From positions 186,001-250,000 of the IMG/VR virus record IMGVR_UViG_3300033182_000980: DNA of 64,000 bases, one strand, 5' to 3'. Positions 1 to 64,000 of this stretch are shown here, in pieces. The position numbers and the translations under genes were made by a program. The notes below the pieces were generated by a model, which did not search any database, was not told the DNA's origin, and saw nothing but the letters and a program-made list of their open reading frames with translations. Positions within the stretch are counted from its first letter, which is position 1. Each line of letters begins with the position of its first letter.

Positions 1-131
1 TTAGCGATAAGGGGTCGATCACCCCATGTACCTCTTAGTTCATCACCGTCTGTGGTAAGTACACGCCCCTCGAAAGAGGAACGCTTTAAGAAAGCACCGA
101 GAACTTTTTTATCTGAAAGGGCGATCTTCAC
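1..131 (-). CDS. Hypothetical protein, partial (runs off the left edge)
   Basis: Manual translation from GTG at 131 gives MKIALSDKKVLGAFLKRSSFEGRVLTTDG..., open to the edge, with AGGAG upstream. Not in the ORF track. Confidence 0.35.
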   Translation of the reverse strand, partial: MKIALSDKKVLGAFLKRSSFEGRVLTTDGDELRGTWGDRPLIA

Positions 132-159
132 CTTATCTCATCTCCTATTGAGTTTATGA

Positions 160-837
160 TTATTGTGCAACGCCTGCACCATCATATACTACCACATAAG
201 GATCAAGAGTAACATTATCAACTACTCGACTGCTCTTAAGTCCGAGGAGATCACCCTGTGCGAGAGAAATCCAAAAGCTAGAATCCTCTTCAACGATTGG
301 GTTGAAGAAAGCACTAAAGCTAGATGCTTGATCTTCAACAGAGAGCCACTGTGGGTTGTTAACATTGTCCTCAAGGTCATAACCTGCTGGTACTGTAAAG
401 GTAGCACCACCAAGAATCTGAAGGATGTTATTTACAGTAGCAGTTGAAGCTCCAAGACCAATGCCTGTACCTGCAAGACCTGGTAAAGCTGTGATGATTG
501 GGTTGATGTCGCCAACTTCAAGATCGTTGCCTGCTCTCATCTCGGAAATCAAAGCCTCTGCAATAAGAACAGACTCGGCAGGTGTGATGTTTGCACCTAA
601 AGCACCTTGGTCAAAAGTGACCAAGCAATAAGCGGCAAGACCACTTACAGTGCGAGAAACTACAGTACCATTAAGTACAGGTAGGGTAGGTGTCTCTACA
701 ACACGAAGGTAGCGAGGACCTTGTGGTGCAGGGTCAACTACAGGGTTCGCCTGTGATCTGTTAGGCCACATATCTTTAACGATGAGTTGACCATTTGAAA
801 TAGCTGTATCACGAATACAAATTACTGGACTAGCCAT
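160..837 (-). CDS. Putative virion structural protein, paralogue 3 of a tandem triplet
   Basis: Shares D(M/L)(W/F)PN, GP.Y, GLAAY, LQILGG and terminal VY..G motifs with 850..1569 and 1583..2317; GGAG RBS. Confidence 0.6.
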   Translation of the reverse strand: MASPVICIRDTAISNGQLIVKDMWPNRSQANPVVDPAPQGPRYLRVVETPTLPVLNGTVVSRTVSGLAAYCLVTFDQGALGANITPAESVLIAEALISEMRAGNDLEVGDINPIITALPGLAGTGIGLGASTATVNNILQILGGATFTVPAGYDLEDNVNNPQWLSVEDQASSFSAFFNPIVEEDSSFWISLAQGDLLGLKSSRVVDNVTLDPYVVVYDGAGVAQ

Positions 838-849
838 GAGTTAATCTCC

Positions 850-1569
850 TTATTGAATGAGTGAACCATCGTCTGCATAGCAAACAACGATTGGGTCTGG
901 GTTGCCGTCTGAGTCCACAGCGGTTTGAGCCTTCTTGAGCTGACCCTTACGAGCAGAGATATAGAAGGAATCATAGAACTTGTTAAACAAGCTACTCGCA
1001 TCTGCTGGGTCAGAGAACCCATTGGCTACAGGTGCCGCAAGATCAGCTTCGGTAAATGCACCTGCGGCTGTCTCCACACGAGTGTTAGCAGGCAAGGTGA
1101 AAACCTTGTAACCCGAAACGATCTGCAAGATTTCTAATACAGTTGCAAAGGAATCCCCGTTACTTAGACCAGCACCAGCATCAACACCGTTAATGATGGC
1201 ATTGATGTCTTCTGCTGTAAGGCTTTGACCACTCCGAGTACGAGCGATGATCTGTGTAGCCATGTTGCTTGCGTCAGCAACAGCAGTAGCACCACCAGCC
1301 GCTGACTCAATAGTGCCAAGAAGGTAAGCCGCTAGACCTTGATACTCTGCGTCAGTCTCAACATCGTTATTTCCACGAAGCTGTGTGGCAACATCTTCGG
1401 TCACATCACGACCATGTGCGTAGAGGTACTGTGGTCCTTGGAAGTTAGGAGTGTAAACAGCACTTGATTGAGTCTTGTGAGGGAACAGATCGGTGATCTG
1501 AACAGCAACACGATGTTGACGCTCACCAGCAACCGAGTTAAGAACTTTATTAGCGATAAGAAATGGCAT
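850..1569 (-). CDS. Putative virion structural protein, paralogue 2
   Basis: MPFLIA...ITDLFP...GPQY...GLAAYL...LQIVSG...YADDG; GGAG RBS. Confidence 0.6.
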   Translation of the reverse strand: MPFLIANKVLNSVAGERQHRVAVQITDLFPHKTQSSAVYTPNFQGPQYLYAHGRDVTEDVATQLRGNNDVETDAEYQGLAAYLLGTIESAAGGATAVADASNMATQIIARTRSGQSLTAEDINAIINGVDAGAGLSNGDSFATVLEILQIVSGYKVFTLPANTRVETAAGAFTEADLAAPVANGFSDPADASSLFNKFYDSFYISARKGQLKKAQTAVDSDGNPDPIVVCYADDGSLIQ

Positions 1570-1582
1570 GGTTTATCTCCTA

Positions 1583-2317
1583 TTATCCTGCGTAGATTGT
1601 ACCGTCATCATTGTAGACGGTAAGTAGAGGGGTAGCAGACTTAACACCTGCAAAAGCAAGGTTAGCGTTCTGAGCACCGACAAGACCTGAGAGTACACCC
1701 TCGGAGAAAGAAATCTTCCAAGAGCTATCTTGGGGAACAAGAGTTCTCATGGTTGTGCCAAGAGTACCAGGAGCGATGACAGGGGCAAAGACACCACCAG
1801 CAGTCTGAATAGCAACACCACCGTTGATGATGTAATCTTCACCTGCAAGGATAGCGAGGACTTCTACAAGTGATCCTGTAGAGTTTGAGTTTCCTGCCGC
1901 TCCATCGAGGTCAGTAGCTCCACCAGCAACTGCTGTGAGGTCAGCGTTTACATTAGCGAGAGTAACAGTCCCACCTGCTCGAACACGAGCGAGGATACGA
2001 TCAGCAACTTCTTCTGCTTGAACAACAGTAAAAGCTGGACCGTCATTACCATTACCACCTGGATCAACTTCAACATGAGCGATGAGGTAAGCAACTAGAC
2101 CATTGCATCTTTTCAAGAACTCAAGAGAACCATCTGCATTGGTCTTGATGAAAGGACGAGTCTGCCCCGATGATCCGATGTTCGGAACACGAACATAGAA
2201 CGGTCCTTGTGGGCGAGGATCAATGCCAGGGTTTGACTGAGTGGCATTGGGGAAAAGGTCAGTGATCTGAATAGATCCGTTTTGGATCTCAGACCTTCGT
2301 GCGAGAATGAAAGGCAT
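1583..2317 (-). CDS. Putative virion structural protein, paralogue 1
   Basis: MPFILA...ITDLFP...GPFY...GLVAYL...LAILAG...VYNDDG; AAGGAG RBS; class-L motif upstream. Confidence 0.6.
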   Translation of the reverse strand: MPFILARRSEIQNGSIQITDLFPNATQSNPGIDPRPQGPFYVRVPNIGSSGQTRPFIKTNADGSLEFLKRCNGLVAYLIAHVEVDPGGNGNDGPAFTVVQAEEVADRILARVRAGGTVTLANVNADLTAVAGGATDLDGAAGNSNSTGSLVEVLAILAGEDYIINGGVAIQTAGGVFAPVIAPGTLGTTMRTLVPQDSSWKISFSEGVLSGLVGAQNANLAFAGVKSATPLLTVYNDDGTIYAG

Positions 2318-2364
2318 AGTCTTTCTCCTTAATAGTTAGGGTTTCACCTATATACAGATGAAAT

Positions 2365-2379
2365 ATAAATAGACTATTA
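2365..2379 (-). promoter_or_regulatory. Class-L (putative late) promoter motif TAATAGTCTATTTAT
   Basis: Recurrent 15-nt motif; 48 nt upstream of the ATG at 2317. Confidence 0.6.
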
Positions 2380-2396
2380 AAGAGTCGGACTGCTAT

Positions 2397-3125
2397 TTAA
2401 CCTCTATTGACGACAGAACACCGAATAGTGAACAAAGGTGTTCCTGTTTGACCGGCTAAGAAGAACTCTCCGACAGCACCCGATGTTAAAGTTAATGACT
2501 CTCCTGGTCTCAAGATCGAGGGCGACATACCTGGATTAAATGAGATGAAGAGGTTAGAACCACCTTGAGGGTTATCTAGGTTTTGGATGTTGAGGGTCTG
2601 ACTAAAATTAGGGAGGTGGAAGTTAATCGCCCCTGTACTTAGCGTGTCGGGTATATCATTAGCCGCCCCTAGATTTGGTGCGTTCCCAATAGTCGTAAAG
2701 ATGGGTGCTGTAAGGGAGAAGAAATCGTAAGGTACGACACCCACTACTGGTCCAAAGTCTGTGTTCTCTTGTGTGGCACGAATTCGACCTCTGACTCTGA
2801 TATATAACATCTCGTCATCGGTCGGGATGCGAGGAGTGTTTGCCTTGAATGTGGTTGAATACTCATTAAGGTTAAACACAAATCGAGTTTGATCTCTCTG
2901 TGTCTCTTCAACGCCTAGTTTCGCCTGTGTGATAAACTTGCTTCTAAAAGTCTTATCATAAGGCACAGAGAACATCTCTACAGGGTTGTTATATGCGTCA
3001 TTGAGGTTAGATGCACCAAACACAGTAATCTGATCCATACCTCTAAGATTTGCGTTGTGTACTACCATGTCTATAAGACCTTTCGATCTATAGATAAGAC
3101 TCGGTATTAAGCGGCCTCTACTCAT
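2397..3125 (-). CDS. Hypothetical protein, possibly structural (beta-rich C-terminus)
   Basis: 242-aa ORF coupled to the upstream gene by an ATGA overlap; Gly/Asn/Thr-rich composition. Confidence 0.5.
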   Translation of the reverse strand: MSRGRLIPSLIYRSKGLIDMVVHNANLRGMDQITVFGASNLNDAYNNPVEMFSVPYDKTFRSKFITQAKLGVEETQRDQTRFVFNLNEYSTTFKANTPRIPTDDEMLYIRVRGRIRATQENTDFGPVVGVVPYDFFSLTAPIFTTIGNAPNLGAANDIPDTLSTGAINFHLPNFSQTLNIQNLDNPQGGSNLFISFNPGMSPSILRPGESLTLTSGAVGEFFLAGQTGTPLFTIRCSVVNRG

Positions 3126-3526
3126 TTCTTACTCTCTTTCTCTTTAGCAATCATTGGCTCATAGGACTCGGTACTCTTGCCCTTAGATTTGGCGAGCTTT
3201 TGAGCTTCAGCCCAAGAGTCTACACGCTCACCATCAACATTGGGAGCAAGGGTAACATTAGGGGCATCACGCTTCATCTCGGCAGTTCGTGCGTCTAGTC
3301 TCTTGTTCTTCTCACGCATCTGATTCTTGATGCGATGGTTCTTCCCCGCCCAACCGTCACCTTTGAGGATAAAGTTGGTAGTTGGTCTAAAAACCTTTTT
3401 GTTTTTAGTCTCACACTCTGGACAAGGTTGAGGTTCGTCATGTCTATCCATAGGCACACGACAGTTGTATTCTTGATCAAACTTTGTGCAGTCATTGTTT
3501 TTGCAAAGGTAGGTGTAAAAGGGCAT
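3122..3526 (-). CDS. FmdB-family zinc-ribbon protein
   Basis: MPFYTYLC...C...CPEC...F.LKG.GW pattern typical of the FmdB/Zn-ribbon_8 family. Confidence 0.8.
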   Translation of the reverse strand: MPFYTYLCKNNDCTKFDQEYNCRVPMDRHDEPQPCPECETKNKKVFRPTTNFILKGDGWAGKNHRIKNQMREKNKRLDARTAEMKRDAPNVTLAPNVDGERVDSWAEAQKLAKSKGKSTESYEPMIAKEKESKK

Positions 3527-3529
3527 GGT

Positions 3530-3904
3530 TTAAGCTCCAAAGAAATCTCTTAAGACCGCATAGGCGTGTTTGCATATTTTGTGCGTACCTTTAGGGTCTT
3601 TCTTAGTGGGTTGTTCTGCTGTACCTCTCACTTTACCGAACAAGTAATCGTTTTGGACTGCATGGTACTCTGGCCCTTGATACTGCCAATAGTTGCAAGT
3701 GCAAGTGAGGTGGAGATCGGGGTTTGATCTCTCTCCCTTAGCTTCAACTGTAACTACATAATCACCTACCTCAAACTCGATAGGCTCTTTAAGTACCTTC
3801 TCCTCAAAGCCATTTACGACAGCTTTGACAGAAGAAGCGTTGGACTTAACTTTAGAGTCGAGTCCATTTGTAATCTGATTAAGATATGCAGATGATCTAC
3901 GCAT
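3530..3904 (-). CDS. SWIM-type zinc-finger protein
   Basis: CTCNYW...ICKH fits CxC...CxH. Confidence 0.7.
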   Translation of the reverse strand: MRRSSAYLNQITNGLDSKVKSNASSVKAVVNGFEEKVLKEPIEFEVGDYVVTVEAKGERSNPDLHLTCTCNYWQYQGPEYHAVQNDYLFGKVRGTAEQPTKKDPKGTHKICKHAYAVLRDFFGA

Positions 3905-3944
3905 GATTTCTAACCTCTCTATTGTTGCTAAGAGAGGCTAGATC

Positions 3945-3959
3945 ATAAATAGACTATTA
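3945..3959 (-). promoter_or_regulatory. Class-L promoter motif overlapping the upstream stop codon, followed by an RBS-occluding hairpin (3909-3942)
   Basis: TAATAGTCTATTTAT; 12-bp stem TCTAGCCTCTCT/AGAGAGGTTAGA with one G-U pair. Confidence 0.65.
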
Positions 3960-4253
3960 CTTAACAGCGACAAACTTAACCTTATCCCCGACTCTTTCCA
4001 TCCGAAAGTTTCCAGGGAATTTGAATGTCTTACCCTTGAGATCAACGATAGCTATTTCAGAGATCGACCCATCGACAATGGCAGATCCTTCTGGAAGAAC
4101 CTCTTGCTTGAGTGAGAAATCTCCATTCATGTGCTTGAAGTTAAATTCACCCCAAACTTGGTTTTCTTGCTCTTGTGTTCGATCATCCCAACCTTCTGGC
4201 TTCGGGTTTAGGATCGCATCAACCATGTCTTTTATCTTAATATCATCGCTCAT
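3957..4253 (-). CDS. Hypothetical protein
   Basis: 98-aa ORF with AAGGA RBS; its stop is embedded in a class-L motif. Confidence 0.6.
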   Translation of the reverse strand: MSDDIKIKDMVDAILNPKPEGWDDRTQEQENQVWGEFNFKHMNGDFSLKQEVLPEGSAIVDGSISEIAIVDLKGKTFKFPGNFRMERVGDKVKFVAVK

Positions 4254-4289
4254 GTGAGTGTCCTTTCATTTGTGCTTTTGCATCATACC

Positions 4290-4333
4290 ATATAGATCAT
4301 TGTAACCCCTTAAATATAGATCATTGTAGCCCA
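4290..4333 (+). repeat. Direct repeat ATATAGATCATTGTA x2 (24-nt period) containing class-E motif GTAACCCCTTA (4302-4312)
   Basis: Exact 15-mers at 4290-4304 and 4314-4328, upstream of the ORF at 4360. Confidence 0.75.
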
Positions 4334-4359
4334 ACTCTCTCCCGAAAGGAGAACCCACC

Positions 4360-4809
4360 ATGAACATCGCAGTACCACTCAACCCCACACCCATCACCGT
4401 CCAAGAGTTTGAGGCTCTTTGCTCAAACCACGACTGGACATTCGAGTGGTCAGATGACCGCTCGGTGTGGGCAGACGGTCATCGAACACAACGGCAGATT
4501 GAGTCTCATCTCCGTACAGGGGACGAGGGCTTCAAGGCGATCTACCTCAAGTATTGTGTCCTCCCTTGGGAGGAGTCTCAAGTGGTTGAGGCTTATGGGA
4601 AGGTACGCACCATGACTGATGAGCGAGTCGGTGTTGAGGCTCGTAAGGCATGGGAGTCTCGCACTACCCTTGACCCTCTCTACGCTACCCTCCCTCGCCA
4701 CAAGCAAGGCTGGTGGTGGCTCTGTGAGCTTTCACGCTTCCTAGAGCAAGAGACAGGGGAGACGGCCTCAAAGCTCGGTACTTGGAACTACAAGCACTTG
4801 GACTCTTAG
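4360..4809 (+). CDS. Hypothetical phage protein with an HDW-x-(F/Y)-x-x-SDD domain
   Basis: Strong AAAGGAG RBS; HDWTFEWSDD...W..G pattern recalled from small phage proteins; lies opposite to its neighbours. Confidence 0.7.
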   Translation: MNIAVPLNPTPITVQEFEALCSNHDWTFEWSDDRSVWADGHRTQRQIESHLRTGDEGFKAIYLKYCVLPWEESQVVEAYGKVRTMTDERVGVEARKAWESRTTLDPLYATLPRHKQGWWWLCELSRFLEQETGETASKLGTWNYKHLDS

Positions 4810-4823
4810 GGTCGGACGAAAGG

Positions 4824-5192
4824 TTAAAAGAGGTATGCTGATTCTTCTTTAGCACCTACCGAAGTAAGTAATGCCCGACAAATATCTTGGAGCGACACCT
4901 CGAACCTCTCTATGCCCTTAAATTGATCTTCCTCTGCATACTGATTGTAGGTTTCCCAATCAACATTGTTGTGCCAATCAATGTATTCCTTAGTCAGAAT
5001 GACAATCCCCTCGCCATAATCCTTTAACTCAAACCTTCCACCCTTGGCGAGCTTCACAAACTTCTTGAGCGGGATCTCTTCAAAATCATATCCATAGTCA
5101 CTAGGTATGGTGATTTGGATCTTACTACCTTTAGCTTCTTTTTCAAGGCTTGCCACTCGCATTTCAAGCTGTTTAATCATCTCGTTAAGCAT
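4824..5192 (-). CDS. Leader-bearing hypothetical protein (start corrected to 5192)
   Basis: ATG at 5192 with TAAGGA RBS gives MLNEMIKQLEMRVASLEKEA; this removes the overlap with 5203..5916. Confidence 0.65.
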   Translation of the reverse strand: MLNEMIKQLEMRVASLEKEAKGSKIQITIPSDYGYDFEEIPLKKFVKLAKGGRFELKDYGEGIVILTKEYIDWHNNVDWETYNQYAEEDQFKGIERFEVSLQDICRALLTSVGAKEESAYLF

Positions 5193-5202
5193 GGTGTAAT
5201 CC

Positions 5203-5916
5203 TTAGAAGCGAATGTAGAGTCCTGTGCCATCTTCAAAGCGATCTTTGAGATCCTCTGCATAGACATCGTTGAACTCTTTAACAACCTTTACGCTACGAC
5301 CATGAGTACGAATGAACTCCATGTCATAAAGGTCAAGACCATTAAGGGTGATACGCACTCTGTTCACAGCACCCCTGTGCTTAGGCTTTGGGAACACGAG
5401 TGTAACACCATTAGGCTCATTGATGAGTTGCTTGAGTCCAATCATCATCTGTAGCTTACGACCACCGCCGAGCTGATTAACGATGGTAGCCGCAATCGAA
5501 TTGGCTTGTCTCTCAAGACGAGCAACCTTGACACCTCTAGCTGTGGCAGAGATACCTTTGGAAGCTAACCAGTTCATCACTGCCGTGAAATCACCTCGAT
5601 AATCATTAACTTCCATTAACTCTGCGAAGCCCATGTTTTGATTTGCTTTGGAAATCAAAGCCTTTTTAATCCCTTCTTTTCTGACCTCAACAGATTGGTC
5701 TGGCAATCTACTCTTAGACCACTCTTTCCAACTGACTGGCTTAATTGAACCATCAAATCCTACAAAAGCAAAAAATAAAGTTTCACCTCTTGAAAGGTTT
5801 ACTTTTCTCCCACTTCTTGATGCAATCGTCTTGTATTCAAATGCAGACGCTTGTCTCTCAAGACGAGCAATTCTCATCTCAAGATTTCTAATAATCTCAC
5901 TAGCTGATCTTCTCAT
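5203..5916 (-). CDS. Leader-bearing two-domain protein
   Basis: N-terminal MRRSASEIIRNLEMRIARLERQA and internal VARLERQA. The C-terminal domain (TIVNQLGG...VRITL..LDLYDMEF...VY...L...FE..TGL) resembles a recurring phage domain of unknown function. Confidence 0.75.
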   Translation of the reverse strand: MRRSASEIIRNLEMRIARLERQASAFEYKTIASRSGRKVNLSRGETLFFAFVGFDGSIKPVSWKEWSKSRLPDQSVEVRKEGIKKALISKANQNMGFAELMEVNDYRGDFTAVMNWLASKGISATARGVKVARLERQANSIAATIVNQLGGGRKLQMMIGLKQLINEPNGVTLVFPKPKHRGAVNRVRITLNGLDLYDMEFIRTHGRSVKVVKEFNDVYAEDLKDRFEDGTGLYIRF

Positions 5917-5966
5917 AGGTCATTCTCCATTGGTTAAGGGTTAAAGAGATCACCTATGGAGAACCT

Positions 5967-5981
5967 ATAAAGAGACTACAA
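5967..5981 (-). promoter_or_regulatory. Class-L promoter motif TTGTAGTCTCTTTAT with downstream anti-SD hairpin (5923-5963)
   Basis: Motif match; TTCTCCAT pairs with ATGGAGAA over the RBS of the 5916 gene. Confidence 0.6.
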
Positions 5982-5982
5982 A

Positions 5983-6981
5983 TCAATCCTCGTCATATTC
6001 CTGCTGTGCGAGGATCAACATACCCTTAGAGACAGCATGGAATGGGTCAGAGGCATGGCGTACCTCTGAAATCTCAATGGGGAAACGCTTACGCTTAGTC
6101 TCAAAGACCTCCCTAAAGAAATCCATGAAGCCACCAGCTAGGCTCGTACCCCCACCCACTACGATTGGAATGGGCTTGTTAAGGGTGAGGTGTCCACCCT
6201 TCATTACAAACTGTTGTGCGATGTTATCCAGAGCGTGTTCAATAAGAGCCTTATAATAGAACGAGATCGCTTCTTCTTCACGATTGGTAGGTGCATTAAG
6301 GTCAATGCCCTTCTCTTTAATAGCACACATCTTAGAGGCTGTTGCACCCACAGATCGAGCCGCACCTTGGTCGATCCAATCGCCACCACGAGCAACCGAG
6401 AATGAAAGACCTTCAATGGTGTTGATAGCAAGGGCGATGTTAGTCATACCCGAACCAAAGGAGATGCCGATACCACTGAAGCCTTCCTTAGCAGTCTCTG
6501 CGAATACGATAGCCATAGCTTCGTTAGCTGGATGAGCTGTATAACCACACTCTTGAACGATGCGTGTAAAGACACCCTTGTGATAGACGACATCCATGTT
6601 AGCGTCCACAGGGGCGGCAGGGATTGAGAAGTAGCAGTGTTCACCCTCATGGCTAGGCTCACCGAGTACATCTTTAACCATGTGTCCGAGAACGGTGAGT
6701 GAGTCAATCTCATCAGCAGAAATCAAACCCGCTTTGAGGGGTCTACGACCTTCTCGTCCGAACATATTGGCAACTTCCATAGCCTCATCACCAAGTACGA
6801 GAAGATTGTCATCCGCTTCAATGTATGAAACAGATCCGAGTTTGAGCATCTTCTTTGCAGACTGTGGGAGATCAATAAAGAGATCACGCATACGCCTAAG
6901 AGTGACCTCGTTCTTCTTGCCACTCATTCGGGCAGATACGAGGTTCATAGTTCCAATGTCAAGTCCTACGCCTTTACTCAT
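5983..6981 (-). CDS. Actin-like ATPase (MreB/FtsA/ParM superfamily)
   Basis: Phosphate-1 GLDIGTMN, phosphate-2 GISFGSGMTNI, adenosine loop VVGGGTS, connect-2 DPFHAVSKG; 332 aa. Confidence 0.88.
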   Translation of the reverse strand: MSKGVGLDIGTMNLVSARMSGKKNEVTLRRMRDLFIDLPQSAKKMLKLGSVSYIEADDNLLVLGDEAMEVANMFGREGRRPLKAGLISADEIDSLTVLGHMVKDVLGEPSHEGEHCYFSIPAAPVDANMDVVYHKGVFTRIVQECGYTAHPANEAMAIVFAETAKEGFSGIGISFGSGMTNIALAINTIEGLSFSVARGGDWIDQGAARSVGATASKMCAIKEKGIDLNAPTNREEEAISFYYKALIEHALDNIAQQFVMKGGHLTLNKPIPIVVGGGTSLAGGFMDFFREVFETKRKRFPIEISEVRHASDPFHAVSKGMLILAQQEYDED

Positions 6982-7625
6982 TGTTTATTTGCCTTTCTTA
7001 ATGCTTTCAAAGCAGAGAGTGCGTCCGAGAGTTCGTCTGAACCCTCTGACTTTGTTTCATTCGCCAGAGACTCGGAGGAGGCTATGGTCTTATTAGAGAT
7101 AATGTTGGAGGGGATAAAGGTCAATGCTTCATCTGTGTTCATATTACCCATAGGTTGATTGGTTTGAGCGTTATTATTCACAACCACCTGTTGAGCTGGC
7201 ATCTGTTTGGCGACTGCTTCTGCAATCGCTTCGGGAGAAATCATCGTACCGAGCTGTTGGATGAGGACAGAAGCTAGAGCATTCATATCGAGTTGAGGTT
7301 GTTCTGCTGGTTTCTCAATCACCTTTTCCACCACGACTTCTTTTTCTACTTCAACGATCTTCTCTACCAGAACAGGTTTTTCAACAACCTCTTTAACTAC
7401 CTTTGACTCCCGAACCACTTGAAATCGGTTGCTGTGTACTCCGAGTCGTGATCTATTCTGGCTATTTTTCACCTTGAGGGAGATCACTCCTGTGTTAACC
7501 AGAGACTTCAGCTCTTGGTTTGAGTCGTACTGAGCTTTCGTACAATCAAAGGTCTGACCTTGTTTGAGTTTGAGTCGGAGGCTCTTAACCTCTATGTCTT
7601 TAAGACATTGTGCTACATAAATCAT
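6978..7625 (-). CDS. Hypothetical protein with VEK/VVE low-complexity repeats, coupled to the actin-like gene
   Basis: ATGA overlap with the actin gene; VVEKPVLVEKIVEVEKEVVVEKVIEKP; amphipathic C-terminal helix. Confidence 0.65.
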   Translation of the reverse strand: MIYVAQCLKDIEVKSLRLKLKQGQTFDCTKAQYDSNQELKSLVNTGVISLKVKNSQNRSRLGVHSNRFQVVRESKVVKEVVEKPVLVEKIVEVEKEVVVEKVIEKPAEQPQLDMNALASVLIQQLGTMISPEAIAEAVAKQMPAQQVVVNNNAQTNQPMGNMNTDEALTFIPSNIISNKTIASSESLANETKSEGSDELSDALSALKALRKANKQ

Positions 7626-8194
7626 CTATTGTCTCCGCTCATCTGCTTAGTGAGAAAGAAAGTTGCTCTGCGTATGGCTTTCATTCTACCCTTCTCAATC
7701 CCTTGCTCAATAAAGTTAAACTTATAGACTGCTGGATGTATCCACTTGTTTTCAGTCCTAAGAGGGAGATTTCTAAATACAACCTCACCACTCTTGGTCT
7801 TAATCGGAACGACTTTCTTCTCCATGTTAGATTTACGAGTGAGCCAGCTCATCTCATAAGGCTCTTTGCGTTCAAGATACTTTTTAACCCATTGCCAATC
7901 AGACTTGAGCTTGATAGCTCCACCTTTAGTGATCTCGTAGTAGAACGAGTCTAAAAACTCTTTTGTGCGTGGAATACCCGTCCCCATTCCTGCCGCTTTC
8001 TTAGCCGACTCCTTAACTGCCTTGACTATTTCTTCACCGAAGATCTCCAAGACCTTTTTAGAGATGTCTTTACCCTTCAGATCAACATTCTGAAACTGAT
8101 TTTTACGCACTCTATAAGTACGAAGATCCCAAGGTCTGTTTGGATCTCTGTTCTTCGGTGGGTTTCTTCTTGCTCGTCTTGGGTCAAACTTCAT
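7622..8194 (-). CDS. Possible neck/tail-completion (HK97 gp10-like) protein (start corrected to MKFDP)
   Basis: AGGAGG RBS before the ATG at 8194; basic protein with VPIK..SG.VVFR...WIHPA...F pattern. Confidence 0.45.
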   Translation of the reverse strand: MKFDPRRARRNPPKNRDPNRPWDLRTYRVRKNQFQNVDLKGKDISKKVLEIFGEEIVKAVKESAKKAAGMGTGIPRTKEFLDSFYYEITKGGAIKLKSDWQWVKKYLERKEPYEMSWLTRKSNMEKKVVPIKTKSGEVVFRNLPLRTENKWIHPAVYKFNFIEQGIEKGRMKAIRRATFFLTKQMSGDNR

Positions 8195-8221
8195 ATCTAT
8201 GCCTCCTACTACAAGTAGCTG

Positions 8222-8255
8222 ATAAACAAAGTACAAGGGTCAATAGTCTTTTTAT
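8222..8255. promoter_or_regulatory. Divergent pair of class-L motifs (8222-8236 minus, 8241-8255 plus)
   Basis: TTGTACTTTGTTTAT on minus and CAATAGTCTTTTTAT on plus, back to back. Confidence 0.6.
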
Positions 8256-8263
8256 AACTGGTC

Positions 8264-8416
8264 GTTAGTGATTGTATCCCCTGTTCCCGATATGTGTATC
8301 TCCCATTGGGAGTCCGAAGAAGAAGGGTGACAGGACATATAGGGGGCAGAACTCCTTTGATCTGTTTGGTTTTCACCCTTTCTCAAACAGCTAGGAAACA
8401 GGACACAATCGCTTGC
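8264..8416 (+). ncRNA. Candidate structured ncRNA (rod with central bubble, 6S-RNA-like topology)
   Basis: About 20-bp closing helix 8264-8287/8394-8416, inner helix AAGGGTGA 8323-8330/TCACCCTT 8373-8380, apical stem 8341-8357; begins 9 nt after a class-L motif. Paired by eye. Confidence 0.55.
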
Positions 8417-8435
8417 TCATACAAGGACTTATCCC

Positions 8436-8723
8436 ATGTCAGATAAAGAACCAGAAATAGACCCGATAGAAATTGAGATCAACCTCTTACATGAGTTGAT
8501 CGAGGACAACATCCTCATAGTCATTCATAGGAACGGTATGTCCATTATGATGAATGAAGATGAGGAGGATAGAACCGAAGAACAGATGAGGCTATTTTCT
8601 CGCCTCTATGTAGCGGCTAACCCTAGCTTTGTCCTTCGGTTCTTTTTGATCTTAGAGGTTTTCTTGCTCTTAACTTGGGAGACTCTAGCCTATTTCTACG
8701 AAACAAAGATCAAGAAAAGGTAA
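8436..8723 (+). CDS. Small acidic protein with a C-terminal hydrophobic segment
   Basis: AAGGA RBS; FVLRFFLILEVFLLLTW is a probable TM helix. Confidence 0.6.
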   Translation: MSDKEPEIDPIEIEINLLHELIEDNILIVIHRNGMSIMMNEDEEDRTEEQMRLFSRLYVAANPSFVLRFFLILEVFLLLTWETLAYFYETKIKKR

Positions 8724-8789
8724 GAGTCTCACCTCCAAATTGTATAAGGGTAGTGTTCACATTAACCCTTAACCACATGGAGGTCGCAC

Positions 8790-9260
8790 ATGAGCGATAA
8801 GTGGAAAGCAGGACCAGAAGTCCAAGAGCAGATCAATCATCTCATCGGAAACGCACACCCTCATCTCGTAGACATTATGGATGACATCGTAGTCATCTTC
8901 AAAGAGAAGTGTTCACGCAAGGGTGGTCGCCCTATTCTCGGTAAAACCTCGAAAGCACCGGCTATCTTGTCAGTGCTTGGGGAGCATACCTACGAGTTTG
9001 TCATTGAGCTTGGAGCAGACTGTTGGAACAATCTCAATGAGGCACAGCGTCTTGCTCTCCTCGATCACCTTCTCTGCTTCATCGGTGGTGAGGAGGACGA
9101 GAAGTCGGGTGAGATGAAGTATTTCCTCTCCACTCCCGATGTCTACTATTTCTCTGAAGAGGTAGAGCGTAATGGGAGCTGGCGAGAGGACATGATGCCC
9201 GATGGTGTACCCGAAGAAGAAGAAGGCTCGGACGCACCCCTTCTTGACCCTATCGGTTAA
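8790..9260 (+). CDS. Phage metallopeptidase-like protein, catalytic motif degenerate
   Basis: GGAGG RBS; LGKTSK...YEFVIEL..DCW..L...QR.ALLDH pattern; the expected HELxH reads HLLCF. Confidence 0.6.
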   Translation: MSDKWKAGPEVQEQINHLIGNAHPHLVDIMDDIVVIFKEKCSRKGGRPILGKTSKAPAILSVLGEHTYEFVIELGADCWNNLNEAQRLALLDHLLCFIGGEEDEKSGEMKYFLSTPDVYYFSEEVERNGSWREDMMPDGVPEEEEGSDAPLLDPIG

Positions 9261-9281
9261 CAATGAGGAAGAAGCTCGTTT

Positions 9282-9608
9282 TCACATACGAGCTTCAAAT
9301 TCCCTACTGCTTTTTCTATATACTTTACCCACCGACATAGTGTCCATTGATTCGTCACTCCATGAATCAAGAGATACTTTAACGGCCTTATTTCCTTTTA
9401 AGGGTACTTCTAAGACGATCTTCCCCCCTCTTGACATTTCAAAAGGTTCAAGGTCAGTATTTACATTTTCGTTAGTTAAAATCGACACTTGATTCTTAAA
9501 AACCCTCATTAGATATGAGTCTTTGAGGTCAACTTTGCTCGCTTGACGCTCTAATCGAGCGATACGAGCTTCAAGATTTCTGATTATTTCTGACGCTGAT
9601 CTTCTCAT
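9282..9608 (-). CDS. Leader-bearing hypothetical protein
   Basis: MRRSASEIIRNLEARIARLERQA; AAGGA RBS. Confidence 0.75.
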   Translation of the reverse strand: MRRSASEIIRNLEARIARLERQASKVDLKDSYLMRVFKNQVSILTNENVNTDLEPFEMSRGGKIVLEVPLKGNKAVKVSLDSWSDESMDTMSVGKVYRKSSREFEARM

Positions 9609-9663
9609 GGTCTGTTCCTTTCATGTAAGAACGATGGTATAAAAAACACATCTAATGTTGACA

Positions 9664-9678
9664 ATAAATAAACTACAA
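9664..9678 (-). promoter_or_regulatory. Class-L promoter motif TTGTAGTTTATTTAT
   Basis: Motif match 56 nt upstream of the ATG at 9608. Confidence 0.5.
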
Positions 9679-9694
9679 ATAAAAGGAGTTTCAA

Positions 9695-10162
9695 ATGAAG
9701 TACACACGCATGGAAACTGTTGACGGACAAGAGCAGAAGCTCGTTGTCACTCTTGATGAGATCGTTCGCCTTGTAGGTGAGGATGGTGTTTATCAATACA
9801 TCACAGAAGGTGGCTGGGAAGTGTTCTCTGATGAGACATTCAACAACTATCAACAAGCTACAGCACAGACTGCCAAGTACCCACCCGACCAAGCCCTTGA
9901 GTACCTTTCACTCGGTATTGCAAGTGAAGCAGGCGAGGTTGCTGGTAAGATGAAGAAGTGGATTCGTGATGGGGATAGCAAGATGACTCGTGAGGAGTGG
10001 GTTCAAGCTATGTCATCAGAAATCGGTGATGTGCTTTGGTACGCCGCTCGCCTCGCTGATGAGCTTGGTCTAAGCCTCTCACAGATTGCAGAGGACAATA
10101 TGGATAAGCTCTTAGACCGTAAGGCGAGGGGTGTTATCGGAGGTAGTGGGGATAACCGTTAA
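9695..10162 (+). CDS. MazG-like nucleoside triphosphate pyrophosphohydrolase with an N-terminal extension
   Basis: LGIASEAGEVAGKMKKWIRD...EIGDVLWY...N.DKL..RK.RGVI.GSGDNR, the canonical MazG-like/NTP-PPase signature. Confidence 0.9.
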   Translation: MKYTRMETVDGQEQKLVVTLDEIVRLVGEDGVYQYITEGGWEVFSDETFNNYQQATAQTAKYPPDQALEYLSLGIASEAGEVAGKMKKWIRDGDSKMTREEWVQAMSSEIGDVLWYAARLADELGLSLSQIAEDNMDKLLDRKARGVIGGSGDNR

Positions 10163-10165
10163 GGT

Positions 10166-10648
10166 TTACCCAATCCACCTTGTCAGATCGCCCCAGTCTA
10201 ACCAGACTCTCTTTTTCTTAGGGTCAATTTTGATGCCGAGAGCTGAACCTATACTAGTACGATCTCGCTCATCAAAGTTGAATGGGATGCTTATGGTGTT
10301 TGGTCTACCCCCTCCACCAAACGATGGGAAACCTCTTAGTGCCATAAAGTGTTGAGCACCAGCTTGCTTAAACCATTCATCTGCACCAGTGTGAGTTTGT
10401 ACATACCCATAAACAGTCACTGTTCTGCCATTTTTTGGGTTTTCAAAAGTGACATCCACATTATTAAGGCTTTTTACTTCAACATCGACAACTTCAAATA
10501 GACCTGCATCGGTCTTGTAAAGGAGTCTCTCTAACTCTTGGAGGGTTAGTCTATTGTCCTTAAAGATGTCAAAGATACCTGCTTGCTTTTCAAGCTGTGT
10601 AACTCTTGACTCAAGGTCATGGATGATTTCTGATGCAGTTCTTTTCAT
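10166..10648 (-). CDS. Leader-bearing hypothetical protein
   Basis: MKRTASEIIHDLESRVTQLEKQA. Confidence 0.75.
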   Translation of the reverse strand: MKRTASEIIHDLESRVTQLEKQAGIFDIFKDNRLTLQELERLLYKTDAGLFEVVDVEVKSLNNVDVTFENPKNGRTVTVYGYVQTHTGADEWFKQAGAQHFMALRGFPSFGGGGRPNTISIPFNFDERDRTSIGSALGIKIDPKKKRVWLDWGDLTRWIG

Positions 10649-10691
10649 GGTAGGTTCTCCATAGGTTTGAGTTAATACCTATGGGGAGACA

Positions 10692-10706
10692 ATAAATAGG
10701 TTATTA
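10692..10706 (-). promoter_or_regulatory. Class-L motif over a stop codon, with anti-SD hairpin (10659-10684)
   Basis: TAATAACCTATTTAT; CCATAGGT/ACCTATGG 8-bp stem. Confidence 0.6.
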
Positions 10707-11372
10707 AAATCTGACCCTATACTTTTTGAGGGTCGGGGTCATACCTTTTTCAACGCTCTTAGCAATGGATACAACCTCTTCAGCTAATCTTACATTCTCT
10801 TCTGTCGAGTCGAGTCTCTTTACAAGACTGAGGCTAAGTTCGCTCCCTCCCTTAGACCAGTCATTTAGACGGTCTTGGAAATGATTTTTTAGTTCCACAT
10901 AAAGAGGATCGGGATCATACCCCGTAGCCCCTTGTGTGAATAACTCTATATTCATGGTTAGAGGAGAGTCTTCTTCTTCTCGCAAGTGTAGGAAAAACTG
11001 AGTGTCTTGCGATTGGAAGTGAAGCAGAGTTATCTCATCTTCATCAAGAATGTCATAGTATTGGTAGGGAACATCGCCAAGTTCAATCAACTCTATGACA
11101 GATTTCTCAACTTTGATGGGTGCAACTAAAGAGAATGTCCCTTGAGCTGACATCATCTTGTTATTTTGTTTGAGCTTGAAGTCAGTTATTTGAAACTGAA
11201 CTGTCCCATCAAACATATCTTGAAGCTCACCCTCTAACTCAGAGGACATTTCATCTTGAGTGAGCTTGGAAGGAACTTTGAAGTCATCAATGATGTAGTT
11301 TCTGCTCGCTTGTTTTTCAAGACGAGCGAGCCTACGCTCAAGACCTCGAATGATTTCTGATGCTTTTTTCAT
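10704..11372 (-). CDS. Leader-bearing acidic hypothetical protein
   Basis: MKKASEIIRGLERRLARLEKQA. Confidence 0.75.
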   Translation of the reverse strand: MKKASEIIRGLERRLARLEKQASRNYIIDDFKVPSKLTQDEMSSELEGELQDMFDGTVQFQITDFKLKQNNKMMSAQGTFSLVAPIKVEKSVIELIELGDVPYQYYDILDEDEITLLHFQSQDTQFFLHLREEEDSPLTMNIELFTQGATGYDPDPLYVELKNHFQDRLNDWSKGGSELSLSLVKRLDSTEENVRLAEEVVSIAKSVEKGMTPTLKKYRVRF

Positions 11373-11424
11373 ATTGGCTCTCCATTTGGTTAATACCTAT
11401 GGAGAGCCAATAAAAAAACTATTA
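11373..11424 (-). promoter_or_regulatory. Class-L motif (11410-11424) plus perfect 13-bp anti-SD hairpin abutting the ATG
   Basis: ATTGGCTCTCCAT (11399-11411 on minus) pairs with ATGGAGAGCCAAT (11373-11385), which contains the GGAG RBS. Confidence 0.75.
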
Positions 11425-11775
11425 CTCCTCAGCACCTGCCATGTCAGCAGACCCACCCTCGACTGCCATATCGGTAGTCTCCTCAACTCCACCCTCTGAC
11501 CTTGCGTCTACAGTCATGTCCTCTACACCCATGTCGGTCATGTCTGTACCCGCTTCAACAGTAGCATCCATCTCCATGCCTGCTTCTGTGGTTGAGCCAC
11601 CGTCAGTAGCTCCACCTTCAGCTCCTGCATCAGTTCCTGCATCCATACCACCCTCAGAACCACCCATCTCCATGCCTGCCATATCGCCAGCTACAGGAGT
11701 CTCGGTGGTTTCTTTATCCTTGTCGCAAGCGATAAGGGTAAGAGCAATAACTGCAATGGTAAGTAGATTTCTCAT
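11422..11775 (-). CDS. Predicted lipoprotein with acidic Gly/Met/Asp-rich low-complexity body
   Basis: Signal peptide MRNLLTIAVIALTLIAC with lipobox LIAC. Confidence 0.8.
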   Translation of the reverse strand: MRNLLTIAVIALTLIACDKDKETTETPVAGDMAGMEMGGSEGGMDAGTDAGAEGGATDGGSTTEAGMEMDATVEAGTDMTDMGVEDMTVDARSEGGVEETTDMAVEGGSADMAGAEE

Positions 11776-11777
11776 GG

Positions 11778-11830
11778 TATATACCTTTCGTTGTTAAGTG
11801 TTTGAAAGAAGGTATATAAAGAAACTACAA
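11778..11830 (-). promoter_or_regulatory. Class-L motif (11816-11830) plus 10-bp anti-SD hairpin
   Basis: TTGTAGTTTCTTTAT; TATATACCTT/AAGGTATATA stem. Confidence 0.65.
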
Positions 11831-11857
11831 AAGTTATTCAAATTTAACTGATAAAGG

Positions 11858-12790
11858 TTATAGGGGCAAGTACCGAGTTCTAGCGTATCGGGCAGACTTG
11901 CTTCCAAAACCAAACCATGACTTGAGTTTACTCACTCCAGTGTTCAAAGCGTCCATCACACCTCGACTTATACTTCTAAATCCACCTAAAAGTTTGTCTT
12001 TAAGCTCTGTAATCTTAACCCCTGTTCGCTGAATAAAGGGTAAGAAATACTTAAAGAAAAAGTTGGCAACTTTAGAGGTAGCCCACCCTAAAACTCTTAG
12101 GGCTAGATAAGCACAAAGCATGATACCCATGACTTTAACTGATCCAAGAGTAATAGCTCCCCACAAAGTCTTGGCAACAGCTCCTCCAGAAGCAAAGACA
12201 GCGATAGCGGCTGCACAAGTATAAACCACGAAAAACATTAGAATCGACCCTAGAGCGTTAAACTCATCTCCAGTATAGTATCGTTTCCCCCCCAAATTGA
12301 GGTGAGCACCCTCAATCGGAGTTCCCTTTTGCTGGAATAATTGTTCTTCGATTTGTTTATGACCCTTATAGAGCCAAGCATAAAAACCTATGGGGTCGTC
12401 CGAGTTATGTCGCTTAATACATTCATCAATGTAGGCATACTTAGCCTTGATTGAGTTTCTGCGATCAATCTCCTCTTTGATCTTTTGGATCTGAGGATTC
12501 TTATCATTGATGATCTTGTCCATGTTCTTATAGGCATTCATAATATCTCTTGGTGAGTTAATGCCAGCCTTCTTCATAGCAATCACAAAACTGCTTGGGA
12601 CATCCTCAAGTTCATTATCAAGCCCTTCTGCAAGCCCAACGAAAGCTGTTTCGATAGTAGCTTTCTCGACCTTATCTGCTTGGTTTGAAGTCTTGATGAC
12701 TCGACCAAGATTGTTGATGTAGGCTTGTTTTTCAAGGCTTGCGACTCGGATCTCAAGATCACGAATATATTGGTGTGCTGTCTTTCTCAT
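11858..12790 (-). CDS. Leader-bearing protein with a C-terminal hydrophobic hairpin (start corrected to MRKTAH)
   Basis: GGAGA RBS before the ATG at 12790; MRKTAHQYIRDLEIRVASLEKQA; two long hydrophobic Gly/Ala-rich segments. Confidence 0.7.
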   Translation of the reverse strand: MRKTAHQYIRDLEIRVASLEKQAYINNLGRVIKTSNQADKVEKATIETAFVGLAEGLDNELEDVPSSFVIAMKKAGINSPRDIMNAYKNMDKIINDKNPQIQKIKEEIDRRNSIKAKYAYIDECIKRHNSDDPIGFYAWLYKGHKQIEEQLFQQKGTPIEGAHLNLGGKRYYTGDEFNALGSILMFFVVYTCAAAIAVFASGGAVAKTLWGAITLGSVKVMGIMLCAYLALRVLGWATSKVANFFFKYFLPFIQRTGVKITELKDKLLGGFRSISRGVMDALNTGVSKLKSWFGFGSKSARYARTRYLPL

Positions 12791-12839
12791 GTTCTTTTCT
12801 CCATAGGTAGAATTAAGGTAAGGACACATATCTCAGAAT

Positions 12840-12854
12840 ATAAAGAGCCTATAA
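12840..12854 (-). promoter_or_regulatory. Class-L motif variant TTATAGGCTCTTTAT
   Basis: Motif match 50 nt upstream of 12790. Confidence 0.45.
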
Positions 12855-12901
12855 ATGTTTTAGACTCTTTATATTTCTCCTTAGCAAAAACTGAGGTGAT
12901 T

Positions 12902-13585
12902 ATGAGACTTGTTTGTATTTCAGACACCCACAATCAGCATGATGAACTTGATTTACCCGATGGAGATGTCCTAATCCACGCAGGGGATTGGACAGGCACA
13001 GGTACGCAGAAGCAAGTGATCTCATTTATAAGGTGGTTTGCGAGCCAACCCCATAAGCATAAGATACTGATTGCAGGAAACCATGAAGTGACTCTCGATA
13101 AGTCATTCTATCAGATCAACTGGCCTAGATTTCATCCGAAGCAACCCCACAGATCACATGACATAGCTAACTATGTGTTGAGGGAAGAGGGCATCTACTA
13201 TCTTGAGGACACAGAAGTGGTCATAGAGGGTGTTAAGTTTTATGGTAGCCCTTGTCAGCCCTCATTTGGTGGTTGGGCTTTTAATGTGGATAGAGGCTTA
13301 CCAATCCGAGCTGTGTGGGGCAATATACCAGAAGATACTGATGTGTTGATCACACATGGACCGCCATATGGGTATGGAGATAAGTTAGCCATTGGAGAGC
13401 GTGTGGGCTGTAAGGATTTACTCGATGAGATCACTACAAGGGTACGCCCTAAAGTCCATGTATATGGTCATATCCATGAGGGTTATGGCACATATGACTT
13501 AGAGGGTATTAAGCTCATTAATCCTGCGAACTGTAATGAGGACTACAAGATTACTAATAAGCCTATCGTGTATGACTTAGAATAG
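12902..13585 (+). CDS. Calcineurin-like metallophosphoesterase (MPPED-like)
   Basis: ISDTH, HAGD, AGNHE, LITHGPP, GHIHE motifs; start set at MRLVCISD. Confidence 0.92.
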   Translation: MRLVCISDTHNQHDELDLPDGDVLIHAGDWTGTGTQKQVISFIRWFASQPHKHKILIAGNHEVTLDKSFYQINWPRFHPKQPHRSHDIANYVLREEGIYYLEDTEVVIEGVKFYGSPCQPSFGGWAFNVDRGLPIRAVWGNIPEDTDVLITHGPPYGYGDKLAIGERVGCKDLLDEITTRVRPKVHVYGHIHEGYGTYDLEGIKLINPANCNEDYKITNKPIVYDLE

Positions 13586-14152
13586 ATCTTCAGACCAAAC
13601 GATGTACTTGTCTCGCATGAACTCGATATAGGCTTTTGCTCTAGGGTTTCGAGCGAGTCTGATCGCTTTTTCAAAGTCTCCACCCCAAAGAGCTTCAAAC
13701 TTGTCCGACAGACCGTCATCATATTCTGGATCAATCTTAGACAGCCCATCAATATGATCAAGGAGGAAGTCCTCGAACCTCATCTTAGCTACTCTTTTAG
13801 CACTGCTCTGTTTACTAGTGGATGGGAAAGGGGTCGGGTTATATTTAGATGCCATATCGACCATCTCCCTATCCTCATGTGTGAGTCGTTGCCTGTACCA
13901 ATCGCTACCCATAGAGATGAGAGCATAGTTAGTACGATCTAAGGAACGCTCTAACTTTGATAAGTGTCTTGGTAGAGCTTCAAAGTTATCCCCACAACGC
14001 TTGTATATTTCCTCAGCGATTTCTGGACTTTCTTTGATCGCCTCGATCATCTGGTTCATGTGTGTACGAACAATGTGAGCTTCAACTCTCGCAGAGGACA
14101 CCCCTTGAGATAAAATAGACCAAGATGCTTGGCTTGAAGATTTCTTTTTCAT
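13577..14152 (-). CDS. Hypothetical protein
   Basis: AAGGAG RBS; class-L motif upstream; internal AKRVAK leader-like site. Confidence 0.65.
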   Translation of the reverse strand: MKKKSSSQASWSILSQGVSSARVEAHIVRTHMNQMIEAIKESPEIAEEIYKRCGDNFEALPRHLSKLERSLDRTNYALISMGSDWYRQRLTHEDREMVDMASKYNPTPFPSTSKQSSAKRVAKMRFEDFLLDHIDGLSKIDPEYDDGLSDKFEALWGGDFEKAIRLARNPRAKAYIEFMRDKYIVWSEDLF

Positions 14153-14188
14153 TACTATTCTCCTTGTCTCTTGGTCTAAGGCAATATG

Positions 14189-14203
14189 ATAGAAAAACTA
14201 TTA
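14189..14203 (-). promoter_or_regulatory. Class-L motif over a stop codon
   Basis: TAATAGTTTTTCTAT, 37 nt upstream of 14152. Confidence 0.55.
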
Positions 14204-14665
14204 CTCTAGCTCTTCTGGTATATCGAACCTTACTGTCCTTCTATACTTATCCCGATAACCAATCTTAGCTTGGACTTGGTGCTTACAGGGGATCATCTTT
14301 CCTGTTTTGATCTTGTGTATGATTAGCTCGTAATCCATGATCTCACCAGGTAATGCCATGATGATATATGGGTTAGCTATATCTGTCGGGAGGTCTTTAG
14401 GATCGACTACAAGTACAACGGCTGTTGGTGTAGAAATCCAACCTTTGATCTGGATCGTTTGACTAGTAGCGAGTATTGAGGTGTATGGTTTTAAGTCGAT
14501 CACAGATCCGTTCGACCCGAATGATTTAAGGACAGCAACAGACCCTTTTTTATTCCAGTAAGAGGGGATCGTGGGAGTGTTAGGTTCTCTTTTCCACCAC
14601 AAGAACAGCTCTTCTGGTTCTCTGATGCAAGCTACTAGGCTAGATACTTTTGTGATTAAATCCAT
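14201..14665 (-). CDS. Hypothetical protein
   Basis: 154-aa ORF coupled (TAATG) to the upstream gene. Confidence 0.6.
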   Translation of the reverse strand: MDLITKVSSLVACIREPEELFLWWKREPNTPTIPSYWNKKGSVAVLKSFGSNGSVIDLKPYTSILATSQTIQIKGWISTPTAVVLVVDPKDLPTDIANPYIIMALPGEIMDYELIIHKIKTGKMIPCKHQVQAKIGYRDKYRRTVRFDIPEELE

Positions 14666-16512
14666 TATCTGATCCTCTTAGGGTGTTTGTACTTGGTCCT
14701 CCAAGACGGCTGTATCTGCTCCATTGCTTCAATGCCAACTTTACTCATTATGTCGGGTTCAAAGACACTACCCAAAGAGATGTTAGTTTTGGCTAACACT
14801 TTGTGTTTAGGGGGGTGTGCATAACCATTTGATTTATCCACAACTAGGTAGGTGTGAGTAGAGTTCATCTCCTCATTTTGATAGAGGAAGATGATGACAT
14901 TCTTGAGAACCTTTATTGTCATCCCTAAAGCAGAAGCAATAGCTCTCGATGCTTCAATAATCGCATCTCCATTGCCTTCTGGAGTAGTCGGGATTGTTGG
15001 TTCGGGAGTCTGATCCACGACTTCTGTTTGAGGAGGCTCTTGGGTAGGCTCTGTAATAACATTCATTGTCCTCCAACGAGGTTTTAGGCTACTCATACGC
15101 TCAAACCCTACACAGACATCTAAGTTATCATTAGAGATGTTTGAGAGGTTCACATTAAGGTTTGGCTTAGACTTCGTTTTAGGAGCGAACAGATTACCTG
15201 TGGCATAGTCTATGAACATATAAGCGTGTGTCGAACCTACAGCTTGATTAGTGTAGACGAACAATCCGTACTTACGACCTTTTTTAAATAGGAGTCCAAG
15301 TCTACTTGCCAATGACTCGGAGATCCTAATCATCTCTTGTTTACTTGGGAGAGTTTCTTCAACTTGCGTGGCTCCGGCTTCTTCAGTTTCACTTGGCACG
15401 AAAATATCTGTAAAGTTTGAGCCGTCGGGTTGATACTCTACGCCGTCAACAATGATACTATTAAACGCTTCTAAGGACTTAGGGTGTAGCTTCCCTACTG
15501 CTTTGTACGATAGAGCTTCACAGAAATGCTCTTCAACATCAGTCATAGCATATTTAGTAGGAAAGATACCAGTTTGTGCCTTGATGTATTCTTTAATGTA
15601 TTTCTCTCTATAAACACCGATCTCACTACCGTCGGGCAATACAAGATAGACTCCATGAGATGTTATCCTAGAAATCTTTACAGGGACACCATCACTAGCT
15701 TTGACCCCTATAGATGTTTTTGAACGCTTCTTTTTGGCATATAGATTGATGTCTTTACCGATCCATTCAGATAGACGAATACGCTGTGCATAATGGCATT
15801 TAAGATCATATCTTCTCCACAGTCTCTTTTTATCTTCGGAGAGGATTTTCTGATAGTATCTATGCCCTATCTCATGGATAAAAGTCTTAATGAACTCTGC
15901 TTTATCCCTATCCATGTACTTCATGGTGATCTCGTCTTTTACCGAGTTGTACCATGCGTACCAGCTTGACCTTCCTAGCTTCTCGACTAGTACGACATCA
16001 CCGTAGAGTGCTTGAGGAAAGTTGGGAGCTAGTGAGTTCGTGCATCGAGACAGGGCTTGAGTGCAAGCCTCTTTCATCTCTTCGACCTTATCTTCACCGA
16101 GATTGATTGGGTTCTTTAGAGTAAAAGGACCGACATCGACTTCGTTTTCCCCTTCTTCTCTTAAAGGGTATCGAAGCAGAGCAAGCATATCATCAATATG
16201 TTTCTTCCTAGCTCTAAGCCAATCTTGAGGGCTGTATCTTCTTGAACGAGGGAGCTTAAGTTTATTCTTAATCGCCCGAACTCTCTTCGACTTATTTTCG
16301 GGGAAATTGATCTTATGGAATAAGAAATCGGCTAAGTGTACTGCAAAGACTAATCCTTTACTTTGCACGAATAATGAAGGGTTGAACCTTGCATCTTCAA
16401 GGACATCAATGGCTTCTAACACAGGGGTGTTGTAGTTAGTGTTTCTTATGAGTCCTTGCCATGTACCTATTTCACATCTGCTTAAGTGACTGTAGCTTGC
16501 GTACCTTCTCAT
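14665..16512 (-). CDS. Zincin metallopeptidase-domain protein with two C-terminal repeats
   Basis: FIHEIGH followed by PTKYA...EEHFCE; two ~75-aa repeats (..STH(A/T)Y(M/L)..D...G....PK); ATG at 16512 with AGGTGG RBS. Confidence 0.75.
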   Translation of the reverse strand: MRRYASYSHLSRCEIGTWQGLIRNTNYNTPVLEAIDVLEDARFNPSLFVQSKGLVFAVHLADFLFHKINFPENKSKRVRAIKNKLKLPRSRRYSPQDWLRARKKHIDDMLALLRYPLREEGENEVDVGPFTLKNPINLGEDKVEEMKEACTQALSRCTNSLAPNFPQALYGDVVLVEKLGRSSWYAWYNSVKDEITMKYMDRDKAEFIKTFIHEIGHRYYQKILSEDKKRLWRRYDLKCHYAQRIRLSEWIGKDINLYAKKKRSKTSIGVKASDGVPVKISRITSHGVYLVLPDGSEIGVYREKYIKEYIKAQTGIFPTKYAMTDVEEHFCEALSYKAVGKLHPKSLEAFNSIIVDGVEYQPDGSNFTDIFVPSETEEAGATQVEETLPSKQEMIRISESLASRLGLLFKKGRKYGLFVYTNQAVGSTHAYMFIDYATGNLFAPKTKSKPNLNVNLSNISNDNLDVCVGFERMSSLKPRWRTMNVITEPTQEPPQTEVVDQTPEPTIPTTPEGNGDAIIEASRAIASALGMTIKVLKNVIIFLYQNEEMNSTHTYLVVDKSNGYAHPPKHKVLAKTNISLGSVFEPDIMSKVGIEAMEQIQPSWRTKYKHPKRIR

Positions 16513-16517
16513 CTTAT

Positions 16518-17249
16518 TCACCACCTAATTTTGAACTTAACTTTGATCTGCATATCTTCATTGATGACCTGTTCGGGAGGTCGGGTGTCATAAGCATAGT
16601 TAAGCTCATTGACTAGGGAGAATACTTTGTTGAGAGTGAACTCAAGAGATCCTGTGGTCAAGATACGATAGTCATCTGGGTCTGTGAACAAAGGTTGAAA
16701 GTAAGTGATCAATTGACCCTTAACCTTGTTTTCCCATTCCTTGCCTATACGAATATAGGAAGAGGCTCTAGCATTGATATTTCCTGTCTCAAGAGCTGAG
16801 ATACGCTCATAGTCCGACATCCCACCTATACCTATAGCTAAGTGGTCTTTGAACATGGTGAACCTCAACCCACATCCAGTGAGCTGTCTCAAGGTCAGTA
16901 GTTGGAACTCGGCTGTCTGTACTTGAGTGAATACCTCTGTACCGACATGATTCCACCACATAGCTGTCCATCTAAGGTGAGCATAGGACTGATCTTGGAA
17001 AGGCTCACCTTCGCTTTCGCCATAGGACATTGACCCAATGATGAGTGAGTGGTGTATGTCTTTGATATAGTCAGCTCTTAAACCAAGCTGATACTGAAAG
17101 ACATTTACATTCCCTCTCTGTACAGATAAACCGATTTCATTAGATCCATGTAGACCTTGCTTATCTCCACCACGATCTGACTCGATGTTCACTACTTGCC
17201 CCCAAGCGAGGTATGGGAGCATTACAATAAAGATAAGCAAGGCTCTCAT
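16518..17249 (-). CDS. DUF481/YdiY-like outer-membrane beta-barrel protein
   Basis: Signal peptide, alternating beta strands, G.GLRF and YFQP..TDP.DYRI...NYAYDTRPP patterns, terminal aromatic residue (KFKIRW). Confidence 0.8.
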   Translation of the reverse strand: MRALLIFIVMLPYLAWGQVVNIESDRGGDKQGLHGSNEIGLSVQRGNVNVFQYQLGLRADYIKDIHHSLIIGSMSYGESEGEPFQDQSYAHLRWTAMWWNHVGTEVFTQVQTAEFQLLTLRQLTGCGLRFTMFKDHLAIGIGGMSDYERISALETGNINARASSYIRIGKEWENKVKGQLITYFQPLFTDPDDYRILTTGSLEFTLNKVFSLVNELNYAYDTRPPEQVINEDMQIKVKFKIRW

Positions 17250-17722
17250 TACAGGATCTCTACAGGATAGTTTTCAAGTAGGAGTCTTGTAAGAGGACAA
17301 CGCTTCTTCTTTGCGTGAGTCTCTAAATAAGGCACATGATTTCTGCTCTTTGAGTGGAGGCTATGAGCTACTTCACCCGAATAGAGAATGAGGTCTGTGA
17401 TTGCCTTGTGTGAAGCTCTTGCACAGCTCGGCTTAAACCCTAGAGGTCCAGCTACCATACGCTTTGGCTTCTGATTGAGTAAGCAAGCACCACCAAGAGC
17501 TTTACTCGCATTACAGTTCGATCCTTGGCATCGGGTACTGAAATAAGTACCCGCTTCTGGATGCTTGCTCTCAACAAAGCGAGCGAGGGCATTAACCTTT
17601 TTCTCTAGCTTACGAAGAGCGACTTCAACATCATTCTGGACAGCTTTGGTGAAACCATAGTTCCCACTTGCCGCAGTCTTATTCATGTAGGCGTTAGCAA
17701 CTCTTTTAATGCTGTTATTCAT
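17249..17722 (-). CDS. Hypothetical protein with two internal repeats, KTA site (start corrected)
   Basis: MNNSIKRVANAYMNKTAASG; repeats YGFTK...C and LGFKP...CPL..LL..YP. Confidence 0.65.
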   Translation of the reverse strand: MNNSIKRVANAYMNKTAASGNYGFTKAVQNDVEVALRKLEKKVNALARFVESKHPEAGTYFSTRCQGSNCNASKALGGACLLNQKPKRMVAGPLGFKPSCARASHKAITDLILYSGEVAHSLHSKSRNHVPYLETHAKKKRCPLTRLLLENYPVEIL

Positions 17723-17723
17723 C

Positions 17724-19304
17724 TCACCACTCCAAATCGTCAATGATGTCATCGTGATGAGCTAGACGGCTTAGTGCGTCTAAGCCACCACTAGAAGGCT
17801 TCTTTGCAGGTCCAAGACTATCAAGTGCGGATAATCCACCACCAGATCCCCCTGTGTTCTTTTGAACACGAGCTGGATCAATTCCTTTGGAAGTCATTGC
17901 ACCTTCGTACTTAGCCCACTCTTTCCCAAAGTTTTTTTTCTGGGCTTCATAGGAATCTTTTACTTCTTTTGCACTATTGTGCTTGTGGCTTTTGACCCTA
18001 GACTCTTTGTCGAAGTCAGCCGTGATGCCCATATCATCAATGATGTCATCTGCAAACTTAAAGGTATAACCTTCCTCTTCGCCATGTGGGTGATCATCAC
18101 GATAACCACGATAACGAGCTACATCGTTCATAGCGGAGTGTGCGTGAGAAATCTTATCTTCAACCCAGTCGTCAAGGTCGTCCATGCCGATGTCATCAAC
18201 GATGAAATCCGCCATGTCGCTGATCTCTCGTAGGTTCTGTCGGCTCATGTATGATCCGGACTCTTCATGGTCTTTAGCCATACGGCTAGAACCTTTAGGG
18301 ACAGAGCCAATAAGGTCTTCAATGTTTTTTAAGGCATATTCTAAAGTCGGGAGAACTTCATTTTCCATGACTCTATAAACATAACGCTCATTGCCTTCGT
18401 CAGCCAATCCACGATCAATCATAGAGGTGATCTCATGGTTTGCTTCTTTAATTGCCTCTTGGAAACTTTCAAAAGCTCCAGACACCTCTTCATGGTATGG
18501 AGCAAACAAAGGATGTCCATCTACATCTACGAAAAGTTCACCCCAACTGTTTTGGCTTTTAATCAGAGCTGATTCTACAGCATTCATATCTTCAACAGCA
18601 TCGGAGAGATCATCAAGAGTTATTTTACTTAATAATCTGTCAATATGAGATACAGAATTCACTAGTCGTTTCTTTAAAGATGAACTGATCTCACGATCTG
18701 ATAGATCACCTGCTATACGACCAAGACCAAGGTCATCAATGATCTCGTAATGTGCAGTTTTACCCGCATCTTCTACGATCTCTTCTTTGTCCTCTTTGAT
18801 GTCCTCAAGTTTCTCTTCAAGCTCTTTTTGCTCGGAGTCTAACTCTTGGAAGTCCTCGGAACTCATCGCCTTAGCTCTGTTCTTAACGACATCCTTGTTG
18901 ATCTCGGTCTGCTCATCAAAGGTTTCAGCGGCATCGGGGTTGTCTTTCTTCCACTGCTCAAACTCTTTCTTACCTTTAGGTCCAGAATGAAAACGAGACT
19001 CTTTCCAGAAATCAGACATACGATCAAGACCGATGTCATCTACAATCTCGAAGCCCTCAAGCTCCTCGGCTTCAAAGTCATCCGAGAGAAAGTCAGCTTC
19101 AAAGTCATCTGCGATCACTTCATCTTTGACATTACCTGGACCACCTCTTAATGGCTCGATCCCCATATTTACTTGGACGACATTCTCACCCAAGAAATCA
19201 GCGGCGTTTCTCTCACCATAGTCGGGCTGTAGTCGAAGGGGTTGCTGTGGGTATCGAATCTCCATGTGCTTCTGTGCGATTTTTTTAGCTAGTCTTTTAA
19301 GCAT
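17724..19304 (-). CDS. Acidic, repeat-rich putative head core/scaffold-like protein
   Basis: Repeated [IV][IV]DD[ILM]G units next to KTA/RIA/RMA/KFA/RLA sites; SYMSRQNL...LDDWVEDKISHA domain. Confidence 0.5.
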   Translation of the reverse strand: MLKRLAKKIAQKHMEIRYPQQPLRLQPDYGERNAADFLGENVVQVNMGIEPLRGGPGNVKDEVIADDFEADFLSDDFEAEELEGFEIVDDIGLDRMSDFWKESRFHSGPKGKKEFEQWKKDNPDAAETFDEQTEINKDVVKNRAKAMSSEDFQELDSEQKELEEKLEDIKEDKEEIVEDAGKTAHYEIIDDLGLGRIAGDLSDREISSSLKKRLVNSVSHIDRLLSKITLDDLSDAVEDMNAVESALIKSQNSWGELFVDVDGHPLFAPYHEEVSGAFESFQEAIKEANHEITSMIDRGLADEGNERYVYRVMENEVLPTLEYALKNIEDLIGSVPKGSSRMAKDHEESGSYMSRQNLREISDMADFIVDDIGMDDLDDWVEDKISHAHSAMNDVARYRGYRDDHPHGEEEGYTFKFADDIIDDMGITADFDKESRVKSHKHNSAKEVKDSYEAQKKNFGKEWAKYEGAMTSKGIDPARVQKNTGGSGGGLSALDSLGPAKKPSSGGLDALSRLAHHDDIIDDLEW

Positions 19305-19342
19305 TTCAGATCTCCTTTAGATTGTTCATTTAATCTCTAGCA

Positions 19343-19357
19343 ATAGATAAACTATTA
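19343..19357 (-). promoter_or_regulatory. Class-L motif over a stop codon
   Basis: TAATAGTTTATCTAT, 39 nt upstream of 19304. Confidence 0.55.
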
Positions 19358-21262
19358 AATGTTAGGTAGTCCTACGAGGTACTTAACTACATCGCCTTTA
19401 CCTTCTAGGTTTCGGGTGTAGCACTTCTTGTCATCATCCCATTCGAGAGGTTTGTTGAGGACTGCTCTTACTTGAGTCTCATCTTGGATGTGATTGACTC
19501 CGAGTCGCTTCTTTAAGAGTCGGGCGAACCTTGCATCAACCTCTGCATACCAACCTCTCTTTAAGAGGAGTTCTGCACCTTTCATCAACATAGCGTTCCT
19601 ACCCTCGCTTGTGCCATCAGACCCAATGAGTCCGATCTTCTTCCCGAAGCGTGTAGTGCTATAACTAACGAAAGCGTCTATCTCATCATCTCCAGCAACA
19701 TCAACGACCCAGAAGATGTCGTAGTTTCTCATAAGCTCGGACTTGGAGCTTATGTGCTTTCCTACTTTGGAGTAGGATAGATCATAAATGACCCACAGTT
19801 GTTCCTGTTGATCTTGGGAGAATTGCTTAGGGGGTGCTTCAACCCACTTTTTACGGTCAAGGTGAACAAGAGCGATACGCTGTGCCATCCTTTGATGTGC
19901 AAATGATCTGAACACGAGCTTGTATGCTTCGCCTACAGCTTTAGAGTATTTGTCTTTAGCTTTACGCTTAAGTGAGAGGAAAAAACCAATGGGTCTGACA
20001 TAGTTTAAGAAGTCTGCCCTTCTTCTTTCTTGTCTGCCGATGTCTTGACCCACAAGAGCCTTAAACAATAAGTTCTTATCTTGGACAGTAAGTTTTCTGT
20101 GCTCTCCGTGGTAATCGAACTTTGACATAATCTCACGAACAGCATCCCTAAGATCAGTATAAAACTCAACATCATCTAAATGATGCTTTTCAAGATCAAG
20201 TCTCCTACCACTATCCTCTTGATTTTGCTTGAACTGAGGCGTTCTGATCTTCTTTGAGGGCAGTCCTGCTAGATTGCTTTGGTTTCTTAGTCTTGCATAA
20301 TCACTGAAGAAATCTTTTAGCTTTAATGAGATGTAAGACAGGATTGTTTGACCAGCGTGGGTCATCTCGTGAACCACAACCCTGTGGATATGCTTAACTA
20401 TATACCGTGCCTCTGGAATTATACCAGATCCATCTACAGCTTTTTCTGCATCACTAATAGGCATGAAGAAAGTGTTAGCTCCTGCTTGCCAATGTGGGTT
20501 TTCGTTTGAAACTTGTATCCTCACATTGATATGAGCAAGGCTCTCTATTTCGTCCTCAAGATTGTTGGCTCTCTCTATAACCCTTTCAAGCTGTTCGGTT
20601 AAGAAATCACTTGCGTCATCGGGTACGGTCTCAAGCAGACTCGTCATGCTTGACTTCATTTGATCCAACTCTTCTAACTTTGTTTGCTTGACCCTCTCTC
20701 TATGCTCTTCAAGAGACTGCTGATCGACATACCATTCATCAAGATAGATAGGGAACTGCACATATCTTACTTCGCCTTTTTTCATGGGCTTCAGCTTAAC
20801 TGTGATGAGCTTCTTAAATCCTTTAATCTTCTCCTTAACATTAGGGATCATTCTCTCGCCATAAGCAAGACGACCCTCCATAGATTCGAGGTTCTTCTCA
20901 ATCTGTTCCTCGATTAGTGCTTTAACAGCTTCCCTTCGCTCCGAGGACTTTACTCCAGAGAAGGCTTTCATCTTAAAATCTGAAAAGTAGCCATACCCAA
21001 AAAAGCCTCTCGACACCTCTCCGAACTCTTTGTATTTACTGTAGATGTCTCTTGTGCCTTTAGAGTCAGCGGCATCTCTTAGCTCATCAATCGCAGTTAA
21101 AAGAGGCTCATATCTTGGCTCTTCCGTAACTCTGAACTTTTTAAGCTCCCTAACCTTTCGGTTGAGGGCTTTGACATAGTTAGTCGCTACTTGTGAGATG
21201 ATATGCTCATACACATCTTGAGTGAGCATAGGGGGTGGCTTCATTAGTCCTGCATATTTCAT
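19355..21262 (-). CDS. HExxH metallopeptidase-like protein with a conserved C-terminal alpha/beta domain
   Basis: VVHEMTHAGQ...EFY; C-terminal ~165 aa paralogous to that of 21274..22512. Confidence 0.65.
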   Translation of the reverse strand: MKYAGLMKPPPMLTQDVYEHIISQVATNYVKALNRKVRELKKFRVTEEPRYEPLLTAIDELRDAADSKGTRDIYSKYKEFGEVSRGFFGYGYFSDFKMKAFSGVKSSERREAVKALIEEQIEKNLESMEGRLAYGERMIPNVKEKIKGFKKLITVKLKPMKKGEVRYVQFPIYLDEWYVDQQSLEEHRERVKQTKLEELDQMKSSMTSLLETVPDDASDFLTEQLERVIERANNLEDEIESLAHINVRIQVSNENPHWQAGANTFFMPISDAEKAVDGSGIIPEARYIVKHIHRVVVHEMTHAGQTILSYISLKLKDFFSDYARLRNQSNLAGLPSKKIRTPQFKQNQEDSGRRLDLEKHHLDDVEFYTDLRDAVREIMSKFDYHGEHRKLTVQDKNLLFKALVGQDIGRQERRRADFLNYVRPIGFFLSLKRKAKDKYSKAVGEAYKLVFRSFAHQRMAQRIALVHLDRKKWVEAPPKQFSQDQQEQLWVIYDLSYSKVGKHISSKSELMRNYDIFWVVDVAGDDEIDAFVSYSTTRFGKKIGLIGSDGTSEGRNAMLMKGAELLLKRGWYAEVDARFARLLKKRLGVNHIQDETQVRAVLNKPLEWDDDKKCYTRNLEGKGDVVKYLVGLPNI

Positions 21263-21273
21263 CTTATTTCTCC

Positions 21274-22512
21274 TTATAGAACGGGGCTACCGAATAATGC
21301 TTTGGTGTGTCTGCCGATAGATCCCAATGACCTACTGTAGTAGCCATCACCTTCAAGGATGATGTCTCCTTTACCACCCATAATAGCCATGATCGTATCT
21401 GGATTCTTTATGTTGTCTAACCCTCCCCTTCTTAGGATTTCTTCAACCTTGTCAGACGCTTCTGTGTAGTATCCTCTCTGTTTGAGGAGCTTGAGCATCT
21501 TAACTATGACTGCCTTTTTGGACTTCCTTGTTCCATCATGCCCCATAGCCGCGATCTTCTTACCGAATGGTGTGTCTTTCATGGCAATGAAGATGTCAAT
21601 ATCTGGATCATCATCGTTGTCAATGACCTCGAAGATCGGGTACTTTTTGATTAGCTCCTCTTTAGACCCTATGTGCTTGCCGATAGCTCCATAAGCAATG
21701 TCATATAGAGTCCAAAGATCTCCCTCTTGCTCGGAGTCGAATCGGTTATTCTTTGTCTCTAACCATTTATCCTTCTCCAAAACGACTCTAGCAAGTCTCT
21801 CTGCCATGCGTTCTCTGCGTAAGTCTTTCTTATGCTTCTCTTTACGAGATCGACCCTTAGCGACATCTTTATCCCTATTCTTGTGCTTGCCTTTACCAGA
21901 ACTGCCGACACCTGTACCATCGAACATTCCTTGTGCGTTAGGATCACGATACTTAGGGATCGAGGGTTCTTGGTTTTTCTTCTTTTTGCTTGCCATGATC
22001 TGGCGACCATTCTCACAGACCTCACGCTCAATCATAAGAGCGGGTCTGCGTACAAGATAGTTCGGCCATTTCTCGAACCACTTAGAGTAGAAATCATCTT
22101 CGGAGACTTCACGAGTGGTCTTGTCGGGGTTAGGCATATTGGGGTCAGCTACATGAACAACATAGCTTCCCTTTTCACCAGTCACATCAAAGATTAAGCT
22201 CGCATGACTCCAATCCCTACCTTCTGGATTCCAAGCGATGAGGACAGGCTTACCTTGATCAGTCCATGATTTTACTTGGGTGAGTGTAGCTGGTGTAGTG
22301 AGTGTAGCTCTGCAACCAAAGTATTGAGCACAGGCTAATACCTCTTCCCATCTCGCACCTTGCATGGGTTTCGCACCAATAACTTGATTGACTTGATCTT
22401 CGTTGCATTTAACCCCTACAGCATTGAGTGCCATACAGGTGGAGGTTGCAACGCAACTAAACTGTGACCGCTGTCGTATTGGGTTCACATCAGCTTTTGC
22501 TAATCTTCTCAT
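21274..22512 (-). CDS. C39-like cysteine peptidase with a conserved C-terminal alpha/beta domain
   Basis: RQRSQFSCVATS (Q...C), SHASL (H), VADPN (D). Confidence 0.75.
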   Translation of the reverse strand: MRRLAKADVNPIRQRSQFSCVATSTCMALNAVGVKCNEDQVNQVIGAKPMQGARWEEVLACAQYFGCRATLTTPATLTQVKSWTDQGKPVLIAWNPEGRDWSHASLIFDVTGEKGSYVVHVADPNMPNPDKTTREVSEDDFYSKWFEKWPNYLVRRPALMIEREVCENGRQIMASKKKKNQEPSIPKYRDPNAQGMFDGTGVGSSGKGKHKNRDKDVAKGRSRKEKHKKDLRRERMAERLARVVLEKDKWLETKNNRFDSEQEGDLWTLYDIAYGAIGKHIGSKEELIKKYPIFEVIDNDDDPDIDIFIAMKDTPFGKKIAAMGHDGTRKSKKAVIVKMLKLLKQRGYYTEASDKVEEILRRGGLDNIKNPDTIMAIMGGKGDIILEGDGYYSRSLGSIGRHTKALFGSPVL

Positions 22513-22513
22513 A

Positions 22514-22565
22514 ATAGGTAGCCCTTTCTATTGTTAGGAAAGAGCCACCTATAAAGAGATTACAA
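22514..22565 (-). promoter_or_regulatory. Class-L motif (22551-22565) plus 15-bp anti-SD hairpin
   Basis: ATAGGTGGCTCTTTC pairs with GAAAGGGCTACCTAT (two G-U pairs) just before the ATG at 22512. Confidence 0.72.
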
Positions 22566-22991
22566 ATCTATCACCACACAAAGGCCGGAGCTAGGGTGCT
22601 TTCTTTTAAGAGACTCCCATACCCTCATAGCCATGTCGCTAGTTGACCCCGACACGCTACATTTTTCGGGTATGATGACAAAGGGTTTCCTCACCCTCTT
22701 TGACCACCCCTCTATGAGCTTTTGGTAAATCTCTGACCCGACACCTTTGCCTTGGTACTCTTTACTTAGGCTGACTACATTGACTTCTAATATGCGTATG
22801 TCCTCACCGTCCATGACTTGAGGATACTCATAACTAATATCTATGAGATCGTCCGAGCATTGATAGGTATGTACGACCTCCATCATAGAGATGGAGTCGC
22901 CATAAGCCCTAGCAAGCCCTATGACTTCACCTTGGTCTTTAACCTCAACAAAGACGGAGGTTGATGTGGTCTTGGTGGAGAAATCGAGCAT
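22560..22991 (-). CDS. GNAT-family acetyltransferase
   Basis: V.LSKEYQGKGVGSEIY (motif A, QxxGxG) and S..AMRVWESL. Confidence 0.8.
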   Translation of the reverse strand: MLDFSTKTTSTSVFVEVKDQGEVIGLARAYGDSISMMEVVHTYQCSDDLIDISYEYPQVMDGEDIRILEVNVVSLSKEYQGKGVGSEIYQKLIEGWSKRVRKPFVIIPEKCSVSGSTSDMAMRVWESLKRKHPSSGLCVVIDL

Positions 22992-23746
22992 CAGCTTCTC
23001 TTAAACTTCGACTTGTTGAGATGAATCTCAATGTGACCTTTTTCTCCTATATTAATCGTATAGTCCTTATCGTAGCCAGATTTGAGTTTTTTAAATGCTG
23101 GGTACTTTGTGGTTAGGAGTTTTTTAAGGTCATTGGTTAGAGGACCAGCCCATTCGTCCCACCACCCCTCTTCATCCCAACCCTCTGGATCACAATCGGG
23201 ATCGTCCTCATCACAGTCATAGTACGCACCAACATAGTGGTCGAGTCTTTGTCTGTTCATAGGCTCTATCTCTAGGAACCAGGTGTTTCCATCGTCACTT
23301 AGACCCATACCTTTCATACGACCACCATTGGGGGTACTTGACCTGCTCAAGAAATAGTAGACCTCTTGAGCTGTCGGTAGTTGTTCTTCAACTGTAGGTC
23401 GAGATCTCGGTGCTGATCTAGTAGGTGTTCGTTGTCGAACAGGTCTTGGAGGCTCGTTAACCACACGAGGAGAGGGTTGTCTACCTGTTGGGTTAGACCT
23501 AAACGAGTCAGCCAAGTCAGATGCGTTGTTTCTGTGCATTACTTTTCTGATGTTTTTAAGATCTCGCTCACTAAGATCACCCCCGTCTTTGAGGGTCTGA
23601 AGGTATCCCCCAAGCTCAACGATCATTCTTGTGTTGTTTCGATTTTGGGACAGGAAGCCCCTAAGAGCTTCATAAGCCTCTGACTTAGTGGCGGCCTGTC
23701 TTTCGAGTCTGGCAACCCTCATTTCGAGGTTTCTTAAGATACTCAT
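22991..23746 (-). CDS. Leader-bearing multi-segment hypothetical protein
   Basis: MSILRNLEMRVARLERQA; Pro/Arg-rich linker; Asp/Trp-rich C-terminal patch. Confidence 0.7.
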   Translation of the reverse strand: MSILRNLEMRVARLERQAATKSEAYEALRGFLSQNRNNTRMIVELGGYLQTLKDGGDLSERDLKNIRKVMHRNNASDLADSFRSNPTGRQPSPRVVNEPPRPVRQRTPTRSAPRSRPTVEEQLPTAQEVYYFLSRSSTPNGGRMKGMGLSDDGNTWFLEIEPMNRQRLDHYVGAYYDCDEDDPDCDPEGWDEEGWWDEWAGPLTNDLKKLLTTKYPAFKKLKSGYDKDYTINIGEKGHIEIHLNKSKFKRS

Positions 23747-24441
23747 TATTGTTGCTCCAAGTCAGCAGAGTCTGTGTGGAGGATCGCTTTGAAAATAGAG
23801 TCCTCGTCATAATAGCCATCTCTGTCCTGTTTGATAGATCTACTAGGAACAGTAAGGTGGAATACAGTTCGCTCTGATTTCTCTCGGTCGTCAGCTCGGT
23901 CAATATACTCAAGCTCAACATTTAGTTTCACATAAGTACCATAGAACTCGACTTGATCTTCAACATCCACAGCAACATATTGCTTGCGATCATCTCCGTA
24001 AGACCCAAGCCATTCAAAGACTTGACTGTTTAAATAATCTCGTCCTCTACGACCTAGCTCAACGAGGGCTTGAGGGGTTTCTCTCCTAGCTGATTTCTCA
24101 AGTCGAGCAATGCGACCCTCTAGCTCATAGATGACATCAGATGCCCTACGAGTCCTAATGCCGCTGAGTCGATCTTCGAGGTCTTGCAGTTGTAGGGCAT
24201 CAAGATTGAGGCTTTGTTCTTGAGCTTCAAGTGCTTCAAGACGCTCTTGCTCTCGGATCAGAGGCTCAAAGTGCTGAATGTCAGCAATGAACTCTCTGAC
24301 CCTTCTGATTTCTTCTTCAAGGTCTTCGGTGTCAAGACTCTTGATATATCCGACATTAACTTTACCAGCATCGCCATCAAGTTGTTTGTATAGCTTGATG
24401 AGATTGTAGAGGTCGATTCTTTTACCCGCGTTTCTTCGCAT
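23746..24441 (-). CDS. Hypothetical protein with an internal leader copy
   Basis: MRRNAG start; internal RRASDVIYELEGRIARLEKSA separates two domains. Confidence 0.7.
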   Translation of the reverse strand: MRRNAGKRIDLYNLIKLYKQLDGDAGKVNVGYIKSLDTEDLEEEIRRVREFIADIQHFEPLIREQERLEALEAQEQSLNLDALQLQDLEDRLSGIRTRRASDVIYELEGRIARLEKSARRETPQALVELGRRGRDYLNSQVFEWLGSYGDDRKQYVAVDVEDQVEFYGTYVKLNVELEYIDRADDREKSERTVFHLTVPSRSIKQDRDGYYDEDSIFKAILHTDSADLEQQ

Positions 24442-24452
24442 GATTATTCTCC

Positions 24453-25013
24453 TTAGTATTTGAGGTCTATTCCGAGTTTGCCGTCAGAGCCTGGCACTTT
24501 ACAGCAGATACCTACGACAGTGGGGTTAACACCGAGAGCGGCGTTGAGGTTAGCATCAGGATCATTGCATAACAATCCATTCTCGCTGATTTTGAGTGGG
24601 TCATTAAGGTTGTAGGTAATAGGGCCAGCGTTGCGTACTCCGTTTACAGCTAAGGCAGTCGTTTCAAACTCTTTGAAGAGTATTCTAGCACCACCATTAA
24701 CAAGTGTGAGTACGGCCGCACCAGAGGCAGATGCTAATGCCCCTGTGTTTTGATACGAGGTGAAGTTTCGATAAGTAGACTGTCGGGCAGATGCGTAGTT
24801 CTCTGAACCATACAAGACAAATCCTGCCACATATCGCCCATCAGATTTCTCTACTGTGAACTCGGACACATTATCATCATTAGGCACATAATAGACCCAA
24901 GTGCCACCTTTCCAACCTGTCCTACGCATAATAGGACCTGCTGTGCAGGGAGTCTTATCACCATTCTTTAAAACATCAATGTCATCTGTGGTTAGATTTA
25001 GATCAATAGACAT
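24453..25013 (-). CDS. Putative capsid decoration/cement-like structural protein
   Basis: Gly/Asn-rich, beta-rich composition ending G.LGIDLKY; context only. Confidence 0.4.
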   Translation of the reverse strand: MSIDLNLTTDDIDVLKNGDKTPCTAGPIMRRTGWKGGTWVYYVPNDDNVSEFTVEKSDGRYVAGFVLYGSENYASARQSTYRNFTSYQNTGALASASGAAVLTLVNGGARILFKEFETTALAVNGVRNAGPITYNLNDPLKISENGLLCNDPDANLNAALGVNPTVVGICCKVPGSDGKLGIDLKY

Positions 25014-25531
25014 TACGCTTTACCTCCATTCTCTAGCTCACCTTTTTGCTTTTTGTCTTGTAGGACTTGTTTAACCGCCTTTGCCTGTTCTTTTTTAGAG
25101 AGGTGTCTTTCAACGACTCTCTCTACAAGATCTTTTTTCACCTCTACTTTGGTCTTATCTTTGGTGATAGGCTTGGCTTTAGGGATCTCTTCGTGGCTGG
25201 TAGGCACACCTTCGATCTTTTCTTCAGTCTTAACGATAAACTGATTGAGTGTACTCAACTCTTTGCCGCCTGGCTTCTTAATGATTTCTTCGGGAGGGGG
25301 AGGGGCAATGACAGCTTCGCTTTCTATGAGCGTGTCATCTTTCTTCATCTCACCTGACTGGATGGCTTTTTCAACAGTATCTACTTTGTTAGTGATCGCC
25401 TTTGACTCGGCAAGATTTCTAACAGACCTCTTGGTTGGATTATCGAAAAAAGCAGACTCGGCTGATTGTGCTTGTTCCAGCTCTGCTACTCGCCTCATTA
25501 GTGAGGCTATTCTATATCTAAGATCATTCAT
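25013..25531 (-). CDS. Hypothetical protein with a leader-like N-terminus
   Basis: MNDLRYRIASLMRRVAELEQA; AGGAG RBS; class-L motif upstream. Confidence 0.6.
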   Translation of the reverse strand: MNDLRYRIASLMRRVAELEQAQSAESAFFDNPTKRSVRNLAESKAITNKVDTVEKAIQSGEMKKDDTLIESEAVIAPPPPEEIIKKPGGKELSTLNQFIVKTEEKIEGVPTSHEEIPKAKPITKDKTKVEVKKDLVERVVERHLSKKEQAKAVKQVLQDKKQKGELENGGKA

Positions 25532-25566
25532 ACTAAACTCCTATCGGGTCTAGTGTAAGCAACCTT

Positions 25567-25581
25567 ATAAATAAACTATTA
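25567..25581 (-). promoter_or_regulatory. Class-L motif over a stop codon
   Basis: TAATAGTTTATTTAT, 36 nt upstream of 25531. Confidence 0.6.
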
Positions 25582-26148
25582 CTTTAGCCACCGATACGCT
25601 GTGGCTTCGGAGACTCCGTATAAATCCATGACTTGCTTTACATTCAAACTATAATCGAAGTCATGGGGTTTGCTAGATTTTCTATTTTTGGGCCTCATCT
25701 TAACGCCATATTTTTTAAGCCTATTTCTAAGTGTCTTTGGGTCAACATCGTATTTTTTGCAGATGTCTTTAACCTTTATACTTGAGTCTTGATACATCCT
25801 TATTATGTGTTCCATATCTTCTTCAGGTATTTTTTCTAACGGTTGTTCATATCTTAATGGGACATTAAACTCGTGTATCATGTTATAAACATGGGGCTTA
25901 GATACCCTATGCTTTCTAGCTATCTCGGAGACACCCATACCTCTTTTATAGTCTAAGGCGATGTCAGCACCCTCAAACTTATATGCTTTTGAGGGTTTTA
26001 TTTGAACACCCTCTTCTCTTAGCCTATTGATGATCGTTAGATAACTCACACCATAAAGTTCACCTAGCTTGGTTGAGCTGATGTTATTCCGATAACTACG
26101 AACAATTTGATCTACTGGTAGATCTATATAGCCTCCAACTTTTTTCAT
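25579..26148 (-). CDS. Tandem helix-turn-helix DNA-binding protein (about four HTH units)
   Basis: STKLGELYGVSYLTIINRL; VSEIARKHRVSKPHVYNMI; VKDICKKYDVDPKTLRNRL; VKQVMDLYGVSEATAYRWL. Confidence 0.8.
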   Translation of the reverse strand: MKKVGGYIDLPVDQIVRSYRNNISSTKLGELYGVSYLTIINRLREEGVQIKPSKAYKFEGADIALDYKRGMGVSEIARKHRVSKPHVYNMIHEFNVPLRYEQPLEKIPEEDMEHIIRMYQDSSIKVKDICKKYDVDPKTLRNRLKKYGVKMRPKNRKSSKPHDFDYSLNVKQVMDLYGVSEATAYRWLK

Positions 26149-26474
26149 GTCTGATCCCCCTCTCTATTTGCATAGCGTGGGGAGTCAAAGCTACTATGGA
26201 TAAACTCATCAAAGGGAACACTCCATTGATATTCAGAGTAGTATTCCTCGACTAGATGTACCGTATTCCCCCTCGACCACACCACAGTATCACCAAACTC
26301 ATCAGCCCAAACAGGGCAAGAGCAGATATACTTAGTATCGGACTCTTTTAGGAGTCCTCTGATTGTGTCCATAAAGTCTTTGGGTTCAACCCACCCTATT
26401 TCTTTACCATGTCCGAAAGTGCCTTTTGGCTGATACTCGCTGATGTGATAGCATTCGTCTTGGTCATAAGTCAT
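26145..26474 (-). CDS. Hypothetical protein
   Basis: ATGA overlaps with both neighbours. Confidence 0.6.
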   Translation of the reverse strand: MTYDQDECYHISEYQPKGTFGHGKEIGWVEPKDFMDTIRGLLKESDTKYICSCPVWADEFGDTVVWSRGNTVHLVEEYYSEYQWSVPFDEFIHSSFDSPRYANREGDQT

Positions 26475-27580
26475 ACTCGATACCTCTCGATCTCTTGGGT
26501 TGGGGCTAGGTTAGGGTCTTGGGTGAACTCATGCCACAGCTTGATTTTGACCCATGTTTTGGTTGCATCTCCTGCTTTATAGGTTCGGGTGCGATCCTCG
26601 ATGTCGATGATGTCATCGTCTATTACTTGGTGCTTTTCTACATAGGCTAAGGTTACCCATCGCTCTCTGTAGTGGCTACGCACATTACGAGGGGTGTAGT
26701 GTTCGGGTGCTGTGTAGCTCCTAGCATCAGTCTCTTTTGGGTCGCTATCTACATGGCGAAAGTAGGTAGTGCGAAACTCCCTGTACTTCTGCTTGAACCT
26801 TGCACCTTTTGGCTTGCCTTTGCCTTTAGACTTGATCTTTGTTCGCCCACAGGGGAAGCGATTGTCTTGGTGGACGCTTGTTTCCTTGACGAACTGACCC
26901 TCATGGATCATCTCAAGTGCTGTTAGTCCAAAGGCGGCTACTTTAGCGTAGCCCATCTTTGGTGAGATCTCACCTCGCTGTTCGTGAGCTACAAACTCAC
27001 CAAACGAAAGCTCCTTATTCAAAGGGAAAGCATAAAAGTATCCGTTGGTAGCGTGGACATAGCACCAATACTCTGGCATAGCATCTGCGTACTTTTCTTG
27101 AGAAAGTTCAGACACATAGCCATAATAACCTTTCTCTACCCACGATGGTGTTTTCACTAGAAGGATGCCTTTCACCCTTTCAAGAGTTTCATTTTCACCT
27201 GTTCTGTCGGGGTTTATAGGAAAGCCCCAACTTGAGAGGTCAATCCATACCATTCCTTTATCAAGGTGTGGGATGGTGATCTCCTCTTTTAGAGGTGTGT
27301 TCTCAAGATACTCTTTGACGCTACGATCAAGAGCGAGGTCAGCAGGTCGCTTTTTGAGGTAGTTTAAGGCACAGTACAAGTCCATTAACGGATTAGTTGC
27401 CCCCTCAACAAACTCATAAAAGTCATCAGAGTGCTTTTTAAACCCTGTGATTGATAGAGCGTACTCGGCTTGATCTTTGGTTGTACCCTTGTGCTTTAGG
27501 GCTTCATTGAGCACACCGTGGGGGATCGTCTGCTTGAGATGTGCAAGGTATGAACCTCGTGGTAGCTTGTGTGAACGCAT
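26471..27580 (-). CDS. Hypothetical phage protein with a C-terminal VR(S/G)H(Y/W)R-type motif
   Basis: Strong AAAGGAG RBS; PRNVRSHYRERW...WVK. Confidence 0.7.
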   Translation of the reverse strand: MRSHKLPRGSYLAHLKQTIPHGVLNEALKHKGTTKDQAEYALSITGFKKHSDDFYEFVEGATNPLMDLYCALNYLKKRPADLALDRSVKEYLENTPLKEEITIPHLDKGMVWIDLSSWGFPINPDRTGENETLERVKGILLVKTPSWVEKGYYGYVSELSQEKYADAMPEYWCYVHATNGYFYAFPLNKELSFGEFVAHEQRGEISPKMGYAKVAAFGLTALEMIHEGQFVKETSVHQDNRFPCGRTKIKSKGKGKPKGARFKQKYREFRTTYFRHVDSDPKETDARSYTAPEHYTPRNVRSHYRERWVTLAYVEKHQVIDDDIIDIEDRTRTYKAGDATKTWVKIKLWHEFTQDPNLAPTQEIERYRV

Positions 27581-27609
27581 ATTGGTTCTCCTTTCAGAGT
27601 GGCTATGGT

Positions 27610-27620
27610 TAAGGGGTTAC
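27610..27620 (-). promoter_or_regulatory. Class-E motif GTAACCCCTTA
   Basis: Exact 11-mer, 30 nt upstream of 27580. Confidence 0.65.
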
Positions 27621-27838
27621 AGTCTTTTGTGCCTCTGCTTATATGACTTTAGGTCAAAGCCTTCATCTCTTAGGGTTCGCCTAATCTTCTCAAGAGCCTT
27701 AGCTACAACCCGATCACCTTTAGGGTAGTAATCTCCATTGGCTTCAAGCCATGCAGAGACTCGGCTCTTGTCTTTAAAGGAGCAAATGACCACCCTAGCT
27801 AACTCGCTAGACTCGTGGCTGATCTGTTCGGCTGTCAT
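27617..27838 (-). CDS. Small hypothetical protein
   Basis: 73-aa ORF coupled (ATGA) to the upstream gene. Confidence 0.55.
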   Translation of the reverse strand: MTAEQISHESSELARVVICSFKDKSRVSAWLEANGDYYPKGDRVVAKALEKIRRTLRDEGFDLKSYKQRHKRL

Positions 27839-28143
27839 ACACCAACCATCCTGTACTCAACAGCCTCACCGCACTTAGGACACTTACCATCTGGTGTAGG
27901 CTCACCTCCATCATGGAACTGATGCCATTGACAGATGTGAGGCTCAACCGACTTGATGTGCTTACAAGGGCTTTTATCGTAGTCCTCTCCCTTCTGATAG
28001 AAGAAGGCCGGACAAGTACAAGTCCATACTCCAAGACGCTCTAAGAGCTGTACCTTGTAGGCCTTACCTTTGCTTCCCTGTACCTCATAGGTCTTAAAGG
28101 GAGCTTGGCATTGTGCGTATGGGTGGTAAGTTAAGTCGGGCAT
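27835..28143 (-). CDS. SWIM zinc-finger protein with a C-terminal zinc ribbon
   Basis: V.GSKG..Y.V...WTCTCP...CKH plus C..H...CPKCG; AAAGGAG RBS. Confidence 0.8.
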   Translation of the reverse strand: MPDLTYHPYAQCQAPFKTYEVQGSKGKAYKVQLLERLGVWTCTCPAFFYQKGEDYDKSPCKHIKSVEPHICQWHQFHDGGEPTPDGKCPKCGEAVEYRMVGV

Positions 28144-28180
28144 TGGTGTTCTCCTTTAAGGATTATTATATGACAGAGAC

Positions 28181-28801
28181 TTAGGCGAGTCGGATGTTTG
28201 CCCTCACATCCCAATACGCCTTAGACACCTCCATTTGAGCGTTGTACTCGTCCTCACTCATATCGGTGAGCGTACCTCCATCAAGACCCTTATAGTTAGC
28301 CTCTAGTGCTGTGGGGGTGATGGGTGGAGCGTCCATGCACTCGTCCTCTGAAGCGTTGATGCTGACCAACTGCCAACTAGTAGGGTCAAGCGTGGAGAGG
28401 TCTACATCTTCACCCTGTGCGAGAGCGACATCGTTGTAAAACACGAGATCGACCGTCTTGGCGAGTGGCTTAGAGTCTCGGATCACCTCACGATAAGGTC
28501 GGGGATCTTCACCCTCCACACGAGAACGGAAGCCTTCAAGGACCTCCTCACCCTCACGAACAAGAGTGATTGCAGAGAAGAAGCGATCCCTCACTTGCTC
28601 ATCTGTAAGACGAGCGAGGATGACTCGACCACCCTGGTCGTAGCTTGCAGGTCGGTAGCCTTCGGACAGGTTTTTTGACTCGACCTCATGCAAGAGAAGG
28701 GCGACCTCTTCAAAGGTCATGGAGCTGTGAGAGAAAGGACTCTCAGCAGTTTGTCGTTGGCAGAAGGGGTTTACGGTTGCGTTGTTGATTGTGATGTTCA
28801 T
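28181..28801 (-). CDS. Hypothetical protein
   Basis: AAGGGAG RBS; class-E motif upstream. Confidence 0.7.
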   Translation of the reverse strand: MNITINNATVNPFCQRQTAESPFSHSSMTFEEVALLLHEVESKNLSEGYRPASYDQGGRVILARLTDEQVRDRFFSAITLVREGEEVLEGFRSRVEGEDPRPYREVIRDSKPLAKTVDLVFYNDVALAQGEDVDLSTLDPTSWQLVSINASEDECMDAPPITPTALEANYKGLDGGTLTDMSEDEYNAQMEVSKAYWDVRANIRLA

Positions 28802-28846
28802 CTTGTCTCCCTTTCGTGGAGTGGTTGATTGATGCTTTGTAATAGA

Positions 28847-28857
28847 TAAGGGGTTAC
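28847..28857 (-). promoter_or_regulatory. Class-E motif GTAACCCCTTA
   Basis: Exact 11-mer, 46 nt upstream of 28801. Confidence 0.65.
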
Positions 28858-28909
28858 GCTTTACCTAACGACTCGACAGAGAGCTTTCGGACAGCGAACC
28901 TAAGTTTTT

Positions 28910-29089
28910 TTATCCGAGATCGTGTGCGAGGTCATTCGCCTCAATCTCTGCGTGGATCTCCTCGTGGTCAAAGATGACCACACGCTCTGCTTTGAGCTTG
29001 GCTCGCATCTCTTTGACGGTGTAGACCTCATTGAGATGGAAGAGAAAGAGTCGGCAGAGTGCATTGATCTCGTTCATTGTGTATGTCAT
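28910..29089 (-). CDS. 59-aa hypothetical protein (below the ORF-track cutoff)
   Basis: MTYTMNEINALCRLFLFHLNEVYTVKEMRAKLKAERVVIFDHEEIHAEIEANDLAHDLG; AAAGGAG RBS; class-E motif upstream. Confidence 0.7.
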   Translation of the reverse strand: MTYTMNEINALCRLFLFHLNEVYTVKEMRAKLKAERVVIFDHEEIHAEIEANDLAHDLG

Positions 29090-29152
29090 GTGTGTCTCCT
29101 TTGGGAGTTGAGGTTGGGGTTGGTCATCAGCCCCTCGATACTATGGTATAAA

Positions 29153-29226
29153 TAAGGGGTTACCGATTAGCTTTTGTGAGCCAAATCAAACACTTACGCA
29201 AGTTTGTGGTGGGTCGTAACCCCTTA
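29153..29226. promoter_or_regulatory. Divergent pair of class-E motifs (29153-29163 minus; 29216-29226 plus)
   Basis: Two exact GTAACCCCTTA 11-mers pointing outward. Confidence 0.65.
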
Positions 29227-29290
29227 TCTATTGTTTCTTATCGGGGCAGACGATGCCTCACTAACCCTCACTCCCGAACGGAGAACAGAC

Positions 29291-29434
29291 ATGACAGTTT
29301 CACAAATCATCCTCGCACTCATCGCACTCATCGGAACTGGCTTCTTCATGGTCGTCATGTACGCCGCATGGCTGGGTCTGATGGAGGACACAGCGAGGCT
29401 TGTGATTAAGGTTCGCAACCACACTAAGAGGTAA
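29291..29434 (+). CDS. 47-aa single-pass membrane protein (start corrected)
   Basis: GGAGA RBS; MTVSQIILALIALIGTGFFMVVMYAAWLG hydrophobic helix, basic tail. Confidence 0.65.
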   Translation: MTVSQIILALIALIGTGFFMVVMYAAWLGLMEDTARLVIKVRNHTKR

Positions 29435-29437
29435 AGC

Positions 29438-29448
29438 GTAACCCCTTA
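29438..29448 (+). promoter_or_regulatory. Class-E motif GTAACCCCTTA
   Basis: Exact 11-mer, 60 nt upstream of 29508. Confidence 0.65.
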
Positions 29449-29507
29449 ATCATATAACTGTGTAGGTATGATGCCTACACCTTCCCCACTCTAACAAGGA
29501 GATCAAT

Positions 29508-30209
29508 ATGAGTGCCGAGACAATCCTTTACATAATCCTATCGCTCTTAAGAGCAGACAACGCAACCAACCTCACCGACCCTGTGGTTCATAACCACTTG
29601 GTCGAGGTAAGTGAGGCTATCGAGGCTCACGCTTCACGAACAGTACCTGCCGAGCGTCTTATAAGCCTTGCGTATAATGAGAGTCGCTTTGGGTATCGCC
29701 ATGTTCAGCGTGGCACTTTCCCAAAGAGCAGTTGGAATGCCTGTGGCATCTATCAGCAAGTCCCTCGCTACAGTCGTATCGAGACGACCTGTGATCGACT
29801 AGGGACAGATGTTGACCATGCCACAGAGGTAGCTGTTGCTTACCTTGACTACATGATTGATCGCTGGTCAATCAGAGGCTCACGCAATATGGACACTCGT
29901 ATGTGCCACTACTACAGTGGCAACCGATGTGATGCCGAAGCTAGAGCTTACTCGAAGCGACATCGTAGGGTTCGTTTAAAGGCTCGTAAGCTACGCTCTA
30001 AGGCTCGCAGAGCTTCGACCCCTCGCCCTACTACTCGCAGAGCTACAAACGCTCGTAGGATCACAAAAGAGAGCCTTTTCGCAGGTGTCTCACCTCGCAG
30101 AAAGACTCTACAAGAGATGACTCGTGAGGAGTGGGTACACGCTCTCCGACATGAGACGAATGAAGCTCGTAGACGAGAGCTTGCTCTCCCACCCTTAACC
30201 TTAGACTAA
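29508..30209 (+). CDS. Lytic transglycosylase (SLT/lysozyme-like) domain protein with an Arg-rich tail
   Basis: LAYNESRF (catalytic ES), ACGIYQ, YYSG; hydrophobic N-terminus. Confidence 0.7.
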   Translation: MSAETILYIILSLLRADNATNLTDPVVHNHLVEVSEAIEAHASRTVPAERLISLAYNESRFGYRHVQRGTFPKSSWNACGIYQQVPRYSRIETTCDRLGTDVDHATEVAVAYLDYMIDRWSIRGSRNMDTRMCHYYSGNRCDAEARAYSKRHRRVRLKARKLRSKARRASTPRPTTRRATNARRITKESLFAGVSPRRKTLQEMTREEWVHALRHETNEARRRELALPPLTLD

Positions 30210-30219
30210 GGGGGTGGGT

Positions 30220-30771
30220 ATGAGGTTCATGCAAGCATCTGACATATACGAGGTCTTGATGACCTACACTTTGCCCTTTGCGTTGAAGGAAAGCGACCTA
30301 GAGGAAGATGAGGTTTTAGACTATATACATGACTTTTACATAGACCTCCAAGACAATGAGGTGCAATGGGTAGACGGTGTTCGTCAAGGTACTTACGACC
30401 TTGAGAAGTTGAGTCCTAAGACCATGAAGCCAATCATCACTCGGTTCTTCTTTCAGTATGTAACGAGAGCCAAGTACACAGAGGGTAGGTGGGTAGATCG
30501 GAGACTATTGGGTCGAAGGACTCATGCGGAGGTGCTCAATGGATCACAAGCACCACATCATCTTCCACCACCAACGAGCTATGAGATGCACCTAAGAACA
30601 GACTGTGAGCTGTTCTTCAACTCGCTATCTCAAGATGAAGCTCTGGTGTTAAATCAGCTTGTTCGGGGAGAATCAGTAAAAACCCAAATGGAAACCATAG
30701 GTAAATCTTATAAGAGATACCGTAGGGTACTTAAAAGCCTACAGGCTAAAGCAAGAGAGCAGTTAATGTAA
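30220..30771 (+). CDS. Divergent ECF-like sigma factor
   Basis: Region-2-like helices, then region-4-like LSQDEALVLNQLVRGESVKTQMETIGKS...VLKSL. Confidence 0.5.
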   Translation: MRFMQASDIYEVLMTYTLPFALKESDLEEDEVLDYIHDFYIDLQDNEVQWVDGVRQGTYDLEKLSPKTMKPIITRFFFQYVTRAKYTEGRWVDRRLLGRRTHAEVLNGSQAPHHLPPPTSYEMHLRTDCELFFNSLSQDEALVLNQLVRGESVKTQMETIGKSYKRYRRVLKSLQAKAREQLM

Positions 30772-30782
30772 GGAGAATAACT

Positions 30783-31220
30783 ATGAAAACAATAACTAAG
30801 AAACAGGACGGCAAGCGTTGCATGAAGAAGATGAATCAATGGTATGGGTGCAATAAAAGCACAGCAGTAAACTGGTTTTCGAGGTGGGACGAGTTTACGA
30901 ATGACCTTATGCTTGAGCTTGGTTTTGTAAGAACAAAGTGTAGCCCGATTGAAAAGATCCCACGAAAAGATTGGGAACAAGAGCTGACTTACAGCCACAA
31001 TGTTCTTGGTGAATACACATTCCACCTAAAGAGGAAGCGTAGGCAAGAGGGTGGGCGTATCTATGTGTCTTGTGGTGATAAGGAAGTTATGGTAGATACT
31101 GTTAGTTATATCGCTTACCCCATAATGTGTCGGACAACAGTGGGTGATAAAATCTTGGAGATCATCCGTACTAACTGGGAGTCTCAAAACCTTGAGTCAA
31201 AGCCTAACGAAGAAGATTAA
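30783..31220 (+). CDS. Hypothetical protein, paralogue A
   Basis: W.C.NK.T..WF...ELGF...GG.I...RT.VGD.I...IR..W shared with 31234..31605. Confidence 0.65.
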   Translation: MKTITKKQDGKRCMKKMNQWYGCNKSTAVNWFSRWDEFTNDLMLELGFVRTKCSPIEKIPRKDWEQELTYSHNVLGEYTFHLKRKRRQEGGRIYVSCGDKEVMVDTVSYIAYPIMCRTTVGDKILEIIRTNWESQNLESKPNEED

Positions 31221-31233
31221 AGGCAAGCGAGTA

Positions 31234-31605
31234 ATGAGGAGTCTCCCTGTGTGGAGATGCGTGAATAAGACGACACCATTTAGCTGGTTCGAGAAATATG
31301 ATAGATTTCTCACAGAGCTTGGGTACGAGTTGGGGTTTACCTCCATAGGTGCAACGGAGATAGAGGAAATCACCGACAGCTATTACATTACGATGACTTT
31401 TCGCCACAGCTCTGATAAGTATTTTTCTTTTACGCTTATGAGGGGCAAACAGTTTTTCGGTGGTGGCATTAGTCTTAGGTTAGACAACCATCAAACAGAG
31501 TTGCTTGTAACAGCGATCCCTCATAACAACAAATTTGTAGAGTCAAGGACAGTGGTTGGGGACTGGATTATAAATCAGATCCGAGATCATTGGGATCTAG
31601 TTTAA
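31234..31605 (+). CDS. Hypothetical protein, paralogue B (start corrected to MRSLPV)
   Basis: Same shared motifs as paralogue A. Confidence 0.65.
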   Translation: MRSLPVWRCVNKTTPFSWFEKYDRFLTELGYELGFTSIGATEIEEITDSYYITMTFRHSSDKYFSFTLMRGKQFFGGGISLRLDNHQTELLVTAIPHNNKFVESRTVVGDWIINQIRDHWDLV

Positions 31606-32178
31606 GCCAAACTTCTTTCTCGACACAGGTAGAAATCCAAAGCCTGGTGAGATGGAGTCTCCTGTTGAGATTTGATTTCCACCCTCATCAATCTTCATAT
31701 TGAATGTAGCTTTCTCCACAGTCCCTGGAGAGAAGGTAGCCACTTCTTCAATGTGATCAGCCCATGCGAGAAGGTAGCGACTACCTTCAAATGGTTCGCC
31801 TTTGAAGTCGGTTCGTAGCCCATAAGCGAATACGGGTATTTCTAGCTCATCGACAATCTTTGTTAGACCGAGAACTTGCTCACGATTAAAGAACTGAGCT
31901 TCGTCAACAAAGACGACTTGGATTCCCTCTGATCCAACATCTTTTCGGAAGATGACCTCTTGCATGATGAGGCTGAAAGGATCTTCCCCTGTTCCGACAG
32001 TGGTAGCCTTTTGTTCAAAGCCGATTCGTGATGCGACCTTAGATTTCCCATCACGATCTTGAGCCACTTCTGGTACAAGGATACGAAACTCGATGTCTCT
32101 TTCTTTGCATGAGTGTGCCCTCATTATGAGGTTAGCAGATTTACCTGCGTTGACGGTTGAATAGATAAAGTTTAACAA
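31597..32178 (-). CDS. tdk: Thymidine kinase (TK1/type II family)
   Basis: YSTVNAGKS P-loop, VFVDEAQF, AYGLRTDF.GEPFEGS..LLAWAD. Confidence 0.93.
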   Translation of the reverse strand: MLNFIYSTVNAGKSANLIMRAHSCKERDIEFRILVPEVAQDRDGKSKVASRIGFEQKATTVGTGEDPFSLIMQEVIFRKDVGSEGIQVVFVDEAQFFNREQVLGLTKIVDELEIPVFAYGLRTDFKGEPFEGSRYLLAWADHIEEVATFSPGTVEKATFNMKIDEGGNQISTGDSISPGFGFLPVSRKKFGLN

Positions 32179-32777
32179 GGCAGTAAGTCCTCTCGTTCAA
32201 GTAAGTAAGCGACCTTTTCACGCACCTGCTTAACATACTTATTAACGAGTCTGATCTCCCAACCGTACTCACGACTGATGTGGGCTTTCTTTAATCCGTT
32301 CATAAGTGCATCATATACCTTGAGCAGAACTCCAGAGAAGTTAGCTCTGATTTCTTGTAAGAAGATAGCGTCCGAGGGGTCTTCCTCATAAGACGCATTA
32401 TATGAGCAAGCCACATCATCTTCCACACCAGTGACAAATCTATCACTGATGCGATTATACTTATTCATGTAGTTCATGGTGATGCAATCAACGACCATCA
32501 CAATATAAGTAGACATTGCAGACTTCTCTGGATCAAAGGGGCATGATCCTCTATTTCGGATAAGGATGCCTTTGTAGACCTCTTGTAGCACCTCTTCGGT
32601 GTCCACACCTGTTTTCATCAACTTCTGCCCTTGTCTTTTATAGAACAGGTTTTTGATGTCTTCTTTGTGTTTTTCTATATCAATACCTAGTGTCTTTACT
32701 TTGAAAGAATAGGAAAAAATAGTCGGTAGCCCCTCTTGCCACTTAAATTGTGGCGAGAGGTCAGTATAATCATACAT
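32172..32777 (-). CDS. ECF-type (sigma-70 family) RNA polymerase sigma factor
   Basis: EEVLQEVY...FDPEKSAMSTYI...NY (region 2) and a C-terminal HTH region 4. Confidence 0.8.
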   Translation of the reverse strand: MYDYTDLSPQFKWQEGLPTIFSYSFKVKTLGIDIEKHKEDIKNLFYKRQGQKLMKTGVDTEEVLQEVYKGILIRNRGSCPFDPEKSAMSTYIVMVVDCITMNYMNKYNRISDRFVTGVEDDVACSYNASYEEDPSDAIFLQEIRANFSGVLLKVYDALMNGLKKAHISREYGWEIRLVNKYVKQVREKVAYLLEREDLLPC

Positions 32778-32835
32778 TAAACCCCCTTTGCGTCTGGCTG
32801 GTGGATGTATTCTTCATGTAGAAAGGTTGTTGTCA

Positions 32836-33822
32836 ATGAAAAAGACATCTCAAATAGAAATCTTACATTGGGCCAAGTCTAAGCACAATGTAGACACTAA
32901 ATATATACATAAATCTCTTTCTGACAAGGATTTTAATAATCTTTGCTTACTTTTGCAGAAAAATAAGTACATTGGCTCGGTGGTAGACACTAAAGAGATG
33001 GTAAGTGAATACATCAAGGAACATGGCATACAGTACATACCTCAATCCTTTAAAGGGGTAGATGTAGACCTTACTTTCTTCTTTAATACCCATCCCCTTC
33101 AAGAAGATGAGTCGATTGAGGTCGATCTGTACCACATACTTTTACAATCGTGGTGCAAGCCAAGTAGAACGAACTACAGGACACTTAAGAAGCATCTTAA
33201 AGAGCTAGGGTACGATTTAAAGACTACATCTCCTACCTACTCTAGTCGCACAGAAAACTGTGTCGTGTCTCTCAAAGCCAACTACCCTCTAAGTTTGCCA
33301 AAGACTTTGGTAAGGTGTACCAAAGCTATCAAATGGTACACCGAGATACACAGTTGGCTGTATTTGGACTCGCCTAAAATTGAGTTGAGAGGTGAACTAT
33401 ATACTTTGAGGAGCTTAGGAGATAGGTGGGAAGCCTACTTTACGAAGCGTTTTATAGATCTTTTTGATATGTCGGAAGCACCTTATCTACATAAGCACCC
33501 TCAAGTGAGGGGAGCTTATGAGAATGCTCCTCCAGTATTGGCATTGTGTGAGCTGACCATTCGAGATGTTTTCAAGCCGACTAAGTTAAGAGACTGGATA
33601 GATACAGCTCTACGAACTTCTTACCTTGAGACTTACGGTAAGGAGTCCGAGGTGGACGAGATCTTTTTGGAAACCGTTTATGAGGAGGTGTGTGGCAAAC
33701 TCTCTAAGACTATGATAAAAGGCAACCCGATAAAAAGTTTCGATGTTGTTGGGGGTTGGATTTCTATAATAGTGATTGCTTACCTCAATGACATTCTGAA
33801 TGAATACCGGTCACTACTATAA
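32836..33822 (+). CDS. Hypothetical protein (start set at MKKTSQ)
   Basis: Long ORF with AAAGG RBS; no motif recognised. Confidence 0.65.
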   Translation: MKKTSQIEILHWAKSKHNVDTKYIHKSLSDKDFNNLCLLLQKNKYIGSVVDTKEMVSEYIKEHGIQYIPQSFKGVDVDLTFFFNTHPLQEDESIEVDLYHILLQSWCKPSRTNYRTLKKHLKELGYDLKTTSPTYSSRTENCVVSLKANYPLSLPKTLVRCTKAIKWYTEIHSWLYLDSPKIELRGELYTLRSLGDRWEAYFTKRFIDLFDMSEAPYLHKHPQVRGAYENAPPVLALCELTIRDVFKPTKLRDWIDTALRTSYLETYGKESEVDEIFLETVYEEVCGKLSKTMIKGNPIKSFDVVGGWISIIVIAYLNDILNEYRSLL

Positions 33823-33830
33823 GGAACAAG

Positions 33831-34628
33831 ATGAATATACTTTTAATTTTAGGACTCTCTTTTCAATGTATGTTGAACCATATGTCGTATGCGTCCTCTA
33901 TACATATAGAGCCTGGTTGGAAGATGATCCAGTCAAGACCTACCTCCGAGAGACAATTAAGGCGATTTCTAAGAGAGCTGACAAAAGACGATGATGAATA
34001 TGTTGACCCACGCATCCTCGCATTGTCTTGGATTGAGTCTCGGATCAGACCTCGTATAAATAGAGGAGATCGTGGCAAAGCCTGTGGGATGTTCCAAATC
34101 CATGCTCGTTATTCTTACCCTATGTTCAGAAGGCGAAGGGGCTTCAATGGATGGGTTGAAAGTGAAGAACAACAAACAATCAGCCGTGAATGTAGGCGAT
34201 TAGAATCTATAAGGTACTCTGTAAACACTATGGAGCGATACCTCACAAAAATGGATGAGAGAGGTTTACATCCTTGTCATCATAATAGTGGCTTCTATGG
34301 TCGATGTAATACATGGTATAAACAACGAGTCGATTATTGGACTGCTTACTTTGAGATCGCCAACTTCATGTGCAATGAAAGGACAATAGAGATTATGGCT
34401 ATGATGAGAACAGGAAACCCTATCCCGACAGCACCAGCTACAATGATGCAAGGTTATCTTGATGCGATGGGTGATAGAGAACCACAAAACGAAGATGACC
34501 CCACTTATAAGGCTGGGTACGACCTCGCAAAGCTCGTTCAAGAGGGTAAGGCTCAAGCTCCCTCTTGGGCGACTGAAAGCTCAAACAACACCTCGACAGC
34601 AAGCGAGGAAACTGAGCGTGAAGGATGA
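33831..34628 (+). CDS. Secreted lytic transglycosylase (SLT-like) domain protein
   Basis: Signal-like N-terminus; ILALSWIESR, ACGMFQI, HHNSG. Confidence 0.7.
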   Translation: MNILLILGLSFQCMLNHMSYASSIHIEPGWKMIQSRPTSERQLRRFLRELTKDDDEYVDPRILALSWIESRIRPRINRGDRGKACGMFQIHARYSYPMFRRRRGFNGWVESEEQQTISRECRRLESIRYSVNTMERYLTKMDERGLHPCHHNSGFYGRCNTWYKQRVDYWTAYFEIANFMCNERTIEIMAMMRTGNPIPTAPATMMQGYLDAMGDREPQNEDDPTYKAGYDLAKLVQEGKAQAPSWATESSNNTSTASEETEREG

Positions 34629-35289
34629 TTGGATAAGACAAGGTTTGATAGGGGCGAACCCTATACACCTACCTTATCTCGTATCAAGAGGGGTGGGCGA
34701 AGGTTGTCGGGTAGATTTCTATTCGTGGCAACCCCACCCCAATGTTCAATGTCCTAAGTTCAAAGCTAACTTCGGACAGTCGGGTGAGCGTATAAAGGAC
34801 TCACTTATCATCCCTATCACATCACCTCGTGGAGAAATCATAGGGATGGAGACTCGTCAGATTAAAGAAGATGGCTCTAAAAAAGTCCATCAGTACCGAA
34901 CCCTTAATGCTCAATGGAATCCCTACGCACTTGGTGCTGAAGAAGGCTTTAAAGCTCTATGGGATCAAGGAGACTTATGGGTAGTCGAGGGGATCTTCGA
35001 CAAGGTGGCTCTGGATAAAGTCATACCTAGATGTGATGCTGTGATCTCCACACTAAGAGCGGGCATGGACGCTAACACTATGGACATGATTGAACGCTTC
35101 TATACACCTGCCTCAACCATATACATCTGTTATGACAATGACGAGACAGGTCAGAAGAAATCAGCTTGGCTTCAGCGTGAGATGAAGAAGCGAGGTATGC
35201 GATCTGTTGTGTGGAGGTATCGAGGGAAAGATCCTAACGATGTCTGGACACAAGGTGGGGATCAAGCTCTAAGGAGAATGTTCCTTTAG
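34618..35289 (+). CDS. DNA primase, TOPRIM catalytic core (DnaG-like, short)
   Basis: YLVSRG, LIIPI..PRG.IIG..TR, VVEGIFD, YDNDETG, KDPND; GTG start at 34618 with GAGGA RBS. Confidence 0.85.
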   Translation: MKDDWIRQGLIGANPIHLPYLVSRGVGEGCRVDFYSWQPHPNVQCPKFKANFGQSGERIKDSLIIPITSPRGEIIGMETRQIKEDGSKKVHQYRTLNAQWNPYALGAEEGFKALWDQGDLWVVEGIFDKVALDKVIPRCDAVISTLRAGMDANTMDMIERFYTPASTIYICYDNDETGQKKSAWLQREMKKRGMRSVVWRYRGKDPNDVWTQGGDQALRRMFL

Positions 35290-35720
35290 AGGCTAGAAGC
35301 CCAAGTCTCTCTGATGAACTTAGGTAGCTTGAACCAATGCTCGCTATTAGGCTCTCTAAGGATATGAGCTTGACCGATGACCCCTTTAAGTCCGTCCGAT
35401 TTCTTACCCATGATGCGTATCTCATACGCTTGCTCATGGACGAAAGCAAAGGTCTGTCCAGGATTGGGGGTGGTGTAGGGGCAACCATCCCAACCATGAA
35501 AACCTGTCGGGCATGGTACAGCGATGACGATCTTACGAGAGTCAATGTGTGTGAATAAGATAGGGCTATCCCATCTAGTTTTTCCACACCCGAAGGTCAT
35601 CTCTCCGAGCATATCCATGAGGATTGCATCTTTGCAATCTATGGGTGCGTTTTTAAAGTCATTCTTAGCCGAAGCTGAAAATAGGGTATGTCCGTGTTCG
35701 TCTTTAGTCAAGTAGCTCAT
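35286..35720 (-). CDS. Hypothetical protein
   Basis: 144-aa ORF convergent with the primase gene. Confidence 0.55.
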   Translation of the reverse strand: MSYLTKDEHGHTLFSASAKNDFKNAPIDCKDAILMDMLGEMTFGCGKTRWDSPILFTHIDSRKIVIAVPCPTGFHGWDGCPYTTPNPGQTFAFVHEQAYEIRIMGKKSDGLKGVIGQAHILREPNSEHWFKLPKFIRETWASSL

Positions 35721-35723
35721 GTA

Positions 35724-35734
35724 GTAACCCCTTA
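35724..35734 (+). promoter_or_regulatory. Class-E motif GTAACCCCTTA
   Basis: Exact 11-mer, 44 nt upstream of 35778. Confidence 0.65.
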
Positions 35735-35777
35735 TCTATTAGATACTGTTGATAGTTTATATGAAAGGGGATGTACT

Positions 35778-36122
35778 ATGGCTAAAAAGAAGGTTTGGAG
35801 AAGAAGGTTGAAAGCATGGGAAAGAAAGTTTTACTGCTCTAAGCACGATAGTGTTATATCGTGCGAGATGTGTCATGGAGTGTTTCATGGCACAGTAAAA
35901 GAGCTTGCTGGTAAGCTCAAGGATCACGAGCTAAGAGGGAAGCTCATAGGGGATCACTTTGTTTTTGATGTGGTCGAGTATGGCCACAGAGATGGATCTG
36001 TGACTTGGGCTAGAACCAAGTCATATGTGGGAGGACGACAAGAGACAGGTCGTTGGGTAGAGATAGATACTGATATGTGGTTCAGAGAAGAGATTGCTCA
36101 AAAGAGTGAGTGGATCTACTAA
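35778..36122 (+). CDS. Hypothetical protein with a Cys/His cluster (start corrected to MAKKKV)
   Basis: AAGGGG RBS; C..H...C..CHG. Confidence 0.6.
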   Translation: MAKKKVWRRRLKAWERKFYCSKHDSVISCEMCHGVFHGTVKELAGKLKDHELRGKLIGDHFVFDVVEYGHRDGSVTWARTKSYVGGRQETGRWVEIDTDMWFREEIAQKSEWIY

Positions 36123-36226
36123 TAGTCCTTGAACCACATAGAGATAAACCCAATCCCCAAGATGACCATGACAGGCCATAAATCAAGCAAGGTAAGGTCA
36201 GTCCATAGGGTTGGGTTAAGGTGCAT
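36119..36226 (-). CDS. 35-aa single-pass membrane microprotein
   Basis: MHLNPTLWTDLTLLDLWPVMVILGIGFISMWFKDY; TAATG coupling to the upstream microprotein. Confidence 0.5.
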   Translation of the reverse strand: MHLNPTLWTDLTLLDLWPVMVILGIGFISMWFKDY

Positions 36227-36354
36227 TATCTATTGCTCTTGATCGTAAAGTAAGTGATGGATGCAAAGAATAAGATCAGCATGAATACGCTCCCGACAGT
36301 TATTTCGGGTTCTTGTTCGTTATAGATCAACCAAGCTGTCATTGCCTTAAACAT
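36226..36354 (-). CDS. 38-42-aa single-pass membrane microprotein
   Basis: (MFKA)MTAWLIYNEQEPEITVGSVFMLILFFASITYFTIKSNR; overlaps the stop of the 36347 gene. Confidence 0.5.
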   Translation of the reverse strand: MFKAMTAWLIYNEQEPEITVGSVFMLILFFASITYFTIKSNR

Positions 36355-36805
36355 GAGGGGGTGTATCATCATCTTTATCAAACAACTGTGGTGTGTTGTC
36401 TAATGGGATTGGCGGTGGTGTGCTATCGTCTGGTTCACCACCTAAAGGGTAATCTCTCCAAGCGTATGCCCTTCTAATGTCAAGGTAGTTGAAGTAGTCA
36501 TCACAATGCCATGCCTCTTGCTCAAATCGGATAGCGAGGTAAGCATCTCTGGTAAAGCCTTTCTTTTTGATGACAGCGGCGTACAAGAAATCGAACACAT
36601 AGATGACCAAGAACCCAATGAAAAACAGCTCTAGGTACTGCTGATAATGGATCGTCTCGTGTCGTTTGGTCTTGTCGGAGATCTTACCTCTTGAGAACAC
36701 GAATGGACCAAGGGTGATTGCGTTGATCTCAATGGGAGCGAGCTTTGAGAGCCAAACTGGTACTTTTGAGTTCTCAAAGAAGAATGGTTTTGCTTTCTTG
36801 AACAT
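36347..36805 (-). CDS. Membrane-associated HExxH zinc-peptidase-like protein (start corrected to MFKKAK)
   Basis: NAITLGPFVF...RHETIHYQQ...TM segment...AY..IRFEQEA; AAGGAG RBS. Confidence 0.75.
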   Translation of the reverse strand: MFKKAKPFFFENSKVPVWLSKLAPIEINAITLGPFVFSRGKISDKTKRHETIHYQQYLELFFIGFLVIYVFDFLYAAVIKKKGFTRDAYLAIRFEQEAWHCDDYFNYLDIRRAYAWRDYPLGGEPDDSTPPPIPLDNTPQLFDKDDDTPPHV

Positions 36806-36912
36806 AATTTTTACTCCTTGTTTAGACATATAGACAAGACATATTTAATCCTTACAAAAGAGTATTTGGGTGGTATAGATGATCTACACTATCTTAAAGG
36901 AGATGAAAGATC

Positions 36913-37170
36913 ATGGGGCGACCAAAGCAGAATAAGAAGGCAGAGATCAGAGCAAGGCGTAAGGCTCGTAGAGCACATGAGCGTATTGCTGATCTCAAGC
37001 GTAGGGAGAAGATGATTAAGGCTTATCTAAAAGTCATTGCGGAGAACGCACAGACTTTACAACAGCTCGCTGACTCGGAAGCCCAAGAAGCTACAGGAGA
37101 AGCTACCGACATTTCTGACGAGTCTTCTTCTTCTCCAGACGATCAAAGTAGCCAATCGCCTTCCGAATAG
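36913..37170 (+). CDS. Hypothetical basic coiled-coil protein with an acidic tail
   Basis: AAAGGAG RBS. Confidence 0.55.
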   Translation: MGRPKQNKKAEIRARRKARRAHERIADLKRREKMIKAYLKVIAENAQTLQQLADSEAQEATGEATDISDESSSSPDDQSSQSPSE

Positions 37171-37294
37171 TATAGAGGCACTTGGCACACATACCAGTGC
37201 CATCTTGCCAATTTAACCCCCAACCTCTAGTGCTTTCGGGGAGCTTATGACCACAGCAAGTACAATGTCCTGGTACTCGTTTGTCCTTAGCCAT
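37103..37294 (-). CDS. Small zinc-finger protein
   Basis: CTCCG...CAKC. Confidence 0.5.
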   Translation of the reverse strand: MAKDKRVPGHCTCCGHKLPESTRGWGLNWQDGTGMCAKCLYTIRKAIGYFDRLEKKKTRQKCR

Positions 37295-37305
37295 GACATA
37301 GGGCT

Positions 37306-40300
37306 TTAGTTGCTAGAGTTGTATGGGGCAGGTACTACATTTAAGTTAGATGCTTGACTGTAGACCTTAACTAGAGGTTTACCTTTGATCCTAAAGCGAT
37401 CAGCAGCCGCTAGACCCTCACCATATCCCGATGGAGATATATCTCCACCAAGTGTGATTGACGATGTTCCTCCGTCTACTGCGTGGGTGACAACAACTAA
37501 CTGAAGCTCACTCCCATAGCTCTTAGGGTTTGAGAAGCTATCCTCTTCATAGTTATTGGACACGAGTAGTGCTCTACCGACTAACGCACTTCCTTTCAGC
37601 ACAGGCTGTAAGGACTCATTAAATGAGGTCGCAAGGAAGCTCAAAGGTCCTCCTGGTATATTCCCTCCTGCGTTGAATACAGCACCACCACCTCTTGCGA
37701 TGGTGAACTTAGGGTCAGATGCAGGGGTTGCTCCATTAAAGATCTTGCCGTCATTCATCTGAAGTGTGTCTCCGCTGACACCAAGAGCGGCAGTATAAGG
37801 GATACCATTGGGGTTTACAGGTACAGGATTAGAAATCGTGGAGTATGATCCCGAAGATGAGAACAGATAGCTAGAGCTATTGTTTAAGATGTCCTCACAC
37901 ACAAAGTCGGAGTCTCTTACGAGTGATCCGAGAGGCAATCTTGATGTAATCCCTGTTAGAGAGATTGGGGTATTACCATCACCTGCGTTGATCTTTGGTG
38001 CGTTGACTCCAGAGAAGTGAACACGACTCATGCTTCGAGAGTTGAGTACAGACTCTTTGTTATAAACAAAAGGATTCACCTCAAACCACATCTCGAAGCT
38101 CATGGGTGATTCTCTAAGACCCTCAAAGATTTGAATGTCTTGACCGTTCCTCAAGTCTTTCCATAGAACTGCTAACTCAAAGGTGTCTGTTGGGTTAGGA
38201 GCTTGGATTAAAACACCGAGGTAGGTTTGATTGTCCACATTGTTTTGCTTCATTTCCCCACGAGTCTGGAAGCAGTTATACCCTAAGCTCTGTAGCCACT
38301 CCATAGTCAATGCTACTTGTGTTTCAAGAACCCGACCATTTCCATTAGCAGATAAGGTGATCGTGTCTACAAGAGAGCCATTTTTGTAGAGGTTAAGGTC
38401 TACAACTGACTGTACGATAGTTTCAGCTTGCTCGAATAGGAATAGGCTCGCCCAACCTCCTCTTAGAGTAGACTCACCGGTAAAAGTAGAAGTCCTTAAG
38501 GGGATATAGTTAAGACCTTCTGCCAATAAATCGGTGGGATCTCGATTGATAGGGAATGGTGTGTGTCCGACATCTGTGATTGTTGTCGGGTAGACCTCAC
38601 CTCCAATCTTACCTGTACCTAAAGTGGTGTAGAAATCCATACTTGCGAGCACTTCTACATTACGCTTATTGGTATTCGAGAGGTCTACTGGTTGTGTCTT
38701 AGATCCTAGCCTTAGTTTGTTGAGGCTCTTTCGACCTTGAGGTACCGTTTGGTCTGATTGTCCGAGTGTACCTAAAGGGTCGCCTTGATACGGAGTACGC
38801 TTGTAAGCAACAGTAATGTGAGATCCGATGGGAGGGGCGAAAGGAATAACTGTGGACACAACAGCTTTCTGGGCATCTGTCGCAAGTAAAGCAAACCCCG
38901 AACCATTATGCTTTCTAGGCAGTACATATCTGTTATGAGAAATAAATCCGTCAGCAAACATGAACACGACAGCTTCAACGACATAGTTAAAGTCTGTAAA
39001 GGTAGAACCCTCAACCCAACCAGCACCTTTATCTTTTAGTCGTGTGATGTCGATAGCGTGTTCGGTGAGCATATAGGTATGTGCGTGTTGATAATCTGGA
39101 TTAGACCCATCATCACCATTTACAAGCTCTTGACCACCATTTTGTCGGATATACATGGTGAACGCAGAGGTATCTGTCCTAAGTAGGTTAGGGCAGTTCC
39201 CATTCGATACATTAGTCGCAACAGTAACACGATCACTTGCGTGTCCTGCGAGTTGGTTTTGGTTAGTCAGATGAGCGTGGAAAAGATCTCTCTCATAAAC
39301 ACCATAGACTCGAACGATGCCATAGTAAGGTGGAAGCTCAATACCGTTAAGGGTAGACCCAAAGTCGCTTGTAGGCACATCGGTAAATGTTGTTCTTCTA
39401 GCACCAATACCGATCTTGCTGTTTATGGTGTTGATCGCTTGTCTTTGACCCCATGCAGTATCTGGATCTCCTGTGACAAAGAGAACATTCTTAGTACCTG
39501 GACTCCCTTCATTATCAAGACCCCCGATGATGTTAAATACTTGATCAGTGCCAGATAGGGGCTTATCTATAAAGATGTGGTTTAGGCCGTTTCTAAACTG
39601 ATCTTCTGTCCCTGTATAGGTATGTAAGGGGATGTCTTGTCTACCGAAGCGAGGCATGATTGCTTCGGGTAGAACAAAGGCGGCGTTTTTAGTTGGGAGG
39701 AACATCTCGGCAGTTTCAAGGTCTACATCAATCTGTGATGAGTTCCAATGCTCTGGTACTAGAGGTAGGGTAACCCCATTCAACGCTAGGTTATCAGAAG
39801 TCGCTTTGTTGATGATGACTGTTTTATTTTGAAACGGTCGGAGGACGACAGTCTTGCTGTTTTCGTCAGTAAAGGCTTCTGCTTCACGATCCGCTTCCTC
39901 GTTGATGATACGACCACCCATTTGGTTAGGTTGAGCAACACCGATAGGGAGATTTGATGAGGGCAGTCTGTTCCAAAGGGAAATATGATTCTTTGTCGGT
40001 AAGTCGATCTCGTTTCCTACAAGGGGTAGGTTAGAGAAATCATTCCCATGTAACACGGACTTAGAGTTGTTAAGGAACTCACCTGTAGAGATGTCGGGGA
40101 TTAAGCCGATTTTGTGGATGTCCTCTGCAACATTAGCTGTGCCACCAGTTGCAGATGGGTATAGGACAGACACTCCAAGTTGGAACTCGTTTGTGATTTG
40201 AAGTTTACCTAACCCCGTGATTGGAAGTGTGCCTGTGTGGGCCTCTGACTCTGTAATGGCGATCATAACCTCATCATCTTGATTGGAGAGGTCTTGTGTT

Positions 40301-42630
40301 CTGAACTCGATTTTCAGAGTTGTATTGGTGGTCAATCCTGCTGATCGTAGTATGTTGTCGATAGGTTTAAGTATGATCCAACCTACTTTCGAGTTTGGAG
40401 TCCAAAGATCAGCTGGATTTGTTGAGTCATAATAAGTAGCACTAGCAGTGTCTGCATCATCGTTTAATAGGTCTACTACTTTGAACACACCGTTGTTTTG
40501 TTGGTGGTTGTCTCTAGGGTCGCCATAGATGACAGCATAGAGGCTAGAGTGATCCCCACTCGTGTCATACCCATTGTTTGTAACGAGGCTTTCAAGATTT
40601 CTTAAAGCGAGAGGTAAATCATCTCCACTTGCACCCAATCTGACAGCAACGACTTTCTCGGAAGCGACAAAAGCGTTTGTGCTTTGTTCAGATACAATAC
40701 TTGATTGGCTGGCTGCGAGTGGTCGATACAAGTAGCGATAGTTCTGAGTTACATTATCGGGCACAGTGTTTGATGTGAATGTATCGCTATACTTTGACTT
40801 CCCTAGAACAATGAATGGTTTTTCAAAGTTTGAAGCGAGGGTCGGGGAGTATAACTGACCGTGAGTTTCACCGACCTCTTCGATAGTGAAGGGTGCTCTT
40901 TTTGTAGATGTGTCTCTGATCTCTCTAGGGGCTATAAAGCGAACCCCTCTTTCTTCGGCGGTAGTCGCACCGTCAATCTCATTGACTCCATAAGCTAAGT
41001 TTGAGGTTGTTGAATCAAGAGTGAGCTTAATCCAAGACCCCGACTTAATTGAGTTGTCCTCATAAATAAATGCACTAGGTTCAAGGTCTGGTCCTATAGT
41101 CCATGATGCAAGGTTAGCTTGATTGAGGTTTGTTGTGGTTACCCCAAACCCATCTCTAGCACTAGGGAGGTTAAGATACAGAGTCAATCCCATTTGAGGA
41201 ACAGAGGCATCTGACCATGTATCTCTAAAACCGTTGGGCCAATCCATAGGGTGCGTTTGAGCAGAAACATCTTTGTCGATCATAGAAACTTCTTCTACTG
41301 TCGTTCCCGCCGAAGTGATGTTGTTTTGGTTCTGCTTGTAGGCTGTCTTTAGGTTTCCGAACAAGAGGTCAGAGAGAGAGCTTTCAAGAAGGGACTGATA
41401 ATCCCACTCACCGATAGTGGTCGCATGACGCATATCGAATAGATCTTCGGTATGGATCTGATCGGCATATTTACCATCGGGTCGGTTGTTAAAGAGAACA
41501 ACATTTGTGCCTGCCGAGTGATACTTAGTTTGTGTACCACCCTCACCTCTAGCTTCAATCGTGATGTTGGGGTCTGCGAAACCACTTACTCTGATGATTT
41601 CTCTGTTAAGACCTTCACCAAGCACCAAGTATCTTTCAGACCCATAGAGGGATGCGTCATCAAGACCCGAACCAACACCGTTAAGGAGTGCGACATTACC
41701 TGTATGACCTGCGTCTAAGGGGTCAACAAGAGTTGCTTGTAGAAGAGTCGTAGCGTCTGTGCTTGTGGTAGAGGACGGCTTACGATTTATCGCTCCATTC
41801 TGATTAGCATTACCTGCGTTTGTAGAAGCGACATAAGCGTTATCATTCCTACGAGTGATTGCACAGATCGGGATGCCATAGACGATGTTCTCGGACAAGA
41901 AATCACTTAGTGGTGTACCTGTTGCAGTACCGTCATCGGTCATGTGAGCGACCCAAAGACCTGCATCTCCATTAGCCCACTGGTTATTGAAGCTCACATT
42001 GCTAACAGCGTCTAGCGGCCCTTTAGCTTTAACGAGGTTGCTAGACATACCCTCTAGGTGAGAATAGATGTCGATGTTATCAACTACTCTGAAGCGATAC
42101 TGAACTTGAACACGCTTTGTGGTTTCAAATCCAACATTAGAGTCCACCATCTCATCGTCTAGCCCAGCACCACTGAGATTACCGTTGGAATAAACGGTCG
42201 TGGTAGTTGGTTTAACTTTTTCTAAGGTCGCATCCGGTAGTGCGTTGTCAGCAGAGATGATTGTTTTCCACACCTCAAGGAATACGAAGTCTACTCGGTT
42301 ATCTTGGGTAGGGGGAGGTGATAGGTTGATGGTAGCTTCTTCAATGTCGAGGACGAGTCCGTTGACAAGGGCTTTAAGTGGCTTGACCTTTAAGAAGTTT
42401 GACCACAGGGGATTAAACTCAAAGTCTCGGTCAGCAGTTCTAGGGTTCATTAAGATACCACTATGTGCTGTTGCCGATACTGTCTTTGAGAGGTTATCTG
42501 TAGCGATTTGACCTATAAGGTTAAGCTCACTATCGAGAGGTGGCTTACCTGCTTGCCACACAACATTTGTGTATTGGCGATTGGTCGTGTCTAGTGTTCT
42601 ACTAACTGTACTCTTAAAGTCGTCAGCCAT
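37306..42630 (-). CDS. Large tail/baseplate-associated structural protein (1774 aa)
   Basis: N-terminus paralogous to 49667..52921 (VVWQAGKPPLDSELN, DFVFLEVW, RVQVQYR, RPDG..ADQI); lies in the baseplate operon. Confidence 0.7.
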   Translation of the reverse strand: MADDFKSTVSRTLDTTNRQYTNVVWQAGKPPLDSELNLIGQIATDNLSKTVSATAHSGILMNPRTADRDFEFNPLWSNFLKVKPLKALVNGLVLDIEEATINLSPPPTQDNRVDFVFLEVWKTIISADNALPDATLEKVKPTTTTVYSNGNLSGAGLDDEMVDSNVGFETTKRVQVQYRFRVVDNIDIYSHLEGMSSNLVKAKGPLDAVSNVSFNNQWANGDAGLWVAHMTDDGTATGTPLSDFLSENIVYGIPICAITRRNDNAYVASTNAGNANQNGAINRKPSSTTSTDATTLLQATLVDPLDAGHTGNVALLNGVGSGLDDASLYGSERYLVLGEGLNREIIRVSGFADPNITIEARGEGGTQTKYHSAGTNVVLFNNRPDGKYADQIHTEDLFDMRHATTIGEWDYQSLLESSLSDLLFGNLKTAYKQNQNNITSAGTTVEEVSMIDKDVSAQTHPMDWPNGFRDTWSDASVPQMGLTLYLNLPSARDGFGVTTTNLNQANLASWTIGPDLEPSAFIYEDNSIKSGSWIKLTLDSTTSNLAYGVNEIDGATTAEERGVRFIAPREIRDTSTKRAPFTIEEVGETHGQLYSPTLASNFEKPFIVLGKSKYSDTFTSNTVPDNVTQNYRYLYRPLAASQSSIVSEQSTNAFVASEKVVAVRLGASGDDLPLALRNLESLVTNNGYDTSGDHSSLYAVIYGDPRDNHQQNNGVFKVVDLLNDDADTASATYYDSTNPADLWTPNSKVGWIILKPIDNILRSAGLTTNTTLKIEFRTQDLSNQDDEVMIAITESEAHTGTLPITGLGKLQITNEFQLGVSVLYPSATGGTANVAEDIHKIGLIPDISTGEFLNNSKSVLHGNDFSNLPLVGNEIDLPTKNHISLWNRLPSSNLPIGVAQPNQMGGRIINEEADREAEAFTDENSKTVVLRPFQNKTVIINKATSDNLALNGVTLPLVPEHWNSSQIDVDLETAEMFLPTKNAAFVLPEAIMPRFGRQDIPLHTYTGTEDQFRNGLNHIFIDKPLSGTDQVFNIIGGLDNEGSPGTKNVLFVTGDPDTAWGQRQAINTINSKIGIGARRTTFTDVPTSDFGSTLNGIELPPYYGIVRVYGVYERDLFHAHLTNQNQLAGHASDRVTVATNVSNGNCPNLLRTDTSAFTMYIRQNGGQELVNGDDGSNPDYQHAHTYMLTEHAIDITRLKDKGAGWVEGSTFTDFNYVVEAVVFMFADGFISHNRYVLPRKHNGSGFALLATDAQKAVVSTVIPFAPPIGSHITVAYKRTPYQGDPLGTLGQSDQTVPQGRKSLNKLRLGSKTQPVDLSNTNKRNVEVLASMDFYTTLGTGKIGGEVYPTTITDVGHTPFPINRDPTDLLAEGLNYIPLRTSTFTGESTLRGGWASLFLFEQAETIVQSVVDLNLYKNGSLVDTITLSANGNGRVLETQVALTMEWLQSLGYNCFQTRGEMKQNNVDNQTYLGVLIQAPNPTDTFELAVLWKDLRNGQDIQIFEGLRESPMSFEMWFEVNPFVYNKESVLNSRSMSRVHFSGVNAPKINAGDGNTPISLTGITSRLPLGSLVRDSDFVCEDILNNSSSYLFSSSGSYSTISNPVPVNPNGIPYTAALGVSGDTLQMNDGKIFNGATPASDPKFTIARGGGAVFNAGGNIPGGPLSFLATSFNESLQPVLKGSALVGRALLVSNNYEEDSFSNPKSYGSELQLVVVTHAVDGGTSSITLGGDISPSGYGEGLAAADRFRIKGKPLVKVYSQASNLNVVPAPYNSSN

Positions 42631-42650
42631 TTTTTATCCCCTTTATGTTA

Positions 42651-43478
42651 TCAATACATCAATGTGTATGAGAGAAGTGTGAGATCAGCGTCTGTGTAGT
42701 TTACCCATGCTAGTCTGATCGTATCGACCGCACCATTGAATGAGAAAACAGATAGGTTGTCGATCTCTTGGTATGTACTACCATCACTAGATATAAAACA
42801 TCTAAGACGATTAGACGCATCATATTCGGTGTTTGTGTAAGCCACTGAACCTTTTCGGTTTGCTGTCTTTGCTGTTTGTGGTGGAGTCGTTTTCTCTTTG
42901 TCAGATAAAGAGCGATCTTTAGTGTAGCTCTTTAAGGCACTCCTAAAGTACACAAAGAAATCGTTTCTACCTAGACCATCTGATGTGCTTCCAGCTATAT
43001 CTATCTCTTGTGTGAGAATGCACCGATTACCCGGAAGAGTTTGATCTGATGTGATTGTAGCTCCCTCTGTATGACCCATGTTCGGGAAACGACCCATCAC
43101 AGAGGTAGTGTTCGGAGCATCCCCATTTTTATAGGAGTTGAGGAAGTTATATTCGGGGTTCGCTGAACTCACAGGGAGGTATAGGTTATCAACGACAGAG
43201 ATCGACTGACTCGCACTCGTCTCAAAGTTATCAGTGAAGTCAGCCTCACTTAAAAGGTTGTTCGTAATGAAGTAATCAAACGCTACAAACCTTTCCCTCA
43301 TCATCTCGTTGATCTTGTTGATGACATCAGCCCTAGTAGGCTTTGTTGTATTGAGCTTTAGATCAAAGTGGTCTGGAAAGTCCACCACATACCGACCAGA
43401 GATCGGGAGGGTGTTTGGGTATGTGGGAATGATTTCTACTAATGTATCTGTAGCATCTCTATGAAATATAGCTGGCAT
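42651..43478 (-). CDS. Tail-associated structural protein
   Basis: Operon context; beta-rich. Confidence 0.55.
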   Translation of the reverse strand: MPAIFHRDATDTLVEIIPTYPNTLPISGRYVVDFPDHFDLKLNTTKPTRADVINKINEMMRERFVAFDYFITNNLLSEADFTDNFETSASQSISVVDNLYLPVSSANPEYNFLNSYKNGDAPNTTSVMGRFPNMGHTEGATITSDQTLPGNRCILTQEIDIAGSTSDGLGRNDFFVYFRSALKSYTKDRSLSDKEKTTPPQTAKTANRKGSVAYTNTEYDASNRLRCFISSDGSTYQEIDNLSVFSFNGAVDTIRLAWVNYTDADLTLLSYTLMY

Positions 43479-43481
43479 ATT

Positions 43482-46400
43482 TTACCCCTTACCCTTGTTA
43501 GTTAATGTCTTTTGAACACCACCACCTATTGGTGTAATCACATCACCTGCGAAGGTATATGTTTGCTTGTTTGTCTTAATGACATTAGTACCATCATGGC
43601 TTAAAGCAGTTGCACCTCTCAGGTATCCAGAAGCATTTGTGCCTGTTTGTTGTGCATCATCATAATGCAACATATACAGAGTCCTGTCATCTTCACCATT
43701 TGATGTAGTTGTATCTATATCCCCAAATAAGTTGATCTTTGTGTATTCTGGTCTATCAATCACTTCGTCTCGATCAAAGTTAGAACCGTCTGGACGAAGC
43801 ACTTCAATACCCATTAAGCCACGCCTTGCCCATGTAGGAGCACGATCATCGGGTGGGAATGAATGTCCTCTATAAGATTTGTTCGGAGAGGGCCAGATGT
43901 CATATACTTCCCGTGTTCCATTTGGGTACACATTCGCTTCTAGTACGAGCAGGTTGTCCAAGTCCACCCTGTCTACAAGAGCCGTAGGGTCATTGGGGTG
44001 TAGCTCATAACTAGGGTTGTCTGGATCGCTAAGGATTACCTTAACGAGTATTGGAGCTTCTTTATTTCCAGCCCCCCACTTTCTGTATATGGTATCCCCA
44101 TAGTGTCGAGTAGAATTACCCACCCAAATGGTCTTTGCCTTTTCTCCTAGATACTCATCATGTGATCCTAGCCACTCATACTCGTTGGCAGAACCCTCAA
44201 AGTTTTCTGTTCCAAGCGTGTTGAAGGCTGGCACAAACCCGACATCAAGTTCGAGATCAAGTGCGACAAGACCTTCTTCGACAAGGAAGGTTTCTTTGTA
44301 AGATACACAACAACCAGCACCGTCAATGCTTGGGTGTGTCTTATCAGAGGTAGCACCACCCTCGTTCATCCCCCCAAATGTTCCTGTCGGATCACCTGCG
44401 TATTGAACATAGGACTCACCAACCTCTCCGTTCATCACACCCACATCAAGCCAAGTGGTTAATCCTGGTACTTTGACGAACACACGCATAACACGCTTAC
44501 GCATAAGATACTTCTTAGAATCTATCGTGTAGACAGTACCATCCCTTCGAGCGTTAGGGAATTTAGGGTCTACATAAGAAATCATGTCCCAATCTATCCC
44601 GACAAGTCTCAACTTGATTGGGGTAAATGAAGTGTTGCCTTGATCGTCAACTTTATATCTGACCCATTCTCCAGACTCGATTAGACCTTGTGGATCGGCA
44701 TCCTCTGCAAGCCTATCAACTTGATTACCATTCGCAGTTTCAGTCCAATCTCTGTTCCAATAAGGAATGTGAGGGCTTCTTTCGTTGCTCTTTCCAAAGT
44801 TTAGATCAAATGCTCTTAGGTATCCCACATCTGGCTTTACAGGTAGCGAACTGTAGTCGGGCTGGGCGTGTCTAATGAGTGGCAGAGTAGCTACACCATC
44901 ATCAACCCACCCAAATCCAGAGTCGATTTTATCTGCGTTGCCAGGGATCAAGTTAGTTGGGTGGATGTCTGTATTAGGGAGATACCAACCAACATGAGAG
45001 TCTATTAAAGGATTTCTATTAGCCGCACCATTGGTCGTATAGTTAAGGTCATATCCAAACTCTGTGACAGTGGGTCCGAAGAAGTTTTGGGAAGGGTAAA
45101 CCAAGATACCTCGTGGTGGTGTTCCATACTTTGAACCGGACAAGTGATTTCTTGTCATGTTTGGAAAACCGCTGACTTGAGCTTCGAGCCAATCAAGAGG
45201 GTCTAAAGGATTGGTGGTTTTGATCCTTCTAAGGTGTAAGTTATTTCGTAAATAACCTGCATACCCATGATGAGAGAACTTCATTAGGTTTGGTAGTGGG
45301 TATGTTGCTGGATCAAAGCGATTGTTGTTTTTATCTACCCTAGCCATACGAGGTGAGTAGTTGACCTCATCTCTGACAGGGAAAGAGATATACCCACCAT
45401 TGACACCCGAACCAAAGTGAGGAAGACCTGGGCCGACTAGATTTGATCTCAACTCGGTGTTACCCACTGCTGGTGTAGCACCACTTACATCGCTGTGGTT
45501 GCCGAACTGATAGCTCGTATCGGGATCGTTGTTGTCCAAGACAGATAAGAGGCTATGCTCTATACGATAAGATTCGTCTAAGAAACGCTCTTGTGTATCT
45601 TTCCTTGGGGTGAGCAACGATGTAAGAGGAAACCTAGTCTGAGTGTCTACTGCGTGTAGATTGTAGGTAGTACCTGCTTGTCTGTTCCCTTGTCCACTGA
45701 ATGTAATATACCCTAAAACATCTTGAGTAAAGTTTCCATACTCTGGAAGCTCCTTTCTTCCAGTAGGTATAACCTCTACAATCCTCTCACCAAAGTTTCT
45801 AATGCCATCTTTGGTAAGACTTAGAGCGGGGTGTGGGTGTTCTTTCACTTGGCGTAAAAAGTTTGCAAATCTGATTTCTTCGGGGTCGGTTGAACTATAT
45901 GTCTGAAGATAGCTACCACATAAGTGGACAGTAGCACCTAACTGACAGTTAACAAAAACACCAGCAGAGTGAGTGTTGGTATTGATGCCCTCACCATAAT
46001 AAGGTCCTAAGGCATTACTCTGAATATAAGTGGTGTTGTCTCCCATGTTCTCATAGAGATATATACGATTTACACCAGAAGTAGATTGAAAGTCTAGGTA
46101 GAGGTCGGCTTTCCTTGCGGCGTTCCCATAGCCCCATGTTTGACCGAGTTGGTAAATGCCTGATTTCTGCTTGGTCGATTTATTCCACGCACTAGGTACA
46201 ACTTGGAACTCTGGAATGACCGTATTTGGAGGTAGGTTTAGACCTTGAGTATCTTTGATGCCATTGATACCAATATCGTGGTCGTAAGGCACACTTGGAT
46301 GACACTCAATGTAGTAATCAACATCTTTGATTGCGATGTACTTTGCATCCATGTGAGAGGTAGCCGCTACTCTTGTAGGGGTGTTTTCTACAGGGCGATA

Positions 46401-49400
46401 AACAGGAACATCACTACGATAGTAATAGTCGGCATCTACACCAGCTAAGAGCTGTGGCTCTTGTTGTGTGTTCCTTACCCAATCCCAACCTGTGCATAGT
46501 TCAAGGGCATACCCATTAGCCTCATCTCCGCCGATAGGTAGGAGTTCTAGTTCAACATAAACTTTGTATCCCTCCTCATCATATCTATAGATGGAGAATG
46601 CTTGTCCACATGACTTTGGAGTTAATACGCTTGATATAGGATCATTGTTTTCCCAACGAGCTTGTAGGAACACTTCTGCAAAGCTCTCTTTATTTCGGTA
46701 CTCTTGACCTACTATATCATGCGACTCGGCATATACTTGAACACCTGTGCCAAAAGGGTCAACACCTGTAGGGCCTTTTTTATCCATAACATAGATGTTG
46801 GCATTAGCGATTGCAGACCCTCCACCTAATGTAGTGCCTGTAGGGATGAGTCGATCTCCATATAACTCAAGCAAAGAGAGTTTTCTCGAAGAGTGGTATA
46901 AGACTTTTTTTGTAAATCCCAAAGAGTTGTTGGAGAGATCATCCTTGACTGAAATGACACCTAAGTTCTCAAACTGCTTGTGAGGGTTGTTTAGCAAGAC
47001 ACTAGGTCTGAACCCTACTGTGGTAAAGGTACATAGACCTTGCTTCGAGTCATATAGTGTCAGATCATTTACAGCTTTGACAGAATCGCCTGTAGGGATA
47101 ACAGCTATATTTCCGTCTACCACGCCACCTTTTAAGTCTGTGGCGTTCGCCCATACTTGCTGGTGTTTTGTAGTGATCGTATATTGTGGTAAAGTGTCGT
47201 TATCAAAGTATTCAACGCTGTTTGCTACTAGGTTGTTTGAAGCTGTAAGATCACTTGTTAGGATTTGGAGTGTAGGTCTGATTGTTTCAAAAGGTACGCT
47301 AGGGTTAGCCTCTGTGTTTGTCCAGTCGGACATAGAGTCCGTACCTTGAACAAATTTCTTTGTGATCTCGATTTCGACTCTGAACTTAGTGTTTTGAGTT
47401 TCGGTTGCTCTATTTACTGAGCCTCCAAAATGACTTGTTCCATGCCCTTTATAAGAGAACCAAGAGTTAGGGTGTGCATAAAGGACACCAGACACCCATG
47501 AGAAGTAGGTGTCATCTCTGCTAAGTGTATCAATGTCTCCTTCTGTCGGGTGTATGCCATAGGACTGAGACTTTGACTTGATCCCAAAAGATGCAAGGGA
47601 TGACTTTTGAAGGAAGTTCAGATTGGGTCGGAATACCGAGAGTGACTTACTTGGCTGGTATGATGCTTCTGTGTCAGTGAGTCCATCTCCACCTGTCATG
47701 CCTAGATACTCACCTACATTGTTATTTAAGGTCGAGTAATCCACTAAACTTTGACTGTAGAGATCACTTTCAGAGGGTGCTACACCGTCACGAACAAAAG
47801 ATTCAAAAGCCCTCTCGGTCTTAAAGTGCATAAGTGCGATAGACCCAAAGTTAAATTCGGGTTGAGCAGAGTCAAGAGCTAGACCACCATTCACACCTGT
47901 GCTTGTTGTGCCATCAAGTGTGTATTCGTTGGTTAATGTGATGACCTGTCTGTATCTCGCTACTTGGAAAGAGTAGTTATCTTGTTCACCAAAGGTGGTA
48001 TATCCACCAGCCGTTGTGAATCTATTAGCGTAATCAGCCGAGTCTTGGTCTTGGTTCGGTTTACGCTTTATGAAGAACCGATCTCTTTCGAGTGGTGGTG
48101 TTTGTAGCCCATTCGGAGAATAATCTCTTAACACAGGCATACGATATGAAAGGAAGTTTCGCTCCTCTTTTAAGACATACGCATAGTAGGTGAAAGGGGT
48201 ATTCACATTAGCGGGATCTATGTCGATCTCACTAGTGCCTGTATTTATAGTTGCTTGTATTGTTGCCCCTGTACTGTCAATAACATACGCACCGAGAGAA
48301 GGTTCTGGATCTGATTCCGAGTAAAAATCGGCCCAAGGTAGAGAGGTGAGGTTGCTCTGTTTAGAAATCTTCTCGAAGGGTGAGAAGAGAACAGGGATAC
48401 CACCGACTCTTGTCGTTGATCCATCAAAAGCATTAGCGTTTGTTAGCAGTCTGACTTTCCCTATAGAAGTCTTATCGGGGACACCTACTAAGTCGGCTAT
48501 CGGACCAGATCTTGTAGACTCTGTGGTGTAGTTTCCTGTGTGTAGCTCGTATAGATCATACTGACCTGTTTTCCTAGAAGGGAATGTATCACTAGATGTG
48601 TTATTAAAAATAACATCACCTGGAGACCCGTCATTAGGTCCTGCACCTTGACCGAGATTGATTGCACCAATAACTCTTGATTCTATATCGTCAACAGTCG
48701 TAGCTGGAGAACCTACAAAACTTGTTGCCACTCCATAGGGATCACTAGCAAACCTTACAAGTGCGACCACACCACGATCAGCAGGGAAGAGTACACCCGA
48801 AACAACAATACCTACATCTTGAGGTAATGGCTCGGACACTGTTAAATCTGTCAGACCTTCTGTCAAACTAGGCAAGTAAGTGGTTGTTCTAAAAGGAGAA
48901 CCTAAACTTATAGACGCTTGCCCTTCTTTTACCGATAAAGAAGAAGTACCTGTGCCCGCATTAAACCCAAGCGTAATCCCTGTTGCCGAGTTGAAGAAAT
49001 CGCTTACACTTTCTTCGGACACAGACGAGTTTTTGTATGAGAAGGGGTAAATCTCGGTAGCTTCGATGTTTTGGAAAGCAGTTCTTGGTACAGATTGTTG
49101 AACCCCACCATACCCATTCTCAAACTCATATGGTGTTCCTTGACCATGAGTCACCGTGTTTACGCTTAGACCTTGATCCGAGTTGATGTCCGAGTTTCTG
49201 TAGTTAAAGTTGACTGTATCGTATTTACCTAGAGGGTTTATGTACTTAGCATCGTATGTGGAGCTTGGATTCTCGGTCATATCTGTGCCATAATAATAGT
49301 GTGGCATCTCAAATCGCTCTGCCCATTTTTTACGCTGTGTCAGCCAAGGTGGGTTATCCACGACTTTTGCTTGACCCCAATCGGGTCGTCCATCATGTGT

Positions 49401-49664
49401 AGATGAAACAGATCCATTTGAGAAGGTAATCGGTCCGAATCCTAGTCTTGGGGGTTGACCTTCAAGTGCGTCAGATGTGAGGTCATCTAAGTTGAGCTGG
49501 ACATTGTAGCCTAAGTATTCATTAGTATTGTTTGAGGAGATGACTTCCGAAGCTACTACGCTTGTGTCGAGACTCCCAATCAAAGATGTGTCTGACCCCG
49601 AAGCATCAGTGCCTTGACTTGAAACGATTGTGATTGGGTTTCTATCTATGGACTTCTTAGGCAT
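43482..49664 (-). CDS. Very large tail/fibre-associated structural protein (2060 aa)
   Basis: Uninterrupted ORF in the baseplate operon; Gly/Ser/Thr/Asn/Tyr-rich. Confidence 0.65.
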   Translation of the reverse strand: MPKKSIDRNPITIVSSQGTDASGSDTSLIGSLDTSVVASEVISSNNTNEYLGYNVQLNLDDLTSDALEGQPPRLGFGPITFSNGSVSSTHDGRPDWGQAKVVDNPPWLTQRKKWAERFEMPHYYYGTDMTENPSSTYDAKYINPLGKYDTVNFNYRNSDINSDQGLSVNTVTHGQGTPYEFENGYGGVQQSVPRTAFQNIEATEIYPFSYKNSSVSEESVSDFFNSATGITLGFNAGTGTSSLSVKEGQASISLGSPFRTTTYLPSLTEGLTDLTVSEPLPQDVGIVVSGVLFPADRGVVALVRFASDPYGVATSFVGSPATTVDDIESRVIGAINLGQGAGPNDGSPGDVIFNNTSSDTFPSRKTGQYDLYELHTGNYTTESTRSGPIADLVGVPDKTSIGKVRLLTNANAFDGSTTRVGGIPVLFSPFEKISKQSNLTSLPWADFYSESDPEPSLGAYVIDSTGATIQATINTGTSEIDIDPANVNTPFTYYAYVLKEERNFLSYRMPVLRDYSPNGLQTPPLERDRFFIKRKPNQDQDSADYANRFTTAGGYTTFGEQDNYSFQVARYRQVITLTNEYTLDGTTSTGVNGGLALDSAQPEFNFGSIALMHFKTERAFESFVRDGVAPSESDLYSQSLVDYSTLNNNVGEYLGMTGGDGLTDTEASYQPSKSLSVFRPNLNFLQKSSLASFGIKSKSQSYGIHPTEGDIDTLSRDDTYFSWVSGVLYAHPNSWFSYKGHGTSHFGGSVNRATETQNTKFRVEIEITKKFVQGTDSMSDWTNTEANPSVPFETIRPTLQILTSDLTASNNLVANSVEYFDNDTLPQYTITTKHQQVWANATDLKGGVVDGNIAVIPTGDSVKAVNDLTLYDSKQGLCTFTTVGFRPSVLLNNPHKQFENLGVISVKDDLSNNSLGFTKKVLYHSSRKLSLLELYGDRLIPTGTTLGGGSAIANANIYVMDKKGPTGVDPFGTGVQVYAESHDIVGQEYRNKESFAEVFLQARWENNDPISSVLTPKSCGQAFSIYRYDEEGYKVYVELELLPIGGDEANGYALELCTGWDWVRNTQQEPQLLAGVDADYYYRSDVPVYRPVENTPTRVAATSHMDAKYIAIKDVDYYIECHPSVPYDHDIGINGIKDTQGLNLPPNTVIPEFQVVPSAWNKSTKQKSGIYQLGQTWGYGNAARKADLYLDFQSTSGVNRIYLYENMGDNTTYIQSNALGPYYGEGINTNTHSAGVFVNCQLGATVHLCGSYLQTYSSTDPEEIRFANFLRQVKEHPHPALSLTKDGIRNFGERIVEVIPTGRKELPEYGNFTQDVLGYITFSGQGNRQAGTTYNLHAVDTQTRFPLTSLLTPRKDTQERFLDESYRIEHSLLSVLDNNDPDTSYQFGNHSDVSGATPAVGNTELRSNLVGPGLPHFGSGVNGGYISFPVRDEVNYSPRMARVDKNNNRFDPATYPLPNLMKFSHHGYAGYLRNNLHLRRIKTTNPLDPLDWLEAQVSGFPNMTRNHLSGSKYGTPPRGILVYPSQNFFGPTVTEFGYDLNYTTNGAANRNPLIDSHVGWYLPNTDIHPTNLIPGNADKIDSGFGWVDDGVATLPLIRHAQPDYSSLPVKPDVGYLRAFDLNFGKSNERSPHIPYWNRDWTETANGNQVDRLAEDADPQGLIESGEWVRYKVDDQGNTSFTPIKLRLVGIDWDMISYVDPKFPNARRDGTVYTIDSKKYLMRKRVMRVFVKVPGLTTWLDVGVMNGEVGESYVQYAGDPTGTFGGMNEGGATSDKTHPSIDGAGCCVSYKETFLVEEGLVALDLELDVGFVPAFNTLGTENFEGSANEYEWLGSHDEYLGEKAKTIWVGNSTRHYGDTIYRKWGAGNKEAPILVKVILSDPDNPSYELHPNDPTALVDRVDLDNLLVLEANVYPNGTREVYDIWPSPNKSYRGHSFPPDDRAPTWARRGLMGIEVLRPDGSNFDRDEVIDRPEYTKINLFGDIDTTTSNGEDDRTLYMLHYDDAQQTGTNASGYLRGATALSHDGTNVIKTNKQTYTFAGDVITPIGGGVQKTLTNKGKG

Positions 49665-49666
49665 TT

Positions 49667-52600
49667 TTATTCTCCGAGCAAAAGCTGGTTGCGTGTTCTA
49701 TAAACACAAGCGGCGACATAGTTGTCAGCTAAATTTTCTCTCATATCAACAGCGACACCTTGACCCCATTCGTTTGTCTTGACGAATACCACTAGGACAA
49801 CCTCACCTTTACGATAAAGAGTGTGGTTGTCATCTACGACTCGCATAAGACATGGAAGTGCAGTCTTGTAGTTGCTGTGTATTCCACCCATATTCTTGGC
49901 AAAAGCAGAAGGGAAATAACTAGCGTCTTCCATAGTAGGGTAGTACGCCCTACTCTCATTGTCTTTAAGAGGAGGTTGACCTACATTTGTATCTCCCAAA
50001 GCTACATTTACCGAAGAAACGAACGGTACAAATGAAGGTAGGTTGATAGATCCTGTGTTGATCTTGAGGTCATCAAGAATAACTTCGGGAGAACTTAGAG
50101 TTTGGTACTCCTCATAGTTAGACGCATTGTGGTGTGTAGCAAGTTGATCAGTTGGGTTGAAGAACGGATAATGCTCCCCTGTCTTTAAGTAAGCTCCGAT
50201 TTCTTTACCTATGACTAATGGTTGTAAGTTCAACTCATCTGGTATAACACCACCTGCATTAACTCCTACATCTGGAACAGTGATCGCAAAGTCTGACCCA
50301 ACAGTTTTAGGTGCGTGTCTACGATAAGACACAAAGATCGTGCTATCTGTAGGTGCATCGGGATAAGGCTCAAGAGGATAGGCACTTATTTCGATCAATC
50401 TTTGCCCTGAGTTCCAAGCAGGGCCAGAGTCTACATTCCAACCAATCTTTGACTCTGCGTGTTGATAATTGGTGTTAGCGTTATCAAGAGTAAGGTTAGT
50501 TCCTGCATTACTTCGGTCTGTAATCGTAGGGGCTAGGTCAGCGTTGTAATAGAGTCTCCAAGGTAAATAAGAGCTTGTAGGACTGCTTGACACTAGTTGT
50601 ATCGTTTGCTGTGCGTACACATACTCTAACGATACTTCTTTGGTGTTAGGGATCACATTTGAGATAGGAGGGGCGTTCCCATTCCCTTGACCTGGATATG
50701 GGTCGTAAGCGTTCGTGGGTGCTAACTCTGTGAGTACAGCAGAACCTGTGGGGTATCCCGATCTGTCGGGTATAGGGGCTTCGGCAACAGTGCCACTAAG
50801 ACCACGATCAATAGAGGAGTAGTCAAAGATAAGCTCAATAAAGATTTCTTTGTCACTGTTTGTAGACTGTCCGTCAGCATCACCTACGAGCAAATAGTCA
50901 CCAGCACCAATGATACCACCGTTGACTAAGACTCCTGGGTTTGCATCTAATGTGATCACAACTTGGTTTGAACCTAGACCTGTGATGCTTTGAATACGAA
51001 CTTGTTGTTCAATAGCGTTAACAAAATGTCCATCGTTGTGCCAGCAATACCCAATGTCGATGAGCTTAGGTAGGATTGTATTATCATCAGCAGGTAGTGT
51101 ATCTCCACTGTTGCTCGCCCATCCTAAATGCCCCGATATATCAAGAGTAGTCAGATCAATGGTTATCTGATCTCCCTCATACCAATAGTCTCCAGTACCT
51201 CCAGCATGAGATACAGAGATACCAGTTGACGGTTGATTAGGGGTGTTAGACGGTTTAGCTGTGATGTAAATTCGTTCTGTGGTTGGTTCGTTTGACCATC
51301 TACGAGCGATGTGGTCAAAGTTTTGCCTCCACTGACCAGCTCCCCCGATGTTTGCTGGTTCATTTCTCCCATATACATCACACACAAGTGGAGTGTGGCT
51401 CACACCACCCGAACCATTCCCTGTGGTCTGTAAGTTATCAGCACGAGCAAACCAAGTTCTATTAGTGTCGTCTAAGAGAGAGTGGTACTGATAGTCTAAT
51501 TCTGCCGAGAAATCGAGTCCTCTAGGGTAGACCCTTCTCCTTAGATCGAGGACATCGTACTCGGAGATCTGATCTGCAAACAAGCCATCTGGTCGGTCTG
51601 AATGTCCTACAGATACATTATCAACATAGTTGTTAGCACCTAGAGTTGTACCATTATGGTCATGGAGAGCACCTGTGTTGAAAGAGCCTATTGGGTTGAA
51701 CCCATTTGCTCCATCGTTCGCATTTCTACGAAACACATAACAGATAGGGATAGCATATACATACCCATCAACAGTTCCAAGGTCTTGAGCGGCAGCTTCT
51801 GACCCATCTCCAGCATACCATAGACCAGTATCGGTATCATGTCTTTCAAAGGGGTATCCTGCAACAGCTCCACCTTGTGATCCTTGAGCTAAAACAGTGT
51901 TGCTTTCAAACCCAAAGATTTCTTGAGACAAGTCAGTAGAGATACCGTCCATCCTAAGTCGGTATTGGACTTGGATTCTACGAGTGGACGACACATTTAC
52001 ATTTGGGTCTTGGATGTTGTCATCAAGATGTGTAGTGGGGTCGGAGAGTACATTCCCCGCAAAGTAAACTTTATTTGCATTGGGCTTACCCTCACCATCA
52101 GAACCACCTGCTGGTTGGTTGAGGATACGAATACCTGCTGTATTTGAGCTTACAAGAGTGAAACTATTTGGGTCTGTGCCTACATGATTTCCACTCGCTC
52201 CCCCATTATGGTTGAGGAATAGATACTCTGTACCTCTTGTCTCAGCGAATGTGGTAACACCATCAACAGTCAATCCAAGATTAGCTCCGTCATAATCATT
52301 AATGGCTTGAGCCATATTGCGAGCTGTCTCGGCGGGGGTCACGCCTTTCTGAAAGTCAACCCCAACAGTAAGGGTGATCGTATTATTAGCTGGAGGTGGA
52401 GTTGGGTTTACCCCTTTTGTGAATTTAAATGTGTCATTGGGTTGAGCGGATATGATCTTGACCCTAGACTTTGACTGCATAGCAGGAGTGACTTCTCGCC
52501 TCCATACTTCAAGGAATACAAAGTCTCCTCTAGTGCCTGGTCCTGCACCTACATCTGGCACTGCTAAGGTGATCTTGTTCGTACCGTCTGTGGCATCGGT

Positions 52601-52921
52601 GTTGCGAACATCAATAACCATCCCATTAACCATTGCTTTGAATGGGTTAATGACGAAGCTGTTTGCAGTAAAGTTTGGATTTAGATTAGGTGGGTCTGCA
52701 TCATCATAAGGATCTTCAAAAGAGAATGACCCAATAGACTCATCTTGCCCTTGATAAGAAATCATGCCACTAGGGAGCGTGTTCTTCTTATTGAGGATGT
52801 CTTGGGTAAGATTAAGTTCACTATCAAGCATGGGTCTTCCAGCTTGATATACGACACTATCCCACGCATAGTTTGTGGGGTTGAGATCCCGACTTGTAGA
52901 GGGTAGGTATTTTTGAGACAT
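49667..52921 (-). CDS. Tail/baseplate structural protein, paralogue of 37306..42630
   Basis: VVYQAGRPMLDSELN, DFVFLEVW, RIQVQYR, YAIPIC...RRN, RPDGLFADQI. Confidence 0.7.
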   Translation of the reverse strand: MSQKYLPSTSRDLNPTNYAWDSVVYQAGRPMLDSELNLTQDILNKKNTLPSGMISYQGQDESIGSFSFEDPYDDADPPNLNPNFTANSFVINPFKAMVNGMVIDVRNTDATDGTNKITLAVPDVGAGPGTRGDFVFLEVWRREVTPAMQSKSRVKIISAQPNDTFKFTKGVNPTPPPANNTITLTVGVDFQKGVTPAETARNMAQAINDYDGANLGLTVDGVTTFAETRGTEYLFLNHNGGASGNHVGTDPNSFTLVSSNTAGIRILNQPAGGSDGEGKPNANKVYFAGNVLSDPTTHLDDNIQDPNVNVSSTRRIQVQYRLRMDGISTDLSQEIFGFESNTVLAQGSQGGAVAGYPFERHDTDTGLWYAGDGSEAAAQDLGTVDGYVYAIPICYVFRRNANDGANGFNPIGSFNTGALHDHNGTTLGANNYVDNVSVGHSDRPDGLFADQISEYDVLDLRRRVYPRGLDFSAELDYQYHSLLDDTNRTWFARADNLQTTGNGSGGVSHTPLVCDVYGRNEPANIGGAGQWRQNFDHIARRWSNEPTTERIYITAKPSNTPNQPSTGISVSHAGGTGDYWYEGDQITIDLTTLDISGHLGWASNSGDTLPADDNTILPKLIDIGYCWHNDGHFVNAIEQQVRIQSITGLGSNQVVITLDANPGVLVNGGIIGAGDYLLVGDADGQSTNSDKEIFIELIFDYSSIDRGLSGTVAEAPIPDRSGYPTGSAVLTELAPTNAYDPYPGQGNGNAPPISNVIPNTKEVSLEYVYAQQTIQLVSSSPTSSYLPWRLYYNADLAPTITDRSNAGTNLTLDNANTNYQHAESKIGWNVDSGPAWNSGQRLIEISAYPLEPYPDAPTDSTIFVSYRRHAPKTVGSDFAITVPDVGVNAGGVIPDELNLQPLVIGKEIGAYLKTGEHYPFFNPTDQLATHHNASNYEEYQTLSSPEVILDDLKINTGSINLPSFVPFVSSVNVALGDTNVGQPPLKDNESRAYYPTMEDASYFPSAFAKNMGGIHSNYKTALPCLMRVVDDNHTLYRKGEVVLVVFVKTNEWGQGVAVDMRENLADNYVAACVYRTRNQLLLGE

Positions 52922-52933
52922 CTTTCACACCCC

Positions 52934-53575
52934 TTAAAAGGTCAATCGCCAAGTGATTGCTAAGATAGCTCCACTTGGTTTATTGATGACAGGGAATGTG
53001 AGGTAGTTTACGAGGATGTCGCTACCTGTGATGTCAGTGGTTAAATCACGAGAGGGGAATACATCAGCGAGCTGACTGAACTCTGCTGATCCTCCCGACA
53101 CACCCGAAACGGTACACATCAGGCCCATCTCTGTTAACGCACCCACAGCATCTGCCGACTCAAATGTGGTTGTAAAGTCAACGATGTTTGTAGGCACATT
53201 AGCTAGGCTACCATCGGAGTTTCGATACACAACGCTCGTAAATGTTTTTCTGAACAAAGGCACATTGATCTTGCGTTGTCTGTAGTCAGCAATGTCGGGG
53301 CTTGCAGAAGAACCCGAAGCACCTGTTCCAACAGCGAGCATATCAACGCCACGAGCGAATCCAGCCCCTAAGTTTCTTGAGAACAGAATCGCCGCTAAGA
53401 TACCACCGTCAAGCGTATAGACATTGGACTTGTCTAAAACGATTTCTTCTCGTCCGTCCTCATATTGAAGGACTCCAAAGACATCACCTTTAACTTTGAT
53501 TCCGAGATTATCTTCAAAGCCAAGTCCGAAGTTTACAGCAGTTGTCTTAGGTGGTGGGATTTTTGTAGAGATCAT
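52934..53575 (-). CDS. Tail-collar/fibre-attachment-like baseplate protein
   Basis: LAVGTG...LFRK...DFTTTF...LTEMGL...TFPVINK...ITW.LTF; start set at MISTK, where GGAGG serves as RBS. Confidence 0.65.
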   Translation of the reverse strand: MISTKIPPPKTTAVNFGLGFEDNLGIKVKGDVFGVLQYEDGREEIVLDKSNVYTLDGGILAAILFSRNLGAGFARGVDMLAVGTGASGSSASPDIADYRQRKINVPLFRKTFTSVVYRNSDGSLANVPTNIVDFTTTFESADAVGALTEMGLMCTVSGVSGGSAEFSQLADVFPSRDLTTDITGSDILVNYLTFPVINKPSGAILAITWRLTF

Positions 53576-53580
53576 ATTTT

Positions 53581-53633
53581 CCTCCATTTGAAGATATGGG
53601 GCTGATAATGGAGGGTTATTTAAGACTTACAAA
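53581..53633 (-). promoter_or_regulatory. Anti-SD hairpin (CCTCCATT/AATGGAGG) with a degenerate class-L-like motif upstream
   Basis: 8-bp inverted repeat 53581-53588/53607-53614 covers GGAGG. Confidence 0.45.
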
Positions 53634-53656
53634 TCTCCCACCCTCCTCACCTTAAT

Positions 53657-54370
53657 TTACGCACCGAAAGTTAAGGTGTAGCTGATGTCTAGTGTACCAT
53701 CGTCAGTCTTTGTGATGGTGTTAGCGAGAACTTTTCTTGCGAACATTCTCATGTTCGTAGTTGTGGTAGGTACTTCAGCATTAACAAACCCTTCAGTGTC
53801 AACATTGTCTCCTACTGTCCAGAGTGCGATTTCTGAAATCCCATTGGCAATGTTTCCTTGGTCGGTAGCGAATGTGGTTGTGAACTTGATTGACTTAGCA
53901 CTAGGGAAAGTCACCGAGTCAATGATACGAGTCCTAACATTCACATCAAGGTGGTTATGGTTATCATCAACCATGCTGACTTGTGTTCCAGGGCTTGCTA
54001 CATCTGCATTTGCGTTTGCGTGAGCATTACCAGCCGAGTCATTACCTAAGTTGTCCCCAACACAGATATACCCGATCTGATTCACATTTGATGTCTCTTG
54101 AGTATGGAGTAAACCATTACCTACACCTGTCGGACCAATGTAGTTTGCACCAGTAGGGTGGGTGGTGTTGTCTGTCATGTTAGTGGATTCTGGTCTGTCA
54201 GCGGCATCAATGCCATTTCCAGCAGAGCCAAGACGAGGGTATATAGCGTCCATAACGATGTTATTGGACATCTCAACGACTGTATTCTCTCCTTTTTCGT
54301 GAGAGATCACATTGCCATTACGATCTTTTAGGGTGACTTCTACGAAGCCTTTGATTACGAGTCCATTCAT
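53657..54370 (-). CDS. Tail-collar/fibre-attachment-like protein, paralogue of 52934..53575
   Basis: IKGFVEV...YICVGD...KFTTTF...ISEIAL...MFARK...ITK...ISYTLTF. Confidence 0.65.
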   Translation of the reverse strand: MNGLVIKGFVEVTLKDRNGNVISHEKGENTVVEMSNNIVMDAIYPRLGSAGNGIDAADRPESTNMTDNTTHPTGANYIGPTGVGNGLLHTQETSNVNQIGYICVGDNLGNDSAGNAHANANADVASPGTQVSMVDDNHNHLDVNVRTRIIDSVTFPSAKSIKFTTTFATDQGNIANGISEIALWTVGDNVDTEGFVNAEVPTTTTNMRMFARKVLANTITKTDDGTLDISYTLTFGA

Positions 54371-54416
54371 AGTATCTTCCTCCATTTAAGGGTGGTGTTT
54401 CATCTTAGTGCCCTTA

Positions 54417-54431
54417 ATAAATAAAGTATTA
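54417..54431 (-). promoter_or_regulatory. Class-L motif over a stop codon
   Basis: TAATACTTTATTTAT upstream of the 54370 gene. Confidence 0.6.
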
Positions 54432-57400
54432 AGGTCTTGAGTCGGGGTCTTGTTCCCATACTACAAAGCCGTCTCTGCGAATATAGAAATAATGTCTATA
54501 AGTCACATTGGCGATGTTGTCTTGCTGGAACAAGTTAGTGTAGGTGATGTTAGATTGTGCATTATACTCTGTGTTGTAGCTGTTACCAACATCATTGGTA
54601 GGGTTCACCCTAATATGTAGTTCGACATCAGGCCCTACATGATCCTTTGTATAAGTAATGAGTTTATACCTCTGAGTTCTTGGGAGAGTGTAAGAAAGTC
54701 GAGCTACATTGTCCACATTGGTGTCTGTGTTATACCCATAGGTAAAGTTATAGTCAGTCACACCTGGATTATTGTAGTTGATGTAAGTGCTGTTAGGAGC
54801 ACCAGCGTGTAAAGTCGGAGTATACCTTTGATCCAAAACATCCTCGTTGTTTTGAGGGTTAGCGTCTGTCTCTGTGTTGTTCGCCTTGTTCAGTATTATG
54901 TGGTAATACTCGCTGTTATTATTCGGAGTGAGTCGAGTATAGAAGTAAACAGATGTTGGATTGCCCACGGAGGTGAGCTTATCTGGAACAACATCTTGGG
55001 TGAATACGACATCTTGTTGAGCAGACCTAAGCCTAATGTTGTGGTAATAGAAATAGTATCCTCCCTGTAAGGTATTTGTATCGCCAGTGTTATTACTCGC
55101 TAACTCATAATAAGTTTCCCCACTACAATAGCCTGTCATGGTTTCATTAGAACCACCCCTCTTTAACGCCATCTTACATACATCGACTTGGCTAGAGTTC
55201 TTTTGGCTATGGAAGTAAAGCGTATAGTCTTTATCGTTATCTAAAGGGCCAACCTTGACATGAGCGTCCTCGTTTTGATTTTGGTTGGCATTACTATTTA
55301 CAAGATACAAGTATGGAGAAGTCGGCCCACTCCAACCAGAAACATTATCGGCAGAGGATCGGTAAGGTGATGACACTGTTGTGGTGTAGCTGTTAACATA
55401 GACTAAGCTATCCATTTCACCACCTGCTTCGTACAAGTGGATCTCAAAGCCATTCGTGCCATTTGGGTGTTTGAACGAGAGATATAGATAATCTTGAGGT
55501 ACAACGAAGTTTGCCTCGACATCATCTGTGATAGAGACGGTACTTGGGTCTAACTGATTAGTGCTAGAGATAAACGCTGTCGCATCTGCATTGAAAGACA
55601 GAGTATCGGATAAGGTAATCGTGAGGTTGGTGTCCGCATCATCAGATATGCCTGTCAGCAAATCACTAGCGTTATGTGAGGAAATATATGCCTCTGTAAA
55701 GTCGTTAAAGAAAAGAGGCATCGTGTCCTCTACATAGAGGGCTAAAGAGGTCGCAACAGCGTCAGTTATCGTGGCGAAATCGCTTGTTGGTGCTAGTGAT
55801 TGATAAAGAGGTACAATCACATCATCTTCAATGTTGGGGAATGTACTTGACTCATCTAAGCTACCTAAAGAGTAGTTGGCTTCTATCGCATCAGAGACTT
55901 GGAAAGTGTCGCTGACATTTATTGATGAGATAAAGGCTATGATCTCATCATTGATTGGGTCAACAGAGTCGGTTTCAAGTACATCTACGAAGCTCTTAGT
56001 GTAATCAACGAGATCAGTAATCTTGGGTACATTGCTGTCTGTGGATCTGGGTAAGAAGATATAACTCGCTAAGAGTGCGTCTGGATTACTATCCGACACA
56101 TTAGGTACATCAGACCTTACCCCAATGCCTTTGATCCTTGCTTCAACATCGTCAGAGATGATCGACACTGTGGACGAAGGCACGATCCTTTGGAAGATAG
56201 GCACTTCCACATTTTCCACTATGTTGGGGAAGATGTCGGAAAGGTTAATCTTATTGAGTATGTAGTTGTACTCCAAGCTGGCTTCTATCGCAGGGAAATC
56301 TGACTCATTTCTAACAGCGACATAGTTTAACGCCCAAGATACCGAGTCTGTAATGTCAGCTACACTTTGGGTGATTGTAGAGGGTAAGAGTAATAATGAG
56401 GTTGAGACTTGATCTGTGGGGAGTGTAATCGCAGATGCCTCGTCAATGTAGGTAAGTCTTTGCTCATACTCTATATCTTCGGAGATTTGAGGTACTTTGT
56501 CATCCACGCTTGTAAAGACAAACCCTGGAGTTTCAAAGTTGTTCTTCCATGAGAAATCAAACCCTAAGTTTGGAAGGGCATAGTTATCGTTCGTGACAAC
56601 TGATTCACTTATGGCATAAGTGTGAGTGGGGGTGGAAACGACCTCTATCTCTTTAGTCGCTGTTGGGTTAGGGTCTGCCGAGGGGTTAAAAGAAGTGACC
56701 TCACCTGGATTTGTGGCAAATGTGACAGCGTGTAAATAGTATCCAGGTGCGTAAACATCATCATCAAGGTCGAGTTGGTAAGTTTCTGCCGAGCTGGCCC
56801 AATCTGTATTAAGAGAGTAGGGTGCATCTGTGCCTTGTGAGAAGAAATGCACTTGCGTTACATCAGCTAAATCAATCTCAAGCACCATTTCAATGTAATA
56901 GGTTTCGTTAGGTAAGTGATTGAATACAGCGTTGATTTCTGCCGTGTAGTCGGGTCCTGTTCCATTAGTGTAGGTAAATGGGCTTGGAGGGCTTTCGTCC
57001 ATGAGTCTATAAGCGAGGGGGGCACCCGTAGTGGTAGGTAAAACTGGCCATTCTTCTATGGCATTGAACCCATTACTATCAGCCCTTGGTGTGAGAGTTT
57101 GATAGTATTTAACTCCGTCTGAACCAACCCTATATATTGAGAAGTAAGCATAAGTACCTACAACACCTTGTTGCTCTATTTCACCTGGACCTGCCGCATT
57201 GTTCCATACACCTGTATAGTTAAAATAAAGGTATGTAGGTATTGTATTGACTGTGGCTGTCTCAATAACAGACCTCGGTCCTAAGATGTAAAGCGAAGGG
57301 TCGGGATAAAGCCATTCGTCTTGTGGTACATGAGGGTTGTAGTCGTTTGTAAATCCGTCTCGACCATCGAGTTCATAACCTGTGATCACATCCTCATAAA

Positions 57401-60137
57401 AGGTCAGCTCACCTTCAACACCCGAAGTTTGAGTGTCGATCATAGAATAGACAGATCGGATTTCATCCGTTGTTGCAGTATTACCCTCAACGATTACGAC
57501 ATGATCCCCGACTGAAACGCCTGTTACTTTGTCGTTTGTATATGTATATGTCGTTTCAATCTCTGGTAATGTATCAAGAATCCTAGATGCCAAACCTAAA
57601 GGGTTCTGCATATATCTTTCAGATGTGGACTCTGTAAAGTCACCCAAATCAAGTGTTGTGGTATGTCTAAAGAAAGCTCCTCCCTCACCTAGTTTATCTC
57701 CTTTGTACCAATCGAGGTCAGCACTAAAGGGGTTAGAGGAAAGCCCCGAAACTGTGAGTGTCTTTTCGGAATCAAGACCACTTACGAGTACATGATCTTG
57801 ATTGAGTGTGTATGAGTAGCTCGTACCCTCGCTGTCTACAACAGATGTGATATAAGAGGGTCTAAACCCTAGCTCGTAAAAGGATATGCTAGGGTTTGAT
57901 GTAGTGAGGGTCTTGGTAGCTGGCTTGAAAACTTGGTCTTGAGTAGCCGTCTGGTTGAGAGAGAAGTTATTAAGTGTGTATGTGGTGTTGAGCGTTTGGT
58001 TGCTCGTATTGAGAAGGTCAGAGCTACCCGCCGAATAGGTGGCAATCTTTTGCTCTTGTGTATAGGGGGTGACAGGTTGTGGTTCATTGAGTACATAAGA
58101 AATCGGAGAGGTTGTCTCAATGACCCTGTTTTGACCGATGCCTCGACCAGACTCTGAAACCTTTCTTCGAGGTCTAGCGGCGTTAAGGGTCATCTCTAAG
58201 CTATTGAGTTCACGGAAGCGTCTAATCTCTGACTTAGCTTTAGGGTATGTGAGGGTGATTGTATCTCCGGAACTAGATAAAGGATTTCCAGAACCTCCTA
58301 GATCCACAATGACTCTTGAAAAGTCGCTTTGATTTCTTATCGTATTTGAATAGAGAGTTTGTTCGGTTAAAGAGATGAACTTTAACTTTCTTATAGAGTA
58401 GTCAACAGGTGTCCCATTGACGCTAATCTCAAGGTCGAAGATAGATAGTGGGAGTCCATTTATTGTTTTCGCCATGCCCTTTACAATATACAAAGGAATG
58501 GGGATATAAGACTCTCCGATAAAGGACGCGGCACCTTCGGGGTAATCTTGCTTGATGAACTCGACAGTCTCATACAGGTTTTGATCTCGGACTTGCCATG
58601 TAGATGAGGCGTTTTTTACCTCTTGTAGACCACTCAATGAGATTTGTGCGTCAACAGTGACCTCGATATAGCTCAGTTTTATCAAGTGTCCATAAGTGTA
58701 TTCGTATTGTGCCCCTGGAGTATAATATATAGCTTCTTCGCCCATGAGGTCGCAGAAATATATTTCCCCACTAAGAGAGAGGGGTTCACCGTCATTGAAC
58801 AAGTCGCTGTGATTGAAGTAGTTGGGGTCTTGTCCAAACATTTCAATCCTAGATACGATTGCGTTCTTCACCTCCACAGGGAAGGTGTTCACTAAATAAC
58901 CCTCATGGTTATCTCCTCTAACGAGGGGTCTTACATTTTTCGTGATGTAGTTTACACCAAGATTTTCGTCAAAGACTAGATCAAAGTATGTTCCGTCTTC
59001 AGGAACAATCCTATCTGAAACAGAGATGACCCTTAGCTTTTGAGTGCCGATGACAAGAGTATCAGCGACCTTAATGTTGGTTCTCCAAAAGCGTATCTTC
59101 TTACCCGAAACATACCCATAGCTGTTTGGCTCATAAACGCCCTCTCTAGCCCTCCTCATATCCTCTTGGTACAAACCCCCTAGTGAGAGTCCAACGAGGC
59201 CATACCGAGCGTTTTGGTTGTAGTACGGAAGTGATGGGTCAATCTTGTTAGCCTCAATGATTTCTTCGTCCGGCAGAGCAGAGTCGATACCGAGAATGGG
59301 GCTAAAGACATCTCCTTTCCCTTGAGCGAGGATAGGTATGTCCTCATCAATGATGGAGGCAATCTCTCCTGTCTTAATGTGAGCAGGTTTGGTGATGCTG
59401 AAAACTTTGCGTAAGTTGTTCTGTAGTCGGACTATGTTTTCTGGAATACCGAGATAAACTTCATGGGAGTGGGAGTTCCCTTCACTATCTGTCCAAGGTT
59501 GTATGACACCATCAATGATGTCATGTGTGTGAAGTTCATCTCCCCATTTGTACTCAATGGGTTTGTTGGTAGAACCTAATCCAGATTCGTCTGTGAAAGT
59601 AAAGTGTCGGTGTTCGGGGAACACACCATCTGTGTTGTATTCTGTTGTCGCTAAGATGGCTGACTTGATGTTAGCAATATACCCCTCAACAGTGCTGACA
59701 ACAACTGCGTTTCCCTCTGCAATGTCGTTCAGCACCTCATCCACAGATTTCTTGGTTGCCCCTTGTAGTAGGGCTTCATAAGTCTGTAAAAGAAACGAGA
59801 TAGTCTCTTCGTGTGTATCACCGACAGGTACAGAGTCCTCATCGGGGAAAACAAGGTACATGAGTCGAGTGGCAACAAACTCGGCTCGTAGTTGTGAGTA
59901 TTCTACATCTTCAAGGTTATCTAAGGTGTCTACTAATAGCTCTGCGAGGAGTCTACCCACACCTTCATAAATGATCCTATGGTTTGGGCCATAGCTACGG
60001 GTAAAGTAGTTTGAAGCAGTACCGAAAGACATGGAGTCTACGATTTTATTGGTGAGAATGTCTTCAAGTAGCCTTCTTGGATAAGACTTAGAGTTTAGGT
60101 TTTCCCTGTTTGTGCGTGGGTCAAAATCATAAACCAT
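54429..60137 (-). CDS. Large baseplate wedge protein (gpI/T4 gp7-like N-terminus) with HxH motifs and ~25-aa repeats
   Basis: Directly follows the baseplate-J gene; LLQGATK.SV and TKPAH motifs; HRH/HTH/HSH cluster; repeated D..P.I.D.V units. Confidence 0.6.
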   Translation of the reverse strand: MVYDFDPRTNRENLNSKSYPRRLLEDILTNKIVDSMSFGTASNYFTRSYGPNHRIIYEGVGRLLAELLVDTLDNLEDVEYSQLRAEFVATRLMYLVFPDEDSVPVGDTHEETISFLLQTYEALLQGATKKSVDEVLNDIAEGNAVVVSTVEGYIANIKSAILATTEYNTDGVFPEHRHFTFTDESGLGSTNKPIEYKWGDELHTHDIIDGVIQPWTDSEGNSHSHEVYLGIPENIVRLQNNLRKVFSITKPAHIKTGEIASIIDEDIPILAQGKGDVFSPILGIDSALPDEEIIEANKIDPSLPYYNQNARYGLVGLSLGGLYQEDMRRAREGVYEPNSYGYVSGKKIRFWRTNIKVADTLVIGTQKLRVISVSDRIVPEDGTYFDLVFDENLGVNYITKNVRPLVRGDNHEGYLVNTFPVEVKNAIVSRIEMFGQDPNYFNHSDLFNDGEPLSLSGEIYFCDLMGEEAIYYTPGAQYEYTYGHLIKLSYIEVTVDAQISLSGLQEVKNASSTWQVRDQNLYETVEFIKQDYPEGAASFIGESYIPIPLYIVKGMAKTINGLPLSIFDLEISVNGTPVDYSIRKLKFISLTEQTLYSNTIRNQSDFSRVIVDLGGSGNPLSSSGDTITLTYPKAKSEIRRFRELNSLEMTLNAARPRRKVSESGRGIGQNRVIETTSPISYVLNEPQPVTPYTQEQKIATYSAGSSDLLNTSNQTLNTTYTLNNFSLNQTATQDQVFKPATKTLTTSNPSISFYELGFRPSYITSVVDSEGTSYSYTLNQDHVLVSGLDSEKTLTVSGLSSNPFSADLDWYKGDKLGEGGAFFRHTTTLDLGDFTESTSERYMQNPLGLASRILDTLPEIETTYTYTNDKVTGVSVGDHVVIVEGNTATTDEIRSVYSMIDTQTSGVEGELTFYEDVITGYELDGRDGFTNDYNPHVPQDEWLYPDPSLYILGPRSVIETATVNTIPTYLYFNYTGVWNNAAGPGEIEQQGVVGTYAYFSIYRVGSDGVKYYQTLTPRADSNGFNAIEEWPVLPTTTGAPLAYRLMDESPPSPFTYTNGTGPDYTAEINAVFNHLPNETYYIEMVLEIDLADVTQVHFFSQGTDAPYSLNTDWASSAETYQLDLDDDVYAPGYYLHAVTFATNPGEVTSFNPSADPNPTATKEIEVVSTPTHTYAISESVVTNDNYALPNLGFDFSWKNNFETPGFVFTSVDDKVPQISEDIEYEQRLTYIDEASAITLPTDQVSTSLLLLPSTITQSVADITDSVSWALNYVAVRNESDFPAIEASLEYNYILNKINLSDIFPNIVENVEVPIFQRIVPSSTVSIISDDVEARIKGIGVRSDVPNVSDSNPDALLASYIFLPRSTDSNVPKITDLVDYTKSFVDVLETDSVDPINDEIIAFISSINVSDTFQVSDAIEANYSLGSLDESSTFPNIEDDVIVPLYQSLAPTSDFATITDAVATSLALYVEDTMPLFFNDFTEAYISSHNASDLLTGISDDADTNLTITLSDTLSFNADATAFISSTNQLDPSTVSITDDVEANFVVPQDYLYLSFKHPNGTNGFEIHLYEAGGEMDSLVYVNSYTTTVSSPYRSSADNVSGWSGPTSPYLYLVNSNANQNQNEDAHVKVGPLDNDKDYTLYFHSQKNSSQVDVCKMALKRGGSNETMTGYCSGETYYELASNNTGDTNTLQGGYYFYYHNIRLRSAQQDVVFTQDVVPDKLTSVGNPTSVYFYTRLTPNNNSEYYHIILNKANNTETDANPQNNEDVLDQRYTPTLHAGAPNSTYINYNNPGVTDYNFTYGYNTDTNVDNVARLSYTLPRTQRYKLITYTKDHVGPDVELHIRVNPTNDVGNSYNTEYNAQSNITYTNLFQQDNIANVTYRHYFYIRRDGFVVWEQDPDSRP

Positions 60138-63100
60138 TATCTTCTCTCCTCTTCATAAGTGAAGCTGAGATCGCCCACTTGAAAGTAGCTAAAGTTGTTT
60201 AATCTGATCTCACCCACCACCCCTGTACCGTCTCCACAGGTGTAGTTGACCTCAATCTCATAATCCAAAGGTGTTTCCCCTAATGGTAATGAGAGCATAA
60301 GTTTTCGAGCTGAGTTGGGGATCTCTGTTAGAACTCCGTTAGTGCTGATGTGGGCTTTCTCCAAACCTACGATGCTCCCTTTCACTCCGACCCAGTTGGA
60401 GGCAGTTTCCCTTTGTCCGAGCGATAGTGTTTCGATTTCTTTTCGGTTCAAAAATACCCTAGCATTTGATCCACCACTAGAGGCTGGTACATGGTCTAGT
60501 TGCACATCCATGAGCCACACTTTATGACTAGAGCTTGTAAACTCCGTGATCTCTATCGGCACTGTCGGGTTCACTTCTTCACGAAGGATCTGATCTCCTT
60601 CGGTCAATGAAAGCTCGGTCAAAGGAACAGACACATAAGAAACACCTCGTACAGAGTCAATCTCCCGAATGAAATCGGAAGGGTAAAGATTACCACCAAG
60701 AGTTGTTTCTGTTATAAGGTTGAACAATGATGCTTTGATAATCGAGTCAACACTTGTAGCAGATGCTCCTTGCTCTAAGTAGACAAGACCTTTTACATTT
60801 ACTCGAACAGGGTTCACCTCTTTTACGAGGACATCAGCCCCCATGTGTTTTTGCTCATCAACCTCTAGCTGTAGGTTAGAGACTACAAGGTTTGTCTGAT
60901 AAGTGACTGTAATGTTTTCTAGGTACTCATAATCTACATAGACCGTCTGACTCGATGTGATTGTGCTTGTTGTTGTCCTCTTAATCGTTGTTAGATCTCC
61001 ATTCACTTCAATAACATAATCTGGTGTCGTAGATGTGAGAGGGCTAGAGAAGATGTTGCCATTTGAGTCTTTGACTACTATGGTCGTGATGTCGATCCCA
61101 CGATTTGATAGGGTTTCGGTGTAGAGTTCATTGAGAGTCTGCTGTTCGGCTGTGATTGAGATGATCTTCTCTAATCCGTCATTATCAATGATGATGTAGT
61201 CTTGAGCTTTTGAGGACTGCCCTTGTACGAGTGGATCTTCAGTTTTGTAGAAGGTGTAGCCGAGATCAGTACCGTCTGCTTTACGGACAGAAATCACTTG
61301 TCGGACAGGTTGTCTATCAAGCACGACTTTATTAGTCACATCGGTTCGGTAGTCTCCTAATATGATGTCGGTCATACGATATGTGGGCTGTGGTATGTCT
61401 TGATTGAGTATGAGGATCTTACCCTCGGAGATCGTTGCTCCTGTAAGGTCGAAGAACTCACCGTTAGTTTGGTTTTTGAGTCCGAATGTACCTGCTCGGT
61501 CAATCATTTGAAACAATGGGTTCTCTGTGGAGGCATCAGACGCTTGGAACTTATACGCACCCTCTGACTGTATCGGAATGAATCTTGATCCCTTTCTCGA
61601 TTTGTAAGACGGAGCATATACATCAGTCACTCGGCTCAACAGTTCCCCTCTAACCCAAATGTCTACCTTACCCCCTTGATCGTTGTCTCGGAGCATATAT
61701 GGACTATCGGCATCTATGATCTCATAGCCCAGCACACCTGCTGATTCTCTAGCTACTCGTTCATAACCAGCTCTTGTGCCGACATCCACAGAGGAGATGT
61801 AAGTCATTGCTCGTGTCATCAGCTCTTGGTTTGTCTCTCTTGTAGACCCCCCAAATGTAGGTGCGTTGTTGATGACGCTTAGTCCTAGTGGAGCACCTGT
61901 TGTGATTTGTCCAGATGTCAGATTTCCACTAAGACCTGCTGTGTCTGCTTGGATTGGCAAGGTGATTTCATATCTGCGTGTGATGGGGTTATAGAAGTTG
62001 GGTGCTTCGGAAACAGAGATTGTTCCTGCTTGGAGAGTCCTAAAACGCACACCTCCACCAGAGATGATCTGTCCAATAGGTACGATGAGGTCAAAAGTAG
62101 GTAAAGACCTTGAATAGAAAGTTGCTTCCCCTCTAGCTACTTGTCCAGATAGTCTGACGATCCCTAGATTAGAAGCCAAGCGATCAAAACAGATGTCGAT
62201 AAGGTTTTGTACCTGTGTGTCTGTATCGAGGAAATAAGCCTCTTTTAAGAGCTGTTTATAGCTAGAGTTCGATACATAGATGGACTCACCCAATCCTGTG
62301 GGGTCGTCTATATCGTTGAGGGAGACAAAGTTAGTCGCCTTGTAGCAGAAATCTAAGAGGACTCTGATGCGAGATACTTCGGAGACAACAGGATCAATGA
62401 ATAAGTCTCTTATAGCTGAACCAGCTTGAACACTCGCTGTGGGGTCAGCATCGTAGATTGCCGAGATCATGCTCTCTGTAAGCTGTGAGTCAGTCACATT
62501 AGGTAATGTCGTGTTGATGAGCTGTAGGTTGATAGGTGCTGACCCGACCTCAACACTAAAAGCAGACTCTACGGATTGGTTGTCTACAACCTTGACCGCT
62601 GTGATGACATAATAAAGAGGAGTGTTCACATTGAGTGAAGCAAACTCGCCTATCTCGATTGTGTTCGCAGAGTTAGGGTTGGTTCGATTGTGTTTGAAAG
62701 ATACCTTTGTCTCCAACTCGATTGCGGATACATTTGTTGCGACTCTTAATCGACCCACGCTCTCTGCGATCTCCTGTGTTCCCACATCACTCTCGGTGGT
62801 GTTCTGTAGGGCTTTTATAGTGAGAACATTCGGATCTTCTCCAATGGCTTCAATGTCGCTAGATAAATCTACTATTGAGGAGACTTTTTCTGACTTAAAG
62901 CCATAGGTGATAGGGTCGATTGGGATCTTGTTGATCTGTTGATAACCATTTCCACCACCACCACTTACAGTTGAAGCGTACACATTATAAGAGCTGATCT
63001 CGGAGTCGGTATGTACCCAACTAAGAACGACATTATCATCAGCTCTCTCGGCTTTTATGTTGATGGGTGGTTGAGGTTTAGCCGTATTTGAGTCTAGGCT

Positions 63101-63406
63101 AGAGATAACAATCAGCGTTAAAGATGTTGTATTTATTCCGTCTGTTGCCGAGATAAGGAAGCTGTTAGCTCCTTGATTTAAGTCGATCCCCTCGGATGTA
63201 TTTGGAAATACCCATGATCCATCAGCGATTGTGATGTCTGCATCTACACCCACGGATGTAAATGTCTCGTCTAAGAATGACACTGTGATTTGGTCATACC
63301 CTTCAACAAGACCATGAATGAATACTTCTTCTTTGTCGGTTGAATAACTAGTTGATGTTGAGGAGCTGACTCCATCTGGCTTTACGATTTTTAAGCTATA
63401 ACTCAT
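60137..63406 (-). CDS. Baseplate J / T4 gp6-like wedge protein with Ig/FN3-like N-terminal domains
   Basis: GSAIRDLFIDP...IVPIG..ISGGG.RF.T...GN...G.IT...NNAPTFGG...ETN.EL..R...GT..GYE...G.VDIWV. Confidence 0.85.
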   Translation of the reverse strand: MSYSLKIVKPDGVSSSTSTSYSTDKEEVFIHGLVEGYDQITVSFLDETFTSVGVDADITIADGSWVFPNTSEGIDLNQGANSFLISATDGINTTSLTLIVISSLDSNTAKPQPPINIKAERADDNVVLSWVHTDSEISSYNVYASTVSGGGGNGYQQINKIPIDPITYGFKSEKVSSIVDLSSDIEAIGEDPNVLTIKALQNTTESDVGTQEIAESVGRLRVATNVSAIELETKVSFKHNRTNPNSANTIEIGEFASLNVNTPLYYVITAVKVVDNQSVESAFSVEVGSAPINLQLINTTLPNVTDSQLTESMISAIYDADPTASVQAGSAIRDLFIDPVVSEVSRIRVLLDFCYKATNFVSLNDIDDPTGLGESIYVSNSSYKQLLKEAYFLDTDTQVQNLIDICFDRLASNLGIVRLSGQVARGEATFYSRSLPTFDLIVPIGQIISGGGVRFRTLQAGTISVSEAPNFYNPITRRYEITLPIQADTAGLSGNLTSGQITTGAPLGLSVINNAPTFGGSTRETNQELMTRAMTYISSVDVGTRAGYERVARESAGVLGYEIIDADSPYMLRDNDQGGKVDIWVRGELLSRVTDVYAPSYKSRKGSRFIPIQSEGAYKFQASDASTENPLFQMIDRAGTFGLKNQTNGEFFDLTGATISEGKILILNQDIPQPTYRMTDIILGDYRTDVTNKVVLDRQPVRQVISVRKADGTDLGYTFYKTEDPLVQGQSSKAQDYIIIDNDGLEKIISITAEQQTLNELYTETLSNRGIDITTIVVKDSNGNIFSSPLTSTTPDYVIEVNGDLTTIKRTTTSTITSSQTVYVDYEYLENITVTYQTNLVVSNLQLEVDEQKHMGADVLVKEVNPVRVNVKGLVYLEQGASATSVDSIIKASLFNLITETTLGGNLYPSDFIREIDSVRGVSYVSVPLTELSLTEGDQILREEVNPTVPIEITEFTSSSHKVWLMDVQLDHVPASSGGSNARVFLNRKEIETLSLGQRETASNWVGVKGSIVGLEKAHISTNGVLTEIPNSARKLMLSLPLGETPLDYEIEVNYTCGDGTGVVGEIRLNNFSYFQVGDLSFTYEEERR

Positions 63407-64000
63407 GTCAAACTCCCATCTAATGAAATGCTACCTGGTACTTCAAAAACTATATTTACGCTCACTTGGCGATTAGCACCACTACGAACGACCACATTAC
63501 ACAATAATGCGGTCGCATTGCCATTGAGTGCTGAAACTTCCACAGATTGAACGCTCACTAATCTTTCTTCTTGGCTGAGGTATTGTACCCTCTTGAGGTC
63601 TTGTTGCATCTTTTGCAACTTATCTAGTGCTTGTTGGACGCTCATTCTTAATGCGACCCCTACCGAAGCATTGTTCTTTTGACCGATGAGTCGGTTAGCG
63701 TTTGAACCGTACCAAGGGTGATATGGGTTAGACCCGATCTCTGTTAGTAGGGTCTTAGCTATATTCTGATAGAGCAGGTCTGTGTCTTGTACCTTTTGAA
63801 GATCTCCGTCAGTACCGAACCTAAAGTCGTTCTCTACCCCTGTGCCACCACATCGTCTACAGTATATCTTTTCAGTCGTGTAAGAGATTTCTAGCAAGCC
63901 CTCTGGTTCTAGTTTGCTCTTGAACTGTATATCGTTTCCGTTGAGCCGTGAAACCAACCCCCAAGCAGGAGTGGTCTTTTTAGTCTTAACGACTTGCTTT
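63403..64000 (-). CDS. Baseplate gp25/GpW-like protein, partial (frame open to the right edge)
   Basis: GDLQKV...L.QNI.K.LLTE.GSNPYHPWYGS; CRRCGGTG; no stop between 63957 and 64000. Confidence 0.8.
   Translation of the reverse strand, partial: KQVVKTKKTTPAWGLVSRLNGNDIQFKSKLEPEGLLEISYTTEKIYCRRCGGTGVENDFRFGTDGDLQKVQDTDLLYQNIAKTLLTEIGSNPYHPWYGSNANRLIGQKNNASVGVALRMSVQQALDKLQKMQQDLKRVQYLSQEERLVSVQSVEVSALNGNATALLCNVVVRSGANRQVSVNIVFEVPGSISLDGSLT

What the first reader, a model, noticed from the sequence alone, without database searches (positions are those of the whole stretch)
27610..35734. Two ECF-like sigma factors and two distinct promoter classes: a decodable transcription cascade
Seen: the exact 11-mer GTAACCCCTTA (extended about GTAACCCCTTAWNYAT) occurs seven times (4302, 27610, 28847, 29153, 29216, 29438, 35724). 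It always points into a gene 30-65 nt away, and these genes are non-structural. The different class-L motif precedes structural and cargo genes. The window encodes a clear ECF-like sigma (32172..32777) and a more divergent one (30220..30771), the latter in an operon behind a class-E motif. Neither motif has a -35/-10 sigma70 form. Inference: each motif is read by a dedicated phage or host alternative sigma factor.
Basis: partly seen in the sequence, partly recalled or inferred. Interest (0 to 1): 0.6.

Follow-up and report, generated by a model that had tools for sequence, protein, structure and literature searches.

The report
Early promoter and sigma-like genes, jumbo phage
The repeated 11-mer is the core of a real, highly conserved early-gene promoter of an uncultivated 376-kb marine phage that has no RNA polymerase of its own but carries three sigma-like genes, a known kind of phage strategy; which sigma reads which promoter is still open.

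Summary
GTAACCCCTTA occurs 7 times in the window (0.01 expected) and 62 times in the 375,691-bp phage genome. Nearly all copies are intergenic and point at a start codon 28-73 nt away.

Both ORFs are sigma-like. P0001 (32172-32777) is supported by a family profile and by fold. P0002 (30220-30771) is supported only by fold and by a modelled contact with the RNAP beta-prime clamp helices.

The interpretation needs four corrections.
- There are three promoter classes, not two: E, M (TCATATAA, before replication genes and tRNAs) and L (TAGTTTnTTTATA, late).
- There is a third sigma-like gene outside the window, and P0002 is its lineage-specific paralogue.
- Relatives with the identical E motif lack P0002 at the syntenic locus, so P0002 is probably not the E reader.
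- Short leaders place the conserved block at about -24 to -7, with no conserved -35 element. It is therefore not a canonical ECF promoter.

No phage RNA polymerase was found. Sigma70-type promoters are depleted genome-wide, yet two sit upstream of P0001.

Best model: host sigma70 makes P0001, P0001 drives E, and E supplies P0002. The sigma3 family would then drive the later classes. The assignments are inferred, not shown. This is a new member of a known kind.

The parts
4302..4318 (+). Class-E promoter block (GTAACCCCTTA plus AATATA); precedes the 149-aa gene at 4360-4809
27604..27620 (-). Class-E promoter block. It precedes the 369-aa gene at 26471-27580 with a leader of only 29 nt. An M-type TCATATAA lies 18 nt upstream at 27639-27646
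28841..28857 (-). Class-E promoter block; precedes the 206-aa gene at 28181-28801 and the small genes after it
29147..29163 (-). Class-E promoter block; precedes the 59-aa gene at 28910-29089. It is divergent from the copy at 29216
29216..29232 (+). Class-E promoter block; precedes a 47-aa hydrophobic peptide gene at 29291-29434
29438..29458 (+). Composite E/M promoter (GTAACCCCTTA fused to ATCATATAAC), followed by a hairpin. It heads the operon SLT-like, P0002, o145, o153
35724..35740 (+). Class-E promoter block; precedes the 104-aa gene at 35808-36122. An M-type TCATATAA on the other strand (35757-35764) faces the 144-aa gene at 35286-35720
29508..30209 (+). First gene of the E-driven operon: 233 aa, with weak similarity to SLT-type transglycosylases
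   Evidence: PF01464 at E=0.006, below its cut-off; phrog_38211 at E=0.001
30220..30771 (+). P0002: a divergent two-domain sigma-like protein of 183 aa (a GTG at 30214 is an alternative start). It is a lineage-specific paralogue of the 289-aa sigma3 gene at genome 253065-253934
   Evidence: No sequence-family hit. AF2 model with pLDDT 74. Top PDB matches are sigma factors, best phiEco32 gp36 (9m7y_F, E=8.7e-3). Sigma4 domain at Z 9.3, rmsd 1.9 A over 62 aa. Modelled contact with beta-prime clamp helices scores 0.69 against 0.01 for the best control. Paralogy:
30783..31605 (+). Two further genes of the operon (145 and 153 aa, overlapping frames, starts uncertain). Function is unknown. Both are conserved in relatives, including those that lack P0002
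32172..32777 (-). P0001: a sigma70-family two-domain sigma of 201 aa, followed by thymidine kinase (31597-32178). It is present across a wide set of jumbo-phage contigs
   Evidence: The family profile hits PDB 3mzy sigma-H at E=3.2e-8 over sigma2-sigma4. Of 28 homologues, 17 match Pfam Sigma70_r2 (best E=4.4e-5). AF2 model with pLDDT 81; the top Foldseek hits are ECF sigmas
32809..32927 (-). Two sigma70-type promoter matches upstream of P0001: TTGTCA-16-TATATT at 32927-32900 and TTGACA-16-AAGAAT at 32836-32809. Each matches 10 of 12 positions
28166..28173 (-). Class-M motif TCATATAA, 22 nt upstream of the 102-aa gene at 27835-28143
32398..32405 (-). Class-M motif inside the P0001 coding sequence, upstream of thymidine kinase. 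It may be an internal promoter or a chance match
25567..25578 (-). Class-L motif TAGTTTATTTAT, 35 nt upstream of the 172-aa gene at 25013-25531. Other window copies are at 9664, 11410 and 11816, all on the minus strand

Best explanation
The window lies in an uncultivated marine jumbo phage of about 376 kb, in which I found no RNA polymerase. It appears to redirect the host core enzyme with its own sigma factors.

GTAACCCCTTA-TCTATA is the invariant core of the early-class promoter, with 62 copies. It sits at about -24 to -7 and has no conserved -35 element. Transcripts would start in the weakly conserved tAGTGT and often begin with a stem-loop.

Two other classes exist. M (TCATATAA) precedes replication and recombination genes and tRNAs. 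L (TAGTTTnTTTATA) precedes structural genes.

The most likely order of events is as follows. Host sigma70 holoenzyme transcribes the P0001 sigma gene from one of the very few sigma70-type promoters left in the genome. P0001 holoenzyme then reads E, and possibly the related -10-only M sites. E operons supply P0002 here, and the 289-aa sigma3 in a relative. The sigma3 family then directs the later classes.

Shown: the motif statistics, its orientation, the sigma-like nature of the proteins, and the absence of P0002 from the syntenic locus of the relatives examined.

Inferred: that the motifs are promoters, where the start site lies, and every sigma-to-motif assignment.
For: Motif counts, orientation and intergenic placement.

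Three classes with coherent gene content:
- E precedes small unknown genes, an SNF2 helicase and the P0002 operon.
- M precedes PolA, RecD-like and other helicases, a UvsX-like recombinase, an exonuclease and tRNAs.
- L precedes a baseplate gene and a 23-member family with a shared N-terminal peptide.

No phage RNA polymerase:
- Six-frame Pfam searches for PF00562 and PF00623 found nothing, and their controls rang in 14 of 14 genomes.
- Pfam or PHROGs scans of nearly every protein above 600 aa found none.
- No catalytic-motif matches.

Sigma-like proteins:
- P0001 is a sigma70-family protein.
- P0002 has a sigma-like fold.
- P0002 is modelled onto beta-prime residues 274-298, the clamp helices. 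The score is 0.69 and the best of 3 controls is 0.01. That mark was reached by 51 of 78 solved complexes and 2 of 108 mismatched pairs. The runs agree in at least 42% of contacts, and the partner's pLDDT is at least 57.

Sigma70-type promoters:
- Genome-wide there are 28, against 71-89 in Markov simulations. Of the 8 that lie upstream of genes, 2 precede P0001.
- 6 of 10 P0001 orthologues have a match of 10/12 or better within 220 nt, against 6 of 424 genes overall.

Cascade order: sigma3-family genes lie behind E-type promoters in two lineages, P0002 here and sigma3 in G003.

Support from relatives and the literature:
- In relative G004 the equivalent class is a bipartite motif with a fixed 13-nt gap and canonical -35/-10 spacing, as expected for a sigma70-family reader.
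Against: - No transcription start data.
- An almost invariant, contiguous 17-bp block is more typical of single-subunit RNAP promoters than of sigma promoters.
- The predicted DNA-reading helix of P0001 is identical in lineages whose E block differs strongly: G000, G001, G002, L207 and L209. The L core is equally invariant. Read simply, this co-variation pairs P0001 with L and the faster-evolving sigma3 with E. Sigma3 is 30-32% identical between G000 and G003/G004, against 52-57% for P0001.
- The sigma70-type matches upstream of P0001 lie partly inside the divergent ORF, so their conservation could be due to coding. They are absent by my rule in 4 of 10 orthologues, and under 10/12 in one of the other six.
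- Divergent RNA polymerases of the N4, phiKZ or crAss type can escape Pfam.
Confidence: 0.5

Rival explanations
1. The assignment is swapped. The fast-evolving sigma3 family (the 289-aa protein, with P0002 as an extra copy) reads the fast-evolving E block and activates its own operon, as ECF sigmas typically do. The conserved P0001 reads the conserved L or M motif, as T4 gp55 reads late promoters. The first sigma3 molecules would come from weak host transcription or be delivered with the DNA.
For: - The E block changes from lineage to lineage while P0001's recognition helix does not.
- The L core ATTTATA is conserved in G000-G004, L207 and L209.
- Sigma3 diverges about twice as fast as P0001.
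- Sigma3-family genes sit behind E-type promoters here and in G003.
- P0002 is one of the fastest-evolving genes of its neighbourhood.
Against: - There is no source for the first sigma3 molecules.
- None of the three sigma-like proteins carries the N-terminal peptide shared by the 23 probable virion cargo proteins.
- In the lineage of L034/L221, sigma3 is only 69-76% identical while the E motif is identical.
- In G000, sigma3 itself has no E motif pointing at it.
Confidence: 0.2
2. E is read by a phage-encoded RNA polymerase that sequence methods cannot recognise. It would be a single-subunit or virion-delivered enzyme, and the sigma-like proteins would serve only later classes.
For: - The block is a contiguous 17-18 bp, nearly invariant in 62 copies, and ends in CTATA(G). 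This resembles T7, SP6 and T3 promoters in form; that comparison is from my own knowledge.
- Many proteins of 600-3000 aa have no family assignment.
- The six-frame PF00940 search is uninformative, because its controls rang nowhere.
Against: - Direct Pfam scans of the mid-size and large proteins found no RNA_pol family.
- No ORF of 550 aa or more has T7-type motif A or C signatures, and none has a beta-prime-type NADFDGD.
- The base after the block is not a conserved G: G21, A18, T17 and C6 of 62.
- Relative G004 uses a -35/-10-spaced bipartite motif for the same class.
- The genome carries three sigma-like genes.
Confidence: 0.12
3. The invariant upstream half (GTAACCCCTTA) is the binding site of a separate phage DNA-binding protein, an activator or a shut-off repressor. 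It would be laid on a minimal -10-only promoter of the M type (TCTATA or TCATATAA). Under this reading the motif is an operator or activator box rather than the part the sigma reads.
For: - Seven E copies fuse the same upstream half to an exact M motif, shifted by one base.
- The upstream half turns over between lineages while a TATA(A)G-like element persists.
- The genome encodes several multi-HTH proteins, among them window 25579-26148.
- The neighbour o328 (32836-33822), divergent from P0001, evolves as fast as the motif.
- T4 MotA/AsiA is a precedent; that is from my own knowledge.
Against: - No candidate binder was identified. o328 has no detectable family.
- The upstream half abuts the -10-like element at about -24 to -13, where activators of sigma70-family holoenzymes rarely sit.
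- This reading overlaps the main explanation rather than excluding it.
Confidence: 0.12
4. A host alternative sigma factor reads E.
For: E contains TGTAAC, which resembles the -35 of some Bacillus ECF sigmas; that comparison is from my own knowledge.
Against: - The block differs strongly between closely related phages, which a conserved host factor would not permit.
- Leader lengths put TGTAAC at about -24, not at -35.
Confidence: 0.03

Closest known systems
phiEco32 gp36 sigma and its middle/late promoters (also phage 7-11)
   Same: It is a small, very divergent two-domain phage sigma that binds host core RNAP through an acidic helix on the clamp helices. It reads a single conserved block around -10 with no consensus -35 (PMC12276001). 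gp36 (9m7y_F) is the best Foldseek match of the P0002 model.
   Different: The gp36 consensus is a short AATGTA centred at -11.5. E is a 17-bp invariant block reaching to about -24. phiEco32 is a 77-kb phage whose early genes use sigma70 promoters. Here sigma70-type promoters are depleted and the early class itself is phage-specific. No gp79-like partner was identified.
Bacillus phage SPO1 sigma cascade (gp28, then gp33/gp34)
   Same: The proposed logic is the same. Host sigma transcribes a first phage sigma gene. That sigma drives a class that includes the next sigma gene, and this gives three temporal classes (my own knowledge; PMC13401047 abstract).
   Different: In SPO1 most early genes are read by host sigmaA. 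Here only a handful of sigma70-type sites exist. The order of the cascade is inferred here, not measured.
Rak2-like jumbo phages CBB and GAP32
   Same: These are jumbo phages of more than 340 kb without their own RNAP. They have a sigma70-family gene plus a gp55-like sigma and three bioinformatically predicted promoter classes: early before small genes, a second class before DNA-synthesis genes, and an AT-rich late motif before structural genes (PMC5259590).
   Different: The early class of CBB is RpoD-like with an UP element, and its late motif is the T4-like ATAAATA. No sequence relationship to those phages was found: a megablast of the region against 50,697 phage records gave no match.
T4 gp55 and late promoters (TATAAATA)
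   Same: Class L is an AT-rich single block about 35-50 nt upstream of late genes, conserved across distant relatives.
   Different: The L sequence is TAGTTTnTTTATA. Read on the coding strand it is not TATAAATA. No gp55, gp33 or clamp homologue was tested or found. The sigma-like proteins here have a sigma4-like domain, which gp55 lacks (my own knowledge).
ECF (group 4) sigma factors and their promoters
   Same: P0001 and P0002 have the size and the two-domain sigma2 + sigma4 layout. The best structural matches are M. tuberculosis SigH, SigK and SigL, E. coli sigmaE and B. subtilis SigW.
   Different: No anti-sigma partner was recognised. P0001 is not behind its own target motif. E lacks the AAC(-35)/CGT(-10) bipartite layout. 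All curated sigma models score below their cut-offs.

Membership tests
sigma70 family, two-domain (group 4 / ECF-like): P0001 | Sigma2 domain (regions 2.1-2.4) recognisable by sequence | tested here: met
   The profile of 28 homologues hits PDB 3mzy sigma-H at E=3.2e-8, covering positions 68-204. Of 28 members, 17 match Pfam Sigma70_r2, best E=4.4e-5. The single sequence scores only E=3.4e-3 to TIGR02937, below its cut-off.
sigma70 family, two-domain (group 4 / ECF-like): P0001 | C-terminal sigma4 helix-turn-helix domain | tested here: met
   The alignment to 3mzy runs through its sigma4. The AF2 model (pLDDT 81) has ECF sigmas among nearly all of its top Foldseek hits, with probabilities of 0.97-1.00.
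sigma70 family, two-domain (group 4 / ECF-like): P0001 | Binds core RNAP and confers promoter-specific initiation | not testable with these tools
   This needs in vitro transcription or pull-down.
sigma70 family, two-domain: P0002 | Sigma2-like N-terminal domain that binds the beta-prime clamp helices | tested here: inconclusive
   There is no sequence-level hit. Two-domain structural alignments to SigH and sigmaE give Z of about 8.5, which the tool's own notes rate as middling for helical proteins. The predicted complex puts residues 28-44 on E. coli beta-prime 274-298, with a score of 0.69 against 0.01 for the best control. That mark was reached by 51 of 78 solved and 2 of 108 mismatched pairs. 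The runs agree in at least 42% of contacts, and the partner's pLDDT is at least 57. This supports binding but is a model.
sigma70 family, two-domain: P0002 | Sigma4-like C-terminal HTH domain | tested here: met
   Residues 122-183 align to M. tuberculosis SigK sigma4 at Z 9.3, rmsd 1.9 A over 62 aa. SigD, SigL and SigW sigma4 give Z 8.3-8.7. LuxR-type response-regulator HTH domains also score Z of about 7.5, so the fold alone is not specific.
ECF sigma regulatory module | Sigma gene autoregulated from its own target promoter and co-transcribed with an anti-sigma factor | tested here: inconclusive
   P0002 lies behind an E promoter. However, E functions in relatives that lack P0002 at that locus. 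The co-transcribed o145 and o153 have no family hit. P0001 has no E, M or L motif upstream.
ECF-type bipartite promoter (-35 AAC / -10 CGT, 16-17 bp spacer) | Two conserved elements at about -35 and -10 with a variable spacer | tested here: not met
   There is no conservation upstream of the block. In six promoters the Shine-Dalgarno sequence starts at motif index 26-29, so the start site is at or before about index 25. TGTAAC therefore lies near -24, and tAGTGT lies at the start site rather than at -10.
Single-subunit (T7-type) RNAP promoter | Contiguous block of about 17-23 bp ending at the start site, plus a cognate single-subunit RNAP gene | tested here: not met
   A contiguous invariant block is present. 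No RNA_pol family hit was found in the proteins scanned, and no motif A or C signature. The base after the block is not conserved. The six-frame PF00940 search was uninformative.
Multisubunit jumbo-phage RNAP system (phiKZ/AR9 type) | Split beta/beta-prime-like genes | tested here: not met
   PF00562 and PF00623 found nothing in six frames, with controls ringing in 14 of 14 genomes. There is no NADFDGD-like motif. Very divergent subunits could still escape.

The most novel reading that the evidence does not exclude
Promoter specificity for the early class is not set by a sigma alone. The invariant -24 to -13 half of E (GTAACCCCTTA), which is replaced wholesale between sister lineages while P0001's DNA-reading helices stay identical, would be read by a separate, fast-evolving phage subunit. 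One candidate is the unassigned 328-aa protein encoded divergently from P0001. This would be a MotA-like appropriation module paired with a phage sigma instead of host sigma70. It would let each phage lineage keep a private early promoter code in a genome purged of host promoters.
Probability: 0.12. Interest if true: 0.7.

Novelty: new member of a known kind. Interest (0 to 1): 0.42.

Why it matters
Phage sigma cascades are textbook, and reviews already note that RNAP-lacking jumbo phages carry sigma homologues. Almost none of these systems has a defined promoter code, however.

This case offers a clean, testable one in an abundant, uncultivated marine phage clade:
- 62 near-identical early promoters;
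- two further promoter classes with coherent gene content;
- three sigma-like genes;
- a genome depleted of host-type promoters;
- natural variants in sister lineages that change the early block while one sigma's DNA-reading helices stay fixed.

That set would allow a direct in vitro decoding experiment and a study of how promoter and reader co-evolve. The 17-bp block and its reader might also be useful as an orthogonal expression part. None of this overturns current understanding.

Tried and rejected
- **ECF-type bipartite reading of E** (TGTAAC, spacer, GTGT). It looked attractive after comparing L207 and L209. I rejected it because six E promoters place the Shine-Dalgarno sequence at motif index 26-29.
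- **P0002 as the E reader.** Co-variation suggested it: P0002 is 48-79% identical where the neighbours are 70-97%. I rejected it as a necessary reader. L034 (identical E motif), G001 and G002 have the syntenic locus without P0002. IMG/VR holds no homologue, and the whole family has only 8 hits among 1.84 billion representatives.
- **A phage RNA polymerase.** Six-frame Pfam searches, Pfam and PHROGs scans of large proteins, and catalytic-motif searches all came back empty. The 3049-aa protein next to the E-rich region has a Gly/Val/Ser/Thr-rich, fibre-like composition and no hits.
- **Near-identity search** of the region against 50,697 phage records: no match.
- **Literature search for the 11-mer:** only chance hits in unrelated papers.
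- **Profile-profile comparison of the two sigma families:** only the C-terminal HTH aligns, at 5% probability.
- **PDB profile searches with the P0002 and sigma3 alignments:** nothing significant.
- **Atlas look-alikes for o328:** nothing above the chance level.
- **De novo motif discovery in G003 and G004.** It found lineage-specific early-type motifs. Their upstream elements sit at different distances from the -10-like element, so no single geometry could be derived.

No alternative genetic code was used.

Full report
**Setting.** The window is bases 186001-250000 of a 375,691-bp IMG/VR virus record that CheckV rates as complete. GC content is about 44%. Homologues of its proteins come from marine and other aquatic metagenomes, including TARA samples. 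A megablast of the region against 50,697 deposited phage genomes found nothing. This is an uncultivated jumbo phage with strong Shine-Dalgarno sites.

**The observation.**
Shuffles give 0.01 expected.
- The whole genome holds 62 exact copies, and the reversed control pattern holds none.
- Aligned on the motif, the conserved block is longer: a preceding T, the 11-mer, then TCTATA with A and T nearly invariant. After about four free bases comes a weaker tAGTGT.
- On my own rough gene calls (424 genes, 87% coding), 54 of 62 copies are wholly intergenic.
- All 62 face a same-strand start. For 49 of them the start is 28-73 nt away.
- About thirty copies are packed into 334-363 kb, in front of small genes. 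That is the usual look of an early region.
- A stem-loop of -5 kcal/mol or better follows 39 of 62 copies.

**Other motif classes.** K-mer enrichment in upstream regions recovered two further motifs.
- L is TAGTTTnTTTAT(a), preceded by TT. It has 41 copies. It lies before a baseplate gene, before unassigned large genes, and before many members of a 23-gene family that share an N-terminal peptide.
- M is (aaa)TCATATAA, with 55 copies, 37 of them within 120 nt upstream of a start. It lies before family-A DNA polymerase, a RecD-like helicase, another DNA helicase, a UvsX-like recombinase, an SbcC-like exonuclease, a homing endonuclease and tRNA genes.
- E lies before small unknown genes, an SNF2 helicase and the P0002 operon.
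- Seven E copies are composites. The E upstream half is fused to an exact M motif, shifted by one base. The copy at 29438 that heads the P0002 operon is one of them.

The phage therefore has three classes with early, middle and late gene content, not two.

**Where transcription must start.** In six E promoters the leader is so short that the Shine-Dalgarno sequence begins 26-29 nt after the first G of the motif. The window copy at 27610 is one of them. The mRNA must contain that site, so the start lies at or before about index 25. The last position a -10-like element can occupy is TATCTATA, at indices 9-16. The invariant block then spans roughly -24 to -7, and tAGTGT is the start region. Nothing is conserved where a -35 would lie. 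This excludes the classical ECF layout and a sigma70 layout. Sigma70-type matches in the region are no more frequent than chance.

**The two sigma candidates.**
- *P0001 (32172-32777, 201 aa).* On its own it has only sub-threshold hits. It belongs to a large family (82 clusters). The family profile matches the Fusobacterium sigma-H structure 3mzy at E=3.2e-8 across sigma2 and sigma4. Of 28 family members, 17 touch Pfam Sigma70_r2. Its AF2 model (pLDDT 81) finds ECF sigmas in essentially all top Foldseek rows.
- *P0002 (30220-30771, 183 aa).* It has no sequence-level hit anywhere, and its family is tiny: 19 clusters in one search, 8 hits among 1.84 billion representatives in another. Its AF2 model (pLDDT 74) also finds sigma factors first. 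The best is phiEco32 gp36 in 9m7y (E=8.7e-3). The C-terminal 62 residues superpose on SigK sigma4 at Z 9.3 and 1.9 A.
- *Complex prediction for P0002.* The model places the acidic helix of P0002 (residues 28-44) on E. coli beta-prime 274-298, the clamp helices where sigma2 binds. The score is 0.69 and the best of three controls is 0.01. That mark was reached by 51 of 78 solved complexes and 2 of 108 mismatched pairs. The runs agree in at least 42% of contacts, and the partner's pLDDT is at least 57. This supports a sigma-like mode of binding but does not show it.

**A third sigma-like gene, and what P0002 is.** A search of the genome with the P0002 profile found a 289-aa paralogue at genome 253065-253934, outside the window (E=7e-9). 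I call it sigma3. It shares the N-terminal core with P0002 and ends in an HTH-like segment. Sigma3 homologues occur in the close relatives and, at 30-32% identity, in the distant relatives G003 and G004. P0002 proper occurs in neither of those two. P0002 is therefore a lineage-specific extra copy of sigma3. Several other proteins that matched sigma4 models are multi-HTH DNA-binding proteins, not sigmas.

**No phage RNA polymerase found.**
- Six-frame searches for the beta and beta-prime core domains were empty, with good controls.
- The T7-type search was empty, but its controls were uninformative.
- I therefore scanned nearly all proteins above 600 aa directly with Pfam or PHROGs and looked for catalytic signatures. 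Nothing was found.
- The giant ORFs of the window (37306-63406) follow a baseplate gene with an L promoter and have no family. The 3049-aa protein looks like a fibre.

This fits the review statement that most jumbo phages lack their own RNAP and often carry sigma homologues presumed to work with host RNAP (PMC13282480).

**Who reads E? Evidence from relatives.** The locus SLT-like, [P0002], o145, o153, TK, P0001, o328, o265, primase is syntenic in many contigs. Three results matter.
1. L034 carries the identical E motif, and G001 carries the variant GTGACCC(C/T)TTATCTAT together with M and L. Both have the locus without P0002, as does G002. P0002 is therefore not needed for E, M or L there. 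These are contig fragments, so a copy elsewhere cannot be excluded.
2. The E block changes step by step across lineages.
   - It is the same in L213.
   - It has GTG for GTA in L210 and G001.
   - It reads GTAACCCCTTGTTTATA in L211.
   - It reads GGTAACCATCATATTCTATAAGTGTA in L209.
   - It reads ACTACCTCTCAAAATCTTATAGGTGTA in L207.
   - It reads ACACCCCTTAAATnCTATAAG in G002.
   - In G003 it is a C-tract, 9-10 nt, then TTGATAAG.
   - In G004 it is TTATCCCAAG, exactly 13 nt, then TTATTAG.

   A TATA(A)G-like element and a C-rich upstream element persist, but their spacing varies. A host factor could hardly follow such changes.
3. The predicted recognition helix of P0001 is identical in G000, G001, G002, L207 and L209. 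Sigma3 evolves about twice as fast as P0001. The L core ATTTATA is conserved everywhere.

The third result favours pairing P0001 with a conserved element: the shared TATA(A)G-like -10, or L. The variable upstream half of E would then be read by something else.

**Temporal logic.**
- Sigma70-type promoters (10 of 12 or better) are strongly depleted: 28 in the genome against 71-89 in five Markov simulations.
- Only eight lie upstream of genes, and two of those precede P0001.
- Six of ten P0001 orthologues have such a match within 220 nt, including different sequences in the more distant G002 and G003. Among all genes here the figure is 6 of 424.
- Sigma3-family genes lie behind E-type promoters in two lineages.

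The simplest order is host sigma70, then P0001, then E, then the sigma3 family, then the later classes. The composite E/M promoters hint that E and M share the same -10 reader. I rate this model at about one half. The swapped assignment, an unrecognised polymerase and a separate binder for the upstream half take most of the rest.

**Comparison with known systems.** In function this resembles the SPO1 cascade and the predicted three-class scheme of CBB and GAP32. In protein and promoter form it resembles phiEco32 gp36, which reads a single block near -10. It differs in four ways:
- a 17-bp invariant early block reaching to -24;
- the near-absence of host-type promoters;
- a duplicated sigma3 lineage;
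- rapid lineage-specific turnover of the early block.

It is a new member of a known kind.

**Limits.** Gene calls are my own heuristic. The relatives are mostly contig fragments. Every sigma-to-promoter link is an inference. No referred steps arose.

Noticed in passing
window 5203-5916(-), 9282-9608(-), 10166-10648(-); 20 more across the genome: 23 genes begin with a near-identical N-terminal peptide of about 23 aa (MRRSASEVIRNLE.RIARLERQA), followed by unrelated C-termini of 108-292 aa. Most lie behind L promoters. The peptide looks like a capsid-targeting or propeptide signal with LxE-type protease sites, so these are probably virion cargo proteins. The family also exists in relative G004.
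   Followed up: partly
whole genome (G000): Sigma70-type promoter matches (10/12 or better, 16-18 nt spacer) number 28, against 71-89 in first-order Markov simulations. This suggests selection against host-type promoters.
   Followed up: partly
window 37306-63406(-): Five giant co-directional ORFs (1774, 2060, 1084, 1902 and 1089 aa) have no PHROGs hit; only the 1084-aa one was also scanned against Pfam, likewise without a hit. They lie downstream of a baseplate-like gene that has an L promoter just beyond the window end (genome 250487). They are probably tail or baseplate appendages.
   Followed up: partly
window 25579-26148(-): A 189-aa protein made of three to four helix-turn-helix repeats (HTH_23 at E=1e-18). 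Two similar multi-HTH proteins lie elsewhere, at genome 27172-27603 and about 147122-147775. They are candidate DNA-binding regulators.
   Followed up: partly
window 32836-33822(+): A 328-aa protein of unknown family is transcribed divergently from P0001. It evolves much faster than its neighbours: 51-57% identity where TK and primase are 74-89%. Its divergence tracks the lineage changes of the E block.
   Followed up: partly
window 29291-29434(+): A 47-aa hydrophobic peptide gene has its own E promoter. It lies between two divergent E promoters only 53 nt apart.
   Followed up: no
genome 86726-89101 (L013:10726-13101): A ribonucleotide reductase large-subunit gene is interrupted by an intein with a LAGLIDADG domain.
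   Followed up: no
genome 257901-260660 (L019:12901-15660): A 919-aa protein has poly(A) polymerase / CCA-adding head and RNA-binding domains. The genome also has a tRNA cluster near 176-178 kb, preceded by M motifs.
   Followed up: no
relative G004 (L107-L121), e.g. 38298-60195: About 20-40 copies of a strictly spaced bipartite motif: A-rich tract, TTATCCCAAG, 13 nt, TTATTAGtgGGG. They lie upstream of small genes. This is the early-class equivalent in a phage whose P0001 is 52% identical. The same genome is also rich in ATTGGATAAG-type repeats (more than 250 copies of the 8-mer core) of unknown meaning.
   Followed up: partly
genome 42275-42841 (L011:4275-4841): A 188-aa protein has a sigma4-type HTH at its N-terminus (Pfam Sigma70_r4 at E=6.6e-6, above its cut-off) and no sigma2 domain. 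It is not a canonical sigma, but it may be a regulator or an anti-sigma-like decoy.
   Followed up: no
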